In this document: piece by piece, positions 1 through 64,000 of the stretch
How the letters are laid out: the number at the start of each line of letters is the position of its first letter
Position numbering within the stretch: position 1 is the first letter of the stretch
Assembly: GCA_965644295.1 (NCBI GenBank)
Contig: CBFFRP010000039.1
Location: 62,001 to 126,000, forward strand
Direction of reading: 5' to 3'
Origin: Paraphysomonas bandaiensis
Lineage: Eukaryota; Protista; Chrysophyceae
Length of the DNA stretch: 64,000 bases
Translations under genes and position numbers: made by a program
The notes under the pieces: model-generated
Databases searched by the model: none
What the model was told of the DNA's origin: nothing
Seen by the model: only the letters and a program-made list of their open reading frames with translations

Positions 1-903
1 GGTGGACCACGCAGATAGAGCTGCCAGGAACGCATACACTGTTTAGCATAGGTCGCGTCCGCCACTTTGATTTGGCGGTATAGGTCTGAAAACATAGGAA
101 ACTCTATACAGAGAAAACATAACATATGAGAGAGCTACGAGCACGTATAGTCGTGAAAAGGGTACCTCGCATGAGCAATCGCATTTCGGCCTCCTCTGGA
201 TCACACTCTTCCACTATATTGAGCATTTCTACCACCACCTCACCAGCACACCGCTCCAGGCCTTGTAGAGCATCACGAACAAAATTGCGATCAGCGTAAA
301 TCTCAGAGTTCTCTCTCTTGGCAGCCAATACCGAAGCTTTCTTCAGTCCTGCCTTGATGGCCTAAAGCAAATGCCATGAGTAATATATGGACACTGCATG
401 CTTTATATACTTACAACATTGTCAATATCCCTTAAATCCTTATCTGAAAATGGAAGTCGGCTTTCTGGGTCAGTAAAATCTCCAGAGCAAAGAAGGTAGT
501 CAACTAGAGACTCAACATTGAACTGGGCGCAGGAACCATTTGGCCTCTGAAACGTGTAGATGTGTTTCCCAAGCGGCTCGCGCATAATAGGATCGAAGCT
601 CTCTTTATCCTTATGTGATTTTCGAGCTTTCTTCTTACGGTGAACACAGTCAACATCCGCCTTTTCAACCTCAGCATCATTATGAGATTGTTTGGCTTTA
701 GATCCTCTGGATTCAGCGCGCTGAAGGCGTTCGATATCGAACTGTTCCTGTAATCTGCGGTATAGGGCGCCCTTAGAGAGGGACTTGTAGTCAGGAATCG
801 AAGCCTGTCTAGCTAATCTGTTGAATATAATGAGTTTACGTGTGATACGTCTGGTGTCATACCTGTGAAGGGTTTGAAGGGAAGGGCTCGATCTAGTCTG
901 CAT
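1..903 (-). CDS. Hypothetical protein with a U-box/RING-like 'DPI...L..YL...DP.SR' module; spliced, runs off the window start
   Basis: ORFs 403-903 and 104-328 join through GT-AG introns 362-414 and 104-165, giving ...DIDNV|AIKAGLKK...LLMR|EFPMFSDLYRQ..., open to position 1. Confidence 0.6.
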
Positions 904-1672
904 TATGAGGGCTGATACAGATCAAAAACAGATGACGATGAAGTGAAAACACGTCAGATTAAAGTAACTAACAGTTGGTAAGAAAGTATACACCGGGGAG
1001 AAGTATTAGGTAGGCTAGTGTGTAGTTATTCCCAGGGATAGGTGTGTTCCCAGTGACTAGGAATAGAAGACCTTCTACATGTACATGTACAGCATATATC
1101 ATATGATACACCACACCTACTATACCTCTACGCACCTACCATATACAATATACGCACACAGACACATATGCACCTTCTCTGTCAGTCGATTGTACACTCT
1201 GAAACATCTTCCTCGTTCTGCATGGAACACCTTCATATATCACTCTCACCAGGTACCAAAACCCCTGATTTTTATACCTATTTCTTCTGATATTTGGAAT
1301 AAAAACTGAAAATATATGTTTTTAACATATGACTGTGTATAACTGCTGTAGTCTTTCACAGCAGTCCATATGAAAAGAATAGACTCCGAATGTACACTGA
1401 TTGTACAGCAGCATGATGGATGTTTTTCTGTCGACTCTTATAGCATGAATAAGTGGGGATTTATATAAATATCTCAATAAATTAAGATTAGAGCTATAAA
1501 AAGTCCGAAAATAGGGTTTATGCATAAAGCCTTCATGACCTCCATACATACAACAGAGCGTCCAATGCATGCACACAGATGCATTCATTGCAACAATTGG
1601 ACTGGAATACCTTTGCAAGAAGCTATAACTGTAACTCTGAATGAAATCAACATCTATCTGACCTGTCTGTGA

Positions 1673-3217
1673 ATGTCGTTTCCTACTCTCGAGTCATGTA
1701 TGTCAATAGATCCATCAGCAGCAGATGAGAGGCTGGCTGACTATGTATGTTATTGCTGTTGGTTTGCTCATGGTGCATATGGTCACTTCATGTTCGATGA
1801 GCTGTTCGCTGTGTTAGATACAATGGGACTTGCACTCACAGGATGTATTCAAGTTGATTCACGGGATGTGTCCACTCCATACTGTTTCGTCTATTTGCCG
1901 AACGACAGAACTGCAAGTGATGTCTGTCGTCAGTGTTTCACTATGAAAAAAATTATGCGTCATTGGTGTACACTTGATGGATTAGATACCTGGATACAGG
2001 GAATGACATCTAGTGATCAGAATATCCAACAATGGAGTGATCGCTCCCGGAATCTCAGTATTGACTGCATACAGAAAATCGTTTTCGGCCTTTTCTCCGA
2101 TCCAGTAACTCAAAAGTTCAAGATCGAATGCCATAGGTTTGGGCGCAAGTTTAATGTCACCGAATTTGAATCTTTGGTGGAACAGCTCGTCAAGAGTCTA
2201 AAGGTCGCGTACAGAAATGTTTCGGGAGACTCAACTGATGTTGAATCGATCCCTTTCGTGGTGGACCTGGTGAGCCCTGGGGCTGTTGTGTGTTTTTGGG
2301 AGATGGTGGGACTGGGAGCTGATGGATCGAGCCTCCCTCTAAGCTCACCCGTGCTTTGGGTACATGTGGGATTACTCGTTTACGACAATACGAGGGGAGC
2401 ATCGAAGCTTGTGGATACTTTTCATCTACGCAAGGGAAGGCCCTATTTGGGACCGACTTCCCTAGACTGTCAGCTATCATTTATTATGAGTAACCTTGGC
2501 AATTGCTGCCAAGGAAAGCTTGTTCTAGATCCCTTTGTAGGCACTGCTTCTTTGTTGGTATCTGCAGCTCGCATGGGAGCCACAACGCTTGGAGCAGACA
2601 TTGACAGCCGCGTACTCGCAGGTCGTGGTGGAGTTACTATAGCCGACAATTTTACCGCTTATGGATTGCAGAAGCCTGTTGGTCTGGTTCGATGCAGTCA
2701 GGACAGGCGTGTGTGGCGCACAGGGCCTATATTTGATGCAATACTAACAGATCCACCCTACGGGGTACGGGCAGGTGCTCGTAAGACACCATCTCAAGAA
2801 CATAGAGGCACAAGATCGAGGGCTGGTGGTACGGTGCCTTATTCCACCGTGCAGTGTCTAGATGACCTTCTTGATCTAGCTGCAGAGTCACTATTATTGG
2901 GCGGAAAACTCGTTTTTCTTGCACCTCACACTGCTGATAGATTTGATGATGACATGGAGTACTTTGAACACCCATGTCTGCAGCTGGTTAGTTCAACACT
3001 TGATGGACTCAATGACACAAGGAAACGGAGTAAAAGTGTTCTTAGACGACATCTCATAGTGATGAGAAAGATAGCAGAATGGCAAGGCGAATCGATGAAA
3101 GAGGCTCTTAAACTAGCGCGAAATGAGAGGAACTCTCGCCATGATGGTGATGTCAGAAGTGTAAGAGATATAGGTGCTAAGGTGTTCAAGGACAACTCTC
3201 GTGCTGTGGAGTTGTAG
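1673..3217 (+). CDS. TRM11: tRNA (guanine-10-N2)-methyltransferase Trm11-like
   Basis: 514-aa ORF with RPYLGPTSLD, LDPFVGTASLL (SAM motif I), GADID and DPPYGVR motifs after a THUMP-like region. Confidence 0.85.
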   Translation: MSFPTLESCMSIDPSAADERLADYVCYCCWFAHGAYGHFMFDELFAVLDTMGLALTGCIQVDSRDVSTPYCFVYLPNDRTASDVCRQCFTMKKIMRHWCTLDGLDTWIQGMTSSDQNIQQWSDRSRNLSIDCIQKIVFGLFSDPVTQKFKIECHRFGRKFNVTEFESLVEQLVKSLKVAYRNVSGDSTDVESIPFVVDLVSPGAVVCFWEMVGLGADGSSLPLSSPVLWVHVGLLVYDNTRGASKLVDTFHLRKGRPYLGPTSLDCQLSFIMSNLGNCCQGKLVLDPFVGTASLLVSAARMGATTLGADIDSRVLAGRGGVTIADNFTAYGLQKPVGLVRCSQDRRVWRTGPIFDAILTDPPYGVRAGARKTPSQEHRGTRSRAGGTVPYSTVQCLDDLLDLAAESLLLGGKLVFLAPHTADRFDDDMEYFEHPCLQLVSSTLDGLNDTRKRSKSVLRRHLIVMRKIAEWQGESMKEALKLARNERNSRHDGDVRSVRDIGAKVFKDNSRAVEL

Positions 3218-3607
3218 GGATTAATATATACAACAGAACGCAGTATGACTTGATTATATGTATTTTGTATTCAATACTACTATATATATAAGAATACATT
3301 AATTGAAAAGAATGTTACTTTATTTCTAATTAGCCACACTTTTTTATGTATGATACTTGGCAATTTAGATACTTAGTTGAATAAATTGTAATAGATACAC
3401 GTTATGTATTACATGTGTGATTTGTTTTGTGAAACCTATATTTTTTCGAGCAAACAGTGCGGCCGCTCTGGATGGGCAGCAGGTAACAGAGCACGTAAAT
3501 TATAGATAGATGTTCATTTCCCACAGTTCTTGTCATTCCCAGATAAGATACTGCCTGTCAATGGAGTGAAAAGTTGGCTTACCTGTATAACAACAGTTTA
3601 CTACACT

Positions 3608-4167
3608 CCCTCTTGGCAAAGTCGGACTTGCACTTATTCGTGGCGTTCTGAGCGATAAGTACAGGACATATCTCCGGGAAACTAACGTGAGACGTGAGGC
3701 ACATATATATATAGTCAGTAGATAACATTCTGCCCACTCATAGCCAAAGGGACATTCTGCTTGTGTGGTACAAGGGACTTAAATAGTGGTAATAGTGTCA
3801 CTTGTGTACACGTCTTTGGGCCCTGAGGAATAAACACGCATCCGGGAATGGGCCCGCCTTTAGGGTAACTGGGGTATTGGGCTGCCTGCTGAATTCGAGC
3901 TCCCGGGATGAGTTCACCTTAAGGACTCAGAAATTCTAAAGTCAGCATATGTCAGGTGTATGTCTCTAAGCTTTTGGTTTGTCTCTAAGTTTGCTTTGAG
4001 TGATTGATAGCGGGGATGGTTGCGCCTTTTGGTGCTTGCGGCAACGCACAAATAGTTCTCGTGGCATTAAAGAGTAGAATATTAGCAATAGTATTATATA
4101 TATTAGATTATTTCAACTTAGTAGCTCCTTGCTTACTCGTCTACTACTACTAATAAGACATTCAATA
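3608..4167 (+). mobile_element. Ribozyme-headed SINE-like retroposon, copy A (degenerate, long subfamily)
   Basis: Aligns by eye to 48994-49508 (reverse complement) from CCCTC..AAAGTCGGAC to AGACATTCAATA; a further inverted 3' fragment lies at about 4375-4510. Confidence 0.8.
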
Positions 4168-4749
4168 TATACTCTACACTGTACAGCAAATCGAATGGTA
4201 CCTTGGAGTAGTGGACTAGTGTGTGTAATAAAGGAAATAGGTAACAAGAAACGTGTCCAAGCTGTATAGTAGTGTCGTCTGTGGTACTATAGCAGAGGTT
4301 GTAGAATTACAGTGAGTGAGTGATGTCACAGAGAACTTCATAGAAAAAACAAGCTAGTGGTAAATGGCTGTTTATTTAGCAATAGGCGTTCAGGAGTCAG
4401 AACCAGGTTAGTAGCTAGACTAGTTAGCATATCTACCATTTACTAACTAGTGCAAACTCTGATATCCTACTATTCAACGCAACGACAATTGTTTTCGGTG
4501 CAACCGTTCTTGCTATATTCATAGATTTGTATATGTAAGGTACGTTGTACAATGTACAGCATCATGACAAGAGGAAGCAGTGATCTACGTCTACTATATA
4601 CTACGCTTTTTTAAGACTACAAATACATTTTGAGCAATTTGCATCGGGGACTTCGTTATGTGCCTTACAACAGGAACCAGGGGATGCAGCAATATACCCT
4701 TCTGAGTTTGGCAATTTGGTGGCCTTCCCTTAGGCGTTGTGCCAAGTGT

Positions 4750-4962
4750 GTTAGAAACTGACATTTCTACTTGATAAACACTTATATGGAATATTATATA
4801 ATTATAAGAGATACCATACTTCATTCATTGTCGTTCACCAACTCTTTTTATCTCTACTACACCAACCATTTCTAGTACGATCTCACATCATCATTATCCT
4901 GTTCAGTCAGTATATTTCAGTTTCATTACTCAACTTTTAATTGCTCACAAACAGCAAAACTA
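4750..4962. repeat. Second dispersed repeat family, copy 1
   Basis: About 200 bp near-identical to 25635-25950 (AATATTATATAATTATAAGAGATACCATACTTCATTCATTG...CACAAACAGCAAAACT). Confidence 0.75.
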
Positions 4963-5724
4963 AACAAAAAAGTGGCTCTGAGGTAAGTGGATGAAGGTCT
5001 TGCATAATGTTTTGATCTACTGTGGAGAAGCGTCGATATCTTTTTCTATCTTAGCCAGTAGCAGAGAACACCAACAGTGAGATACGAAGGGTCTCAGGTC
5101 TCTGGTATGTCCAGCAACAGGGAGTCGAGTGGGAGTGTGATGGTACAAGAGAAGCAATATCTGATAGAGAGGCAACAGAACAAATAACAAGGGTAACCAA
5201 GGTCGAGTACTCTGATAGATCTATGTTACGAGACGAGTAAAAATGTAAGAAGATACTCGAAATACAAGGTGTTGGAGATTGATGTGTTTCCACAATCACA
5301 GTGCTACAACATCATAATTTCTCTATCTCTCTGTTAACGTAATTCAGTCAGTACTGTGATACTACAAGAATAATTTAATAAAAAATAGGGGAAATTATCT
5401 CCTGCTAGGCGCCACTCTGTATAGCGTTGATATTTCACATCAACTTTCCATTGACATAAATTGATACAACCCAACAAGATATTCAACAGCTTCAATGCCC
5501 ACAAGCACGAAGCACTATTGGCTTATATACAACGAGAAACTATTGCGATAACACCAACTATTCTACTATGCAATGGAATTTATAATTTAGCGTTACAGAG
5601 AGATATTGCTTTGAATTTCAGCAGTCTGGTTATTTACTGTAGAGACTGCACGCCTCCGTCCTATTTTGCAATGAATAATACTAGTCTCAGTTTGCTATAT
5701 ATATTACACTACTCTTTCCCCCGG

Positions 5725-8700
5725 TTATGATTTCGCCTCAGTTCTCCTCTGATGTGTTTCTCTATTATTATCTGGGAGACTTTTCATCACTGGAAGCTTC
5801 GCTTGTAGACGCCACATTGAGCTCCTCGACTCGGTCGCCACTGCAACGGATTCCTATATTTTTACATATGAGCTATAATACTGTACAAACAATCAAGCGA
5901 CCTGAACGTTAAGAACCCCATGGCCCCAACTTTCTGGAACAATTAGTACATCACCTGCTGTGTTGTAAGAGATGTGTTCAAAAGTAGTGTTGACACTACC
6001 TGCTGTCTGTACACATGTTAAAGGTTTGATGCCTCTCGCTTCAAAGCTCTTCAAATCTGATTCGATGTATTCCAATATCTGCATATTGCTCATAATCATA
6101 TCATGCGGCGGATAGAGGAACCACTTTTTCGCTCCGTACATCATTGCGTTCCTGTATAGCATATCAAATAAAACGACATATCCCTTCATGATATTACCAT
6201 GCGGTATTGTGGTGGTGAACAGGAGCACCTGTTCCTTCACCACCCAGGGCCCATTGCGCATTAACGAAGTTTTTCCTGCGTGACTCTACTTTTTTATCTT
6301 GCTCGAATCTAAACGTTGTCATGTAGTTTCTTCCCATGTTTACATAATGCATTGCCTCAGCAATGGTCGGAGGAGTTGGCACACGATTATACGCCACTAG
6401 TGAACTATCAGGGGGGGCATTACGGAGAGGAGTCCCTTGAAATACATACCAGGGATGTGGACCACCCGTAATGTTATGTGCACGCATTTCATTTATATAC
6501 TGCGCCAATGGCATTCTTGTCATACCATCTCCACCGAATTTCGTACTATAAGGTATTGAGCTCACTTGCACAGTCTCATCCCCGTGCACATTTCGAAGGT
6601 TCTCCACATTGTATGCTTCTACTGCTGGCCAATCGTCAACTAGTCCTCGAATGAGAATAGGGGCCGAACGTGCGAGATAGGTTTCAAATATTTCTTTTCC
6701 AGAAATCTCATGGGCCCAATACTGATCCACATCACATTGCATATCATCCTCGTAGCCTGGCAGTCGCTCCACGCCATATCCTCCATCTCCAGCTGGCCAG
6801 AACTCTTTTCTGAGCTCAGGATGGATAACTCGACCAATCCCTCTTACAGAACGCTGGGTTATATTAAAATGCTTCAGCGCATCTGATGGAGAAATCACTC
6901 CAGGGTTCGATATTACATCAAAGGGTCGAACAGTGTGAACGTCTCGGATGTACATATCCCCACCATGTTGTACCAACAGAGAAGCAACAGCGACGTGACC
7001 ATATACCGATGCGTAGTGCAGAGGAGTTTTCCCCTGCTGATTTTGGGCATTAGGGTTGGCTCCATGTTGTAGAAGAAGATGCACAAGACCCACTAGACCG
7101 CCTGCATAACAATATGACGTACACAAAGACTTATAAATAAACGAAAGTTAAATATGCACTTACCCAAACTGGCATAGTGCAAGGGTGTATCCATCTCTGT
7201 GTTTACACCATTAATATCAGCGCCAGCTCTCTGTAACCACTTAAATGTGCCTTCTATCCTTGTGGCAAGAGCATCTTTGATATCCTGGGACCTCACAGAC
7301 TTCATGTGGAGCGCAAGCGGTGGATCAAGTAGGTCTGAAACCCAAGACTTACGGCCTTTTAAAAGGTTAAACACGTGCGATCTTGATGTCGCCTCTCCAA
7401 ACAGATACACATTCGCCAAACAATGAAGTGGCGAATTATTGAGATTTCTTTCATCTACTCGCGAGGCAGATAACCCGACATCATATAACAAGTACTCCAG
7501 AGCAGCATAGTCCATGCCCAAAGAAGCAGCGCATATTTGCAAAGACGCATTTTGGGGCGTCGTTGGCTTACCCCTTACCACCAGGTGCCTAACAAACTCA
7601 TTAAACTCTGCATTTTCTGCCCGTGGAAGTCCCACCAAGTCGAGGGATCCAGGGTGTAAGTCAAGAGGTTGGAGATTGTCTTCTTCTTTCGACGCTAGCT
7701 CTGCAGCACCGCGAAGTCGCGATTTAGATTTTGGTCTTCGTTCTTCATTAGCGGTATCGTCAATGTCAAAAATAGGGCGGTCTCGAAGGCGGCCTGGGCC
7801 ATGCTGATCTAGCACACTGTGTTCCACTTCACTGTAGTTGCGTAACACCTGCTCCTTCTGCAATACCTTTGTCGTTCTATTTCTGTCAACTGCAGAGATA
7901 TATTTACACGCAATCCTGGCATACACTGAACTTACTTTGTTCTGAACCTTCCCATAAAAAACCCTTATCCTGCAAAACTGTAGCCAATAAAGTGTTATAT
8001 GGTCGGTAAAACTCCCGTAACATGTGGTCCGTCTTCGCCAGCATCGTGTCACGCTTGTTGTGATGCTGATTCGCAATTCGATCTCCTAAAATCTTCTCCC
8101 ATCCAGTCGTCGGCAAAGGCAAATTAAGAAATCGGAAAATTTTTTCCATGTACCCTTGAGGATCAGTCGCATAATCCTCTAATCTTACCACAAGGAATTG
8201 ATCAGGTGAGAAGTGCTCCAGCCATTTCTCTAGGAACAGCACATACAAGCCTATACCCAGTCTACCGTGACCAGCTTTGCCGAATCTGTACCTGTCATGG
8301 GCGCATTCTTGAGATGCCCGAAACCAATTCCCCTTTAGCCCTTCGGTCCCGGCAGGCAGTGCACTAGCCACACACTCTTGAAATGCAATCACCTGCTCGG
8401 TAGCACGAACATGAAATTCCTCTGCGCTCTTCGATGTGGGGACATCAGGACGATATCTGGCCACACGACGATCATCATTGAGAAAATAGTAGTCAGAGTA
8501 CATGCGGTGAACTGGGTCGGTCAATGTGATCAAAAATCGAGCGTCAGGCTGTACCTCTCGAAGAATCTGAGCCGGGGGAATATCCATTGGCCGTAAAGAG
8601 CCGTCAGGACTTTGAGTAGGCCACCAAAGGGTGTGCGGACCCCCGTCCAAAGTTATGCCGTTCAGTGGGTCCCGCTCAATGGCAACTGCAGCCTTGACAA

Positions 8701-9704
8701 AAGCAGAAGTGAAGTCATAGATAGAGGTGCTGCTGTCAATGATATCTTTGGAGCTCAGTGTCGTTCTAAACTCACCGCGAGTGAAAAAGCGAATCTACAA
8801 AAGTCATGACATTCATGCAGTCTGTAGGCAAAATAATAACTACCTCCTTCTTAAGCGGTGGGTAGACATCTGGGTGTCTTGACACTCTAGTGTAGAGGTC
8901 AGAGCTACCACACTTGGGCTGCCCTAATATATACACATACGGCAAGCAGTGCAATATATTATTTTCCCCCTGCTCATGTTCTTTCTCTTGTTCATTATCT
9001 CCACGACCGCCGCGCATCGATTTTTGGTCACTCCCTCTACTGTGAATTCTCTCCTTCGATCGCCAGCAAGGGTTCTTTAACCCTGCCTCCCATCCATCAG
9101 AAGGAAGTTCACTAAATATACCAGAGAGTACTTGCCGCACTTCAGCCGGAGTTCTATACTTTAAATCAGGGTAGCTGGAGTTCGGAAGATCATCCAATAT
9201 TTCACGAATGAGCGCAAGAGTTAAGACTCTTTCATCTCTGTTTTCAATAACTTCATTCAAATGTGTTGAGTTGAGTATTTTAAGGGCAGCTGGCAAATGT
9301 GTTAGTCGAACTGGTGACGTGACTCTGTTGCTATTAACAATCGAAAACACCGAATTATTAGTTGCAAATCTCTTGAGTCCAATCGACTCAACAAACCCTC
9401 CAATATCAACATCAGATGGATCGTATAGTTTCACTCTATTCGATATGTCGTTCAACCAGACGTCATTCGAATGATTCTGCTGCCAGAAGTCACTCTTCAA
9501 AACACCCCAAAACACACACATCTGAACGATAAAGAGTGTAACGACTAACACTGTGAGAGGCTTACGAACATAATGACGTATAAGCAGTTCAATAAGAATG
9601 AGAGGGAGGAGCAGCAGGCCAGTGAGAGATCCTCGATAGAGCAAATAGAATGAACATAAACACAGAGTGCACTGCAGACACCGATACACACTACTCAGCT
9701 TCAT
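5725..9704 (-). CDS. Fusion protein (~1227 aa): N-terminal TM, CHST15/HS3ST-type sulfotransferase, ankyrin repeats, JmjC (JMJD8-like) domain
   Basis: Six phase-compatible GT-AG introns (8795-8843, 7890-7935, 7102-7163, 6152-6197, 5955-5999, 5854-5901) give 3684 nt in frame. Motifs ILGQPKCGSS, KE|IRFF, DPVHRMYSDY, TPLHYA x2, GAPVHHH, KKWFLYPP, PESWGHGVLN. Confidence 0.8.
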
Positions 9705-9908
9705 ACTGATAGATTGATATTACTGCATGACTGGAAGGAGAGAAGGGAGATGGAGGTAGGGCATGAGTTCATGCAAGAGGGTGTCGAGGAGACTCGTGAT
9801 AGCATACAAACATACATACATGCCCAGAACCTCAAACACAAACACAATCCTGTCGCAATAACACTCAGAATACAGCAGTATACCGCTCACTGTACTGTGT
9901 ATATATGG

Positions 9909-9909
<1 letters not shown>

Positions 9910-9940
<31 letters not shown>

Positions 9941-10308
9941 TGTATGTATGTATGTATGTATGTATGTATGTATGTATGTATGTATGTATGTATGTATGTA
10001 TGTATGTATGTATGTGTATGTATGTATGTATGTATGTATGTATGTATGTATGTATGTATGTATGTATGTATGTAGGTATGTATGTAGGTAGGTATGTATG
10101 TATGTATGTATGTATGTATGTATGTATGTATGTATGTATGTATGTATGTATGTATGTATGTATGTATGTGTATGTATGTATGTATGTATGTATGTATGTA
10201 TGTATGTATGTATGTATGTAGGTATGTATGTAGGTAGGTATGTATGTATGTATGTATGTATGTATGTATGTATGTATCTAGGTAGGTAGGTAGGTAGGTA
10301 GGTAGGTA
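9910..10308 (+). repeat. (TATG)n microsatellite with TAGG variants
   Basis: About 400 bp of TATG tetramers ending in (TAGG)n. Confidence 0.98.
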
Positions 10309-10364
10309 CATTTGTGTATGTGGTAGTTGGGTTGTTGTTAATATTTTGTATCTTTAGGTCTGGC

Positions 10365-10974
10365 ATGTCACTGGAAAAAGATATCGCTCCTCACCATGTC
10401 CCAGTGGTTCAAGGATATGCAGTTGAGATACAGTCATCTGCTCCAGGTATGGGATGCGGTTGAATGCAGTGTATTTGGTTGTGTAACGAGTCTGTATGTA
10501 TCAGTTGCTCAGGTAGTCAGTGCAGCACCTGCGACTGCACCTGCTGCTCCTCCACCGCCCTATGCCCCTCATACACATACCCCTCCTGCTCCATTAAGAA
10601 ACGGAACCGTACATGTGGAGTATCTGCCTATGGGTTGCTGTGCGGAGTGTTGGGCGTGCTGTGCATGTTGTTGGGTGTTGCCTCAGCCACAGCCCCAGAG
10701 CTCAGCCAAGTTCACTATCTCTATTGACAATCAAGAGATAAGTACTCTATACCAAGGACAGTCAATGAACTACAGTGTTGCTCCAGGACAACACACAGTG
10801 CGTGTTCTTCATGCTGGTGCATCAGGTTTTTTTAGAGGTATTGTTGGGAACAAGGAGGCCGCCATGTCAACTATCAATGTTGCACCAGGCGAAACACAAA
10901 CTTATCATATTGGATATCGCCTACCGAAATGCGCCAGCAAGCAGAAGAAGTATCTGGTCTTTGAAAAGGTGTGA
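10365..10974 (+). CDS. Small Pro/Cys-rich protein (PPPPY motif, CC..CW.CC.CCW cluster, C-terminal beta-sandwich)
   Basis: ATG at 10365; intron 10447-10504 (GTATGG...TCAG) is phase-compatible with ORF 10396-10974. Confidence 0.6.
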
Positions 10975-11540
10975 ATGGTGACGATACTCGGTGCGATATC
11001 GTAGCAGCTGAGATTTTGGTGTTAAGACGAAATCTACCAATACTTTAGAGAAAAGATGATTTTTAAATTGAAAATGATAAAATATGTAGACAAGCTTCCT
11101 TGAATGGAATGAACTCGTAATCTATAGAGTCCGTAAGATGCTTAATATAAAGATTAATTTCTCCTGAATTAAATGTAGTCATTGAATTGAATCTGTGGAC
11201 TACGTACGTATTGTTCACCTTAACCCGCCCTCAGGTCATGCTTCAGTAGAGTTTTTGGAGATTGTGCTATGTTGGTGTAACAAATGGCAGTAACTTACTG
11301 ATCCCAAAATAGGATTGCCTGTGTTGATGACGTAGTTTGAATATGCAATTAGAACTGTAGAAGGTAGAAGCCACGGTTTACAACTGACAATTAAATTGAT
11401 AAGAGTTCCCACTTCAGTAAGATCAAACTAATTGCAATTGTAAATGTAAATATATTTAACTATGCAATATGCTGTTCTCTATTCCTTGTCTACTCTAATA
11501 AGCTTCCTAAATTACTTCTACATAAATAAGATTCTATAAC

Positions 11541-12747
11541 CAATTGCGTATCAATTGTTATATACATATAAATCGATTTTCAATTAATTGTAATAATTAA
11601 AACTGGGACATCGAATCATAGTTATAATTGACTCAATGAATTGACTAAACGGCTATTTTTATTTCGAAAATCCAATTTTTACGAGAAAAATCGAAGATTG
11701 ATGGAAGACTATAATATCCATCGGATTATCATACATAATAATTCTCTTAATTATTTGGCGATATGAGCGATAAACTGGGACCAGAAGTTATTGCACGAGT
11801 TTTATTTGAGAAAATAAATGATAATGAAGAGGTTGCAATTGAGACTTGGCAATTCCCAAAATACCCTGTAGTAAAGGTGTTCTCAAACGAAAAAACGTTT
11901 TGGGTGGAGCATCATGCTATCAAGCACCAGGGGTGGAAAGATAAAGTTTTGGCTGCCAGCGAGGTGGTGGTCGATGGATAAATATGTCGAGGGAATGCGT
12001 CTCACTGATTGGAGTGGGTGAAAGAATCTTCCTTTTTATTTCGTGAAAGAACCATTGACACGACAGAACACCAGGTTGAGTAATATTTTGAGATCAACAT
12101 TGATGAGGTATATATGGAAGTCTTGAACTTAGAGGTCAAATGTAAGATCAATGCAATGCTTCCAATGCATTTCGGTTTGATAGTTGATTAGCACCATGGT
12201 GCTCGCAGCGATGCACAAGCAGTCCCGAGACGGTTGCCCGCCACTAGTAGTATATAGCAAATCTAGTTATTAGCTAGTCTATAGACATAAACTAGTTTCT
12301 GTACGCAACCGTACTCATGTAATAATCAGACTTTAATATAGATAGTTGATTAGATGAACGTGCAGCAAGGAACGTTGAAGGATGATGGCAGTGACAGTCT
12401 AGTTCAGAATGACGACACAGCGCAACGTTAGATTGATGGTAGCAGGTAGCAAACTCGTTACCACAGCATGAAGCACTTGCATATCACAACAAATAAGGTT
12501 GAAAGGTTGTTCAGTAGAGCTAAGATTGTTGTGATTGATTTGCATTTAGAATTACTTATGTTATTACGCATGAGCCGTCGCCTCTGGAATGAAATGACAG
12601 TTGAAGTAGCTATATTGGCAGGTTATGTAGTTTAGTACTAAATAATTGCAATTGCAATTAATTGCAATAATTGATATTGAGACAGCAAGTAATAATTGCA
12701 ATTATAATTGACTACTACCTGCGTCAATTAATTTATACGCAGCCCTG
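11541..12747 (+). mobile_element. Degenerate hAT DNA transposon derivative
   Basis: Right TIR ...TATACGCAGCCCTG at 12747; degenerate BED-finger ORF 11763-11981; C-terminal 'NKVERLFSRAK' dimerisation remnant; homologous to 54647-57117; holds a SINE 3' fragment at about 12196-12338. Confidence 0.75.
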
Positions 12748-13030
12748 CAAATTATCCACAGTACAATACAAATACTATTTATTTTCACACCGGAAAACTC
12801 TACGTACGTAGTGTGATATTACATCTATCAAAAAAGAAACTGGCTATATATATGTGAGCCCAGGGTTCTAATATTCAATTTCAAAATCATCATAAGATTT
12901 TTATGCTAACACACCAAGCATAGTATCATATTATTAATACACTTAATGGCACATCGATCCATTCAAAAAAGAGAATAAGAAACAAACGACCACGCTAGTC
13001 AGGCATGCAAATACTCGAAATACTGTACAA

Positions 13031-15945
13031 TTAAAAGAGCGTTGGAACGAAAGTCGCTTGTGGAGCTTTCATTTCTTCACCTTCATCACCATCTTCTTCT
13101 TTTACTTCTCCTTCATCGCTTCCACTGTCATCTAAGAGCATGCTGTTGACGAGTGCCTCGTCAATCTTAGCCGAAGTCTCTCCCTCCAGTCCCTGCATGC
13201 ACCAGGTCAACCCATATACAGTCTCAACAAAGTACTGACAAGGACATACCATTGAAACCGTGTGTTTTGAATTCGTGCGATCCCAATTTCCGTTCTGGGT
13301 GCGTGGACTCAGTTCTGGTGGTTGAACTACACCACTATCGTCGCTGTCATTCTGCGTCTCCAGAAGGTTTGCTGCATCCACTGGCTGAGGGGGCACTGGA
13401 ACAGATAAGCCCTGTACCATTTTAGATCACCACAATATCACTCACAGCTAACGGTTACACACCACGTTCTCAGTCCGGGATGAGTTAAAATGTGACAACT
13501 CCGGCAGAGGGATACTATCATCACTCAAGTCTCGGAGTTTGTCGACTACGTTTTCGGATATAGAATTGCTATTTCGAAGAGCGGTTCTAAATGCTTCATT
13601 CTCCATTCCTGCAGAACTATGATGTTTGATTCTCTTCGAGTGGTCCTTTGATGACCGAAATACATAATGATCACTTTGAGGGCGACTCGGGGGCTTGCGC
13701 TCAATAGCTCGGCTAATTTCCATCACACGACAGTCAATTATAAGCTCATCCCCTGAAGGATAAAGAAATCACGAGTTTCAACTTCGACAAAAGATTACCT
13801 ACCATAATATGCAGTGTGCTCCTCAAGTACGGTATCAATTTCGTCATGACGAGCAAATGATCCGGGCCAAAAATACCCCGCATTAAGATTCCTGTACACG
13901 CACAATGGAAGTTACGTACTTCTTGACATACGACAGAGGAGAAATACTTCGGAATCAGTCCTAGCTCCTTCAGAGCAGCTGCCACGAGTTCGGAGCAAAA
14001 GAATGTGGAGTTGTGTGTATCGCCTTCCTCATCACCAGGTTTTGGGCTCGGTAGTGGAGACGAAGGAGAATCATAATCATCAGTGCTACCCCATAAGCGA
14101 CCACCAATATTAAAACCACGAGTAGAAGATGGTTGCTACAAAGGGTTAGATAGGCGAGTGCTAGTAGTACCACGACTTACATTTTTTCTGGGAAATATCT
14201 TGGAAGCGGAAAACCCATAAGGCTTTCCAACCACCTGTGAAACGAAGTCATCCAACTTGCTCATGACCTCATTAGAGCGATCAAAATCGTGAAGCTGTCG
14301 GATACACATGTACTTCGTGAACTGCACAACATACAAGCGTGAAAGCATTGTCCCACTGAAGCAGTGATACTAACATTATTGTAGTGATATGCCTTTAATC
14401 TACCAGTAAGAGGGTAGGCTGTAACACCTTCTCCTGTTGCTTCGAGCAGATCTAATGAACCCCCGCATCGCCTTCCCTCCTTAGAAACAGATCGTACCAC
14501 GAGACCTACATGGTCCCACTCAGATCTCGTCACACGTCGCTGGAGATGTGAAAGAGTGTTGGCGCATTTGAATAGAATAAGATCTCCCACTCTCGCCTCT
14601 GGGCGTATCTTGGATATATGAATAGTGTTCCGGGATATGCCCTGACGGTTTATATAAGCAAGGGCAAAAGTAATACGGAACAAGGGTACCTTTACAGGGT
14701 CAACACTATCGAATCTGGCGGTATTTATCATACCAAGAAAGGAGAGGACTACAAGAAATCAAACACAAGCAGCTAAAACAGGTAAATACTCACTCAAATG
14801 GTTGGAGAGAGCTGGTTCTAGTGCAATCAGACTGTTGATATACCTTCCGAGCTTTATTCGTCTCTTGTCTACAGTACGAGGAAGAAGAGAACGGGATTTG
14901 ATGAGCTTTTTCGAAGGCATATGTGGGAGAAGGGCTCGTGGAATAAATCCCGTCTCAGATTCATCTTGGGCTCCTAGAGACTCATGTAACTTCGCAAAGT
15001 CTGAAAAGTATCCACAAAAATAATCACTGAGTCAAGTGTAGTATATAGCGCCAAACCTGAGTATCGCCGCTCTACTGTCCACTCAAGACCACCTTGCTTT
15101 ACCACTAGGTTGTATATAGTGTAGCTCTTGCCATACATATCAGTGGCAGTTCGGGTTTGATGTAGCGCAACCCGGAGAGTAGGCGCAGGCATTTCATGTC
15201 CACGAGCTAGAACCATATTTAGCACCTTGCACACCATAGTCTCCCGTGAGTTTCCGTCTTTAAGAGGGGTATCGATAGCTTGAATGGAGTAAGACTCCAC
15301 TCTATCCGCCCGAACTGGCCCAGGAGGTGGCAATGACTCTCCAACACCTTCCTCATCTAACCCCATCATTCCGGTTTCATCAAAATCCGCGGGGCGAGAT
15401 CCAACCTCATACGAGAACATTCGTTTCTCGACGAGCGATATAATTTCACCCAGGGTCACGCGATCTTCGTCTGAGCACCAGTTGTCGTGTAGAGAAAGTG
15501 CACTGACATCTCCACCTATAACGAGCATCAAACTGTCTACCCGTTTAACACTAGATATAAATTGTTCCAATCCATTTTCCACAAAACTAATCACAGATAT
15601 ATCATTGAACGGCGTTCCCACAATATCTTCCACTTTGGCACCAAGTCCTACCCAGGACAAAATATTTGCTTTATCTACACTGTGTACTGAATGTGGTTGC
15701 TTGTAACCGCCATCTTCTAGTCGAATCACTGTTTCACCTGACGTAATAAAATTACTCGACATAGCATTCTTGCAGGCGTCCAGGATCGCTTCTTTGAAGG
15801 ACGCGAGCACAGCAGTTGACTCAGCGTGAGTGATAACAGTGGACACCTTTACTGCTGGCTTTGCATGCTCGTCTAATATATGAATAGCAATCTCTCGACC
15901 CGTATAGTCGCATCTATCTAACGCACTATCATCAAAACTATCCAT
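13031..15945 (-). CDS. PX-domain protein with permuted papain-like amidase (YaeF/YiiX, C92) domain; multi-exon
   Basis: WTVERRYS|DFAKLH (PX), GDLILF...DHVGLV (catalytic His), GKPY, FCSELVAAAL (catalytic Cys); GT-AG introns between the ORF pieces; start codon uncertain. Confidence 0.75.
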
Positions 15946-16518
15946 TATGAGGATGTTAGAGCTCAATACATCTCAGATACATATATATGTATATCTCGAG
16001 ATTCAATCATTTAAATAAGAGTGCAGAGGGGTAAGTTGACACTCCGCAGTGATAGAGAGTGATGGGCGTGATGGTAGAAGTGGATATGTGGTGGGTGAGT
16101 ATGTGAGTAGAGAGGGGCGCTATTCAATGGATTGTTTAACTGTAAGTCGAAACATACATACATATACATACATACATGCATATCAACCGTATACAGGACA
16201 GTACTGGAGTATAAGTACAGAGTTGTTCTATATACACACCAGTACAGCGTACTGTACTGCATGTATAGGAGTTGAATTTGCTTCCATTTTGTGTGAGTCG
16301 TACTGGTGTACTACGATAGTATGAAGTGTTGCAGTACTACTGTATCGTACGATTGTACGCTCGTAGATGTACTGGAGTATGTACAGTTGGCATATGATCG
16401 ATAAGTACATTCTGCACTGCACTGTACTGCAGCATGCTGGATGTTACACAAGCATGAGTGCACAGTCCTCACAGCCCCATATATGTATGTGTATATCCGA
16501 TAGATTGAGAAGATAATC

Positions 16519-19500
16519 ATGTCGAGTATTGAAAGAGATGCAACTGACAAGAAGCCTTCTCGTGGCAGTCTGATGCTGAAGAAGAGACAGGTGATATCAT
16601 GCATAGAGAGTGTGCTGCAATCTGCTGTGGAGGACTACAGCATGTGTCATGATACGGCCACACGGCTGTTTGATATGGGGGTAAGCGGGACAGGTCAGTT
16701 TAGTCAATAGAGAGCGACTAATGTATACTCATATGGCCGTATACGCAGAGGATATACTTGCACTGTGCACAGAGAGGGATCGTCTCATTGCAATGGGACT
16801 GTCATCAGAACACATCAGTCGTATAGCGGATGTGTGCAATGAGATTATACAAACAGAGACCTCTAATCATCCGCCACGTGCAGCATCAGTCAGTCAAGAG
16901 TCAGATAGATTTGCAGGTAATGTGAGTTACTTTGGAGGGAAAGCAAAGACCGTTGCACATATCAACTCAAGAAGAAGCAGCTTAGATACTCTTAAGACCA
17001 GTAGCAGCTCACTGGATGCCCGGAATGATATGAATATCTATGTAAGTGGGTACAGCGGGTCGGATGGGTGTTTCAGTCATGCCAATCCACTTCTATTGAG
17101 TGAAAACGAACGATTGGTGCTTGGGTGTATTTTGACATCTGATCAAGGAGGACCTGAGATGGATGATAACTCGGATGATAATATACAAAGCGAGCCTTCG
17201 TCCCATCGTTCTTCACGGCGATCTACCCTACCCCGTATGACATGTGCCACCAGGAACTCTTTTGCTGGAGATGTCATGCTCACTATGAAGTTGAAAGAAA
17301 TACCTTTTTCAAGAATCCATTGGGGACGACCTATTCGTGCTTCTGATCCAACACCTACATGTTCTGACCCCATATATATCCCACCCTCTGTTTCGGAGAA
17401 TATATCTGACGAGAGACTCCGTAAGAAACTGGCCACCATACCGCCTGCTCGTATACATTGGGGTCGCTCTTTGTCTCCCGCTGAGACGGTACCTAGAACA
17501 AATCCCTCTGCCCTCCCCGATGATAAAAGTTCCCTAGAGTCTTCACCGCACACAATTATAAAACTGTCACAAAAGTCAGTATATTCCCGCAAACATCGAC
17601 CACTACCTGGACGCATATATTCTACTCATACAGACAACAGTGCATTTGTGTTTGTGAAACCCCATGCTAACGTTTCCCCAGCGTGTCGAGTACTTGTTCG
17701 TTATGTGTTAGCGTCCCATGGTGTACATGTTATTGAAGAGGGTGAAATATCTGCTGAGAGCATAGACAAAGAAAAGCTCATTGACCAGCACTACTATGCA
17801 ATAGGATCGAAAGCAGTGATGCTGAAGCCTAGTGAGTTAGATGTTCCTGCGGACAAGTTTGAGTCTGTATTCGGGTTGTCTTGGCAAAGTGTACTGGATC
17901 AGGGCCTCGCATACAATGCCATGGATGCATGCACCACATTGGGCCTGAACTCATCTGAACTTGATGCGGCTTGGTCTAAAGCTAAAGACAACCGAAAATT
18001 GGTTAAGCTTGGGGGTGGATTCTACTGCGGCCTAATTGACACTGTTCCGGGAAAGCCTGCTATATATGTGATTAATGGCTTTTACATGTCAATGCGATCA
18101 AAATTTGTTAAACCTGGCTCATCAATCTACTATTTCAATGTGGAGTGGAACTCATCAGAATTATCTTTCAGTGATTTTCGTAACAAGGTTTTGGGCTGTA
18201 CTGACCCAACACTTGCTCCTTCTACCTCTATCCGTGGTATGATTCTGTCGGACTGGCGATCTCTGGGGCTACGCAGCGTACCTAACACTGGAGATAATGG
18301 TGTACATGCGAGTGCGTCTCCATTCGAGGCTCTTGCGGAACGCATGAACTGGCTTGGAATTTCAGCGAAAGATGATTCCTTTGGCCGTAAGCTTCTCGAT
18401 GTAGGGATACCAGAGGGTGTGATACAAGCGTGGAGCGTGGATCCACTTGTCAAAGGGAAATCTCTCTTTGACTCTCTGGAAGAGCTCAACAGCAGTGACT
18501 GTGTGGCTAAATCAATGGTTTTGAGTAACTATATTTCCCTTCCACCGACTACGACTAGCCCTTCTTCGAGTGAGCGTGCTGGGTCATTCAGAAGAAGCAT
18601 ACGACAACATATTCCATCTAAAGATAACAGTGCATTTGTGTTTGTGAAACCCCATGCTAACGTTTCCCCAGCGTGTCGAGTACTTGTTCGTTATGTGTTA
18701 GCGTCCCATGGTGTACATGTTATTGAAGAGGGTGAAATATCTGCTGAGAGCATAGACAAAGAAAAGCTCATTGACCAGCACTACTATGCAATAGGATCGA
18801 AAGCAGTGATGCTGAAGCCTAGTGAGTTAGATGTTCCTGCGGACAAGTTTGAGTCTGTATTCGGGTTGTCTTGGCAAAGTGTACTGGATCAGGGCATCGC
18901 ATACAATGCCATGGATGCATGCACCACATTGGGCCTGAACTCATCTGAACTTGATGCGGCTTGGTCTAAAGCTAAAGACAACCGAAAATTGGTTAAGCTT
19001 GGGGGTGGATTCTACTGCGGCCTAATTGACACTGTTCCGGGAAAGCCTGCTATATATGTGATTAATGGCTTTTACATGTCAATGCGATCAAAATTTGTTA
19101 AACCTGGCTCATCAATCTACTATTTCAATGTGGAGTGGAACTCATCAGAATTATCTTTCAGTGATTTTCGTAACAAGGTTTTGGGCTGTACTGACCCAAC
19201 ACTTGCTCCTTCTACCTCTATCCGTGGTATGATTCTGTCGGACTGGCGATCTCTGGGGCTACGCAGCGTACCTAACACTGGAGATAATGGTGTACATGCG
19301 AGTGCGTCTCCATTCGAGGCTCTTGCGGAACGCATGAACTGGCTTGGAATTTCAGCGAAAGATGATTCCTTTGGCCGTAAGCTTCTCGATGTAGGGATAC
19401 CAGAGGGTGTGATACAAGCGTGGAGCGTGGATCCACTTGTCAAAGGGAAATCTCTCTTTGACTCTCTGGAAGAGCTCAACAGCAGTGACTGTGTGGCTAA

Positions 19501-19522
19501 ATCAATGGTTTTGAATAATTAG
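16519..19522 (+). CDS. Protein with long low-complexity N-terminus and two tandem protist-type nucleoside-diphosphate-kinase-like domains
   Basis: AFVFVKPHA, FR..VLG.TDP..A..S.RG and DNGVHASAS..E motifs, each twice; exon 16519-16693 joins via intron 16694-16748. Confidence 0.8.
17636..19514 (+). repeat. Intragenic direct repeat, 889 bp x2 (17636-18524 and 18626-19514)
   Basis: Offset 990 bp; I could see only one substitution (17906 C / 18896 A, Leu/Ile). Confidence 0.95.
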
Positions 19523-19932
19523 GTTGTGGTGTATTTTTTTGTGTATTTAAAGGCTACATTAGTAGAGATACTTGTAGAAATGAAGTGATTATCGACACAT
19601 GCGTCAGACATCAGATAGCAATTGGTGGAGTTATCGTGATAAACGTTCATTGATCCCTTCAATCTCAACGAAATCGAATATTTGTTATCAACGCTGTATA
19701 CCTCGAGCTAGAATACTTATCACTGGTCAAACTTTTGAAAGGTTAGTTAAGATAACGTCAGCATCGCAGCTAAATGTAGTAACTAGTACTCAGATGCAAG
19801 AATTTCTTGTTTGGTATTGTAAATGAAGCATTTACCAAAACTAGTTTTGTGTTAGTGGGTATTTTCATACAGGAAAAAGAGCAATACGTTGGGTAATCTT
19901 GCCAGTTCATATCGTTTCCGTGCCACAAAAGA

Positions 19933-20399
19933 TATTGAAAGTCATATTACTAGCAATAGGCGTTAAAAAACTGCACAAACTTAGTAGTTAGACCTCTCCT
20001 GTAACTTATCAGTACACACTTTTTTTATCCTACTATTTAACGCTACGGAAGCTGTTGTGCGTCGCCGCAAGCACCAAGGTGCGACCACATCCGCTCTGAG
20101 TTCTTAAGGTGAATATCCCGGATGCTTGACTTCAGCAGGTACCCTTCAGGTGGGCCCTGTCCCGGATGCCCTTGAGGTGGACCCATTCCCGGATGACTGT
20201 TTATTCGTCAGGGCCCAAAGACGTCTACACAAGTGACACTTATTGGTGTCTCTTGTTCCACACAAGCATTAGGCTATGAGTGGGCAGAAGAATATATGCT
20301 GACTATGTTTGCGGCTCACGTTAGTTTCCCAGAGAGAATCTCTCCGGTACTTATCCCCCAGAACACCACGAAAAGGTGCGAGTCCGACTTTGTTGAGGA
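19933..20399 (-). mobile_element. Ribozyme-headed SINE-like retroposon, copy B (short subfamily)
   Basis: Full-length ends; TSD TGCCACAAAA(G/A)A at 19921-19932 and 20400-20411. Confidence 0.85.
20311..20399 (-). ncRNA. Putative HDV-like (L1Tc/ingi-type) self-cleaving ribozyme
   Basis: P2 CUCGC/GUGAG, P3 ACC/GGU, L3 UUUUCGU, P4 CCGGAGAG/CUCUCUGG, J4/2 GAAACUAA. Confidence 0.7.
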
Positions 20400-20847
20400 T
20401 GCCACAAAAAATGTATGTCTTCTTGTAGTTTGTAGTAGCTTATGACGAGTGGCGAACGGATACTGATTATCTATAAAACTGATAAAAATAAAGCAGGGCC
20501 ATTAATGGTACATTATCTAATAGTGCCATCATAATTGCCGGGAACTGGACTACCATTAATGGTTACATGGTTACTAGCCCCTGAAATTAATCAAGTATTG
20601 AGGTTATTGTTTATTTGTAATCAGATATTTCTTTTTAGAAGTATAATGAAGTGAGATTGTGGGGTAAAAGGGCGCTGAAAGTGGCTGAAGACAAGGTGTG
20701 TGTGAGTCACTTGGTAAATGATAGGTGGCGATCTTTGTATACCGAACAGTCTATCTGTTTTACGCTGTTCAGTCATATCACTCATCTAATCATGCTTATT
20801 AAATCAAAGTAGCAAGTTGAAACAATATTGTACACATGAATTGCAGT

Positions 20848-22406
20848 TTAGAGAGTATTAGATTCATTTTCTGTGTCAACAGGAGATACTCTAGCTGCCA
20901 TGTGCTGTCCAAACCCGCCAAAGACGTCAAACACTTTCCTGTTGCCCCCAATCGTCACAAGAGTACTGTCATTTTCTTTCTTTGCATAGAACTTCCAAAT
21001 GGGAGGATTGGGATTTGTCTTTCCTCTAAGGTGACTGGAATAAGGTCCATATGTGTGTAGCCTTCCACTTTCAGTCAACCAAGCGGTGGTAGTTCCTCCT
21101 TTGGAAGAATCACCTGCCATAAGCACTTTCACGGGTTTATCGTCAGTCTCCTCAACTGGTACTTCCATTGGCTCATGCATGATCTGTTTTAAACAAAGCC
21201 CAAAGTAATTAACAGTATAAATTACGAGTTCATACACAGCATACACTCACCTTATGACCCCAGTGGAATATCTTTCCGTCGTCCGTCAAGGCTGCAGATG
21301 TTCCTTTACCAGCCGACACCCTCACAACACGTTTTCCGTCAAGTTTGCTGCTTTCCAACAGTCGTGGCATATCTTCCATGCTGTACATGTCAATAAAGGA
21401 GTCCCCAAGGCCGAGCTGGCCTTGATCGTTTCTTCCCCAACAGAAAATACGTCCGCTTTCCGTGAGTCCGATTGAGTGGTTGTACCCAGCGCTCACTTGC
21501 ACCACCTTCTCTCCTTCGAATGAGTCCTGGATAAGCTGAGGAGTAAGAGCATCTTGATCATTCCAATTCGCCCCTGTTCCCAGTCTACCGTATTCAATGG
21601 CTCCACAGCTCCACACTTCGCCTTTCTCCTGAGTAGCATTGTCACATGTCGGACGCAGATAATCGGCAACCCACCTTGTTGAAAAAAAGAGTATGCAGCG
21701 CGCCACAAGACACAGCATCAACTTTCACTGACGCCTCGTGAAGGGCACTTACTAGGCTGGGTTGAAAAATGTAAGCTAGACTTTAGATTTGACTGAGTCT
21801 ACTGACCTTGGCGAATCAATGAATTCATACCCATTGTCAATCCCTAAATGACCACCCCCACCCATACGTGTTCCATTATGCCCCCAAGTGTACACTTTGC
21901 CCTCAGAATCAATGACGGCACAATGGGACTTCCCAGCCGCAACATCTACTACTTCAAAATCTGTGTGGATCAGCCTTGGAGTCATAAGCTCCTCTTTAGG
22001 GATATTTCCAGGATATTTGGTGCCCCATGCAAGAAGTTTCTTGTCATTTGTAGCAGCTATTGTATATCCCACCCCACATGCAATCTTTTTAATACTTGAA
22101 CTATTAACTAATCGTCTTGGAGTATCTTGAATATACACATCATCACCAAAGAATGTTGCTTCCTGCATGTCTCATATGACTACCAGCTAACAGGTATGTA
22201 TAGTCTATCTCACCTTATCAAACCGTTCATGTCCCAACTGACCGAGTGATCCAAGCCCCCAGTTATAAACAACACCTGTTAATTACGGTATGAATATATA
22301 TGAGGATATGACTGGGGTCTATACTCTTAGTGCTCATATGCATACAGGCGCTCTTATTACAGGCTACCATCACACGGCTCATGCTCCTCGTTGATCGCGA
22401 AAACAT
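20848..22406 (-). CDS. RCC1-repeat protein, probably mitochondrial (RCC1L-like); multi-exon
   Basis: WG.G..GQLG, VAAGKSH, VSAGYNHS..LT.SGRIFCWGRNDQGQLGLG repeats; N-terminus MFSRSTRSMSRVM resembles a mitochondrial presequence. Confidence 0.8.
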
Positions 22407-22990
22407 TGTTACTTATTCCTTGTAATGTTTTGATATATTTGGTGGTTAGTTCTGCTGTGCTGAGTGAGTTGGTTATATGAGTGTGTGGAGACTGTCTGTA
22501 TGTCTCATATACGTGTACTGTATGCGTGTATATGTGTATATGTGTACAGTGTATGGAGAGGTTAAGGCTTCTATGTGCATCCACAGCCCACACAACATGG
22601 ACACTGTACCGTATACTGCTGTATACCCTATACGGCTCCAGATGTGGGTGTTCCCATAGGAATTCCTATACAGCAACATACTGTATGTGTTGTACAATCT
22701 ATTCCCTATAAAAACTCAATATATCGAAATATCCTGAATTTCATGTTAAAATCATGTATTTCGTCAGACGAATTGGGAGTATTTTCTGGGGTTTTATGGT
22801 TATTGTTGTTTGTATAAAGTGGAGCGATATGTTAAATATTCCCCACTGAGAGTCGAGGTGATGTACTTGTATATATAGATGTACAAGTTAGCAAGTTTGT
22901 CATACAATTCCAATTAATCGTTACATGGTAGCTATGTCTGATACCCCCCGTCCCCTTACACTCCTATGGTTCAACTCCCACTAAGAGGAG

Positions 22991-24935
22991 ATGTGGAAGG
23001 GTCTCATTGCATTGTTGTTGTTTTATTCAGGCTCTGCTCTGCTATTGAACGATACGTTCGACTCTCTGGACAACTGGCGTTTAGATCTACAGGGAAACAC
23101 CGCATATGTTGATATTGACAGTGGTAATCTAATCACCACTGTGAGTTTTTGTGGCACATCGTGTTATCGTGCAGAAGTGTCCACAGCAATAGCCCTCAGA
23201 TCATCAGTGCTGTCCAACACAGGCGAGTACTGGCTTGGATTCAGCAATCGCATTCCATCATCGTGGCGATGGCTTGGTGATACTTCTCAAAATAAGTATG
23301 GAGATGTGACGTACATATTTCAAATTCATGGAGGTGATAATCTTGGACGATCACCTATCTTGGGTATCCGAAATCTCGGAAAGTCCTTCTCAATCAATAT
23401 ATGTGGTAATTCGGCCTATAACTCCCCAGAGGAAAGTTGCGTATATGACACTCTTGGTGACGTGACTATTGGTGATTGGATTTCTTGGGTAGTTCATGTA
23501 AAATTGTCCAGTGTTCCTGAAGAAGGTTTTGTGTCGGTGTGGCGGGATCAAAAACTCGTTCTCCAGCGGACTGGTTTACTGACTTCATATGATGATATAA
23601 AACCACATTACATTAAGCTTGGATCCTATCAGATCAACTGGAAGCGTGGTGAGACTACCCAGACCCAGTGGGTGGGCGTTGATTACGCTGAGGTACGCGT
23701 TGGAAACGAAACCTCAGGTTATGATGAGGTCAACACTGGAACGGCCAATGTGACAGAGAATACAAAGAGCTCTGGTAAAGGAATATCTGTTTTGCTGCTT
23801 GCTGTAGTAGTAAGCGGAGCTGTGATTTTGTCGTCTATGTGCTGCACTGTCATGTGCGGTAAAAAAGATTCTCATGTCTACCGACCTACCACATCATCAG
23901 TAAGAAGCAGTTCAAGTAACCGTAGCGCTGTCACCTCTACCTCGAGAGGTCAGATGGAGTTCGGACAAGTCTACAGCGCAGACCTATCGACACAGAGTAT
24001 CACTGAACTCAATACTTGGCGCAATTCATTAAGGACATCGGCAACGAATTTAAAGAATATTGATTCTGATCAATCTAATTCCCACTCCCTCCCACGCCCA
24101 CACTCAAGCGGAAGTGGCCCTGCTAATAAAAACACAAGAAGTCACAGTGGAAGTCGTCCAGGACATCAGCCTGAAACACGTGCTAGAGGAGGTACTTTTA
24201 CTGACCGTCGTCCAGGGCATCAGCCTGAAACACGTGCTAGAGGAGGTACTTCTACTGGCAGTCGTGCATGGCATCAACCTGAAGTACAAGCTCGAGGTGG
24301 GTCGTCTACTGGCAGTCGTCCAGGACATCAACCTGAAGTGCGAGCTCGAGGTGGTTCTTCTACTGTACAAGGATGGGAGAGACCGGCTTCACAGTCCCAC
24401 CCACGATGTACTTCTAGTGGGCGAGGAAGTACAGACACACATACAGTGAACCGGGTATCTAGGGATAGTGGTAGTGTGTCCGCAAAGTCTGGTAAGTATT
24501 CATTGTTATGACATGTGATCAGTTATAGTGACTGCTGGTGATATGTATGCAGAGCGGTCTCCATTGTGCGAAGAGGCGGCAACTGCCCGTATTCGACCAT
24601 GTGGGACTCGAGCCAGTAGCAAAGATCCCTCTAGAAAGCGGCATGTTGTGTACGAGCTGTCGTTGTTGAAGGACAGTGAGAAGGCTGCAGTACATAGCCA
24701 ATCGACAGATATTCTGTTAGACCAAATAAGAGTAAGCAGTGACGACTGGCTTAAGAGAAGAGGGTTCATGGTCCGATTTCGTACTGATCGACCTCCTAGA
24801 CGACGCCGAGACATCAGTAGACGTGCTCGTGGTCAGAAGCGATATAATTATGAAGCTCGCCAGGATATGGATGGAGTGTCGATTACAGCTTTAGAACTCC
24901 CCCACTCTCGGTTACTAGGTCTATCTCGAGAGTAA
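22991..24935 (+). CDS. Type I membrane protein with extracellular polysaccharide-lyase (PF14099-like jelly-roll) domain and repetitive cytosolic tail
   Basis: Signal peptide; RAEV, YWLGFS..IP..W, IFQIHG, GFVSVW, YIKLGSY motifs; TM segment. ORF ends at 24511, or extends to 24935 through a 37-nt phase-compatible intron 24492-24528. Confidence 0.7.
24149..24364 (+). repeat. 54-bp coding tandem repeat x4 (GSRPGHQPE.RARGG.ST)
   Basis: Four 18-aa units visible in DNA and protein. Confidence 0.9.
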
Positions 24936-25634
24936 TAAGTTGTGTATATGTATTATTTTATACGTTTTTCACCAGTTTGTCTAAATTTTATAATGGTGAA
25001 CTTTTGTTTCCGTGATTGACGATCATGTGACAGCTTTTATAGAAAATCATTTCGTAGCCGTTGCATATATACGTATGTCCTATCTTGCGACATTGAATGA
25101 GTGTGTTAAGAATAACCCTGGACAAGAAATGCCTTTGTAGTGACAAGTCACAGGAGCCCTTAAGAGTGGAGTTTGCAGGGTGTATTGTAAGCTTCGTAGC
25201 CTGTGCATTACAAGATGGAAAAATTACAATATTGAGAGCAGCAGAATTTGATGATATAGAAGAGAGTTATCGAAGCTCTGGGCTTCCCGCGTGTGAAGAA
25301 CGATATTGTGATGCATCCTAAGGCCAGGGATCTGAAGGCAAATATATTCCCTACGCTACAGGCTACAGTCCACCTAAGCACGCAACTACTACAATGCTGT
25401 AATGTATGTATGCTCGTAGAGTTGTTAGTTATGATATAACGCTTGACACCACCGGTTGAATGCTTCTTAATAATATACTGCTTATCTCACTTTAATATTC
25501 AAATCTGTACCATGTATAGGCTACTAATTACAAAGAATACGACAGGTCCGTTTCACGACATGTGGTACAATAACTTCTAACAAAACTATGTTGCGATACT
25601 CACATCGAGTTGTTCCCTACTAAACGCTATAAAT

Positions 25635-25950
25635 GTTAGAAATTGACATTTCCAGTAATAAGACCTTGATAAGCACTTATATAGAATATTATATAATTAT
25701 AAGAGATACCATACTTCATTCATTGACGTTCACCAACTCTTTTTATCTCTACTACACCAACCATTTCTAGTACGATCTTACATCGTCACTATCTTGTACA
25801 GTCAGTATATTTCAGTTTCATCACTACAATGGCTATCATATTATTGGCTCTCATAATACAGTTAGCTACTACTGTATTCTTTGAGTAACGGATATAGTTC
25901 AAATATCTTAGAAGCTACAGCTTTTAATTGCTCACAAACAGCAAAACTCA
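25635..25950. repeat. Second dispersed repeat family, copy 2 (with about 90 bp extra)
   Basis: Near-identical to 4750-4962. Confidence 0.75.
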
Positions 25951-26132
25951 ACAATAAACAAACTAGACTACCTGCCGAGTTTCAACCCTTCGAGTGAAAA
26001 GAATAACGCAAAAATATTATAGGTAGACAGTATTACGAAAATAAAGCGTCGCCTACTAACTAGCAAGTTTTAAATTATCGGACAGTAAAGTATGAAACCT
26101 ACAAAACATCCAGCGACTATTCTGCAGTGAGT

Positions 26133-26813
26133 TCATGAAATCTTCCTCGCCTTAATTGCAGACGGTTTCTGATCTAACAATCTTTTCTTGTTGTTGTTCA
26201 GAGAATTTGTCTCAAGAGACTTATTATTCTCTGTCCTTGAAGATAATCCTGATATGGGAGGATCGGAAACACACGGGTTTGATGGTAAGGCTTCGTGGTA
26301 AGATGAAACATATGCTTCCTCCGGACGATTGGGTGTCCGTCGCATTTGGGATTTCTGCAGCAAATATAATAGAGAGGGTTGTCATTAGCTCCGAACTCAC
26401 CGCAGATTTACGTCGAGTACTGATGGAGGCTTCAAAAGGCAAGATTGTAGACGCTACTAATCGTGCCCTATGCCGCCTCCAGCATCTTTGAACAGCAGCT
26501 TACATAGCTGTCAGTATAAGACTATGAGCTCAACCTGTTTACCGTTATAGTCTTTGATCTGCCGTTTCGTATATCGCGACACATTATCTTTGAAGCCCGG
26601 TGGTAGATATTCTAACCTCTTTAAGGTTCTCACTATTCGTTGTTTAGTGCCACTCACTCCTAAGCTGTTCACTGTATTGGGGAGCCTGTTGATTATCACT
26701 ATAAATGCTGGTCCATCTTCTTCTCCATATCCTCGAACAGTATTCACGAAGTCTCTGACTTCCTCTGGTATGGTTGTGTCTATTACTGATGCCTTCATTG
26801 ATGTTTGTTTCAT
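26133..26813 (-). CDS. Hypothetical protein with an IQ-like motif (AVQRCWRRHRAR); probably three exons
   Basis: ORFs 26511-26813, an intermediate frame and 26133-26363 can be joined by GT-AG introns; splice choice uncertain. Confidence 0.4.
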
Positions 26814-27537
26814 CTAATAGCAACATGAGAGTGAATGGAATGGCCTCCTCTGGCTCTCCATATCATACACACATACATGCACATGGATGGTATCTACATA
26901 CATATATATGAATTGGCGTATCCATATTCTGAATTCTTCCTCACTTCAACTTCCTTCCCAGCCCATCATGATGGTGCACCACTGCACTGCACTGCTGTAT
27001 GCGGTGTACGAGTATATTCAGTATTCTATGTATACTGTGGTATACCATATGCATCAGTCGCAGAGAAAAAACACGGTACTCGGTCGGATGCTACGGATCA
27101 ATAAACGGACGGAATACCCCCGTTGCCTTTTCACACAGTCTACACTACAGGTAGTCAAAAGCAAGGTTCTCTTCGCAGTTACTACAGAACTCGTTAGTAA
27201 GAGAAAATTATGTCTCTAGTCTACAGCCGTACACTACACACTGCATAACATAACACCATACACCTCTATGTGCCCTATGCATATCTTATACAGTCACTTC
27301 AAGTACTAAACTGAAAAGAACATCCTCTTATTTCTCTACGTCAGTGGCAGAGTATAGAACCGTATGGGGATACTGGTGTATGTATATGTGTGTGTACTCC
27401 GTATGTTTGTATATGTATATACGTACGTCGTCGTGAAGGTACTTAGCCATATATACATGCATATATCCACCTCTCTCTGCATATACACATACACACCATA
27501 TCTCTGCATCCCTTCACTCACCATGACCATATAACCC

Positions 27538-30500
27538 ATGGAAGAACACTTCACTATCGATGGCATGAAGTGTGAGGCGAACTGCGCCTCATCTGTAACC
27601 AGAGCAGCTCTATCAGTTGATGGGGTCTCTCAAGCGTCTGTCGATCTCCCTCATCGTTCTCTTGTTATCACTTACTCTCCTTCTCTTCCTGTATCTCTCA
27701 CTGATACACGGGCAGAGGAGGTTGCGATGGCGGTGGAGGAGGCGGGGTATACAGCTCATTGGGGTCGAGGGAAGTGTATCAGATACTTTAAAGTATCGGG
27801 GATGTTTTGTGATCACTGTAAGGGAACGATTGAGAAAGCTGTTATGGCGATTGATCGTGTTAAAAGGGTTATAGTCGATTTAGACCGACATGTGGCGACT
27901 GTTATTATGGAGGAACAAGCAGATGTTGCGGCGATATTAGATGCTATTGATTGTGTGGGATATGATGCAGAGCCGTATGAAGGAAGTCGTGATGTTACGC
28001 TGTGTATATCGGGCATGGTGAGTGGTATCATTTATGTGCAGTATGTTCATTTTTGATATGTGGTTTGATGGAGCAGAAGTGTAAAACCCGATGTGGTAAC
28101 ACTGTTCACAACGCTCTTCGTCGCCTCCCTGGCGTTGCATGTGTGAAGGTAGATGTAAGTCAGGGTATAGCTCAAGTACGGGGATCTGCTAAGTTTGAGG
28201 ATATTGCTTCGGCTGTTGAAGGTGCAGGTGCATTCACTGTTACTTGCTCCCAAAAAGATGAAACCTCGTCCTCAGAAACGACCACTTCTCTTCCAACAAC
28301 GGGAGATACTGTGCACCCTGTTAATCTTGACGAATCGACGGGGCACAGTTTTGGCTCTAGTGTGGGCAATTTGGCGGATAGTCGGACATTGTTTAGTATC
28401 AAGGGTATGTCTTGTGGCGCCTGCGTGGCAGGAATAGAAAGATTACTGTTGGGGCTACCTGGGGTGCAACAAGCGACTGTTGCTTTGTTGACCGAACGTG
28501 GCGAAGTTCTCTATGATAGCAAGAAGATATCTTGGCAAACGTTGTTGTCGGCGATAGAGGGGGCTGGATATCGAGCTAATCATGTGACTACGAGAAGGTA
28601 AATTGTGATACGTTTCTCGTGACTGCTATATCATATTTCTCCATCAGCAATAGCAGCTCAGACTGTGATGAACGGCGGTTCATGATAACTTCCAGAGCAC
28701 ATGTAGACGTGAAGAAGGAATGTGAGGGTGTGACAGCTCTACTGGACTCGGGTGGTGTGCTGGAAGTAAGATGGCTGAACGCCAATGATGAAAATATTGA
28801 CGAGTCAGGAGGATCATCTAGCGTGCTAGAGGTCACCTATGACCCGGCAGTTGTTGGTCTTAGGTATATACTAGAGAGTCTAGTTAAGTCGAATCCTCAG
28901 TTCAGTGTATCATTGATGAAGAGAAAGGTGCCTTATTACGAAAATTCTTGTGATACGAAGACCTACGTATTAAATCTTATTGTATTTTTGTGTTGTGTAG
29001 GGAGGCGGGGCAGAGTCGATGGAAGCACAGAATCGAGAAACTGATAAGCTCCTTCGTGACTTAATATTTGCATCTGCCCTAACTGCACCTTTGTCGGTAA
29101 TGATGTGGACAGGTATAAAAATACGTTCATCACCATGTTAATTCTGACGAAGCCTAAGGTGTACTAATGGAGAATGTCATTCCTGGACTGACGTTGATGG
29201 ACGTTGCCGCAGTGTTCCTGGCAACTCCTGTCCAGTTTGTCTGCGGGCAGCGCTTCTACAAGGTTTGATGGCATACGTATAGGACCTACACACACTGATA
29301 TGATACTTTAGGAAGCGTATCGCGGGCTTTTATCGAGAACACTGGGGATGGGATTTCTTGTTGTTCTAGGAACTACCTGTGCTTATGTCTTTGGATTGAT
29401 GTCGGTGGTACATAGTGTTCTTAGGAAGGGCCATGTTCCTTCCTATACTGACAACTTCATGACTTCTGCAATGCTAATATCATTCGTACTTCTGGGAAAA
29501 TACATGGAATCAAGAGCAAAGTCGTACACGTAAGCTCCACTATATCTGTCAGTGTTGGGGTGATATCTTCTTGCAGTTCTGTTGCACTTCAGAAGCTGAT
29601 GGAGAAGCAGCCGAACACAGCTATACTACTTTCCACTAAAAGCAAAGGTTCGAAAGAGGGCACAGTTGGCTATGAAGTGATCAGTGAGCGGTCGGTACCA
29701 TCGGAGCTTCTGTCTGAGGGTGACCTCGTTAAGGTGGTGCGTGGAATGATTATACCATCAGATGGAGAGGTTGTTCTCGGCGGTGGAGAGGTCAATGAGT
29801 CACTCATCACAGGGGAGGCTCTACCAGTATCTAAGTGTGTGGGTGACGATGTAATTGGTGGCACCCAATTGGTTGAGGGGCTGCTACACATTAGAGTAAG
29901 GTCCTTGCCGGAGAATTCTGTGCTTAGTCAAATTATAAAACTCGTTGAAAACGCTCAGATGAAAAAAGCCCCGATACAGCGAACAGCAGATTCTATTGCC
30001 GGCGTGTTCGCTCTCTGCGTAATTGGCGCAGCCGTTGCTGTATTTATCATGTGGCACATTTTACTTGCCCATTACCTAGTTCCTCGGTGGATGCTTCCTC
30101 AAAACGTGTCGAATTTCGTCGTTGCGTTCACTTTTTCTATTAGCACTTTGGTGGTTGCATGTCCTTGTGCGATGGGTCTTGCGACACCTACTGCCATTAT
30201 GGTAATAGTACTCTTCTATGTATCGTTTATATATGACCTTTTTTGCAGGTGGGCACCGGTGTTGGTGCAAAATTGGGCATTTTAATAAAGGGAGGTGAAG
30301 CATTGGAGACGGCAAATCGACTTACGACTATTGTTTTTGATAAAACGGGAACGTTGACGATGGTGTGTAATCACTATAAGTATGCTGTAAGTAACAAGCA
30401 AAGTAGGGATGCCCAGACGTGTCCACTATATATCTGCTGAGCTCCAGTGGATCCCACATGGTCAAAGTGCGTGGAAGTAGTGCAGATGGAGTGCAGGCGG

Positions 30501-31957
30501 TAGGAGAACAGGGTCGAGTCGCTGCATCGAGTGCTGAGGACAGCATATATGACATATGCAGCGGTCAGGGTGCATCATCGGTTGTCTTATCCAGTATTGA
30601 TACGCAAGACCTGAATAGTGATGAGTTTATGGACGAGGATGGCTTGCTGTGGATGGTTGCGTCAGCGGAGCTTAACAGTGAACACCTCATAGGACGTGCT
30701 ATTGTACGACATGCGCAATCTCGAAAGCATCTACCTCCACTAGAGCACTCGGATGAGGTGTCCGCTACCACCGGGAAGGGTATTAAATGCATGGTGTTGG
30801 GTTATGAAGTCATTGTAGGCTCTCTGAATTTCTTGCGCGAAGAGGATGTTCAGCACTCTCACAACAGCACTTTTGCGAATATGGCGATTGCGGCACAGGA
30901 GCAGGGGTCAATTGTAGTCTTCGCAGCTATAAACGGTTCGATGCGAGGTATGATTCAGCTGGCAGACAAGCCCCGGCCAGAAGCTGCCGACACAGTCGCA
31001 GCTCTTCATGCTCTTGGGAAGAAGGTCTGGATAGTAACCGGGGACAGTATCAGAACGGCAACTTCCCTGGGCGCAATGGTGGGTGTACCCACTTCTAATA
31101 TCATATCTGAGGCCCTACCGAGTACCAAGATTCAGCATGTGATGCGCCTTCAGGATGAAGGGGAGTATGTCGGGTTTGTTGGGGACGGTATAAATGATGC
31201 ACCAGCAGGTACGATGATCTCTCGATACTTTTATATTATTAATATATTTCTATGTATTTTTGCTATTCGATGACACGCAGTCGCCCAGGTATCTACTTTG
31301 GTTTCATTTTCTTTTGTCTAATCATGCACAGGCTGATGTTGGGATCGCTATCGGCGGGGGTACGGACGTGGCAATGGAGAGTGCGGACATGGTTCTGATG
31401 CGGGCAGATATATTTAGTGTAGTGACCGCAATCGATCTGTCTCATGCGATTCTGCGATGCATAAGGAGAAATCTCTTTTGGGCATTGGCATACAATGTGG
31501 TAGGATTCATTGTTTTTTACGTGGGCGTTGAGTGGGATAATGCTTGTGAAACTAGGTATCGATTCCTTTAGCGGCTGGACTTTCCCTTCCCATATTCCAT
31601 ACTGTGATACCTCCGTGGGTTGCAGGCATGGCCATGGCAATGTCATCGGTCTCTGTGGTATTATCATCTCTAAGTTTACTAAGCTACCAACCACCGATTA
31701 GACAAAATTCTGTAGGTGTTCGACCTACAAATGCACCAATGCGCACGCTTGTGAGCAACGTTTCCCCCCAGCCTCAAGTGGACAGTCCTTTTCGACCCAG
31801 TGGACTGGAGTCTCTGTTATCGTTTGCTGGCCCAGTAAGTGATGATTCGAGAGATGGGGTGTACAGTGGTATGGGGATGTTAGAAATGGAAGGAGAACGG
31901 ACCTCATTATTGGAGAACCGAAAACACTACGGCTCCACTGACCAATGTAGAATGTAA
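27538..31957 (+). CDS. Copper-transporting P1B-type ATPase (ATP7/CCC2/RAN1-like) with at least 4 HMA domains; many introns
   Basis: [17 protein letters not shown]|KCKTRC, GMSCGAC; [39 protein letters not shown] and MAMSS Cu(I) ligands. Confidence 0.92.
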
Positions 31958-32220
31958 ATTAGAGAAGAGTGTCACTCTACGATAGTTTTAGACTAATCTA
32001 AGAAATACGCGTCGAAAGTATACTCTTTTTTATGACAGTAATGATAATTACAAGCATTTCACTTATGAGTTGCATCATAAGATAATACAATATATGAACT
32101 AGAAAAAATAAAAGTAAATGGCGAATATATATGGACAATATGTATAGATTGTCAAAGTTAATTCATACTTTAGTTATAATTATAAGTTACTGTACTTAAC
32201 TCAAAGAAAGCCTAAACATT

Positions 32221-32878
32221 TTCAACTGACCATACTCACACCTTCTTCTCGTGGTGTTCTGGGGGATAAGATAACGTGAATCGCATGTATAGTCAGCAGA
32301 TATCAGATATTGTTTAGTCCACTCATACCGAAATGCTTGTGTGGTACAAGGGACACTAATAAGGGGCGGCACTTGTGTAGACGTCTTTGGGCCTTGACGA
32401 AGTCAATCATCCGGGAATGGGTCCACCTTAAGGGTAACCGGGGTATTGTGCAGCCTCTAAAATCACGCCTCCGGGCTGTTCACCTTAAGGACTCAAAAAT
32501 TCTGAAGTCAGTAGATGCCAGATATATCAACATTCTGCTTGCTCACTGCGTTTGCTTCGAGTGATAGAGCGAAAGTAGTTGCACCTTGGTGCTTGTGGCG
32601 ACGTACAAGCAGCTTCTGTAGCGCTAAATAGTAGAATATGAGAAATTGTACTAGTTACTTACTGATAGAGGTTGATCTAGCTTGACTAGTCTTCATCTAA
32701 CTACCTATCTGGTGTCGGTTCTTGACGCCTACTGCTAAAAGTGAGACTTTCACACTGCTTGCGGTGACGCACATGCAGCTTTCATAGTGTTAAATTGTAA
32801 GATATCAGAATTAAGCACTAGTTAGCTAGTTAGTTAAATTGGTTTTGCTACTTTGCTAATAATCAGACATTCACTAGA
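32221..32878 (+). mobile_element. Ribozyme-headed SINE-like retroposon, copy C (degenerate, P4 deleted, duplicated 3' module)
   Basis: ACTCACACCTTC..TCGTGGTGTTCTGGGGGATAAG head, body to AGACTTTCACA at about 32754, then a second 3' module. Confidence 0.8.
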
Positions 32879-33858
32879 ATATAAACTGTACAATACGTAT
32901 TTTATTCTGACTTCCACATAAGTCGTTAAGTTTGTTGCTGAAAACATTCGCTGACAGTATGTTGTTATAGTACAAAATTCTTATTCGGTGCTGACGAGAA
33001 AACCATAACTGTGCAATTTACAGAAAATAACATATAGATATGTTTATAATCTATACTATCGTAATATATGATATCGTAGAACATGACTTCGTAATGTCGA
33101 CACATAGACGTTGACAACAGCATATTGTTGCTACTTGAGGTTGGTGAATGGTCCGGATTTTATAAGGCTAACTATGACTTCGAAATATAATGCACTGCTA
33201 TAATTCTCTGCCCTACGATGGCAAATACAGTCCAACATAAAGTTTCACTCTATTAACCAGCTCCAAGCCCAATGTCTCTATTGAGACTGTGGCTGAGTCA
33301 CATCAGTGTGCCCAGGGCCTTTTACACTCCCTTACTGCTGCATTTTGTTGACCACCACGCTTCCGACAAATTACCTGTCACACCATGTTGTACACGCTCC
33401 AAGCCCCCCTGCCTGGCCTTGCAACCTTCACCCTACTCAACTACTTCAGTTAAACCACGTGCCTGCACCAATGCAGCGCTGACCGCACCTACGTGCTATC
33501 CCCTCAGCAGACAACTTCGTCTCACCCATCGCTTTCTACGGCTACAACCTCTCAGAACATGGCTCGTGCGAGCAGGCTCACGAAAACGACCCCCATGGAC
33601 CCCCTATGCAATCACTGAATACTCTCGATCCCTCTCAACTGTGCAACAGGGCTGCCTTCTGCCGCCCACTCAACCCAACCCAACATGGTTTGTCTGTGGT
33701 CCATCCACCCAGCAGGCTACCCCCTCACCCTGTTCACCTATCACCCCCACAGCCCATCCATCTCATTGGATAGACACTGTATTCCGCATACGGTATACTC
33801 GACTACTGTACTACTGTGTCCTACAGGATGTATACCATTCCGTGTATACCTCTACTGT

Positions 33859-34000
33859 TGTTGGACACATCACCATGTCCATGTACCTGTCTACCTGTAC
33901 TGTTGGACACATCACCATGTCCATGTACCTGTCTACCTGTACTGTTGGACACATCACCATGTCCATGTACCTGTCTACCTGTACTGTTGGACACATCACC
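33859..34000 (+). repeat. 42-bp minisatellite, about 3.4 copies
   Basis: TGTTGGACACATCACCATGTCCATGTACCTGTCTACCTGTAC at 33859, 33901, 33943 and partial at 33985. Confidence 0.95.
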
Positions 34001-35632
34001 AGCTCTCTCTCTCTGTCCAACACACTCATAACACCACTGCAGTGTCATACACACACACAGTACACTCTACCTCCTCCTAGAAAAACCCCAGACAAACTAT
34101 CGCCTCTCCCTTACTGTGTGACCACGTGGCATTTCCCATGCCCTATCTACGTGGCTATAGTATCACGCTATTGAGTCACATGCATGGTTACATTGACTTT
34201 TAGGACCCTATGTTGGTTTAAGACCCTATATCAGGACCCTATATATTGCTTTAGGACCTTCATTGTGTTCAGGATACATATTATGCAACACCATTTGGAC
34301 ATTGGTAATGTACCACAGTGTACCTACATATTGAGCCAACGTTCGGGTATGATGTCCAATTTTTATCTGCTGCTGATGATGTACGACTATGATCTGCTGC
34401 TGGTGACTTCGGTCGATGTGAAACCTGCTGCAAATTTATATCAAAGTTATGTGGGCCCGTATTCCTGTGTAAGCAGTTGCAGTATATACTTCCATATACA
34501 TACATACATGTATTACCCGTACTACCCTATAGGGGGGCAAATACATGTGACCATCACAGGAGAGAAGTCGCTATTGTACACTTGAGGTGCACGAGTGTTT
34601 ATGCAAGGCTTATTGGGGTTCGATTGCAAATGTGGTGTGCGTACTATACGTACTATACGTACCGTATTTATGCATTTCCTGGATTAGGGGGTTTTCAGTC
34701 TCTGGTAGGGTATAGATACGTAGTATACGGTGTACTCTCGGCATATGCTGGTGAGCCATTCCCTATCAGGTTGCTGTGTATTTTTCAGTTTTGATTGAAG
34801 AGTTACACAACCTGTGGTGGTGTGATGACACCACGTGTGTTGCACCATGTTAGGAGTGTGTGTGTGTGCATATATGCTTCTATGGTGTTTATCACTTGTT
34901 TTAAGTTAAACCAAAGCTTGGTGCCAGTGAACTTGGGTACCGGCGGTATACCATTGCGCGGTGGCTCTTTGCGGGGGTCACTAACTAAGTTTAGGTCTAG
35001 ACTTAGAAAAGTGTTTTAATAATAATACCGTTATTACTGTTCTTTGTTGGTTCAGTGTAGGTGTTGTTGTAGTTTTATTGTCTACGAGCCAACACCCTGG
35101 TTATCAAACCGGGTGTTGTTATAGTAAATATTTACTTTACTGCTCGTACAGAAATTTCTGTCTTTGCGCTGTTGTTTCACACTCTTATAAGAAACTAACT
35201 GCGACACGCTTCTTTGGGCTTGATTCTTTGGGCTTGTTGTCTGTTGCCTTCGGTTGCCGGTTGTTGTTGGTTGTCTGTTGTTCTCTGGGTGTGAGTTGTC
35301 AGTAGTCTTTCTCTAGGCTCTTTGTTCAGTGGTGATTGTTTGATTCACAGTGTGGTGACTGAGGAAATTCGGTTCTTTTCGAAGTCAATCGACCGTGGAT
35401 ACCGCCTGTGTGTTAACTGTTGTCACTTGTACAAATCCGACGGGTTCAACGGTTTTGAGTGTTGAGTGTTGAGTTTTTGGATTCTTACGCAGGGTTGTCT
35501 TTGGGATTTGTCTTGGTGTGTTGTTGAGTTCTGGGTCAGTGGTTCTAGGAGTTGCCAGGGTTGCTTGTCTCAGTGTGTTAGGGAAAAGTTTGGTGGATAT
35601 AGTCTTTGAGGCGGAAGTTCTTCTCATTAACC

Positions 35633-37441
35633 ATGTCTACTCCGACTGGTAAAACGAGGAGAGGCGGCAAGAAAACTCCTGGGAAAGATCAGGAAGCCGC
35701 TGGTAGTGGTGAAACCAAACAAGATGCTGCTGGAGGTGTGCAGGATGTCGTTCAGGAGTCTTCTGCTCCAAACATCAATCCAAACCAGGAGATTTTGGAC
35801 ACAGTTCGTGCCATGTCTCAGTCTTTTACAGAGGTGGCTACTGCAGTGTCTAACCTCAGCAGCAGGATGCAAATATTGGAGAATAGAGTACAAAATGTTG
35901 AGGATGGTGAGAGCAGTCAGTCTCAGGCTTCTGTGGGCTCACATCAGCGGCAAAAGGTTACCAAGCGCACGTCGAAACACAAACGTCAGCCGAGGTATTC
36001 CACTCTGGAAAACATGGCTAAGTTTCGCATGATTCCTCAGGAAGATAATAGCAACAAGGAGGACGATGGTTCGAATCCCGATGTTGATGGTGATGGTGCT
36101 AATGATGTGCCTACCCTCATGGATAACATCTTCAAGGGCAAGAAAGCGGGCAAGTTATTCAGGGATTTGAAGAAAAGTTCTGAGGTGGCTAGTGCCAAAA
36201 CAGTTACCATAACTAGAGAGGAAAGGAGGTGTCATGTTCGCATCAATGACTTCAAGTTGGGTAAAGTGGCGAAAGCGATCAAAGACATCTTAGAGTTTCA
36301 AGAGCAAGAAGAAACTGAGGTGCGAATTCAAAAGGTACTTTCAACCAGTTTGAAGGCACATCTGCGGAATGTGTACAGCATCACACATGCGCAGCTAGCA
36401 CAAATGGATGTTTCGGATTTGCTTCTCATTGTGGCTCAGGAGACCAAAGTGTTCAATTGCGTGGCATTTTATAATGAACTCAGAGATTCATTGAAACATA
36501 TCCAAATTATGGACTGGAAGTATGTAAATGCTGTGACTTTTGAGGCATTCTATCATCAGCAATTGAACTTGATGCAGTCGTTCCAAACAATGTTGTCTAT
36601 CATGTTGGTCTCAAACAAAACATGGTGTCCTCGTATCGATGACAAAGAGTACGGATTGATAAGACTCTTTAAGACTTTGAATGACGGGACCTATGTTAAG
36701 TATGTGTTGGGGTGCATGTCGACAAATAAATTTGACTCTATGAGCGAATTTTTCAAAGAGTATTCGGCTGTACTCTTGGATCATTATCAAGTAACCATCG
36801 CGTACCGACAGTTACCTATGGAGTCGACTACGATGTTTCAACAGAAGCACGAGGACTATCTTAAGAGGAGAAAGGAACTATTCTCTCAACAGTCCAACAA
36901 ACCTTCGTTGAACAGTCGTGTTGATTCTAAACCAAGGGTTTCGCAAGTGTCACATCTAGATACTTACGATGAGTCTGGAGGAAACTATAACGATGAGTGG
37001 GATGATAATGATGGGTATGTACCCAATGATGATGATTTGTGGGATGCTCCGAGTGAGACTTGGCGGTCCAGTAATCTGGAGGTACATGACGATAAACAAG
37101 TCGCTATGATGACAGATGTGAAACCAATGTCGGGTAATGACGCAGCAGTTGATGAGGAGCGTCGTTTTAACTCTGATAGGTCTCTGTCAGCCATGCATGC
37201 TAGACCAACTGGTGCTCAGAATAATAAGACCGATAAGTATGGGTGTCTAAGAAAAATCATGTATGGCAAGTGCGACAAAACAGACTGTCCTTATAATCAT
37301 AATGCGAAATGTCTGTTGGATTCTGCGTCCGAAATGCGGGACAAGATCGATGCGTATCTTAAGTCTGCGGGAAGTTCGGAGCAGAGGGACAAACAACCGA
37401 CCATCTTGAGGAGGGATCACTTCGGTGATTCCCGCCCTTGA
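35633..37441 (+). CDS. gag: Gag-like protein with coiled coil and C-terminal CCCH zinc finger
   Basis: 602 codons from ATG 35633, immediately upstream of pol; C-x8-C-x4-C-x3-H at 37244-37300. Confidence 0.7.
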   Translation: MSTPTGKTRRGGKKTPGKDQEAAGSGETKQDAAGGVQDVVQESSAPNINPNQEILDTVRAMSQSFTEVATAVSNLSSRMQILENRVQNVEDGESSQSQASVGSHQRQKVTKRTSKHKRQPRYSTLENMAKFRMIPQEDNSNKEDDGSNPDVDGDGANDVPTLMDNIFKGKKAGKLFRDLKKSSEVASAKTVTITREERRCHVRINDFKLGKVAKAIKDILEFQEQEETEVRIQKVLSTSLKAHLRNVYSITHAQLAQMDVSDLLLIVAQETKVFNCVAFYNELRDSLKHIQIMDWKYVNAVTFEAFYHQQLNLMQSFQTMLSIMLVSNKTWCPRIDDKEYGLIRLFKTLNDGTYVKYVLGCMSTNKFDSMSEFFKEYSAVLLDHYQVTIAYRQLPMESTTMFQQKHEDYLKRRKELFSQQSNKPSLNSRVDSKPRVSQVSHLDTYDESGGNYNDEWDDNDGYVPNDDDLWDAPSETWRSSNLEVHDDKQVAMMTDVKPMSGNDAAVDEERRFNSDRSLSAMHARPTGAQNNKTDKYGCLRKIMYGKCDKTDCPYNHNAKCLLDSASEMRDKIDAYLKSAGSSEQRDKQPTILRRDHFGDSRP

Positions 37442-40400
37442 TGGTTCGGTGGATGTGACGATACAGACAAGGAGGATTCCAATTCAAAGACTCGGGATGA
37501 GAATGATGAATGTTCAGTGCATTCTAATGATCTTAATGAGTTTGCGAATTCCTCCAATGTCTGTATCGGGGATCAGGCTAAGCTGTATGCCTGCTATCCT
37601 TCATCCAAGAGCTTCTCTTCAGCGCACACTATAGGAAGGATTACTTTAGATAGAAAATTTGGAATAGAGGAGTTAGTAAAAATATTGTGTGACACTGGAG
37701 CCCTCTCAGCCAATTATGTGTCGAGGGATTTGGTGGACAGATTGCGGAACAAACTAGAACCGAGCCGTTTTTATAAAGCTAAACACCGTGTGGTATTGGC
37801 GGATAGTAGAACGGTGAAGGATCTCAATGAAGGAGTCAGATTAAATTTAGTGCTGACTGATCCGAAGAGTCATACCTATCAATATACGGGTGAATTCTTT
37901 GTGATTGATATGACGAGTAATGATATTATTTTGGGGTTGCCTGCGCTGACTGGAAAATTATATCCTTTCATGTGTGCTGTTATGCGTGAGGCACATGACA
38001 CTCAAATCGAGGGTGTCTCCGATAATGAAAATTCGAATGTGTTGTCATCTCTGGCAGGGGACACGGTTGACTCTGATGACCGTGTGCACCCATGGTCAAG
38101 AGCGAGTGATGCTATTGCCCCAGAGGATGAGGAAACCGAGTTACCGGTTCAATTCAAGGATGCGTTGACATTCTTAGGAAAGTCTAGGGAGGAAGCTCTC
38201 CAAGACTATCATGAGCAGATAGAGACTCATGTCAGTGATGAAATGAAAAGTGAAACTAAGATTATGGAATTGTTGTCAACGAAGGCTGAAAAAGTGTTCG
38301 TGCCTGACGAATGGAGCGGTGTGAGAGGTGTGGACCCTTTGTCTCTAAAATGGAAAAGCACTCTCCCGGATCGAATGAAACCAAAGGCTCGCCCGATCAA
38401 TCCTAAGCTGTGGGAGGCTTCGGAGAAGGAGTTTCGGCGACTGTGTGGCTATTTCTACCGAAAGATTCGTTCTCCTTGGGCTTCATGCCTAGTGGTTGCT
38501 CCCAAAGCCACTCCTCCATACATCCGTTTTTGTGGTGACTATGTGCAAATTAACAAGCACATGGAAGTGGGAAATTATACGATTCCTAATGTTAAGCATG
38601 AGTTGGACAAGATTATCAACTTTCCGCTATATATGGACATCGATTTAACAAATGCTTTTCATCAAATTCCATTAGATGATGAAACTTCTGAGCGCCTATC
38701 AATTCAGACGCCTTGGGGGCAATTTGCTCCTAATTTCATGCCAGAGGGTATTGCTCCGGCCACGGGTGTTTTACAGGAAACTGTGAGAGAAATATTCGAT
38801 GATTTCTCTGAGTGGGCCATAGTCATTTTCGATAACATGCTTATATTGGCTAATGATGCCAGGGATGCTTATGAGAAGTTCGAGAAGATCATTGACAGAT
38901 GTATTGAAAGGAATGTGAAACTTAAGATGCCAAAAAGCTGGTTGGGGTTTAGAAAAGTGGATTTCTTTGGATATGTTTGCCGTCACAAGTCATATGAGGT
39001 TAATCCCGATAAGAAGGAGGCTCTCGGCAAGATTCCAATGCCTACTAACACCAAACAGGCCAGATCGTTGCTGGGTAAAGGGGTATTCTTTTCTAGTTTT
39101 ACGCCTAGATACTCTGACTTAGTTGCTCACTTGACTGACATGACAAAGTCGAGTTTCAATTGGGACAAGTCCACATGGCGGCATGACTACGAGGCAGAGT
39201 ATCGTCGTTTCATTGCTGGACTACAAGACGCTTGTGAGCTGTTTTATCCTGATTATAATCTTGAGTGGACATTGCGTACTGACGCTAGTGAGTTGGGAAT
39301 AGGTTCAGTGTTATTGCAAAAGAAAATATTAGAGGATGGGAGCATACAGTGGCAGCCTATAGCTTTCATTTCCAAAAAGTTTTCTGCCCAAGCTCAGAAG
39401 TGGTCAACTATAGAGCAAGAGGCATATGGCATTTTCTACAGTGTTAAACACTTGGCTTATTACTTAATAGGCAAGCAATTCACAATTGAGACCGACCATA
39501 ACAATTTATTGTGGATGGAATCTTCGGATGTTCCAAAGATTACACGATGGAGGATATTCTTGCAGTCTTTCAACTTCAGCATTCGTCATATATCTGGTGC
39601 CAAGAATTGGTTGGCGGACTGGTTATCTAGAGAGCATCAGGTTGCTATACTCTCTGGAATATTCCCAGAGGAGGAATATGATGACGCCTATTTCATGGGG
39701 GATGACTGTAATGAGTATGAGTACTTTAACTTTCTGGGTAACTTTATGAACCCGGATGATCGAGAGATTGGGGACCCTCCAACATCTCATGTATCACCGG
39801 AGACGGCGTTGCGTGAGGTTCATAACGCGCGAGTTGGACACATGGGGGGAAGGGCTACCTGGATACGCTTAAACAAAGAGTTCCCGGGTCATAATATTCC
39901 TTACAAGGTTGTTGAGGATTATATCTCTAAGTGCCCAAATTGTGTGAAAACGAGGTTGGCTATGAAGGAGGCTCTTATCCCGATCGTACGAAATCTCAAG
40001 CCCCCAAATGCTCGTAGCGCGATTGGTATAGATGCTGTTGAGATTACACCTCACGGTGCAGAGGGATATACACATATCAACGTGGTGGTCAATCTTTTCA
40101 CCAAGTTTGTGTACCTTGAACCTGTCAAAGGTGTGACGGCTCTTAATCTTGCAAATACTATATGGAAATACTGGAGTCATTACGGTCACACAGATCTAAT
40201 AATCTCGGATCAAGGACCGGATTTGACTTCAGATTTGTTCAAACAGTTGACGGAGTACATGGGTGTTCGGCACACTTTTAGTATTGCCAATCGCCATGCA
40301 AATGGATGTGAAAGAATTATTGGAGAAGTAGTTCGACATTTACGTGCTCTGGTCTATGATTACAGTGAACGGGAGGAACGAAAAGACATCTTTGAGGACC

Positions 40401-41425
40401 CTAGTTGGTTAGCAAGTGTTCAATATCTTCTAAACTCTGAAGTGTCTTCGGAAACAGGATTTTCGCCTTTTGAGTTGACGTTTGGCTCAAAGGATCTTGA
40501 CTATTTGAACATGGATCTCAAAGATCTCCCAGATAGGGCGCATGCTAGACTCACTGCGCTTAATGATCAGTTAGCCCAACTCCGAGAGGCTTCCAAAGCT
40601 TATCAGCAAAAGTTAGCCACGGAGAGGGCAGGAACAGGTGTGCATCCCGATAGACAGAATAGGTATCAACCGGGAGATTTTGTCTTATTTGACAAAGGGG
40701 CAAAGGTTCATCCTAAGATGTCTCACCGGTATATGGGACCTTTCTCAGTCAAGTCCCAGTACAAGAATGACGTAGACTGTCAACATCTCGCCACTGGGCA
40801 AGTGGTTCGTGTTTCCGTGAGCGACGTTAAATTGTTTCCGGGAGATTCTGATACTGCTTATAAAATGGCTTTACGCGATCAGGATCAACATGTTATTGAT
40901 GAAATCCTTTATTACCGTGGTGATAGAGAGGTTCGATCTACCATGGTTTTCACTGTGCGTTTTCAAGATGGAGATATCCGAGAAGTCCCTTACAGCAAGG
41001 ATATTTTTGATTCCGTTCCTTATGCTGAATTCTGTTCTCGAAAACGATATCTTTACCATCTTATTTATACTGCTGACTATGCAAAGAAATACATCGCGGA
41101 TTTCCGCCGGCAACCGATCACTCAGTTTCAACCTGGTGATCTAGCCTATGTTGATTTGCGAATTTATGGTGATGCTTGGTACGATGAGTTGGAATTACCA
41201 GATTCTCATCTCATTACTTATGTAGCTCCTATCCAGTTCACACACTGGTATCACAAGAGCTCTAAGCGAGTTTTATCGGTGAAGGACCTTCTCACCCTCC
41301 GTACCTACCGTTATGATAATTACCTAGTGCATTGTTTTGTCCATTCCGAGGTGAATGCTAGCACAATGGTACTCGTGGACGAGGATTTTGCCAACAAATA
41401 TCCTCAGGTCCGTGCGTCTTATTAA
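37442..41425 (+). CDS. pol: Pol polyprotein (aspartic protease, RT, RNase H, integrase, GPY/F, chromo-like)
   Basis: LCDTGA; DLTNAFHQI, MPEG, IFDN; TDAS, EQEAY, ETDH; H..H..C..C, D-D-E (IDAV, SDQG, NGCER); YMGPF. Open and in the gag frame from 37442. Confidence 0.92.
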   Translation, partial: WFGGCDDTDKEDSNSKTRDENDECSVHSNDLNEFANSSNVCIGDQAKLYACYPSSKSFSSAHTIGRITLDRKFGIEELVKILCDTGALSANYVSRDLVDRLRNKLEPSRFYKAKHRVVLADSRTVKDLNEGVRLNLVLTDPKSHTYQYTGEFFVIDMTSNDIILGLPALTGKLYPFMCAVMREAHDTQIEGVSDNENSNVLSSLAGDTVDSDDRVHPWSRASDAIAPEDEETELPVQFKDALTFLGKSREEALQDYHEQIETHVSDEMKSETKIMELLSTKAEKVFVPDEWSGVRGVDPLSLKWKSTLPDRMKPKARPINPKLWEASEKEFRRLCGYFYRKIRSPWASCLVVAPKATPPYIRFCGDYVQINKHMEVGNYTIPNVKHELDKIINFPLYMDIDLTNAFHQIPLDDETSERLSIQTPWGQFAPNFMPEGIAPATGVLQETVREIFDDFSEWAIVIFDNMLILANDARDAYEKFEKIIDRCIERNVKLKMPKSWLGFRKVDFFGYVCRHKSYEVNPDKKEALGKIPMPTNTKQARSLLGKGVFFSSFTPRYSDLVAHLTDMTKSSFNWDKSTWRHDYEAEYRRFIAGLQDACELFYPDYNLEWTLRTDASELGIGSVLLQKKILEDGSIQWQPIAFISKKFSAQAQKWSTIEQEAYGIFYSVKHLAYYLIGKQFTIETDHNNLLWMESSDVPKITRWRIFLQSFNFSIRHISGAKNWLADWLSREHQVAILSGIFPEEEYDDAYFMGDDCNEYEYFNFLGNFMNPDDREIGDPPTSHVSPETALREVHNARVGHMGGRATWIRLNKEFPGHNIPYKVVEDYISKCPNCVKTRLAMKEALIPIVRNLKPPNARSAIGIDAVEITPHGAEGYTHINVVVNLFTKFVYLEPVKGVTALNLANTIWKYWSHYGHTDLIISDQGPDLTSDLFKQLTEYMGVRHTFSIANRHANGCERIIGEVVRHLRALVYDYSEREERKDIFEDPSWLASVQYLLNSEVSSETGFSPFELTFGSKDLDYLNMDLKDLPDRAHARLTALNDQLAQLREASKAYQQKLATERAGTGVHPDRQNRYQPGDFVLFDKGAKVHPKMSHRYMGPFSVKSQYKNDVDCQHLATGQVVRVSVSDVKLFPGDSDTAYKMALRDQDQHVIDEILYYRGDREVRSTMVFTVRFQDGDIREVPYSKDIFDSVPYAEFCSRKRYLYHLIYTADYAKKYIADFRRQPITQFQPGDLAYVDLRIYGDAWYDELELPDSHLITYVAPIQFTHWYHKSSKRVLSVKDLLTLRTYRYDNYLVHCFVHSEVNASTMVLVDEDFANKYPQVRASY

Positions 41426-41457
41426 GCTCCACGCTGGACACATTATACTTATTGCTC

Positions 41458-42255
41458 AAGAGGTTGCAAAAATGACTTGGCAATGCCGGGAGTGTCCTGT
41501 AGGAAAAGGGGCTCCGCATTTGCCATGATTGACCGCTACTTGCTTCTATCTAATCATTTGCGATCATGCTAGTTTGGTTTGGACGTCTTAAGTCTAGTGA
41601 GCTCGTGCAATTACGGGGGGAATTAGAATACTTTCAACTAGTGTCCATATAATTACAGAAGGAAGGTGAACACCAGCTTGACCTCCACGACGTTCGCATA
41701 TTGTTTGACGACGAGCTCATCATAAGGCATCCGATTGTCGAGCGTCATCTGGTCGATAATGCTGCTATTATTCATAACGCTGCTTTGGAAAAGGCAGCCG
41801 TGAAGATTCAATATGGCAATGAAGCCGCACTAGCTCGGAGGAAGAGGATCAAATTAAAATATTTTTGCTTGATGAGGATGAAGAAGATTATGACAATGAG
41901 AGTCTAGTTTCGAATGACGACGCAGCGCAACGTTTGATTGATAGTAGCAGGCAGCGGAAGCGGGGAAGACTTAACCAGAAAACTCGTCGTTACCGCAGCA
42001 CAAAGCACTTGCATGCCACAACCACAAACGTTGAAAGGTTGTTCAGTAGAGCTAAGGTTGTTGTGACGGATTTGCGCTAGAGCATGACTCCTCGTCATTT
42101 AAGAGCAACTTAAGCTTTTACGAATGAGCCGTTGCCTCTGGAATGAAATGACAGTTAAGGTAGCTATATTGGCAGCTAATGTAGTTTAGTACTAAATAAT
42201 TGCAAATTAATTGCAATAATTGAAATTGAAAAAAAGATAGCAAGTAATAACCCTG
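41458..42255 (+). mobile_element. Internally deleted hAT transposase remnant, right end
   Basis: TWQCRECP (BED-like) joined to GSAFAMIDRY, FxxAxVKIQ-like segment, TNVERLFSRAK, and terminal CCCTG; homologous to 54647-57117. Confidence 0.8.
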
Positions 42256-42696
42256 CTGAGTTATAGTAGTGAGACTGAAATATATATTGATTGTATAATT
42301 GTATATGATCGTGTCTATCTACTGCCTGATAATATTATTCGATAGTGAAGAGAATATAATTGTAGTGCAAAACATAAATGAATGATGAGACATGCTGATT
42401 ACTATGTTATTAATTGATTATAATAGATATTATTTCACCATCAATGTTAAATGTTGACATATATTAGGGGCTTTCGAATCGAGGCATTTCTAGAAAAAAA
42501 TGTCTGCGCACTAAAGACATTGCAGGTTGAGAGATGATTTGTAGAATTTGTGGTGCGGCCAGATATGGATGTCACATTTAAAAGTTCCAATAATTACAGT
42601 TAAGTCTCAAGTTCTGTGAGGGGGGTTTTGTTCTGCGCTTCATACTTCATATAACATATTGTCTGTCTACGGTCTACGTGGATGAGAAGATCGCTA

Positions 42697-44260
42697 TCAG
42701 TGTAGATATAGGTAATGTTCAGTCACCCCTGGTCACGTCATTTAGCCGTGGATCTGAAGAGATACTATGTGAAGTGGAAGGGCAATATTTCATTATCTGT
42801 GCCGAGTTGACAGTAACAAAAGCTACCTAATTAATGCGATACACCACGCTAACATTACTTACTCCGCCAGGCATAAATATGCAATATCTACAATTGTATT
42901 GTGCCATTCTTTTTCTGTAGGACAATACACTGATGCATTGAGTCTCGCAGGTTGCCTGTAAGTATCACGTCTAGGTCAATAAGGCTTGCCATCTTCTCTA
43001 TCAATTCATAATCGTAAACGAATTGGTGATCAGAGCGGGGATCAGTGATAGATCTCATAGTGTCCTCGTGTAAGAGGACTTTCTTGCTTTTGTTGAAGAA
43101 TTGTCGGTCAGTCTGAAGAAATATCTCTTGTCTGTTGGAAAAATTGACATCATAGTCCTCAGCCTTGCGTAGATACCTAATCTCACGACAGCACTCTATT
43201 AACCACGTATAGAACGCTTACATCACTATACACACCTGTATATTATATCCTCTAGTCTACTATTATCCCTATAATGGTCGAAGCACCGTTCTTTCCACGG
43301 CACCACCAGGAGAATTATTCCCCCCGGCTTTACCACACGTTTAGCCGTCTTCAGCGCACGAATAGGGTTCAAAAAGTGCTCCAGAACATGACTGGACATA
43401 TAAAAGTCATATTCTTCATTCAATATGCCAGGGAGCGTGGCGCCATCTTGATGGGTGATAGACCCACCAACGCTACCTGGGACGGGGTTAGGAGCACCGT
43501 CTGACAAGTCTGCCTCAATATTGAGCACTATCCCACCAGCGTCCAGCATGGCAATATCAACCATTGCGTGTGCATAAATCATCCCGTCTGAGAATAGCTC
43601 AGATGGCCCGCCGACCTCAATGCCGCGTTTACCAATGATATGACGAGCGGAGATGTCCTGAAAAGTTGATATGTTAAAATGCCTGGGCACCGCAGGTAAA
43701 GCATTAGATATGACTAAGTCTTCCAGTAAATATCCCTTCGGTGCTGTGACAGTAATATACGTGTTTCCTGATGCCGTGAGAGCCTGTATACGTAGTACTA
43801 AAGGTCCATCTCTGGACGGCGATGTGTCACCGAAAATATCATAGAGAGAGTATTCCTTCGGAATCACTAATACGTTGTTAAATATGAAACTCTGCAGGAT
43901 ACTCTCAACACGAATGCGGTGGCCATTATAGCCGAAAGCCAACTCTGCAGTAATAATACGTAAAGGCTGACCACGACCATTGAACCCCGACAACACGTCA
44001 TCAGGGAGGCTCTTTATAACCAAATTATCTGACAACTTCTTCATAGAGTGAAGACAAAATCTGTTCAGATCAGATCGCAGCTGGTCAATATCACTCATTA
44101 GTGAAGGACGGGCTACAGACAGGGCATCCATCTCTCTCAGCAGGTGTCGTGCAGAGGGACCCAGCAGAGATGGCAGCAGATACTCAACAGTCATATCGTC
44201 GTATCTCTCACATGTTGCTCCGGTTACAAGAAGAAACAATACCAGCATTGACATGTTCAT
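42697..44260 (-). CDS. Class I SAM-dependent methyltransferase (Methyltransf_11-like) with signal peptide; 3' end approximate
   Basis: GIEVGGPS, DFYMSSHVLEHF.NP..AL....RVVKPGG; intron at about 43177-43235 continues into YLRKAED...HQFVYD. Confidence 0.7.
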
Positions 44261-44851
44261 TTATTTATATCATTAATGTAACGTATGTTTCAGGACCAGG
44301 ACCGAATATACATCTGTCCACAGACACAGACAGAGTATGTGCACACACAGCTCTCTCCCTCTCTCTTTATATCCATGTGTAGTGACACTGAACTACCATC
44401 GCTCACATTTGGACAACTAAACTCCACGTATTGGCAGTCAGCATCAAAACTTTCGGAAATATATTGAAGCAAATTATTTCTATATTACTGAAGTATAACT
44501 ACGGCTAGAATACAGATAATTGTTGACTCAATAATAGAGGCATCTTTGAACAAAAATATACAATCGACGCCGATACGCACAATGCGTGTAGGAGGCATAG
44601 AATTCCCTTCGTCGAAGTAGTTCGTAGTAGGAAGAGGGAATACGTATAAATGACCGTATACCATGGTATACCACTGTATATTGTACCTGGATCTATCTGG
44701 ATATTCTCTTAACTTTTACGCTAGTCAAGAGAGGCAACCAACAATGAATCAGACCTCCTTGTCAAAGTAGCTGAATATTTCGTATTGACAATTTTGCCAC
44801 TGCAGTATCACTTTGTCGATGACACGATAAGCAGTATATAGGAACAGAGGG

Positions 44852-46590
44852 ATGGCACTAGTTATGGGAATAGACGCAGGAACAGAGAGCGTCAGAGTGT
44901 GCTTATTCACTTTACAGGGACATGAAGTTGCTACTTACGCAGTGGAATACCCAACCTCTTTTCCACATAACGGATGGGCTGAACAGCACCCTGAAGACTG
45001 GTGGATCAGCATGGGGGCGTGCGTGCGGACGGTGTTGGACATGGCCAATTGCAAGAAAGAGAATGTGTGCGCGCTCGCGATTGATGCGACTTGCTGTAGC
45101 GTTGTCTCACTAGGAAAGAACGGATTTGTACTCCGTCCTTGTCTCTTGTGGATGGATACCCGAGCCGCCGGTTGCGCAGTTGATATTATGACTCTTGCAG
45201 AAGGAGATGAAGCTCTGGACATTAATTGTGGTGGTAAAGGGCCCCTATCCGCTGAGTGGATGATTCCGAAGGCGTTATGGATGAAACGTAATGAGCCGGA
45301 GATTTGGTCTCGAAGTGAAGTGATATGTGAGAAACTGGATTATATAAACTATCGTTGCACAGGAAGGATGTGTGCCTCCGCTTGCAACGTGGCCGCTCGA
45401 TGGCATTTTGACGCTCGCGCCGCAGTGACTGCCCGAACAGGTGATTGTAAATACCCGGGAAGGCCACTATCTTTACTGGAAAAAATTGATTTGCTGGATA
45501 TTCTGGAAAAATGGCCGGAGGACGTTGTGTCTGTTGGGGACCGGATCGGCAGTTTGACTGCCGCTGCTGCAGAACACCTTGGTCTTTCTGAAGATACTGT
45601 TGTTGTCCAAGGTGGGCCGGATGCATATATTGGTATGGTTGGGCTGGGTTGTATAGAGCCAGGGCAAGTTGCTCTCATTACAGGGTCTTCCCATCTGCAT
45701 CTATGTGTCCATGATACAAGTGATGGTACAGACGGAGATGTGGGCCGTATGGGGGTTTGGGGGTTGTACCGCGGAGCCGTGACAAATGAAATATCTTTCT
45801 CTGAAGGAGGGCAGAGTAGCACGGGAAGCACCATTTCTTGGGCCCGGAAGCTACTATCTGGGGCTGATAGATATTCATACAGTGATTTAGACAACGAGGC
45901 AAAGGACATCCCACCCGGTATATAATCTATTCAGCTTTTTTGCACTCGTTGACGGCACCATGGTATAGGAGCGGATGGACTGCTTGTTCTAGAAACGTTT
46001 CAAGGTTCCCGCACTCCGCTGACAGATTCCTGTCAACGCGGGGCTATTGTTGGTCTCTCACTCTCCCACTCCCGAGCACATTTATGGCGCGCACTGTTGG
46101 AGGGTTAGATCATTTTTTTGTCCGTGTAATGCGCTGACAGCAGTTATAGGAGTATGCTTTGGGACAAAGGCATGTTTTGAAAGTCTGATAGCTCCAGAAT
46201 GTGCAGGGTTGCCATGTGAGTGAGTGCTATTAGTAGTGGAGAACGTCGTAACTGTCCATAATTTAATTTAAAATAATAGGTGTTCTTGTGACGGGCGGGG
46301 CAACGAGATCTAATTTTTGGCTGCAGATGCACGCAGATGTTGTAGGGGCTCCCGTGCAAGTTAACGAGGGAAGTAATGCGCCGTTGCTAGGGTGTGCAAT
46401 TGTAGCAATGGTTGGAATGCTCAAGGGAACTGATCACGAGATTACTCTACATGAAGCTGTGAAAAGAATGGTACGAAAGGCAAAGGTTATTCATCCTGAT
46501 ATGGATATGCACGAAATATATAATCGCATATACAAAAAGTATCAACAACTTTCTCCTGCTTTAAGAAGTGTGTTCCATTTTGATAGCTAG
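44852..46590 (+). CDS. FGGY-family carbohydrate kinase (ribulokinase/xylulokinase-like)
   Basis: GIDAGTESVR, GWAEQ.PEDWW, WMDTRA, GGPDA, ETFQGSRTP, TGGATRS..WLQMHADV; three short introns. Confidence 0.88.
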
Positions 46591-47952
46591 TTCTGAAAAT
46601 AAATGAGATATCCGTGAGTACCAGAAATATTATTGCTTTACGTGCTTCAGAACCAACGGTAACTACCTATTGAATATTTTGTGGAAGGTTTTATCTTACA
46701 AAGTTTTTCTTTCCTGATGGATGTAGCTATGAAATATCAAATCACTATTAACTGGTATATTTTAGTGTTTCAGTAATGTACGCGTACATTGGCAACAGTT
46801 GCTGAATGAGTGTATATGTGGGTATGAATATACATTGAGATAAATACAAAATAAAAAGATTTATGCAATATATGAAGAGGGAGGAACGAGGGAGTTCTGC
46901 AATAGATGGATTCATTGTAATAATTTATTTTTTTTGTTGAAAAACGGAATTAAGACGACAATATATATAGACTAAACCGCGCCATAATCTACTTATGCTG
47001 CTTGTATGGTTACTATTCATACGTTTGAGAACCTGCGTGAAAAATTATTTGAATTGAGAATGTAAGCGTACGTTGACCAGTGATTAGCGCGCGGGGTGGT
47101 AGACGCATGACTTTAGCAATCAGTAACATATCGGAGATGACCCTTTCGTATACTGTTACCACGGCCCATTAACTCGACAGTCATTCTTGTTTGTATGAAT
47201 AACGTAGTCTCAGACACCAGTTTTGGTCAATCAACGTCGGCAATATTATTTAGTTGTTCTATATACTATCTAATATCTGGTCTAGTAACGAAAACTAGAG
47301 TACAAAATATTGATACTTCTTCTTATCTCTTATAGTGCACTATTGTAAGTTCTTTATAGTATTCCAGTCTGGTACTGACGATATACATCGTGGTCAACAA
47401 ACCTTTAATTTCTGCCTTATTGAGTGTATACTCTGCATATTTTCGAAGAGCTTCATAAACATTAATTGGGTTAGTATTAAATCCATAAAATAGCAGCTTA
47501 TTGAATACTTTATATAATCTTCAATAATGGCGTTAACATATATATCTTAGCTGAATGGTCCATCAACTCAAACGACAAGCACAGACAGCGAATAACACCC
47601 AACATTCAAACTTTGAAACAGATGATATTCTAGCTTGTTGATTGTACAATATAAGTGGGTAAAAGTATTGATTGAATCAAGTAATTATATATACACTACT
47701 GTAAGACGTAGAGAACACTAAAATATACAACATACTTATATTGATGTTCAGGTAATTTGGCTAGAAACCTATTTAACGATTCATCGTCTTTGCTATATAA
47801 TATTATTATCTCATAATATATGTTAATTTTACAACCAAAAGACGAATAACTACTGTCTATATAAGAGATGCAGCATCGCTATCACTATATTTCTTGACCT
47901 ACAGTCAGTAATCTTTACGTCTTTTTAACATATTATTATGATGTCTGGATAT

Positions 47953-48308
47953 CCTCTCAACAAAGTCGGACTCGCACCTTCTCGTGGTGTTATGTGGGAG
48001 ATAAAAGTGCCGGAAACTAATGTGAGCCGCTAATATAGCCAGCAGATAAAGTTCTGCCCACTCATAGCCAAATGCGTGTGTGGTACAAAAGGGACTCTAA
48101 AATATAAGTGACAAATAAACAGGCATCTGAGAATGGGCCCACCTCAAGGGCATCCGGGGCAGAGCCCGCCTCAAGGGTAACCGGGGTATTGGGCAGCCTG
48201 CTGAAGTTAAAAGCATCCACGATATTCACCTTAAGGACTCAACATCCCTTAAGTCCGCAGATGTCAGGTATATCAACATTCTGCTTGCTCACTGTGTTTG
48301 CTTTGAGT
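47953..48308 (+). mobile_element. Ribozyme-headed SINE-like retroposon, copy D (3' part lost)
   Basis: CTCAACAAAGTCGGACTCGCACCTTCTCGTGGTG head and family body. Confidence 0.8.
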
Positions 48309-48672
48309 AATTAATGCCGAATACGAGTTCACATTATTCGGTATCTGTGCGGCCAATGACCGAGATAATGTCAATGGCAATGTGCTTATTAGACCTGTTA
48401 TGTGGGAGGACCCGGCGCCAGAGATACTCTACCTGCTGCTGTGAATACCACCTTGACACAGGAGACATATGCCGAAAAGACACCGGCCGCAAGTTATTTG
48501 TGCTTGGACAAGAGTAGATTGGGCAGTTGCGGCTTTTAAACACGCAACTCGTCGTATGTCCACTAAATAAACTAAATCGTGCTGTATAGTTTAGCACTTA
48601 CTTGTTGGCGGTGCGTGCAATAGTAAAAGTAGATGGGATTCATGATATATAAGCTTAGGCTATGTATGCATT

Positions 48673-48759
48673 CGGATCACGTTAGTTTTCCGGAGAAATT
48701 TATTTGGTACTTGTCCCCCAGAACGCCACAAAAAAGTGCGAGTCCGACTTCGTTGAGGG
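48673..48759 (-). mobile_element. Isolated ribozyme head of the SINE-like family, copy E
   Basis: Only the 87-nt 5' signature (CCCTCAAC...CTAACGTGATCCG) is present. Confidence 0.75.
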
Positions 48760-48993
48760 CATGATGACAAAGGGTGTGCAACACAAATACCTGTGGGTGA
48801 TGTCGCACTAGAGGCAGGCCACTCCATTTTAATTTTTATATTGTTTAGGTTGGAACTCCTGTGTATTATTAGTATGATGACAGCTAAAGTATATAGCTAC
48901 TTGAGTACGTAGTTAAGTATCAATAAATAGCAGCCAAACACAATTGTAATTATAATTGACTACAACCTCCTGTGTCAATATATATATTGGTAT

Positions 48994-49508
48994 ATTGAAA
49001 GTCTTATTATTAGCAATAAGCGTTACAAAACTGCACCAACTTAGTAGCTAGATGAATGCTAGACAAACTAAATAGACCTCTACCTGTAACTAATCAGTAC
49101 ACACCTTTTTTATCCTACTATCTAACGCTACGGAAGCTGCTTGTGCGTGCGTCGCGCCACAAGCACCAAGGTGTGATCACTTCTGCTCTGAGTACTTAAG
49201 GTGAACATCCCGGATGCTTGACTTCAGCAGGCAGCCCAACACTCCGGTTACCCTTCAGGTGGGCCCTGTCCCGGAGGCCCTTGAGGTGGGCCCATTCCCG
49301 GATGCCTGTTTATTCGTCAGTGACCAAAGACGTCTACACAAGTGACACTTATTGGTGTCCCTTGTACCACACAAGCATTCGGCTATAAGTGGGCAGAAGA
49401 ATAACTGCTGACTATGTTTGCGGCTCACGTTAGTTTCCCAGAGAGAAACTCTCCGGTACTTATCCCCCAGAATACCGCGAAAAGGTGCGAGTCCAACTTT
49501 GTTGAGGG
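48994..49508 (-). mobile_element. Ribozyme-headed SINE-like retroposon, copy F (most intact)
   Basis: TSD ATATATTGGTAT at 48982-48993 and 49510-49521; no TIR, no ORF. Confidence 0.88.
49420..49508 (-). ncRNA. Putative HDV-like (L1Tc/ingi-type) ribozyme
   Basis: CCCUCAAC..GGA CUCGC ACC UUUUCGC GGU AUUCUGGGGG AUAAGUA CCGGAGAG-UUU-CUCUCUGG GAAACUAA C GUGAG CCGC. Confidence 0.7.
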
Positions 49509-50310
49509 AATATATTGGTATGCAACCCTGATGTTTATTCTAATATTGTGTATCCGACACAGACATTTATTTGTTGGATGATGTAACTCAAACAACTGAA
49601 CTTTAAATTTACTCAATCATCAATTAATAAAAATTGTGATCATCATCTCTTCACATTCATGCTGATCCACTAAACTTTTATCCTCACTACTACCCACTAC
49701 CAATCAATATTATCAAATCTTAGGCAGATATGCCATATGCCCTCTTATATCTTGAACTTGTACAGTAAATATATTTAGTTTCACTTACATGACTCATATC
49801 ACATCATGAATTCATCTATTACTGTTTACAATTTACAACTACACTATTATTCAAGTAACGATTATAAATCAAAAGCCTTAAATTACAGCTTTCATTGCTT
49901 AGAAATAAGAACGGTACGTATTTTCGCTGTTTTGCTTTTTTACTTTTAACTGTGTCTGTTCATGCGTACAATCAATATTACGCTGTGTGATTCCAATCAA
50001 ATGGGTAAGTTTTTAATCATACAATTAACTTAGCTAAGTCCCAATTCGCAATCATTTGAATGGTACGCCGCAGGCTACAACGTTCTGTATTACATACAAT
50101 CTTCGTCGCTGAAGTAACCTGTCATCCTGCAATTGCTAGATACTATATTATAACATTCGGTATTCCTATAATTCGAAATCTTACTGAACTTCAAAATACG
50201 TTTCATAACCACGGAGCTAAAAAAAAGGACAAAGTAGTGAAGAGTTGAGGTGTTAGTTAGTAGCAAGATGGAGGAGTATTTTCACAGAAGATAATCGCAA
50301 ACTATCTAGT

Positions 50311-51200
50311 TTAATTCCATCCAGTAGGAGCAGCGGCGGTGGCCTCCCATCCGGCAGTCTCTGGAGCAGGTGCTGCGGAATCCCATCCTCCCTCCACGAC
50401 AGGAGCAGCCGCCCCGTCCCAGTTCTGGGCTTGTGCAAATTCAGTGCCTTCTGCGATAGGATTAGCTGCAGGTGCGGCAGTTTCTTCAAAAACAAGGGCC
50501 TCTTCAGTCTTCTCGAGCTCATCCGGGTCGCGGTAGAAGAAGAGGTCTACTGGAACATCCCATGCAGTCTCTCGGTCGATGGTACCACGCAAGCGGAGCA
50601 CTTCGCGGGCCAGAAGCCAATACAGCAGGCCAATAGAGAGTTTTCCCTTGTTATTACCAGGAATAGCACAATCAACGTACTCAAGAGGTGAGTCAGAGTC
50701 ACAAAAAGAAATGACAGGGATGTTGACGTAAGAGGCCTCCTTAATAGCCTGGGAGTCAACACGGGGGTCAGTGACAATCAGCAGACGAGGCTCTTTGAAC
50801 TGTTTTGTGATCTGGTTAGTGAAAGTGCCTGGTGTAAATCTGCCAGCAATGCACTGCGCACCAGTGTACTGAGAGAACTTGAGAACGGCTCTCTGACCGT
50901 AGGGGCGAGCAGAAATGCACACAACATCCTGAGGATTCTCAATTGCGGTGATAATTCTGGCGGCAAGGACAAGCTTCTCCCAGGTCTTGCCAAGATTCAT
51001 AATGTGGAGTCCATCAGAGCGTCTCTTCCAGATGTAATCCTTCATCTTAAAGTCCGAGTTAGTGGTTCCAATATGAACCTCAGCAGAAAGCATTTTCTGC
51101 ACATCCTCTTCTCTAAAATTACATATAAGCACAAAACTCGTATGAATTACAGCCACATGTTCAATACTTACTTGCACCTCAACACTGCTGGAAGTGACAT
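50311..51200 (-). CDS. RPSA: 40S ribosomal protein SA (uS2)
   Basis: [47 protein letters not shown]; intron 51113-51171. Confidence 0.97.
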
Positions 51201-51663
51201 ATTTCTACTCTTATATCTCAACCTCTTCTTTCAACTGATAGATGAGAGGATTAACTTCAGTATTGTTGTTTGGTTTCTTACTTTCGTCCCATCTAATTTG
51301 CGCCATGAAAGAGTAATCAAGATCTTGGAGGGATGAAAACTGAAAAGAGTTCCTTTTTCATACCATGTATGTACACTTCAAAAATTGTGAATATGGGAAT
51401 AGATAGACAAACCTTTGTAAACTGAAAATGCCGTCTCAAGATATATGCATGGAAATCTGTTGTTGTGTTGGAAGAAACAAAAGGGGTGTTTTTTTTTGTG
51501 TAATGGAGAGAGTTTGTGGTAATAAGGCACAGAGGGGTGTTGTGTGGAGATATACATACAAAGTATACAACAAGAATAATTCGAGTCGATTAGTTTCAAT
51601 TATTCTTATGTTTCAACTTTTGTTTCACATTAGCCACTGTTGAACAACTACAGGATCAACGTC

Positions 51664-53348
51664 ATGGCTACCAAAAGTGCTAATCTTGTTAACCCAAATG
51701 CTGAAATTGTGGCCTCATCGCAGTGCCTACACGTAAACGTCACCGCTGCTCGGGGATTGCAGATGGTGCTGAAAACCAACCTAGGCCCTAGAGGTACTCT
51801 CAAGATGCTCGTTGGAGGGGCAGGACAGATTAAAATAACGAAGGATGGTAACGTTCTTTTGCATGAAATGCAAATCCAACATCCCACTGCAATGATGATC
51901 GCAAGAGCAGCAACTGCTATGGATGACCAAGTAGGAGGTGTGTTTGTCTGCTGAATCTAAATTCCCGTGTTTAGTTTTGTACTACTGTAGATGGAACCAC
52001 AAGTGCCGTTTTATTTACTGGTGAGCTCTTAAAACAAGCTGAGCGGTATACCTCTGAGGGTCTCCATCCTCGTCTTATCACTGAGGGATATGAGGTCGCC
52101 AAGGACATGGTTACCGAATTCCTTGATGCATTCAAAGTTCAACAACCCAACATATTCAGTGACAGAGAGCTTATCTCCAATGTTGTTCGCACATCTCTTA
52201 GAACTAAGCTCGCAGTGGAGCTAGCTGACAAGATGTCTGAGGCTATTGTGGATGCGATGATGTGTATATCCAGGGAGGGAGAGGCCATAGATCTGCACAT
52301 GGTTGAGATTATGCAAATGCAGCACCGCGCAGGATCTGACTCAGGCTTTGTCAATGGACTCGTGCTGGACCATGGTGCAAGACACCCGGACATGCCGAAA
52401 TACATGGAAAATTGTCACATCCTGACTTGCAACGTGTCAATGGAATACGAGAAGACAGAAATATCATCAGGTTTTTACTACTCCAGCGCAGAAGAAAGGG
52501 AGAAATTGGTTGCAAGTGAGCGCAAGTTTACTGACGAAAAGGTGCGACAAGTAATTGAGTTTAAACGCTCCGTTTGCAAGCCAGGGGAGAACTTCGCGGT
52601 GATAAATCAGAAGGGTATTGACCCCGTATCCTTGGACATGCTTGCCAAGGAAGGCATATTCGCTGTGCGTCGTGCGAAGAGAAGGAATATGGAGCGACTC
52701 GCCCTGGCCTGCGGAGGTTCCCCTGTGAACTCTGTGGATGACCTTGAGCCGGATATGCTTGGTTGGGCTGGAAAGATCCATGAGGAAACTCTTGGCGAGG
52801 AAAAATTCACTTTTGTCGAGGATGTGAGGGAGGGCAAATCATGCACAATACTTATCCGTGGACCCAACAAGCATACCATAGACCAAATCAAGGATGCCGT
52901 CCGGGACGGTCTAAGAGCGGTAAAGGGAGCTCTAGAAGACAAGGCGGTAGTTCCAGGGGCGGGGGCCTTCGAGATTGCAGCATCTCGTATGCTTCACCGC
53001 AGGAAAAACGCTGTTGCTGGAAAAGCTAAGCTGGGAGTGCAAGCTTTTGCGGACGCTCTGATGGTTGTGCCGAAGATCCTCGCAGAGAACAGTGGGCTGG
53101 ATGTACAAGATGCGATTATTAAAGTTGAGGAGGAGCAAGAGCGGTCTGGCATGCCCGTTGGACTGAATCTGACAACCGGAGAACCGTTCCTGGCTGGGGC
53201 GGAGGGTATCTGGGACTCGTACACTGTTAAGAGGCAGCAACTGAGCCTTGCTACCATTCTGGCGACACAGCTGTTACTGGTGGACGAAGTAATGAAGGCG
53301 GGTAAGGCTATGGGTAAAGCTCCTCCAGGGGCCATGGATGAGGAGTAG
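51664..53348 (+). CDS. CCT6: T-complex protein 1 subunit zeta
   Basis: [33 protein letters not shown], spliced [28 protein letters not shown]. Confidence 0.97.
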
Positions 53349-53924
53349 ATGATGGGTAGATCATAGTACAGTCTGCTCCTTAGGTTAGGTGGCGGGCGCA
53401 GAACCGGTGAACTTTAGACTAGTACTGCTGTTGCGTTCTGCGGTAGTGTGGAGAGCATGTTGCTTGTGCGAGTGCTTTTTATAATGATAATCATAGCTAG
53501 TCGTGACCTGTGATTAGCAAATACTATTACTGCCGTACATTATGTACTGAGGTTAGATGTGTTGACAACAGAGTTGTGGCGTTCTTCAAGAATACTACAA
53601 TGTTATGATGTGTCAAAGTACTCATGGTTTTATATCGCATCATGCCACGACGTATCATTACATAGTGTGACAAACCAGGTCACAGGTCCCTGTGATACGC
53701 ACACGATCGTGTGTGTCCGTGAAGTGGAATGATACTGAGGAGGTGCTTGGAATCAGCCATCACTGAGGAAGAACATTAATAGACAAATTTCCGTTGATAT
53801 CATAATGGTCTTAAGATATACTTGCCTTAGGCCAGATGTACAATTTAATCCTGCAGATCAATCGTTTGTGATACAGACATATATCACTATTCACTATCTG
53901 AATGTGCATTACACATATCCGTGT

Positions 53925-54475
53925 CCCTCAACAAAGAGTCGGACTCGCACCTTCTCGTGGTGTTCTGAGGGATAAGTACCGGAGTTATTTCTCCGAGAAA
54001 CTATCGTGAGCCGCATATTATATATAATATATAACCTCACGATACATACCAAGAATATGTAATAGTCAGCAGATATTGTTCTGTTCACTCATTTGCCACA
54101 TGCATGTGTAGTACATGGGACACTAATATAAGTGTCACTTGTGTAGTAGGTAGTAGACTTCTTTGGGCCTTCACGAATAAACAAGCATCCGAAAATGGGC
54201 CCACCTCAAAAGCATCCGGGGTTTTGGGCTGCCTGCTGATGTCAAGCATCAGGGATGTTCATCTTCATTAATCAAAAATCCTGAAGTCAGCTGATTGCAG
54301 GTATATATCAACAATCTGCATGCTCACTGCGTTTGCTTTTTCGAGTGGTAGAGCGATAGTGGTTTCACCTTGGTGCTTGCCGTGACGCACAAGCAGCTTT
54401 CGTAGTGTTAAATAGTAGAATATCAGAGTTAAGTATAACCCTTAAACGCCTAGTGCTAATAATGGACATTCACTA
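53925..54475 (+). mobile_element. Ribozyme-headed SINE-like retroposon, copy G (long subfamily)
   Basis: CCCTCAAC...ACCTTCTCGTGGTGTTCTGAGGGATAAGTACCGGAG...GAAACTATCGTGAGCCGC head, body to GACATTCACTA. Confidence 0.83.
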
Positions 54476-54646
54476 CTATCTGTCTATGTACTTCCTTTGC
54501 ATCAAAGTTTACCCTTTTTCTTGGTTTCACCTCTTCTTAACTCACTTAACTTTGCACACTATACATTTATACATTATGTGATCAACACAATTCAACAGTA
54601 AATCCTCTGTTGACCTGAGGCTATATATATAACTATCCGTTATTAC

Positions 54647-57117
54647 CAGGGCTGTGTATCAATTAATTGATGCAGGTTGTAGTCAATTATAATTACAACT
54701 ATTACTTGCTCTCTCAATTTCAATTATTTAGTACTAAAAAATACACTAGCTGCCAATATTATAGCTCTTAAATGTAGAGAAGTCAAGCTCTTGTGCAAAC
54801 CCGTCATAACAAACTTAGCTCTACTGAACAACCTTTCAACTTTATTGGTTATGACATGCAAGTGCTTCATGCTGCGGTATCGACGAGTTTGCTGGTTAAG
54901 TCTTGCTCGTTTCCGCTGTCTGCTTCCATAAATCAAACGTTGCGCTGCGTCATTATTCTGAACTAGACTCTCACTGTCATCATCATCTTCATTTTCATCG
55001 AGCAAAAATATTTTAATTTGATCCTTTTCCGTCCGAGTTGCAGCTTCGTTGCCACATTGAGTCTTCACGACTGCCTTTTCAAAAGCAGCGTTATGAATAA
55101 TAGCAGCATATATTGTCGCCAAGATGACGCTCGACAAAAAGCGGGTGCCTTAAGTAAACATTATGGAAACGTGGGAAATTTTGGAGTATTTACAGTATTT
55201 AAGTAGAAATAATGTTTAAAAAACTATTCTATTTGTAGTGTTAGTGTTAGAGACAACAAAAAATATTAATTTTATTTTAATTTTAAGCCTCATAGGATGT
55301 TACAGAAGTGCGTTTTTGCTTACCAGTAACCACGTTATCTGCCTTCATACTACCACACTATCAACCCATTGATCACCATGATGAGCGGACTAAGTGTAAT
55401 TGCCAGCAGTCATTGCCCTCTACTCGTAGCTACATTGTTTCTAGCCACTTGTGATTTAAATATACAACTTAAATACGAATTACATCATAATGTAACTTTC
55501 CTTTCACTGTATGAACAACACACACTAAAAGTCCATGAACATTTATCACTTTCTCACTCACATTGAACTGTAGTTCACCCCATTGTCATCACACAAACAA
55601 TATATGTGATACAAAACTGGCTCTCAGTACAACATGAGCCTCTTGCATGCACTCGGCTCAACGAGAGAATATGTAGCACATATAACAATATAGACAACAT
55701 ACCCATCACACAACCAATATACGTCATACACTATATCTCTCGGTGCACCCTGCCTGAGCATACTATATTCACTCAGCTACCACAAAATGTATGTACAAAC
55801 AATGTACAAACGTCGTGGAAGTCAAGCTCGTGTTCACCTTACTTTGTAATTATTGTAAGGATATTAGTTGAAGCAATTCCAATTCCCCCCGTAATTGCAC
55901 GAGCTTGGCATGCTCTTTTTCACTTGGTATTAGACTTCAGACGTCGGAACCAAACTCGCAAGATCGCAAATGATTAGATAGAAGCAAGTAGCGGTCAATC
56001 ATGGCAAATGTGGAGCCTTTTTACAATACTATTCTCTATTGCAGCCTCTTCGTTATTATCATATATTTTCTCAAAGAACACTCGTGCAATGACTTCTGGT
56101 GTCAGTTAATTAAATGAATTATTATGTGAGATAACCCTATGGATATTATAGTCTTTCACAAATCTTCGATTTTTATCCTATTTATTGAAAGTCTTATTAT
56201 TAGCAATAGGCGTTACAAAACTGCACCAACTTAGTAGCTAGATGAATGCTAGACAAACTAATTAGACCTCTACCTGTAACTAATCAGTACACACGTTTTT
56301 ATCCTACTATTTAACGCTACGGAAGCTGCTTGTGCGTGCGTCGCCACAAGCACCAAGGTGCGACCACTTCCGCTCTGAGTACTTAAGTTGAACATCCCGG
56401 ATGCTTGACTTCAGCAGGCAGCCAATACCCCGGTTACCCTTCAGGTGGGTCCTGTCCCGGATGTCCTTAAGGTGGGCCCGTTCCAGAATACCTGTTTATT
56501 CGTCAGGGCCCAAAGTATATTGAACTACAACCAACTCCTACGTGCGTACTTGAAGCTTGGTGAAGCCAATCGCTAGTAGTTATCCTGTATTCTATGATGT
56601 AGCAATGAAATACAGAATATACATGACTACAGTATATAGGAGTAGCTTTTACAAGTATACAAAGAAACTGAAAATATTGTAGCTGTTAAAGATATGATTT
56701 GTAGAACAGAATGTTGATGTTGGTGAATGATGTGGTTCCTAACTCACAGTGCCACAACATCATAATTTCACTATATATATCTCCTATAATATCAATCAGT
56801 CAATATTGTACTAACTATAAGCTTAAGTTAATACAAAGACGTCTACACTCTACACAAGTGACACTTATTGGTGTCCCTTGTTCCACACAAGCATTCGGCT
56901 ATGAGTGGGCAGAAGATTATCTGCTGACTATGATTTTTATTCTAAAAATAGGACTTTTTTAAGCAACTTTTTAGTATAAAAAGGTGATATTTTTTCATCA
57001 ATTAACAATTAATTGAAGCAAGCTGGAATCAATTATAATTGCATTATGATTTGCCCCAATTTCAATTATTGCAATTTCAATAACTGACAATTAATTGATA
57101 ATTGATACGCCGCCCTG
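54647..57117 (-). mobile_element. Non-autonomous hAT transposon with both TIRs and nested insertions
   Basis: TIRs CAGGGC(T/G)G(T/C)GTATCAATTA; 8-bp TSD GTTATTAC at 54639-54646 and 57118-57125; transposase remnants including ORF 54724-55137 (NKVERLFSRAK). Confidence 0.92.
56181..56932 (-). mobile_element. 5'-truncated SINE-like retroposon, copy H, nested in the hAT
   Basis: 12-bp TSD ATTTTTAT(C/T)CTA at 56169-56180 and 56933-56944; lacks the ribozyme head; interrupted at 56516-56833. Confidence 0.85.
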
Positions 57118-57595
57118 GTTATTACATCATCTCAAAAGTATCGATTAGAGCAGTGTTGTTTATTTGCACAACCGTTCTCATGTAATAATCAGACTTTCTT
57201 ATAGGCACCGACAGCATGAGAGATAAAATAACTAAAAGATATTCAGCAGTTCGGCCTAATACTTCTCATATATTTATAATTCAAAGTCTAATCTAACAGC
57301 GATGATCGCCTCCAATCTAATAAAAGAATATTATATAGTAAACATGAGAAACAGAAGATGACAAATACATCACATAAAGTTCTATAAGAATGTGCCCTTG
57401 TTTCATAAAATTGTAACAAAAATTATTTATTTAATGTTTCACCACGCATCTAATCCATAATATCTAGCGAGAAAAGATTTCTCCGCGACAAAACTCGAGA
57501 GAAAACGCAGCTCAGATTCTACTATTCTCCTGTCGCCTAATATGCACTATATGCACCACACGTAGAGTACGAATTTTGTACAAGCGAAAAAACAC

Positions 57596-60500
57596 CTAAC
57601 CTTCAGAACTTTTGCCGAAAAGATTTCCAACCACGCCTTTAAATATCTTGTTTCGATTCAGCTATATTATACCAAATATAAGTTAGAAGCGAGAAACGTT
57701 TACAAACATTGTCGTATACCTTGGCTATTGTCTCATCAGCGAAGGATCGCGCATTTGTTGCAAGATTACCAGCGGCATCAGATGCTACCACGCCAAGGTG
57801 GTGAGCCTGTTGAAGTGTGCCTTTAACAGCTTGTATTGGAGCATTAACGATTTGTGAAAGGGTGCTCTGTATTCGACCGCGGTCCCATTTAATAAAGTCT
57901 GGGAGTGCCCGTACATACATAGCCCCGGAAGAGGTGGAGACAGAGACGAGTGCTGGGCACTTCGGTTTAGGGCCTACACTAACACATAGAACAGCAGCCT
58001 GTTCAGGTTCAGGTGCCAGTACACTGCCCCTTCCACCTCCTACCAATACACAGGTGAGACACCGATCGTGAGGTCGGAACTCATATAACAAGTCTAATGT
58101 TTGAGCGCAGAGAAAAAGAACTCGTCCATCTCGGTGTCCCGATATCACAACACTTCCGCGACCGGGGCATGAGAGGAATGTAACTGGAGACGGAGTCTGT
58201 AATACAGCTAGGCGCACACCATGCAGACTATATGATGCCAGGAAGTGACGCATACTAGTGGGCGCTGTAGATAGACCCATCACTTGCACGTCCTCTTCTC
58301 GCCCAGTGGCTTCGATATGGACGATTATCACACCATCATCAGACAAATGAATGCGGCGAATTTTTACATCCTCCTGCTGATGCCACAATCTGTAGGACCG
58401 TCCGACCGCTCCAATTTCCTGAGAGCTTTTGAAGTCTCGGTAGATATCCAGAATGTGCAATCTCTCATTCCGCTCAATAGAATATACATGTATCCTGCCC
58501 ATAGAGGCTGCAACCACAATACCCATTTGCCATGATAGGTCGCAGCAGGATTCTTCACATGCAGTACAAATAAACACACGCTGTGGTCGGCGAGATATTA
58601 TGATACGTTTCACTGGCTGACCTTGTTTGTTCTTGGCAACACGCGAAACAGTCCATACAAGCACCCTTCCCGCTTCTTCACAACTTGCAAAAACATCTGT
58701 TGCGCTTCCCGGAATTTCATCACCAGACACACAAGTCACAGGACTACGATGCGCTCTAAAATCTCCTGCCGAAAGAATTTGTGTTTGCTTTGATGCAACC
58801 TCACGCACTGCAATTCCCCCGTCCACCCGTCCATACGAGAGTATCAAACGACTATGATGCGTACAGAAGATACGGAGCCCTTCGGTATGGGGTAGCAATG
58901 ACTGTGAACAACTGGTTGATGCGCGCCGCGATGGAGTGACAATGTTGCTGCTTGGATCTGAACCAGTTAGTTGACGTCGGGGGTGCGCAAGTGGCACACG
59001 AGGAAGTACCTCAAAGTGGGAGGTCTCCCGATCAACGACCAAAAGTACATCTCGCGTTATATTTACACCGCCGTGTGGATGAGAGGGCGGAGTGAGTGGC
59101 ATAATATCTTGAGAACTACCATCTGCAGGTCGTACCTGCAGATTATTTTGCGCAGTGGGCGTATGGGTACCCTCCAGCTCTAGCACCAGTGACTGGAGAG
59201 GAAGCTTCTTATTAGCTGGCACACCCTTTCCAGAACTAGAGATACGCGACATTCCGTCATCAAAATTTATGATGTCCTTGTCGTCCGTGACTCTTGACCC
59301 TTCAGGATGGATACTTCGCCCTTCACCTGTACGAGCCCAATCGTCCCCCCTACCACGGCTTCTCTTGACAGAACCCCCGGTTGGTCCACTGGTTGCTGAG
59401 CTCTCTACCCTGTTACCATTTGCCACTATCAACCTCGCAACATCAGACAGACCGTAACGATAGGATTCAACAACGCCGTTCTCCAATACACAGAGGATAT
59501 TCGTAGCACGAATAGTCATACTGACAACCCTGGCAGAAGATATACGGTTTACAAGAGTACAGCTGGCCTCCATTGATAGCTTTTCTTCGGCAGTTGTCGG
59601 AGCACAGAACCCTTTCGTCCTCAGGTCGAAACATCGGCGCAGCGGACGCGGTACCGATAGCATCGCTCTGGCAGGATGGGGCGTCCGAAATAACTCCATT
59701 GGGCATTGTCCAAAGTGGGCTATCTGTATATCTATCGCCTTTCGAGTAGCCTCATCCTTTATGAGCTCCCGGTTGACGGCGCCATAGTAAGTGAGATAGT
59801 AAAACACATTGTTTGCCTCCACCGCTTGTGGTCCACGTTGTTTGCACCCGAAAATCAAGTCTATCCACTCGTGCAGATGGGCGGAGACATAATCACTCTC
59901 CAATGCTTCACGATTAATTCGGACAAATTCTTCAGCGCTTGAGGCCCAAGGCGGCAGCTCCACATCACCGACAGTCTCCCCACTCTGCATCTTACCGAAC
60001 TCGTAGTCATTTACGTTCTTCAGAAACTCCGGTAGCGTGAACCATTCCGGCGTGAGTTCTTTCACTTCAGATAGCATAGTAGTGTTGTGCTCCCAGGTCC
60101 GAGGAATAGAGGAAAACAGACGATCTGGCACATCGAAATGGCCATTTTGAACTTCCATATGCAGAGATGCAAACGGCTGAAGCCGAATGAGGAAGTGCAG
60201 GACGACACCAACCATGGTGCTATAGTGTGAGCCATACATGAAAGGAGGGATATCACCATCACGAAAAGAGTTGAATCGTTCAATAAAACTTTCCAGGCGC
60301 TCCTCATTGAGCGCTCCAATTGGCTTTGACAGATCTCTGTATGTACCAGGGTCAGACAAATCGATGGTGTCCTTCGTGTATTGAGCTATTACCCATGGGA
60401 ATACTGGGTACTGACAAAGGTCATTAAAAGACCTTCCTGCGAGAGTGTTCAGAGCCATAAGATAATCGAAGTTCGACATCTCTCCGTTGACCCACTGCTG

Positions 60501-63500
60501 CTGAATACCATGTTCAGAAACCAAGCGGTACATCGACATGCCCGGCCATTGCTTGAACGCATTACGTGGTGCGATATTCATCAGTTCCTTAGTGAAAGCA
60601 ACCCGCCTTTTAACGTCCTCAGGGGATGAACCGAAGTCCACAAAGAAGTTCCTGTGTTTACCACGACTGAAAAATACTTCAATTGCACTGTCTCGCAAAC
60701 GGTATCTGCGTAGGTATATCGCACTGACAGCAGAGGTCAACCACTTCCTCCGCCGAGCTCGTCTATTGGACAGCACTGTAACCGCGGCTGAGTCAGCTGT
60801 TAACAACAGCTACAGCGTTACTCAACTATATATATCAATTTACAAACTTACTCAGATGACTTCCTTCGTGCTCGTTCGTGGTGAAAAAAAATATTTCCTT
60901 TGATGTGAAGGAGAGTATTCCCACGTAGTTTCCGCTAGGAGATATCAAAACAACGTCCGCCTCCTGAATAGTGGCATCTGTGTTCATCCGTCTTGTCCCA
61001 CTATGAGCAGGGCCCGTCTTAACATCACGTCCCTGTCGAATTCCTTCGGCCATGTCACGCATGTCTCCACCGGCATCTCCTAAAATTCGCTCCCCTTCCC
61101 CAGGACTAACCTCTTCCTCTTCCTGTGCAACTCCCACCACCCCGTACCCCTCTTCACTCCCATCTGCATCAATCACACCCCATCCACTACCTGGGTTGAC
61201 CCCCGCCCCCTTACCCTTCCCTTCTTCTTTAGTATCTTCTTCTTGACTAGTGACATCAACGATGGCGCCAGGAGAGGACATCAGAAGCATCTGCTGTAGC
61301 TCCTCGGCACTCATGGAGTTGCGATTCGTCTCCTGCTGATCACTTTTCAGGCCACCTGCATAAGAGTACTGCGCACCTTTATGACCTTCGCCGAAGCGTG
61401 GTCTTAAGACTATACGTCTGCGTGAGGGAAAATAACCCTCGTGAGCTACGCCGAGCTTCCATTCACAACTTAGTTCATCCAAGAATACCTCAGTCTCTAC
61501 CTTCCGTCGACAATTTCTCCAGAACCTTTGCGTAGCATCCACGGAAAACATTGCCGTCTCATCCGCACGCACGGACCGAACTTTTTCAGAATCCAGTCTA
61601 TCCTGCATAATGCCACGACGAATCTTTATCCAGTTGTGGAAGTATGTGTCTCGCAATCTTTCCTCTTCCTCTATCGCAGTAAACCCTATTTCAGACACAG
61701 TTTGAGATATGCGCGCTGGTCCTGTCGGCACATCCTCGTCGCGTGCTTCGGGCAACACTCTGTTAGACACGGGATCTAGATGAGGAAAGAGAATACCATC
61801 CTCGTCTGAATGCATGGGTGGGGAAAATTCATCCGCAGCTGGAGTAGGAGTCAGCAAATCTGTGACACCATCTGTTTGCTGCCCCAGCGGATGGGTCGAT
61901 ACCGAATTATGGTCGGTAGAAGAGACAACAGCTTCAGGGGCAGCATTGAAGACTGCAACGAGATCACCCTCATCAGCGAATGATATTGTGTCAGTGTTAT
62001 GCTCGTCCGGCTTGAGGTACATATGAAGCAGCATGAATATACTATCCACGTCTCCACAGCCCTCAGCGACACCAAGAGTGTCCACTATTTGCATGACATG
62101 GGCTGGGAGAGAAAGGTTCGCTCCAATGCCTGTGAAGCGCAGTTGAACAAAATATTGTACGATAGTAACGACCGCAGACTTGTAGCGGTCTCTGGTGGCT
62201 TCACATATGGAATTGTCCTTGATGGCGCTCTGTAGTTGGCTCAATATTCCAAGCACGACATCTCTGAAAACATCTTCCTGCACAAAAGACCTGGATATAC
62301 TCAATCATATACGATGTACCGTAAGATGCAACGTGTACATACCACTTCTCAGCTATATACGACAAAGTCAGTAACAGTTCGGTGCACATCCTGTCGGCTG
62401 TCTCCTCTGATATGCAATGCAGGCATCCCATGAAAATTCGTAGCACGGTCAGCACAACTTTGACCTCGTTTCTTCCCAAATCAGATTTCTCTCCAGACCT
62501 TCTTAAGCTGGCAATCATTTCCATTACATACATAAACATTTGCCTCTCCTCACTAGTTTGCACTCGGGAACAGTCTAGACCCAGCAAGTCGGCCGTATCT
62601 AAATCTCTTCGCAAACTCTCATTTTTCATAACCGGGTCGTTGCCGCAATACTGTCGCTCCTCGATTAGAGCCAGAAAGTGCCCAGTACAAGACATCATTT
62701 CTGAATTCCACCCGGTTTGTGTGCTTCGGCATAGCTTCTGCAAGCACAGAGAACAAATTCTAAATAGCAGCTTGTCCCTATATAGTTCTAGGGAAGGTAT
62801 GTGAAGACAGGACCGGAGCATCTTAAAAGACTCCCACGCAATAGGACCGAAGTAACGCAACTTGTACAGTAGGAGCTGACTAAGTGCATCCAATGCAAGT
62901 TCCATACATGTGCTGGCAGCATCACACTCATCACTCGATACTGCCACCTCTCCGAAAGGGCTTACCGACGTCCAATCGCTACACCTTTCTTCATTCTTGA
63001 AGGAAGTGTCGATTCCATCCTGAGAGTAAACCAGTCTCACGTCATCGGTGTCAACACTGCGTATTTCTGTTCTTCTGACCTCTCCGATTACTGCCAGATT
63101 GAGAAAATGTCTAATCCAGGATATATCCGGTAACAGGCTTAGAAGACATAAGTGGGAGTCATTAGTCTTCAAAAGCACGCTGATAGACATGAGCACTCGC
63201 TGGCACCATTGAAGGGGGGCTCTAGGAAGAAGAGTCGCAACAAGAGGAAGGGTCAACACAGTGTCAATCGTACCAAGAGGACCATCGTACAGGAATACAT
63301 CGAGCACGTCTGCAGCAGGTGTGAGCGCAATAACATCATCCTGGTTGCTAGAAGAATATACCCATCCCTCATTCCCCAAGCTCTCCTCAAGCACGGTCAC
63401 TAACATATTAACTGTTAGCCAGAGTCGTTCAACCGGTTTAAGAAGAGTTTTGAGACGCGCAACAGTCTCTCTTCTTTCTCTGTACTTCCTTGAGCCTTCC

Positions 63501-64000
63501 AGTGCCACATCACCTGTTTTATATCCATCACTTGTAGGAATGTAGAGCACGGAGAAACAGTGTCGCATCTCCAATACTTGATCCGGGAGATCGCCCAGCG
63601 ATTGCTGGAGGTCCCATAGGAGGATAGTAAGGGTCATTCTTCGTACACCTGTGGACAACATCACGCTCCTGTCACACAGCAACCTGAGAACAGTAGTCTC
63701 TGCAAATCTAATCTCCTTTAGGGAAAGCCTGAGGGCGCGAGGAGCAGAGAATCTGAAATGCTCAACTGTTTTCAGTAGCCGCTCTGCAACCTCACTGCAC
63801 GTAGTATTCTCTAAAGCAAGCAAAAGATACTCCATCTCCCTTAACGTTTCACGTCCACCTGACTGATGGGAAAATTGCAACGCGGCGTCCATCGCAATAC
63901 ACAACAACCTATGTCCTGCATCGGCAAGCTCAACCACATTACTATCTGTATGATTATTTGCAGTAGCTTCAGGAGTACGACAGTGCTTGTCTAAGATGTC
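57596..64000 (-). CDS. BEACH-domain protein (PH-BEACH-WD40, neurobeachin/LRBA-like), 5' part outside the window
   Basis: RRYRLRDSAIEVF (PH); [71 protein letters not shown]; WD-like tail; last exon ends at TAG 57596. Confidence 0.93.

Follow-up and report, generated by a model that had tools for sequence, protein, structure and literature searches.

A probable L1Tc-type HDV-like ribozyme at the 5' end of an abundant non-coding retroposon family in Paraphysomonas bandaiensis

We identified an 89-nucleotide head at the 5' end of a short non-coding retroposon that is probably an L1Tc-type HDV-like ribozyme, and that would trim the RNA of this presumably LINE-dependent element at its first base. 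The head lies on the minus strand at positions 49420..49508 of the 64,000-nucleotide stretch of DNA that was analysed (the window), with nucleotide 1 at 49508. It shares 96% identity with the family consensus, the two sequences being different at four of the 89 positions. In element orientation its 5' half has the order CCCUCAAC-AAAGUUGGA-CUCGC-ACC-UUUUCGC-GGU-AUUCUGGGGG-AUAAGUA, and after junction J1/4 it continues as CCGGAGAG-UUU-CUCUCUGG-GAAA-CUAA-C-GUGAG-CCGC. An earlier note on this DNA had quoted the sequence and proposed that a dispersed retroposon begins here with an HDV-like ribozyme. The sequence does read as quoted on the minus strand, and the proposal is supported by the identity of the ribozyme core, covariation in the class that shares this core, matches to a covariance model of that class (R1), and TSDs that abut C1.

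The copy headed by these 89 nucleotides is about 516 nucleotides long and non-coding, running from 49508 down to about 48993. Its body and 3' tail (48993..49419, minus strand), delimited by a 33-copy alignment and a tail search, end in ...AATAATAAGACTTTCAATA with no poly(A). It is flanked by a TSD, CCAATATAT in element orientation, whose upstream copy at 49510..49518 leaves one extra base before C1 and whose duplicate lies downstream at 48982..48990. No ORF of at least 180 amino acids is listed across this copy, and no Rfam match for its body was found in the window at gathering thresholds or in one 1.2-kb element at a permissive E-value.

The family consists of two length classes, of about 490-520 nucleotides and of 1,208 nucleotides, with the first approximately 360 nucleotides common to both. 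When 33 copies were aligned together with their flanks, the onset of similarity was sharp at CCCTCAAC. The 3' ends of the two classes are similar (...AATAATAAGACTTTCAATA and ...AATAATCAGATTTTCAATA, neither with poly(A)), and a 3' tail, ...TTTCAATA, is conserved across the copies of the family. The 1,208-nucleotide copies are about 99% identical to one another and are therefore young. TSDs are present in 34 of 40 full-length copies and measure 7-15 base pairs, mostly 10-14. Of these 34 upstream duplicates, 30 stop at the base immediately preceding C1 and the other four are one base off. Together with the 5'-truncated copies described below, the TSDs are a signature of LINE-type target-primed reverse transcription, and they place the 5' end of the copied RNA at C1. 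The elements thus display the traits of non-autonomous retroposons, being short and non-coding, with TSDs, 5' truncations and a conserved 3' tail.

No non-LTR reverse transcriptase or endonuclease was found in the window or in loci L001-L065, where the only elements seen are Ty3/gypsy and copia. The host DNA also contains genes split into exons, such as a Cu-ATPase gene at 28002-31273. Judged against general knowledge of trypanosomatid genomes, split genes together with Ty3/gypsy and copia elements indicate that the host is not a trypanosomatid. Pieces of the retroposon were detected in assemblies of poly(A) marine metatranscriptomes (Logan contigs), with nothing beyond the element ends. These are assembled contigs only, so they show neither transcription, strand, 5' end nor cleavage, and their occurrence is weak support for a ribozyme head.

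Five further heads are present in the window, at about 20399 (minus strand), 47954 (plus), 3608 (plus), 53925 (plus) and 48759 (minus), as are two 5'-truncated copies, one starting near 32221 (plus) and one headless at 56183-56935 (minus). These agree with the copies A to G to which the earlier note had referred. A 25-mer search of the window that allowed up to three mismatches gave four matches, versus none in 100 shuffles, and no head copies are expected in the window by chance. The second copy (19933..20399, minus) is near-consensus and an exact match to the core descriptor given below; its first base is T rather than C, and its TSD is TTTTGTGGCA. An older copy at 53925..54422 (plus) carries G42>A, by which U4-G42 becomes U4-A42. 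The remaining three, all recovered by sequence search and as R1 matches, are an old decayed copy at 3608..4167 (plus), a decayed copy at 47954..48241 (plus) from which P4 has been deleted, and a decayed head copy at 48665..48759 (minus). A genome-wide search for the head (62.5 Mb in 669 contigs) returned 1,680 first-look candidates, and within the subset that was scored 40 of 40 were at 96-100% identity. The head-bearing family is very abundant and numbers about a thousand copies or more.

The strand order of an HDV-like nested double pseudoknot, P1-P2-P3-P3'-P1'-P4-P4'-P2', can be drawn in the head, including all four of the helices that the earlier note had listed (P1, P2, P3 and P4). The positions given for its helices and junctions are on the minus strand. 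P1 would consist of C1-A6 (CCCUCA, 49503..49508) and the complementary U40-G45 (UGGGGG, 49464..49469), with cleavage predicted 5' of C1 (49508). The nearest-neighbour MFE of this duplex is -8.7 kcal/mol, and the P1 helices of the class range from -6.7 to -11.4 kcal/mol. P2 would be formed by C18-C22 (CUCGC, 49487..49491) and the complementary G81-G85 (GUGAG, 49424..49428), which fall in the alignment columns of the covarying class P2; CGG/CCG could extend the helix across a bulged A17. P3 (ACC/GGU, nucleotides 23-25 and 33-35) and its seven-nucleotide loop L3 lie at 49474..49486. L3 reads UUUUCGC in this copy and UUUUCGU in the consensus. HDV-like ribozymes have an L3 of 7-8 nucleotides with a conserved U...G, which here corresponds to positions 1 and 6 of the loop.

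P1.1 is a single pair, U28-A46, in which U28 is position 3 of L3 and A46 belongs to J1/4 (AUAAGUA, 49457..49463). This seven-nucleotide junction ends in AGUA, like NNNAGUA in the class and UCCAGUA in L1Tco. The P4 hairpin, CCGGAGAG-UUU-CUCUCUGG, covers nucleotides 53-71 (49438..49456), and a hairpin is kept here in two variants of the family. J4/2 (GAAACUAAC, 49429..49437) includes C76 at 49433, where C76-U-A-A-C precedes GUGAG. The sequence C-N-R-A in J4/2 is a pattern of HDV-like ribozymes, and C76 fits the catalytic cytosine of such a ribozyme, for which it is the candidate.

Between P3 and the 3' strand of P1 the head has a four-nucleotide linker (49470..49473), AUUC in this copy and GUUC in the consensus, at which R1 places a three-nucleotide insertion. 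This is a deviation from the known pattern: there are ten nucleotides, not seven, between GGU and J1/4 in every lineage of the family (GUUCUGGGGG), and the linker is absent from 27 of 27 metagenome members of the class, from L1Tc and from L1Tco. The earlier note had accommodated these nucleotides in a bulged P1 with a two-base-pair extension, A7-U37/C8-G36. This extension is not favoured by nearest-neighbour energy, and the variants G36>A (in the copy at 49420-49508) and G36>C are both uncompensated, so that neither line of evidence backs it. P1 is better read as six base pairs accompanied by a four-nucleotide P3-P1 linker than as a bulged helix of eight base pairs.

We compared the head by eye with the published sequences of the L1Tco head (from a supplement) and of the 3' half of L1Tc (from primers), which have the form CACC-N4-CGUGGU-(7-nt P1')-NNNAGUAC-(P4)-GAAGCUAA (PMC4035085, PMC3185411). 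The consensus head reads CACC-UUUU-CGUGGU-...-AUAAGUAC-(P4)-GAAACUAA. L1TcRz/Pr77 (L1Tc and NARTc of T. cruzi) and L1Tco/NARTco(78)Rz (T. congolense) likewise begin at nucleotide 1 of the non-LTR retroposons and non-autonomous derivatives that carry them. As in the head, the sequences start with CCC, the core is CACC-N4-CGU-GGU, J1/4 has seven nucleotides and ends in AGUA, J4/2 is GAARCUAA, P1.1 is one pair, and the cut, which is a prediction for the head, falls 5' of +1. The L1Tc signature that the earlier note had cited (a CCC start, ACC-N4-CGU-GGU and a seven-nucleotide ..AGUA linker) matches the published L1Tco and L1Tc sequences. Its remark that the weak P1.1 is atypical was mistaken: L1TcRz is reported to have only one base pair in P1.1 (PMC3185411), and one pair is the rule in the class described below.

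The differences from L1Tc and L1Tco are also clear. The head has a P1 of six base pairs and the four-nucleotide P3-P1 linker, whereas theirs has seven base pairs and no linker. Its J1/2 plus P2 is longer, its P1, P2 and P4 sequences are unrelated to theirs, and its P1.1 pair is U-A rather than the A-U of L1Tco. Unlike L1Tc and L1Tco, the elements that carry the head end in a specific tail and not in poly(A), and they reside in an intron-containing genome with Ty3/gypsy and copia elements, whereas the hosts of L1Tc and L1Tco are trypanosomatids. High activity in vitro has been reported for L1Tco(78)Rz and NARTco(78)Rz, with about 95% cleavage for Trypanosoma ribozymes, yet TcoSIDER1beta and TbSIDER1beta are inactive in vitro despite adequate predicted folds (PMC4035085), and a good fold is thus no guarantee of activity.

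A metagenome collection was scanned with a core descriptor, CACC-N4-CGTGGT-N7-14-AGTAC-N10-40-GAARCTAA, that leaves both P1 and P2 outside the pattern. The scan retrieved 38 stretches, 27 of them distinct. All seven P1 pairs, between the seven nucleotides that follow GGT and an upstream partner, can form in 19 of the 27 distinct sequences (shuffled control, 2.5), and all five P2 pairs, between the five nucleotides before CACC and those two nucleotides after CTAA, in 23 (control, 2.2). The class is diverse, with at least nine different P1 strands and a similar number for P2. Alignment A2 was limited to fourteen members whose P1 pairs at 6/7 or better and which MAFFT had placed cleanly in register; a MAFFT alignment in which several P1 strands were out of register (A1) was left out of the counts. 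In A2, where the P1 percentages are partly selected because P1 pairing guided the choice and where P2 and P1.1 played no part in it, 93.5% of cells pair, versus 40-52% after the 3' partners are slid by one to three columns, and the observed values were reached in 0 of 500 shuffles. Changes on both sides are seen in seven of seven P1 pairs and four of five P2 pairs. P1.1 of the class, which joins L3 position 3 to the first base after P1, covaries as well (UA/GC on A2; UA/CG/GC on A3, a larger model-fitted alignment), as does P4.

The sequence ACC-N4-CGU-GGU does not vary among the class members and is present in L1Tco as well. GAARCUAA is common to the class, L1Tc and L1Tco, with one CCAA exception to CUAA at L070:6552-6627. 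In one member, L072, P1 is GGGGGGG/CCCCCCC and a long J1/2 is present; ORFs with Exo_endo_phos and RVT_1 follow, which identifies this locus as a LINE with a ribozyme of the class at its 5' end. The environmental members (L066-L103, for example L072, L074, L090 and L102) resemble the head in their invariant core, helix positions and one-base-pair P1.1, but differ from it in a seven-base-pair P1 that directly follows P3 and in an L3 that is mostly UCUACGU. No annotation of these members was seen.

The sequences retrieved from metagenomes suggest that the 'trypanosome' core belongs to a general class of retrotransposon ribozymes with a one-pair P1.1. About 22 core positions are common to the head and the Pr77 hallmark, and the same core is found in many unrelated environmental eukaryotic sequences. 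The name 'ingi-type' given to the head in the earlier note is therefore narrower than the evidence, since possession of this core does not demonstrate a specific link to the ingi clade.

Covariance model R1 was built from A2 alone, without any sequence of the host genome. Over both strands of the window (128 kb) it gave six full-length matches, all of them head copies, with E-values of 3e-7 to 0.06. These values are circular in part, since the pattern that gathered the training sequences is a core also present in the head. The matches are at 20313-20398 in the second copy (40.7 bits, E 3e-7), at 49422-49507 (34.9 bits, E 5.6e-6), and, in the remaining heads, at 53925-54012, 47958-48028, 3610-3693 and 48674-48758; the only other match in the window is a 14-nucleotide partial one (E 5.2). 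Three features of the head are independent of these E-values. Its P2 falls in the P2 columns of the class, shifted by one pair, its U28-A46 falls in the covarying P1.1 columns, and its P1 starts at the nucleotide 1 that the TSDs define. The match of the head to the 22-base core descriptor is not expected by chance (0 in 100 shuffles). The Rfam HDV-type families gave no match to the head even at E-values of up to 10, a negative result that counts little because these models are narrow and unable to represent pseudoknots. By these computational measures, the head is well supported as a member of the covarying ribozyme class.

Within the family, two young and nearly identical variants, distinguishable only by P4, predominate among the 85 distinct head sites. 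Their P4 is CCGGAGAG-AUU-CUCUCUGG at 22 sites and CCGGAGA-UAUU-UCUCCGG at 25. Both keep the hairpin, with changed 3' strands. The U...G of L3, the P1.1 pair, the CUAA of J4/2, P2 and P1 are intact in both young lineages. Older copies carry the pair-preserving changes G42>A, C20>U and G21>A in addition to disruptive ones. Since these copies are dead and decaying neutrally, their substitutions speak neither for nor against the fold. Covariation within the family is minimal, as its copies are young or neutrally decaying and the substitutions too few to separate selection from decay. The pair-preserving variants cited in the earlier note do exist, but there are too few of them to be discriminated from neutral decay, and the covariation it had proposed to look for is found at the level of the class (in P1, P2 and P1.1, on A2 and A3) and not to any useful extent within the family.

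Non-LTR retrotransposons are known to use HDV-like ribozymes to release their RNA from host co-transcripts. We infer co-transcription, cleavage and mobilisation by a LINE in the present case as well. The 89 nucleotides would constitute the 5' module of a non-coding, LINE-dependent retroposon family. When a copy is transcribed inside a longer host or read-through transcript, the RNA of this module would fold as an L1Tc/Pr77-type double pseudoknot with C76 as the general acid/base. The ribozyme would then cut 5' of C1 to give an RNA that starts at the first base of the element, and a LINE reverse transcriptase would recognise the ...TTTCAATA tail and copy this RNA by target-primed reverse transcription, generating TSDs of 10-14 base pairs. 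Our confidence in the cleavage step is moderate, mainly because of the P3-P1 linker and of the well-folded trypanosomatid candidates that proved inactive.

Alternatively, the head may descend from an L1Tc-type ribozyme but have lost cleavage through the three-nucleotide P3-P1 insertion, and be kept as a promoter or start-site module, or for RNA stability or recruitment of the reverse transcriptase. C1, the uniform terminus, would then mark the point where transcription begins, and a fixed start site would likewise yield TSDs that abut C1. Among the sequences compared, only this family has the linker, relatives with good folds may lack activity, and Pr77 of trypanosomes doubles as promoter and ribozyme (PMC3383444, PMC4748587), the promoter being an internal pol II one with a downstream core element (PMC4748587). 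However, all positions of the catalytic core are intact in both young lineages, and P1 begins exactly at nucleotide 1, as is required by cleavage but not by a promoter. We consider loss of cleavage unlikely, while giving it serious weight.

Most SINE heads derive from tRNA, 5S or 7SL RNA (PMC5786205), and an ordinary pol III SINE with such a head would make the ribozyme-like pairings coincidental. The earlier note had named a better match to a head of this kind among the findings that would speak against a ribozyme. None was found with Rfam, either in the window at gathering thresholds or in the head and the 1.2-kb element at permissive E-values, and ARAGORN found no tRNA-like structure. A SINE head of this sort also has to contend with the 22-base core match and with the fact that the anchored P1, P2 and P1.1 all pair, and we find it scarcely credible. 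It is very unlikely, too, that the resemblance arose by chance in a 5' end that is conserved without any function at the RNA level, a reading under which some helices could be drawn in any case. This explanation is in keeping with the weak covariation within the family and with plain MFE folding of the head, which is no better than that of shuffled sequences (z = -0.54), a score that does not test the proposed fold because MFE folding ignores pseudoknots. Against it, the core retrieves a covarying class of ribozymes, and the helix positions are fixed independently, by the TSD-defined nucleotide 1 and by the columns of the class.

Ribozyme-headed LINEs and their non-autonomous derivatives (NARTc, SIDER) are already known, and what is new here is the host group. 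In our literature search the L1Tc/Pr77 type was described only in trypanosomatids, and no report from a stramenopile or other free-living protist was found. If the preferred reading is true and an L1Tc-type ribozyme trims the RNA of the retroposon to start at C1, the family extends the L1Tc/Pr77 strategy to a eukaryote quite unlike trypanosomatids and to an abundant non-coding element. A broader proposal, which we put forward only tentatively and do not yet favour, is that the core with a one-pair P1.1 (CACC-N4-CGUGGU / NNNAGUAC / GAARCUAA) marks an ancient and widespread lineage of eukaryotic retrotransposon ribozymes, of which Pr77 is one branch. In the present host, an active variant with a six-base-pair P1 and a four-nucleotide linker may have replaced the pol III promoter in a SINE-like family of more than 1,000 copies. 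The one-pair-P1.1 class could become a search model, and the natural P3-P1 linker variant offers a cheap test of how far the HDV fold tolerates change at that junction.

In animals, R2, RTE and further non-LTR retrotransposons also carry HDV-like ribozymes at their 5' ends (PMC3774820). These share with the predicted role of the head a nested double pseudoknot that frees the RNA of the element at its 5' junction. However, they head autonomous LINEs and usually have a P1.1 of two base pairs and a P1 of seven, whereas the carrier here is non-coding. The SIDER, NARTc and RIME elements of trypanosomatids (PMC4035085) are similar to the present family in that they are short and non-coding, keep a Pr77 head and are mobilised in trans. 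They are deletion derivatives of their own LINE, whereas a LINE origin of the body and tail described here is only putative. In retroposons of Schistosoma, too, a self-cleaving ribozyme processes the 5' end of an abundant element, but it belongs to a different class. The SINE-like Sm-alpha element of Schistosoma carries a hammerhead ribozyme. In non-LTR elements of the same genus, twister variants are found (PMC8501958).

Searching metagenome contigs with the L1Tc-type core (CACC-N4-CGTGGT-N7-14-AGTAC-N10-40-GAARCTAA) uncovered a class of covarying ribozymes, represented by 38 stretches (L066-L103), 27 of them distinct. The class comprises about nine distinct P1/P2 lineages, and A-rich runs precede some of its copies. 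One contig, L070, carries two class ribozymes on opposite strands. The second of these (L070:6552-6627, minus strand), whose J4/2 reads CCAA rather than CUAA, was missed by the exact core pattern and found only by the covariance model built from 14 metagenome members, with a score of 76 bits.

Several of the retrieved stretches have protein-coding neighbours. In L072 (580-3419), an HDV-like ribozyme with a P1 of GGGGGGG/CCCCCCC and a J1/2 of 36 nucleotides is followed by ORFs containing Exo_endo_phos and RVT_1 domains. This element is a LINE bearing a class ribozyme at its 5' end. In two other stretches, a class ribozyme begins about 60 nucleotides past the end of a 1,248-amino-acid ORF that has a weak match to Ulp1 protease (L074:926-4669 and L094:853-4596). 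An ORF for a P-element-type transposase with THAP and TNP-like RNase H domains (L071:1140-3086, minus strand) is located upstream of a core-matching sequence in which we looked for P1 and did not find it.

Within the P. bandaiensis genome, the head, a predicted HDV-like ribozyme, is also carried by a non-coding element of 1,208 nucleotides (L031:201-1408, with further copies in loci L032-L035 and L039-L064), which has the head and the first ~360 nucleotides in common with the family of ~500 nucleotides. Copies of this longer element share about 99% identity and are flanked by target-site duplications (TSDs) of 10-15 base pairs, which shows recent activity.

Head-bearing elements are also arranged as tandem arrays. 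Three copies of the 1,208-nucleotide element, spaced at 1,393 and 1,775 base pairs, lie in L035 (G000:C421:64000-73999), where satellite-like flanks are identical around all three. On contig C134 (G000:C134:280498-285738), at least five heads recur with a period of 1,291 base pairs.

In two independent cases, L013 and L006, a newer copy sits inside the head of an older one. The insertion points are nearly identical (GUUCU|GG, element nucleotides ~40-42), which may reflect either target preference or chance. The TSDs of the nested copies, CGTAGTGTTCT and TTCGTGGTGATCTGG, both consist of head sequence.

The window also contains a 933-amino-acid ORF with no Pfam match (16721-19522, plus strand) and a Ty3/gypsy-type retrotransposon (35606-41425, plus strand). 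In the latter, a 611-amino-acid ORF, likewise with no Pfam match, lies ahead of a 1,302-amino-acid pol ORF carrying RT, RNase H and integrase domains.
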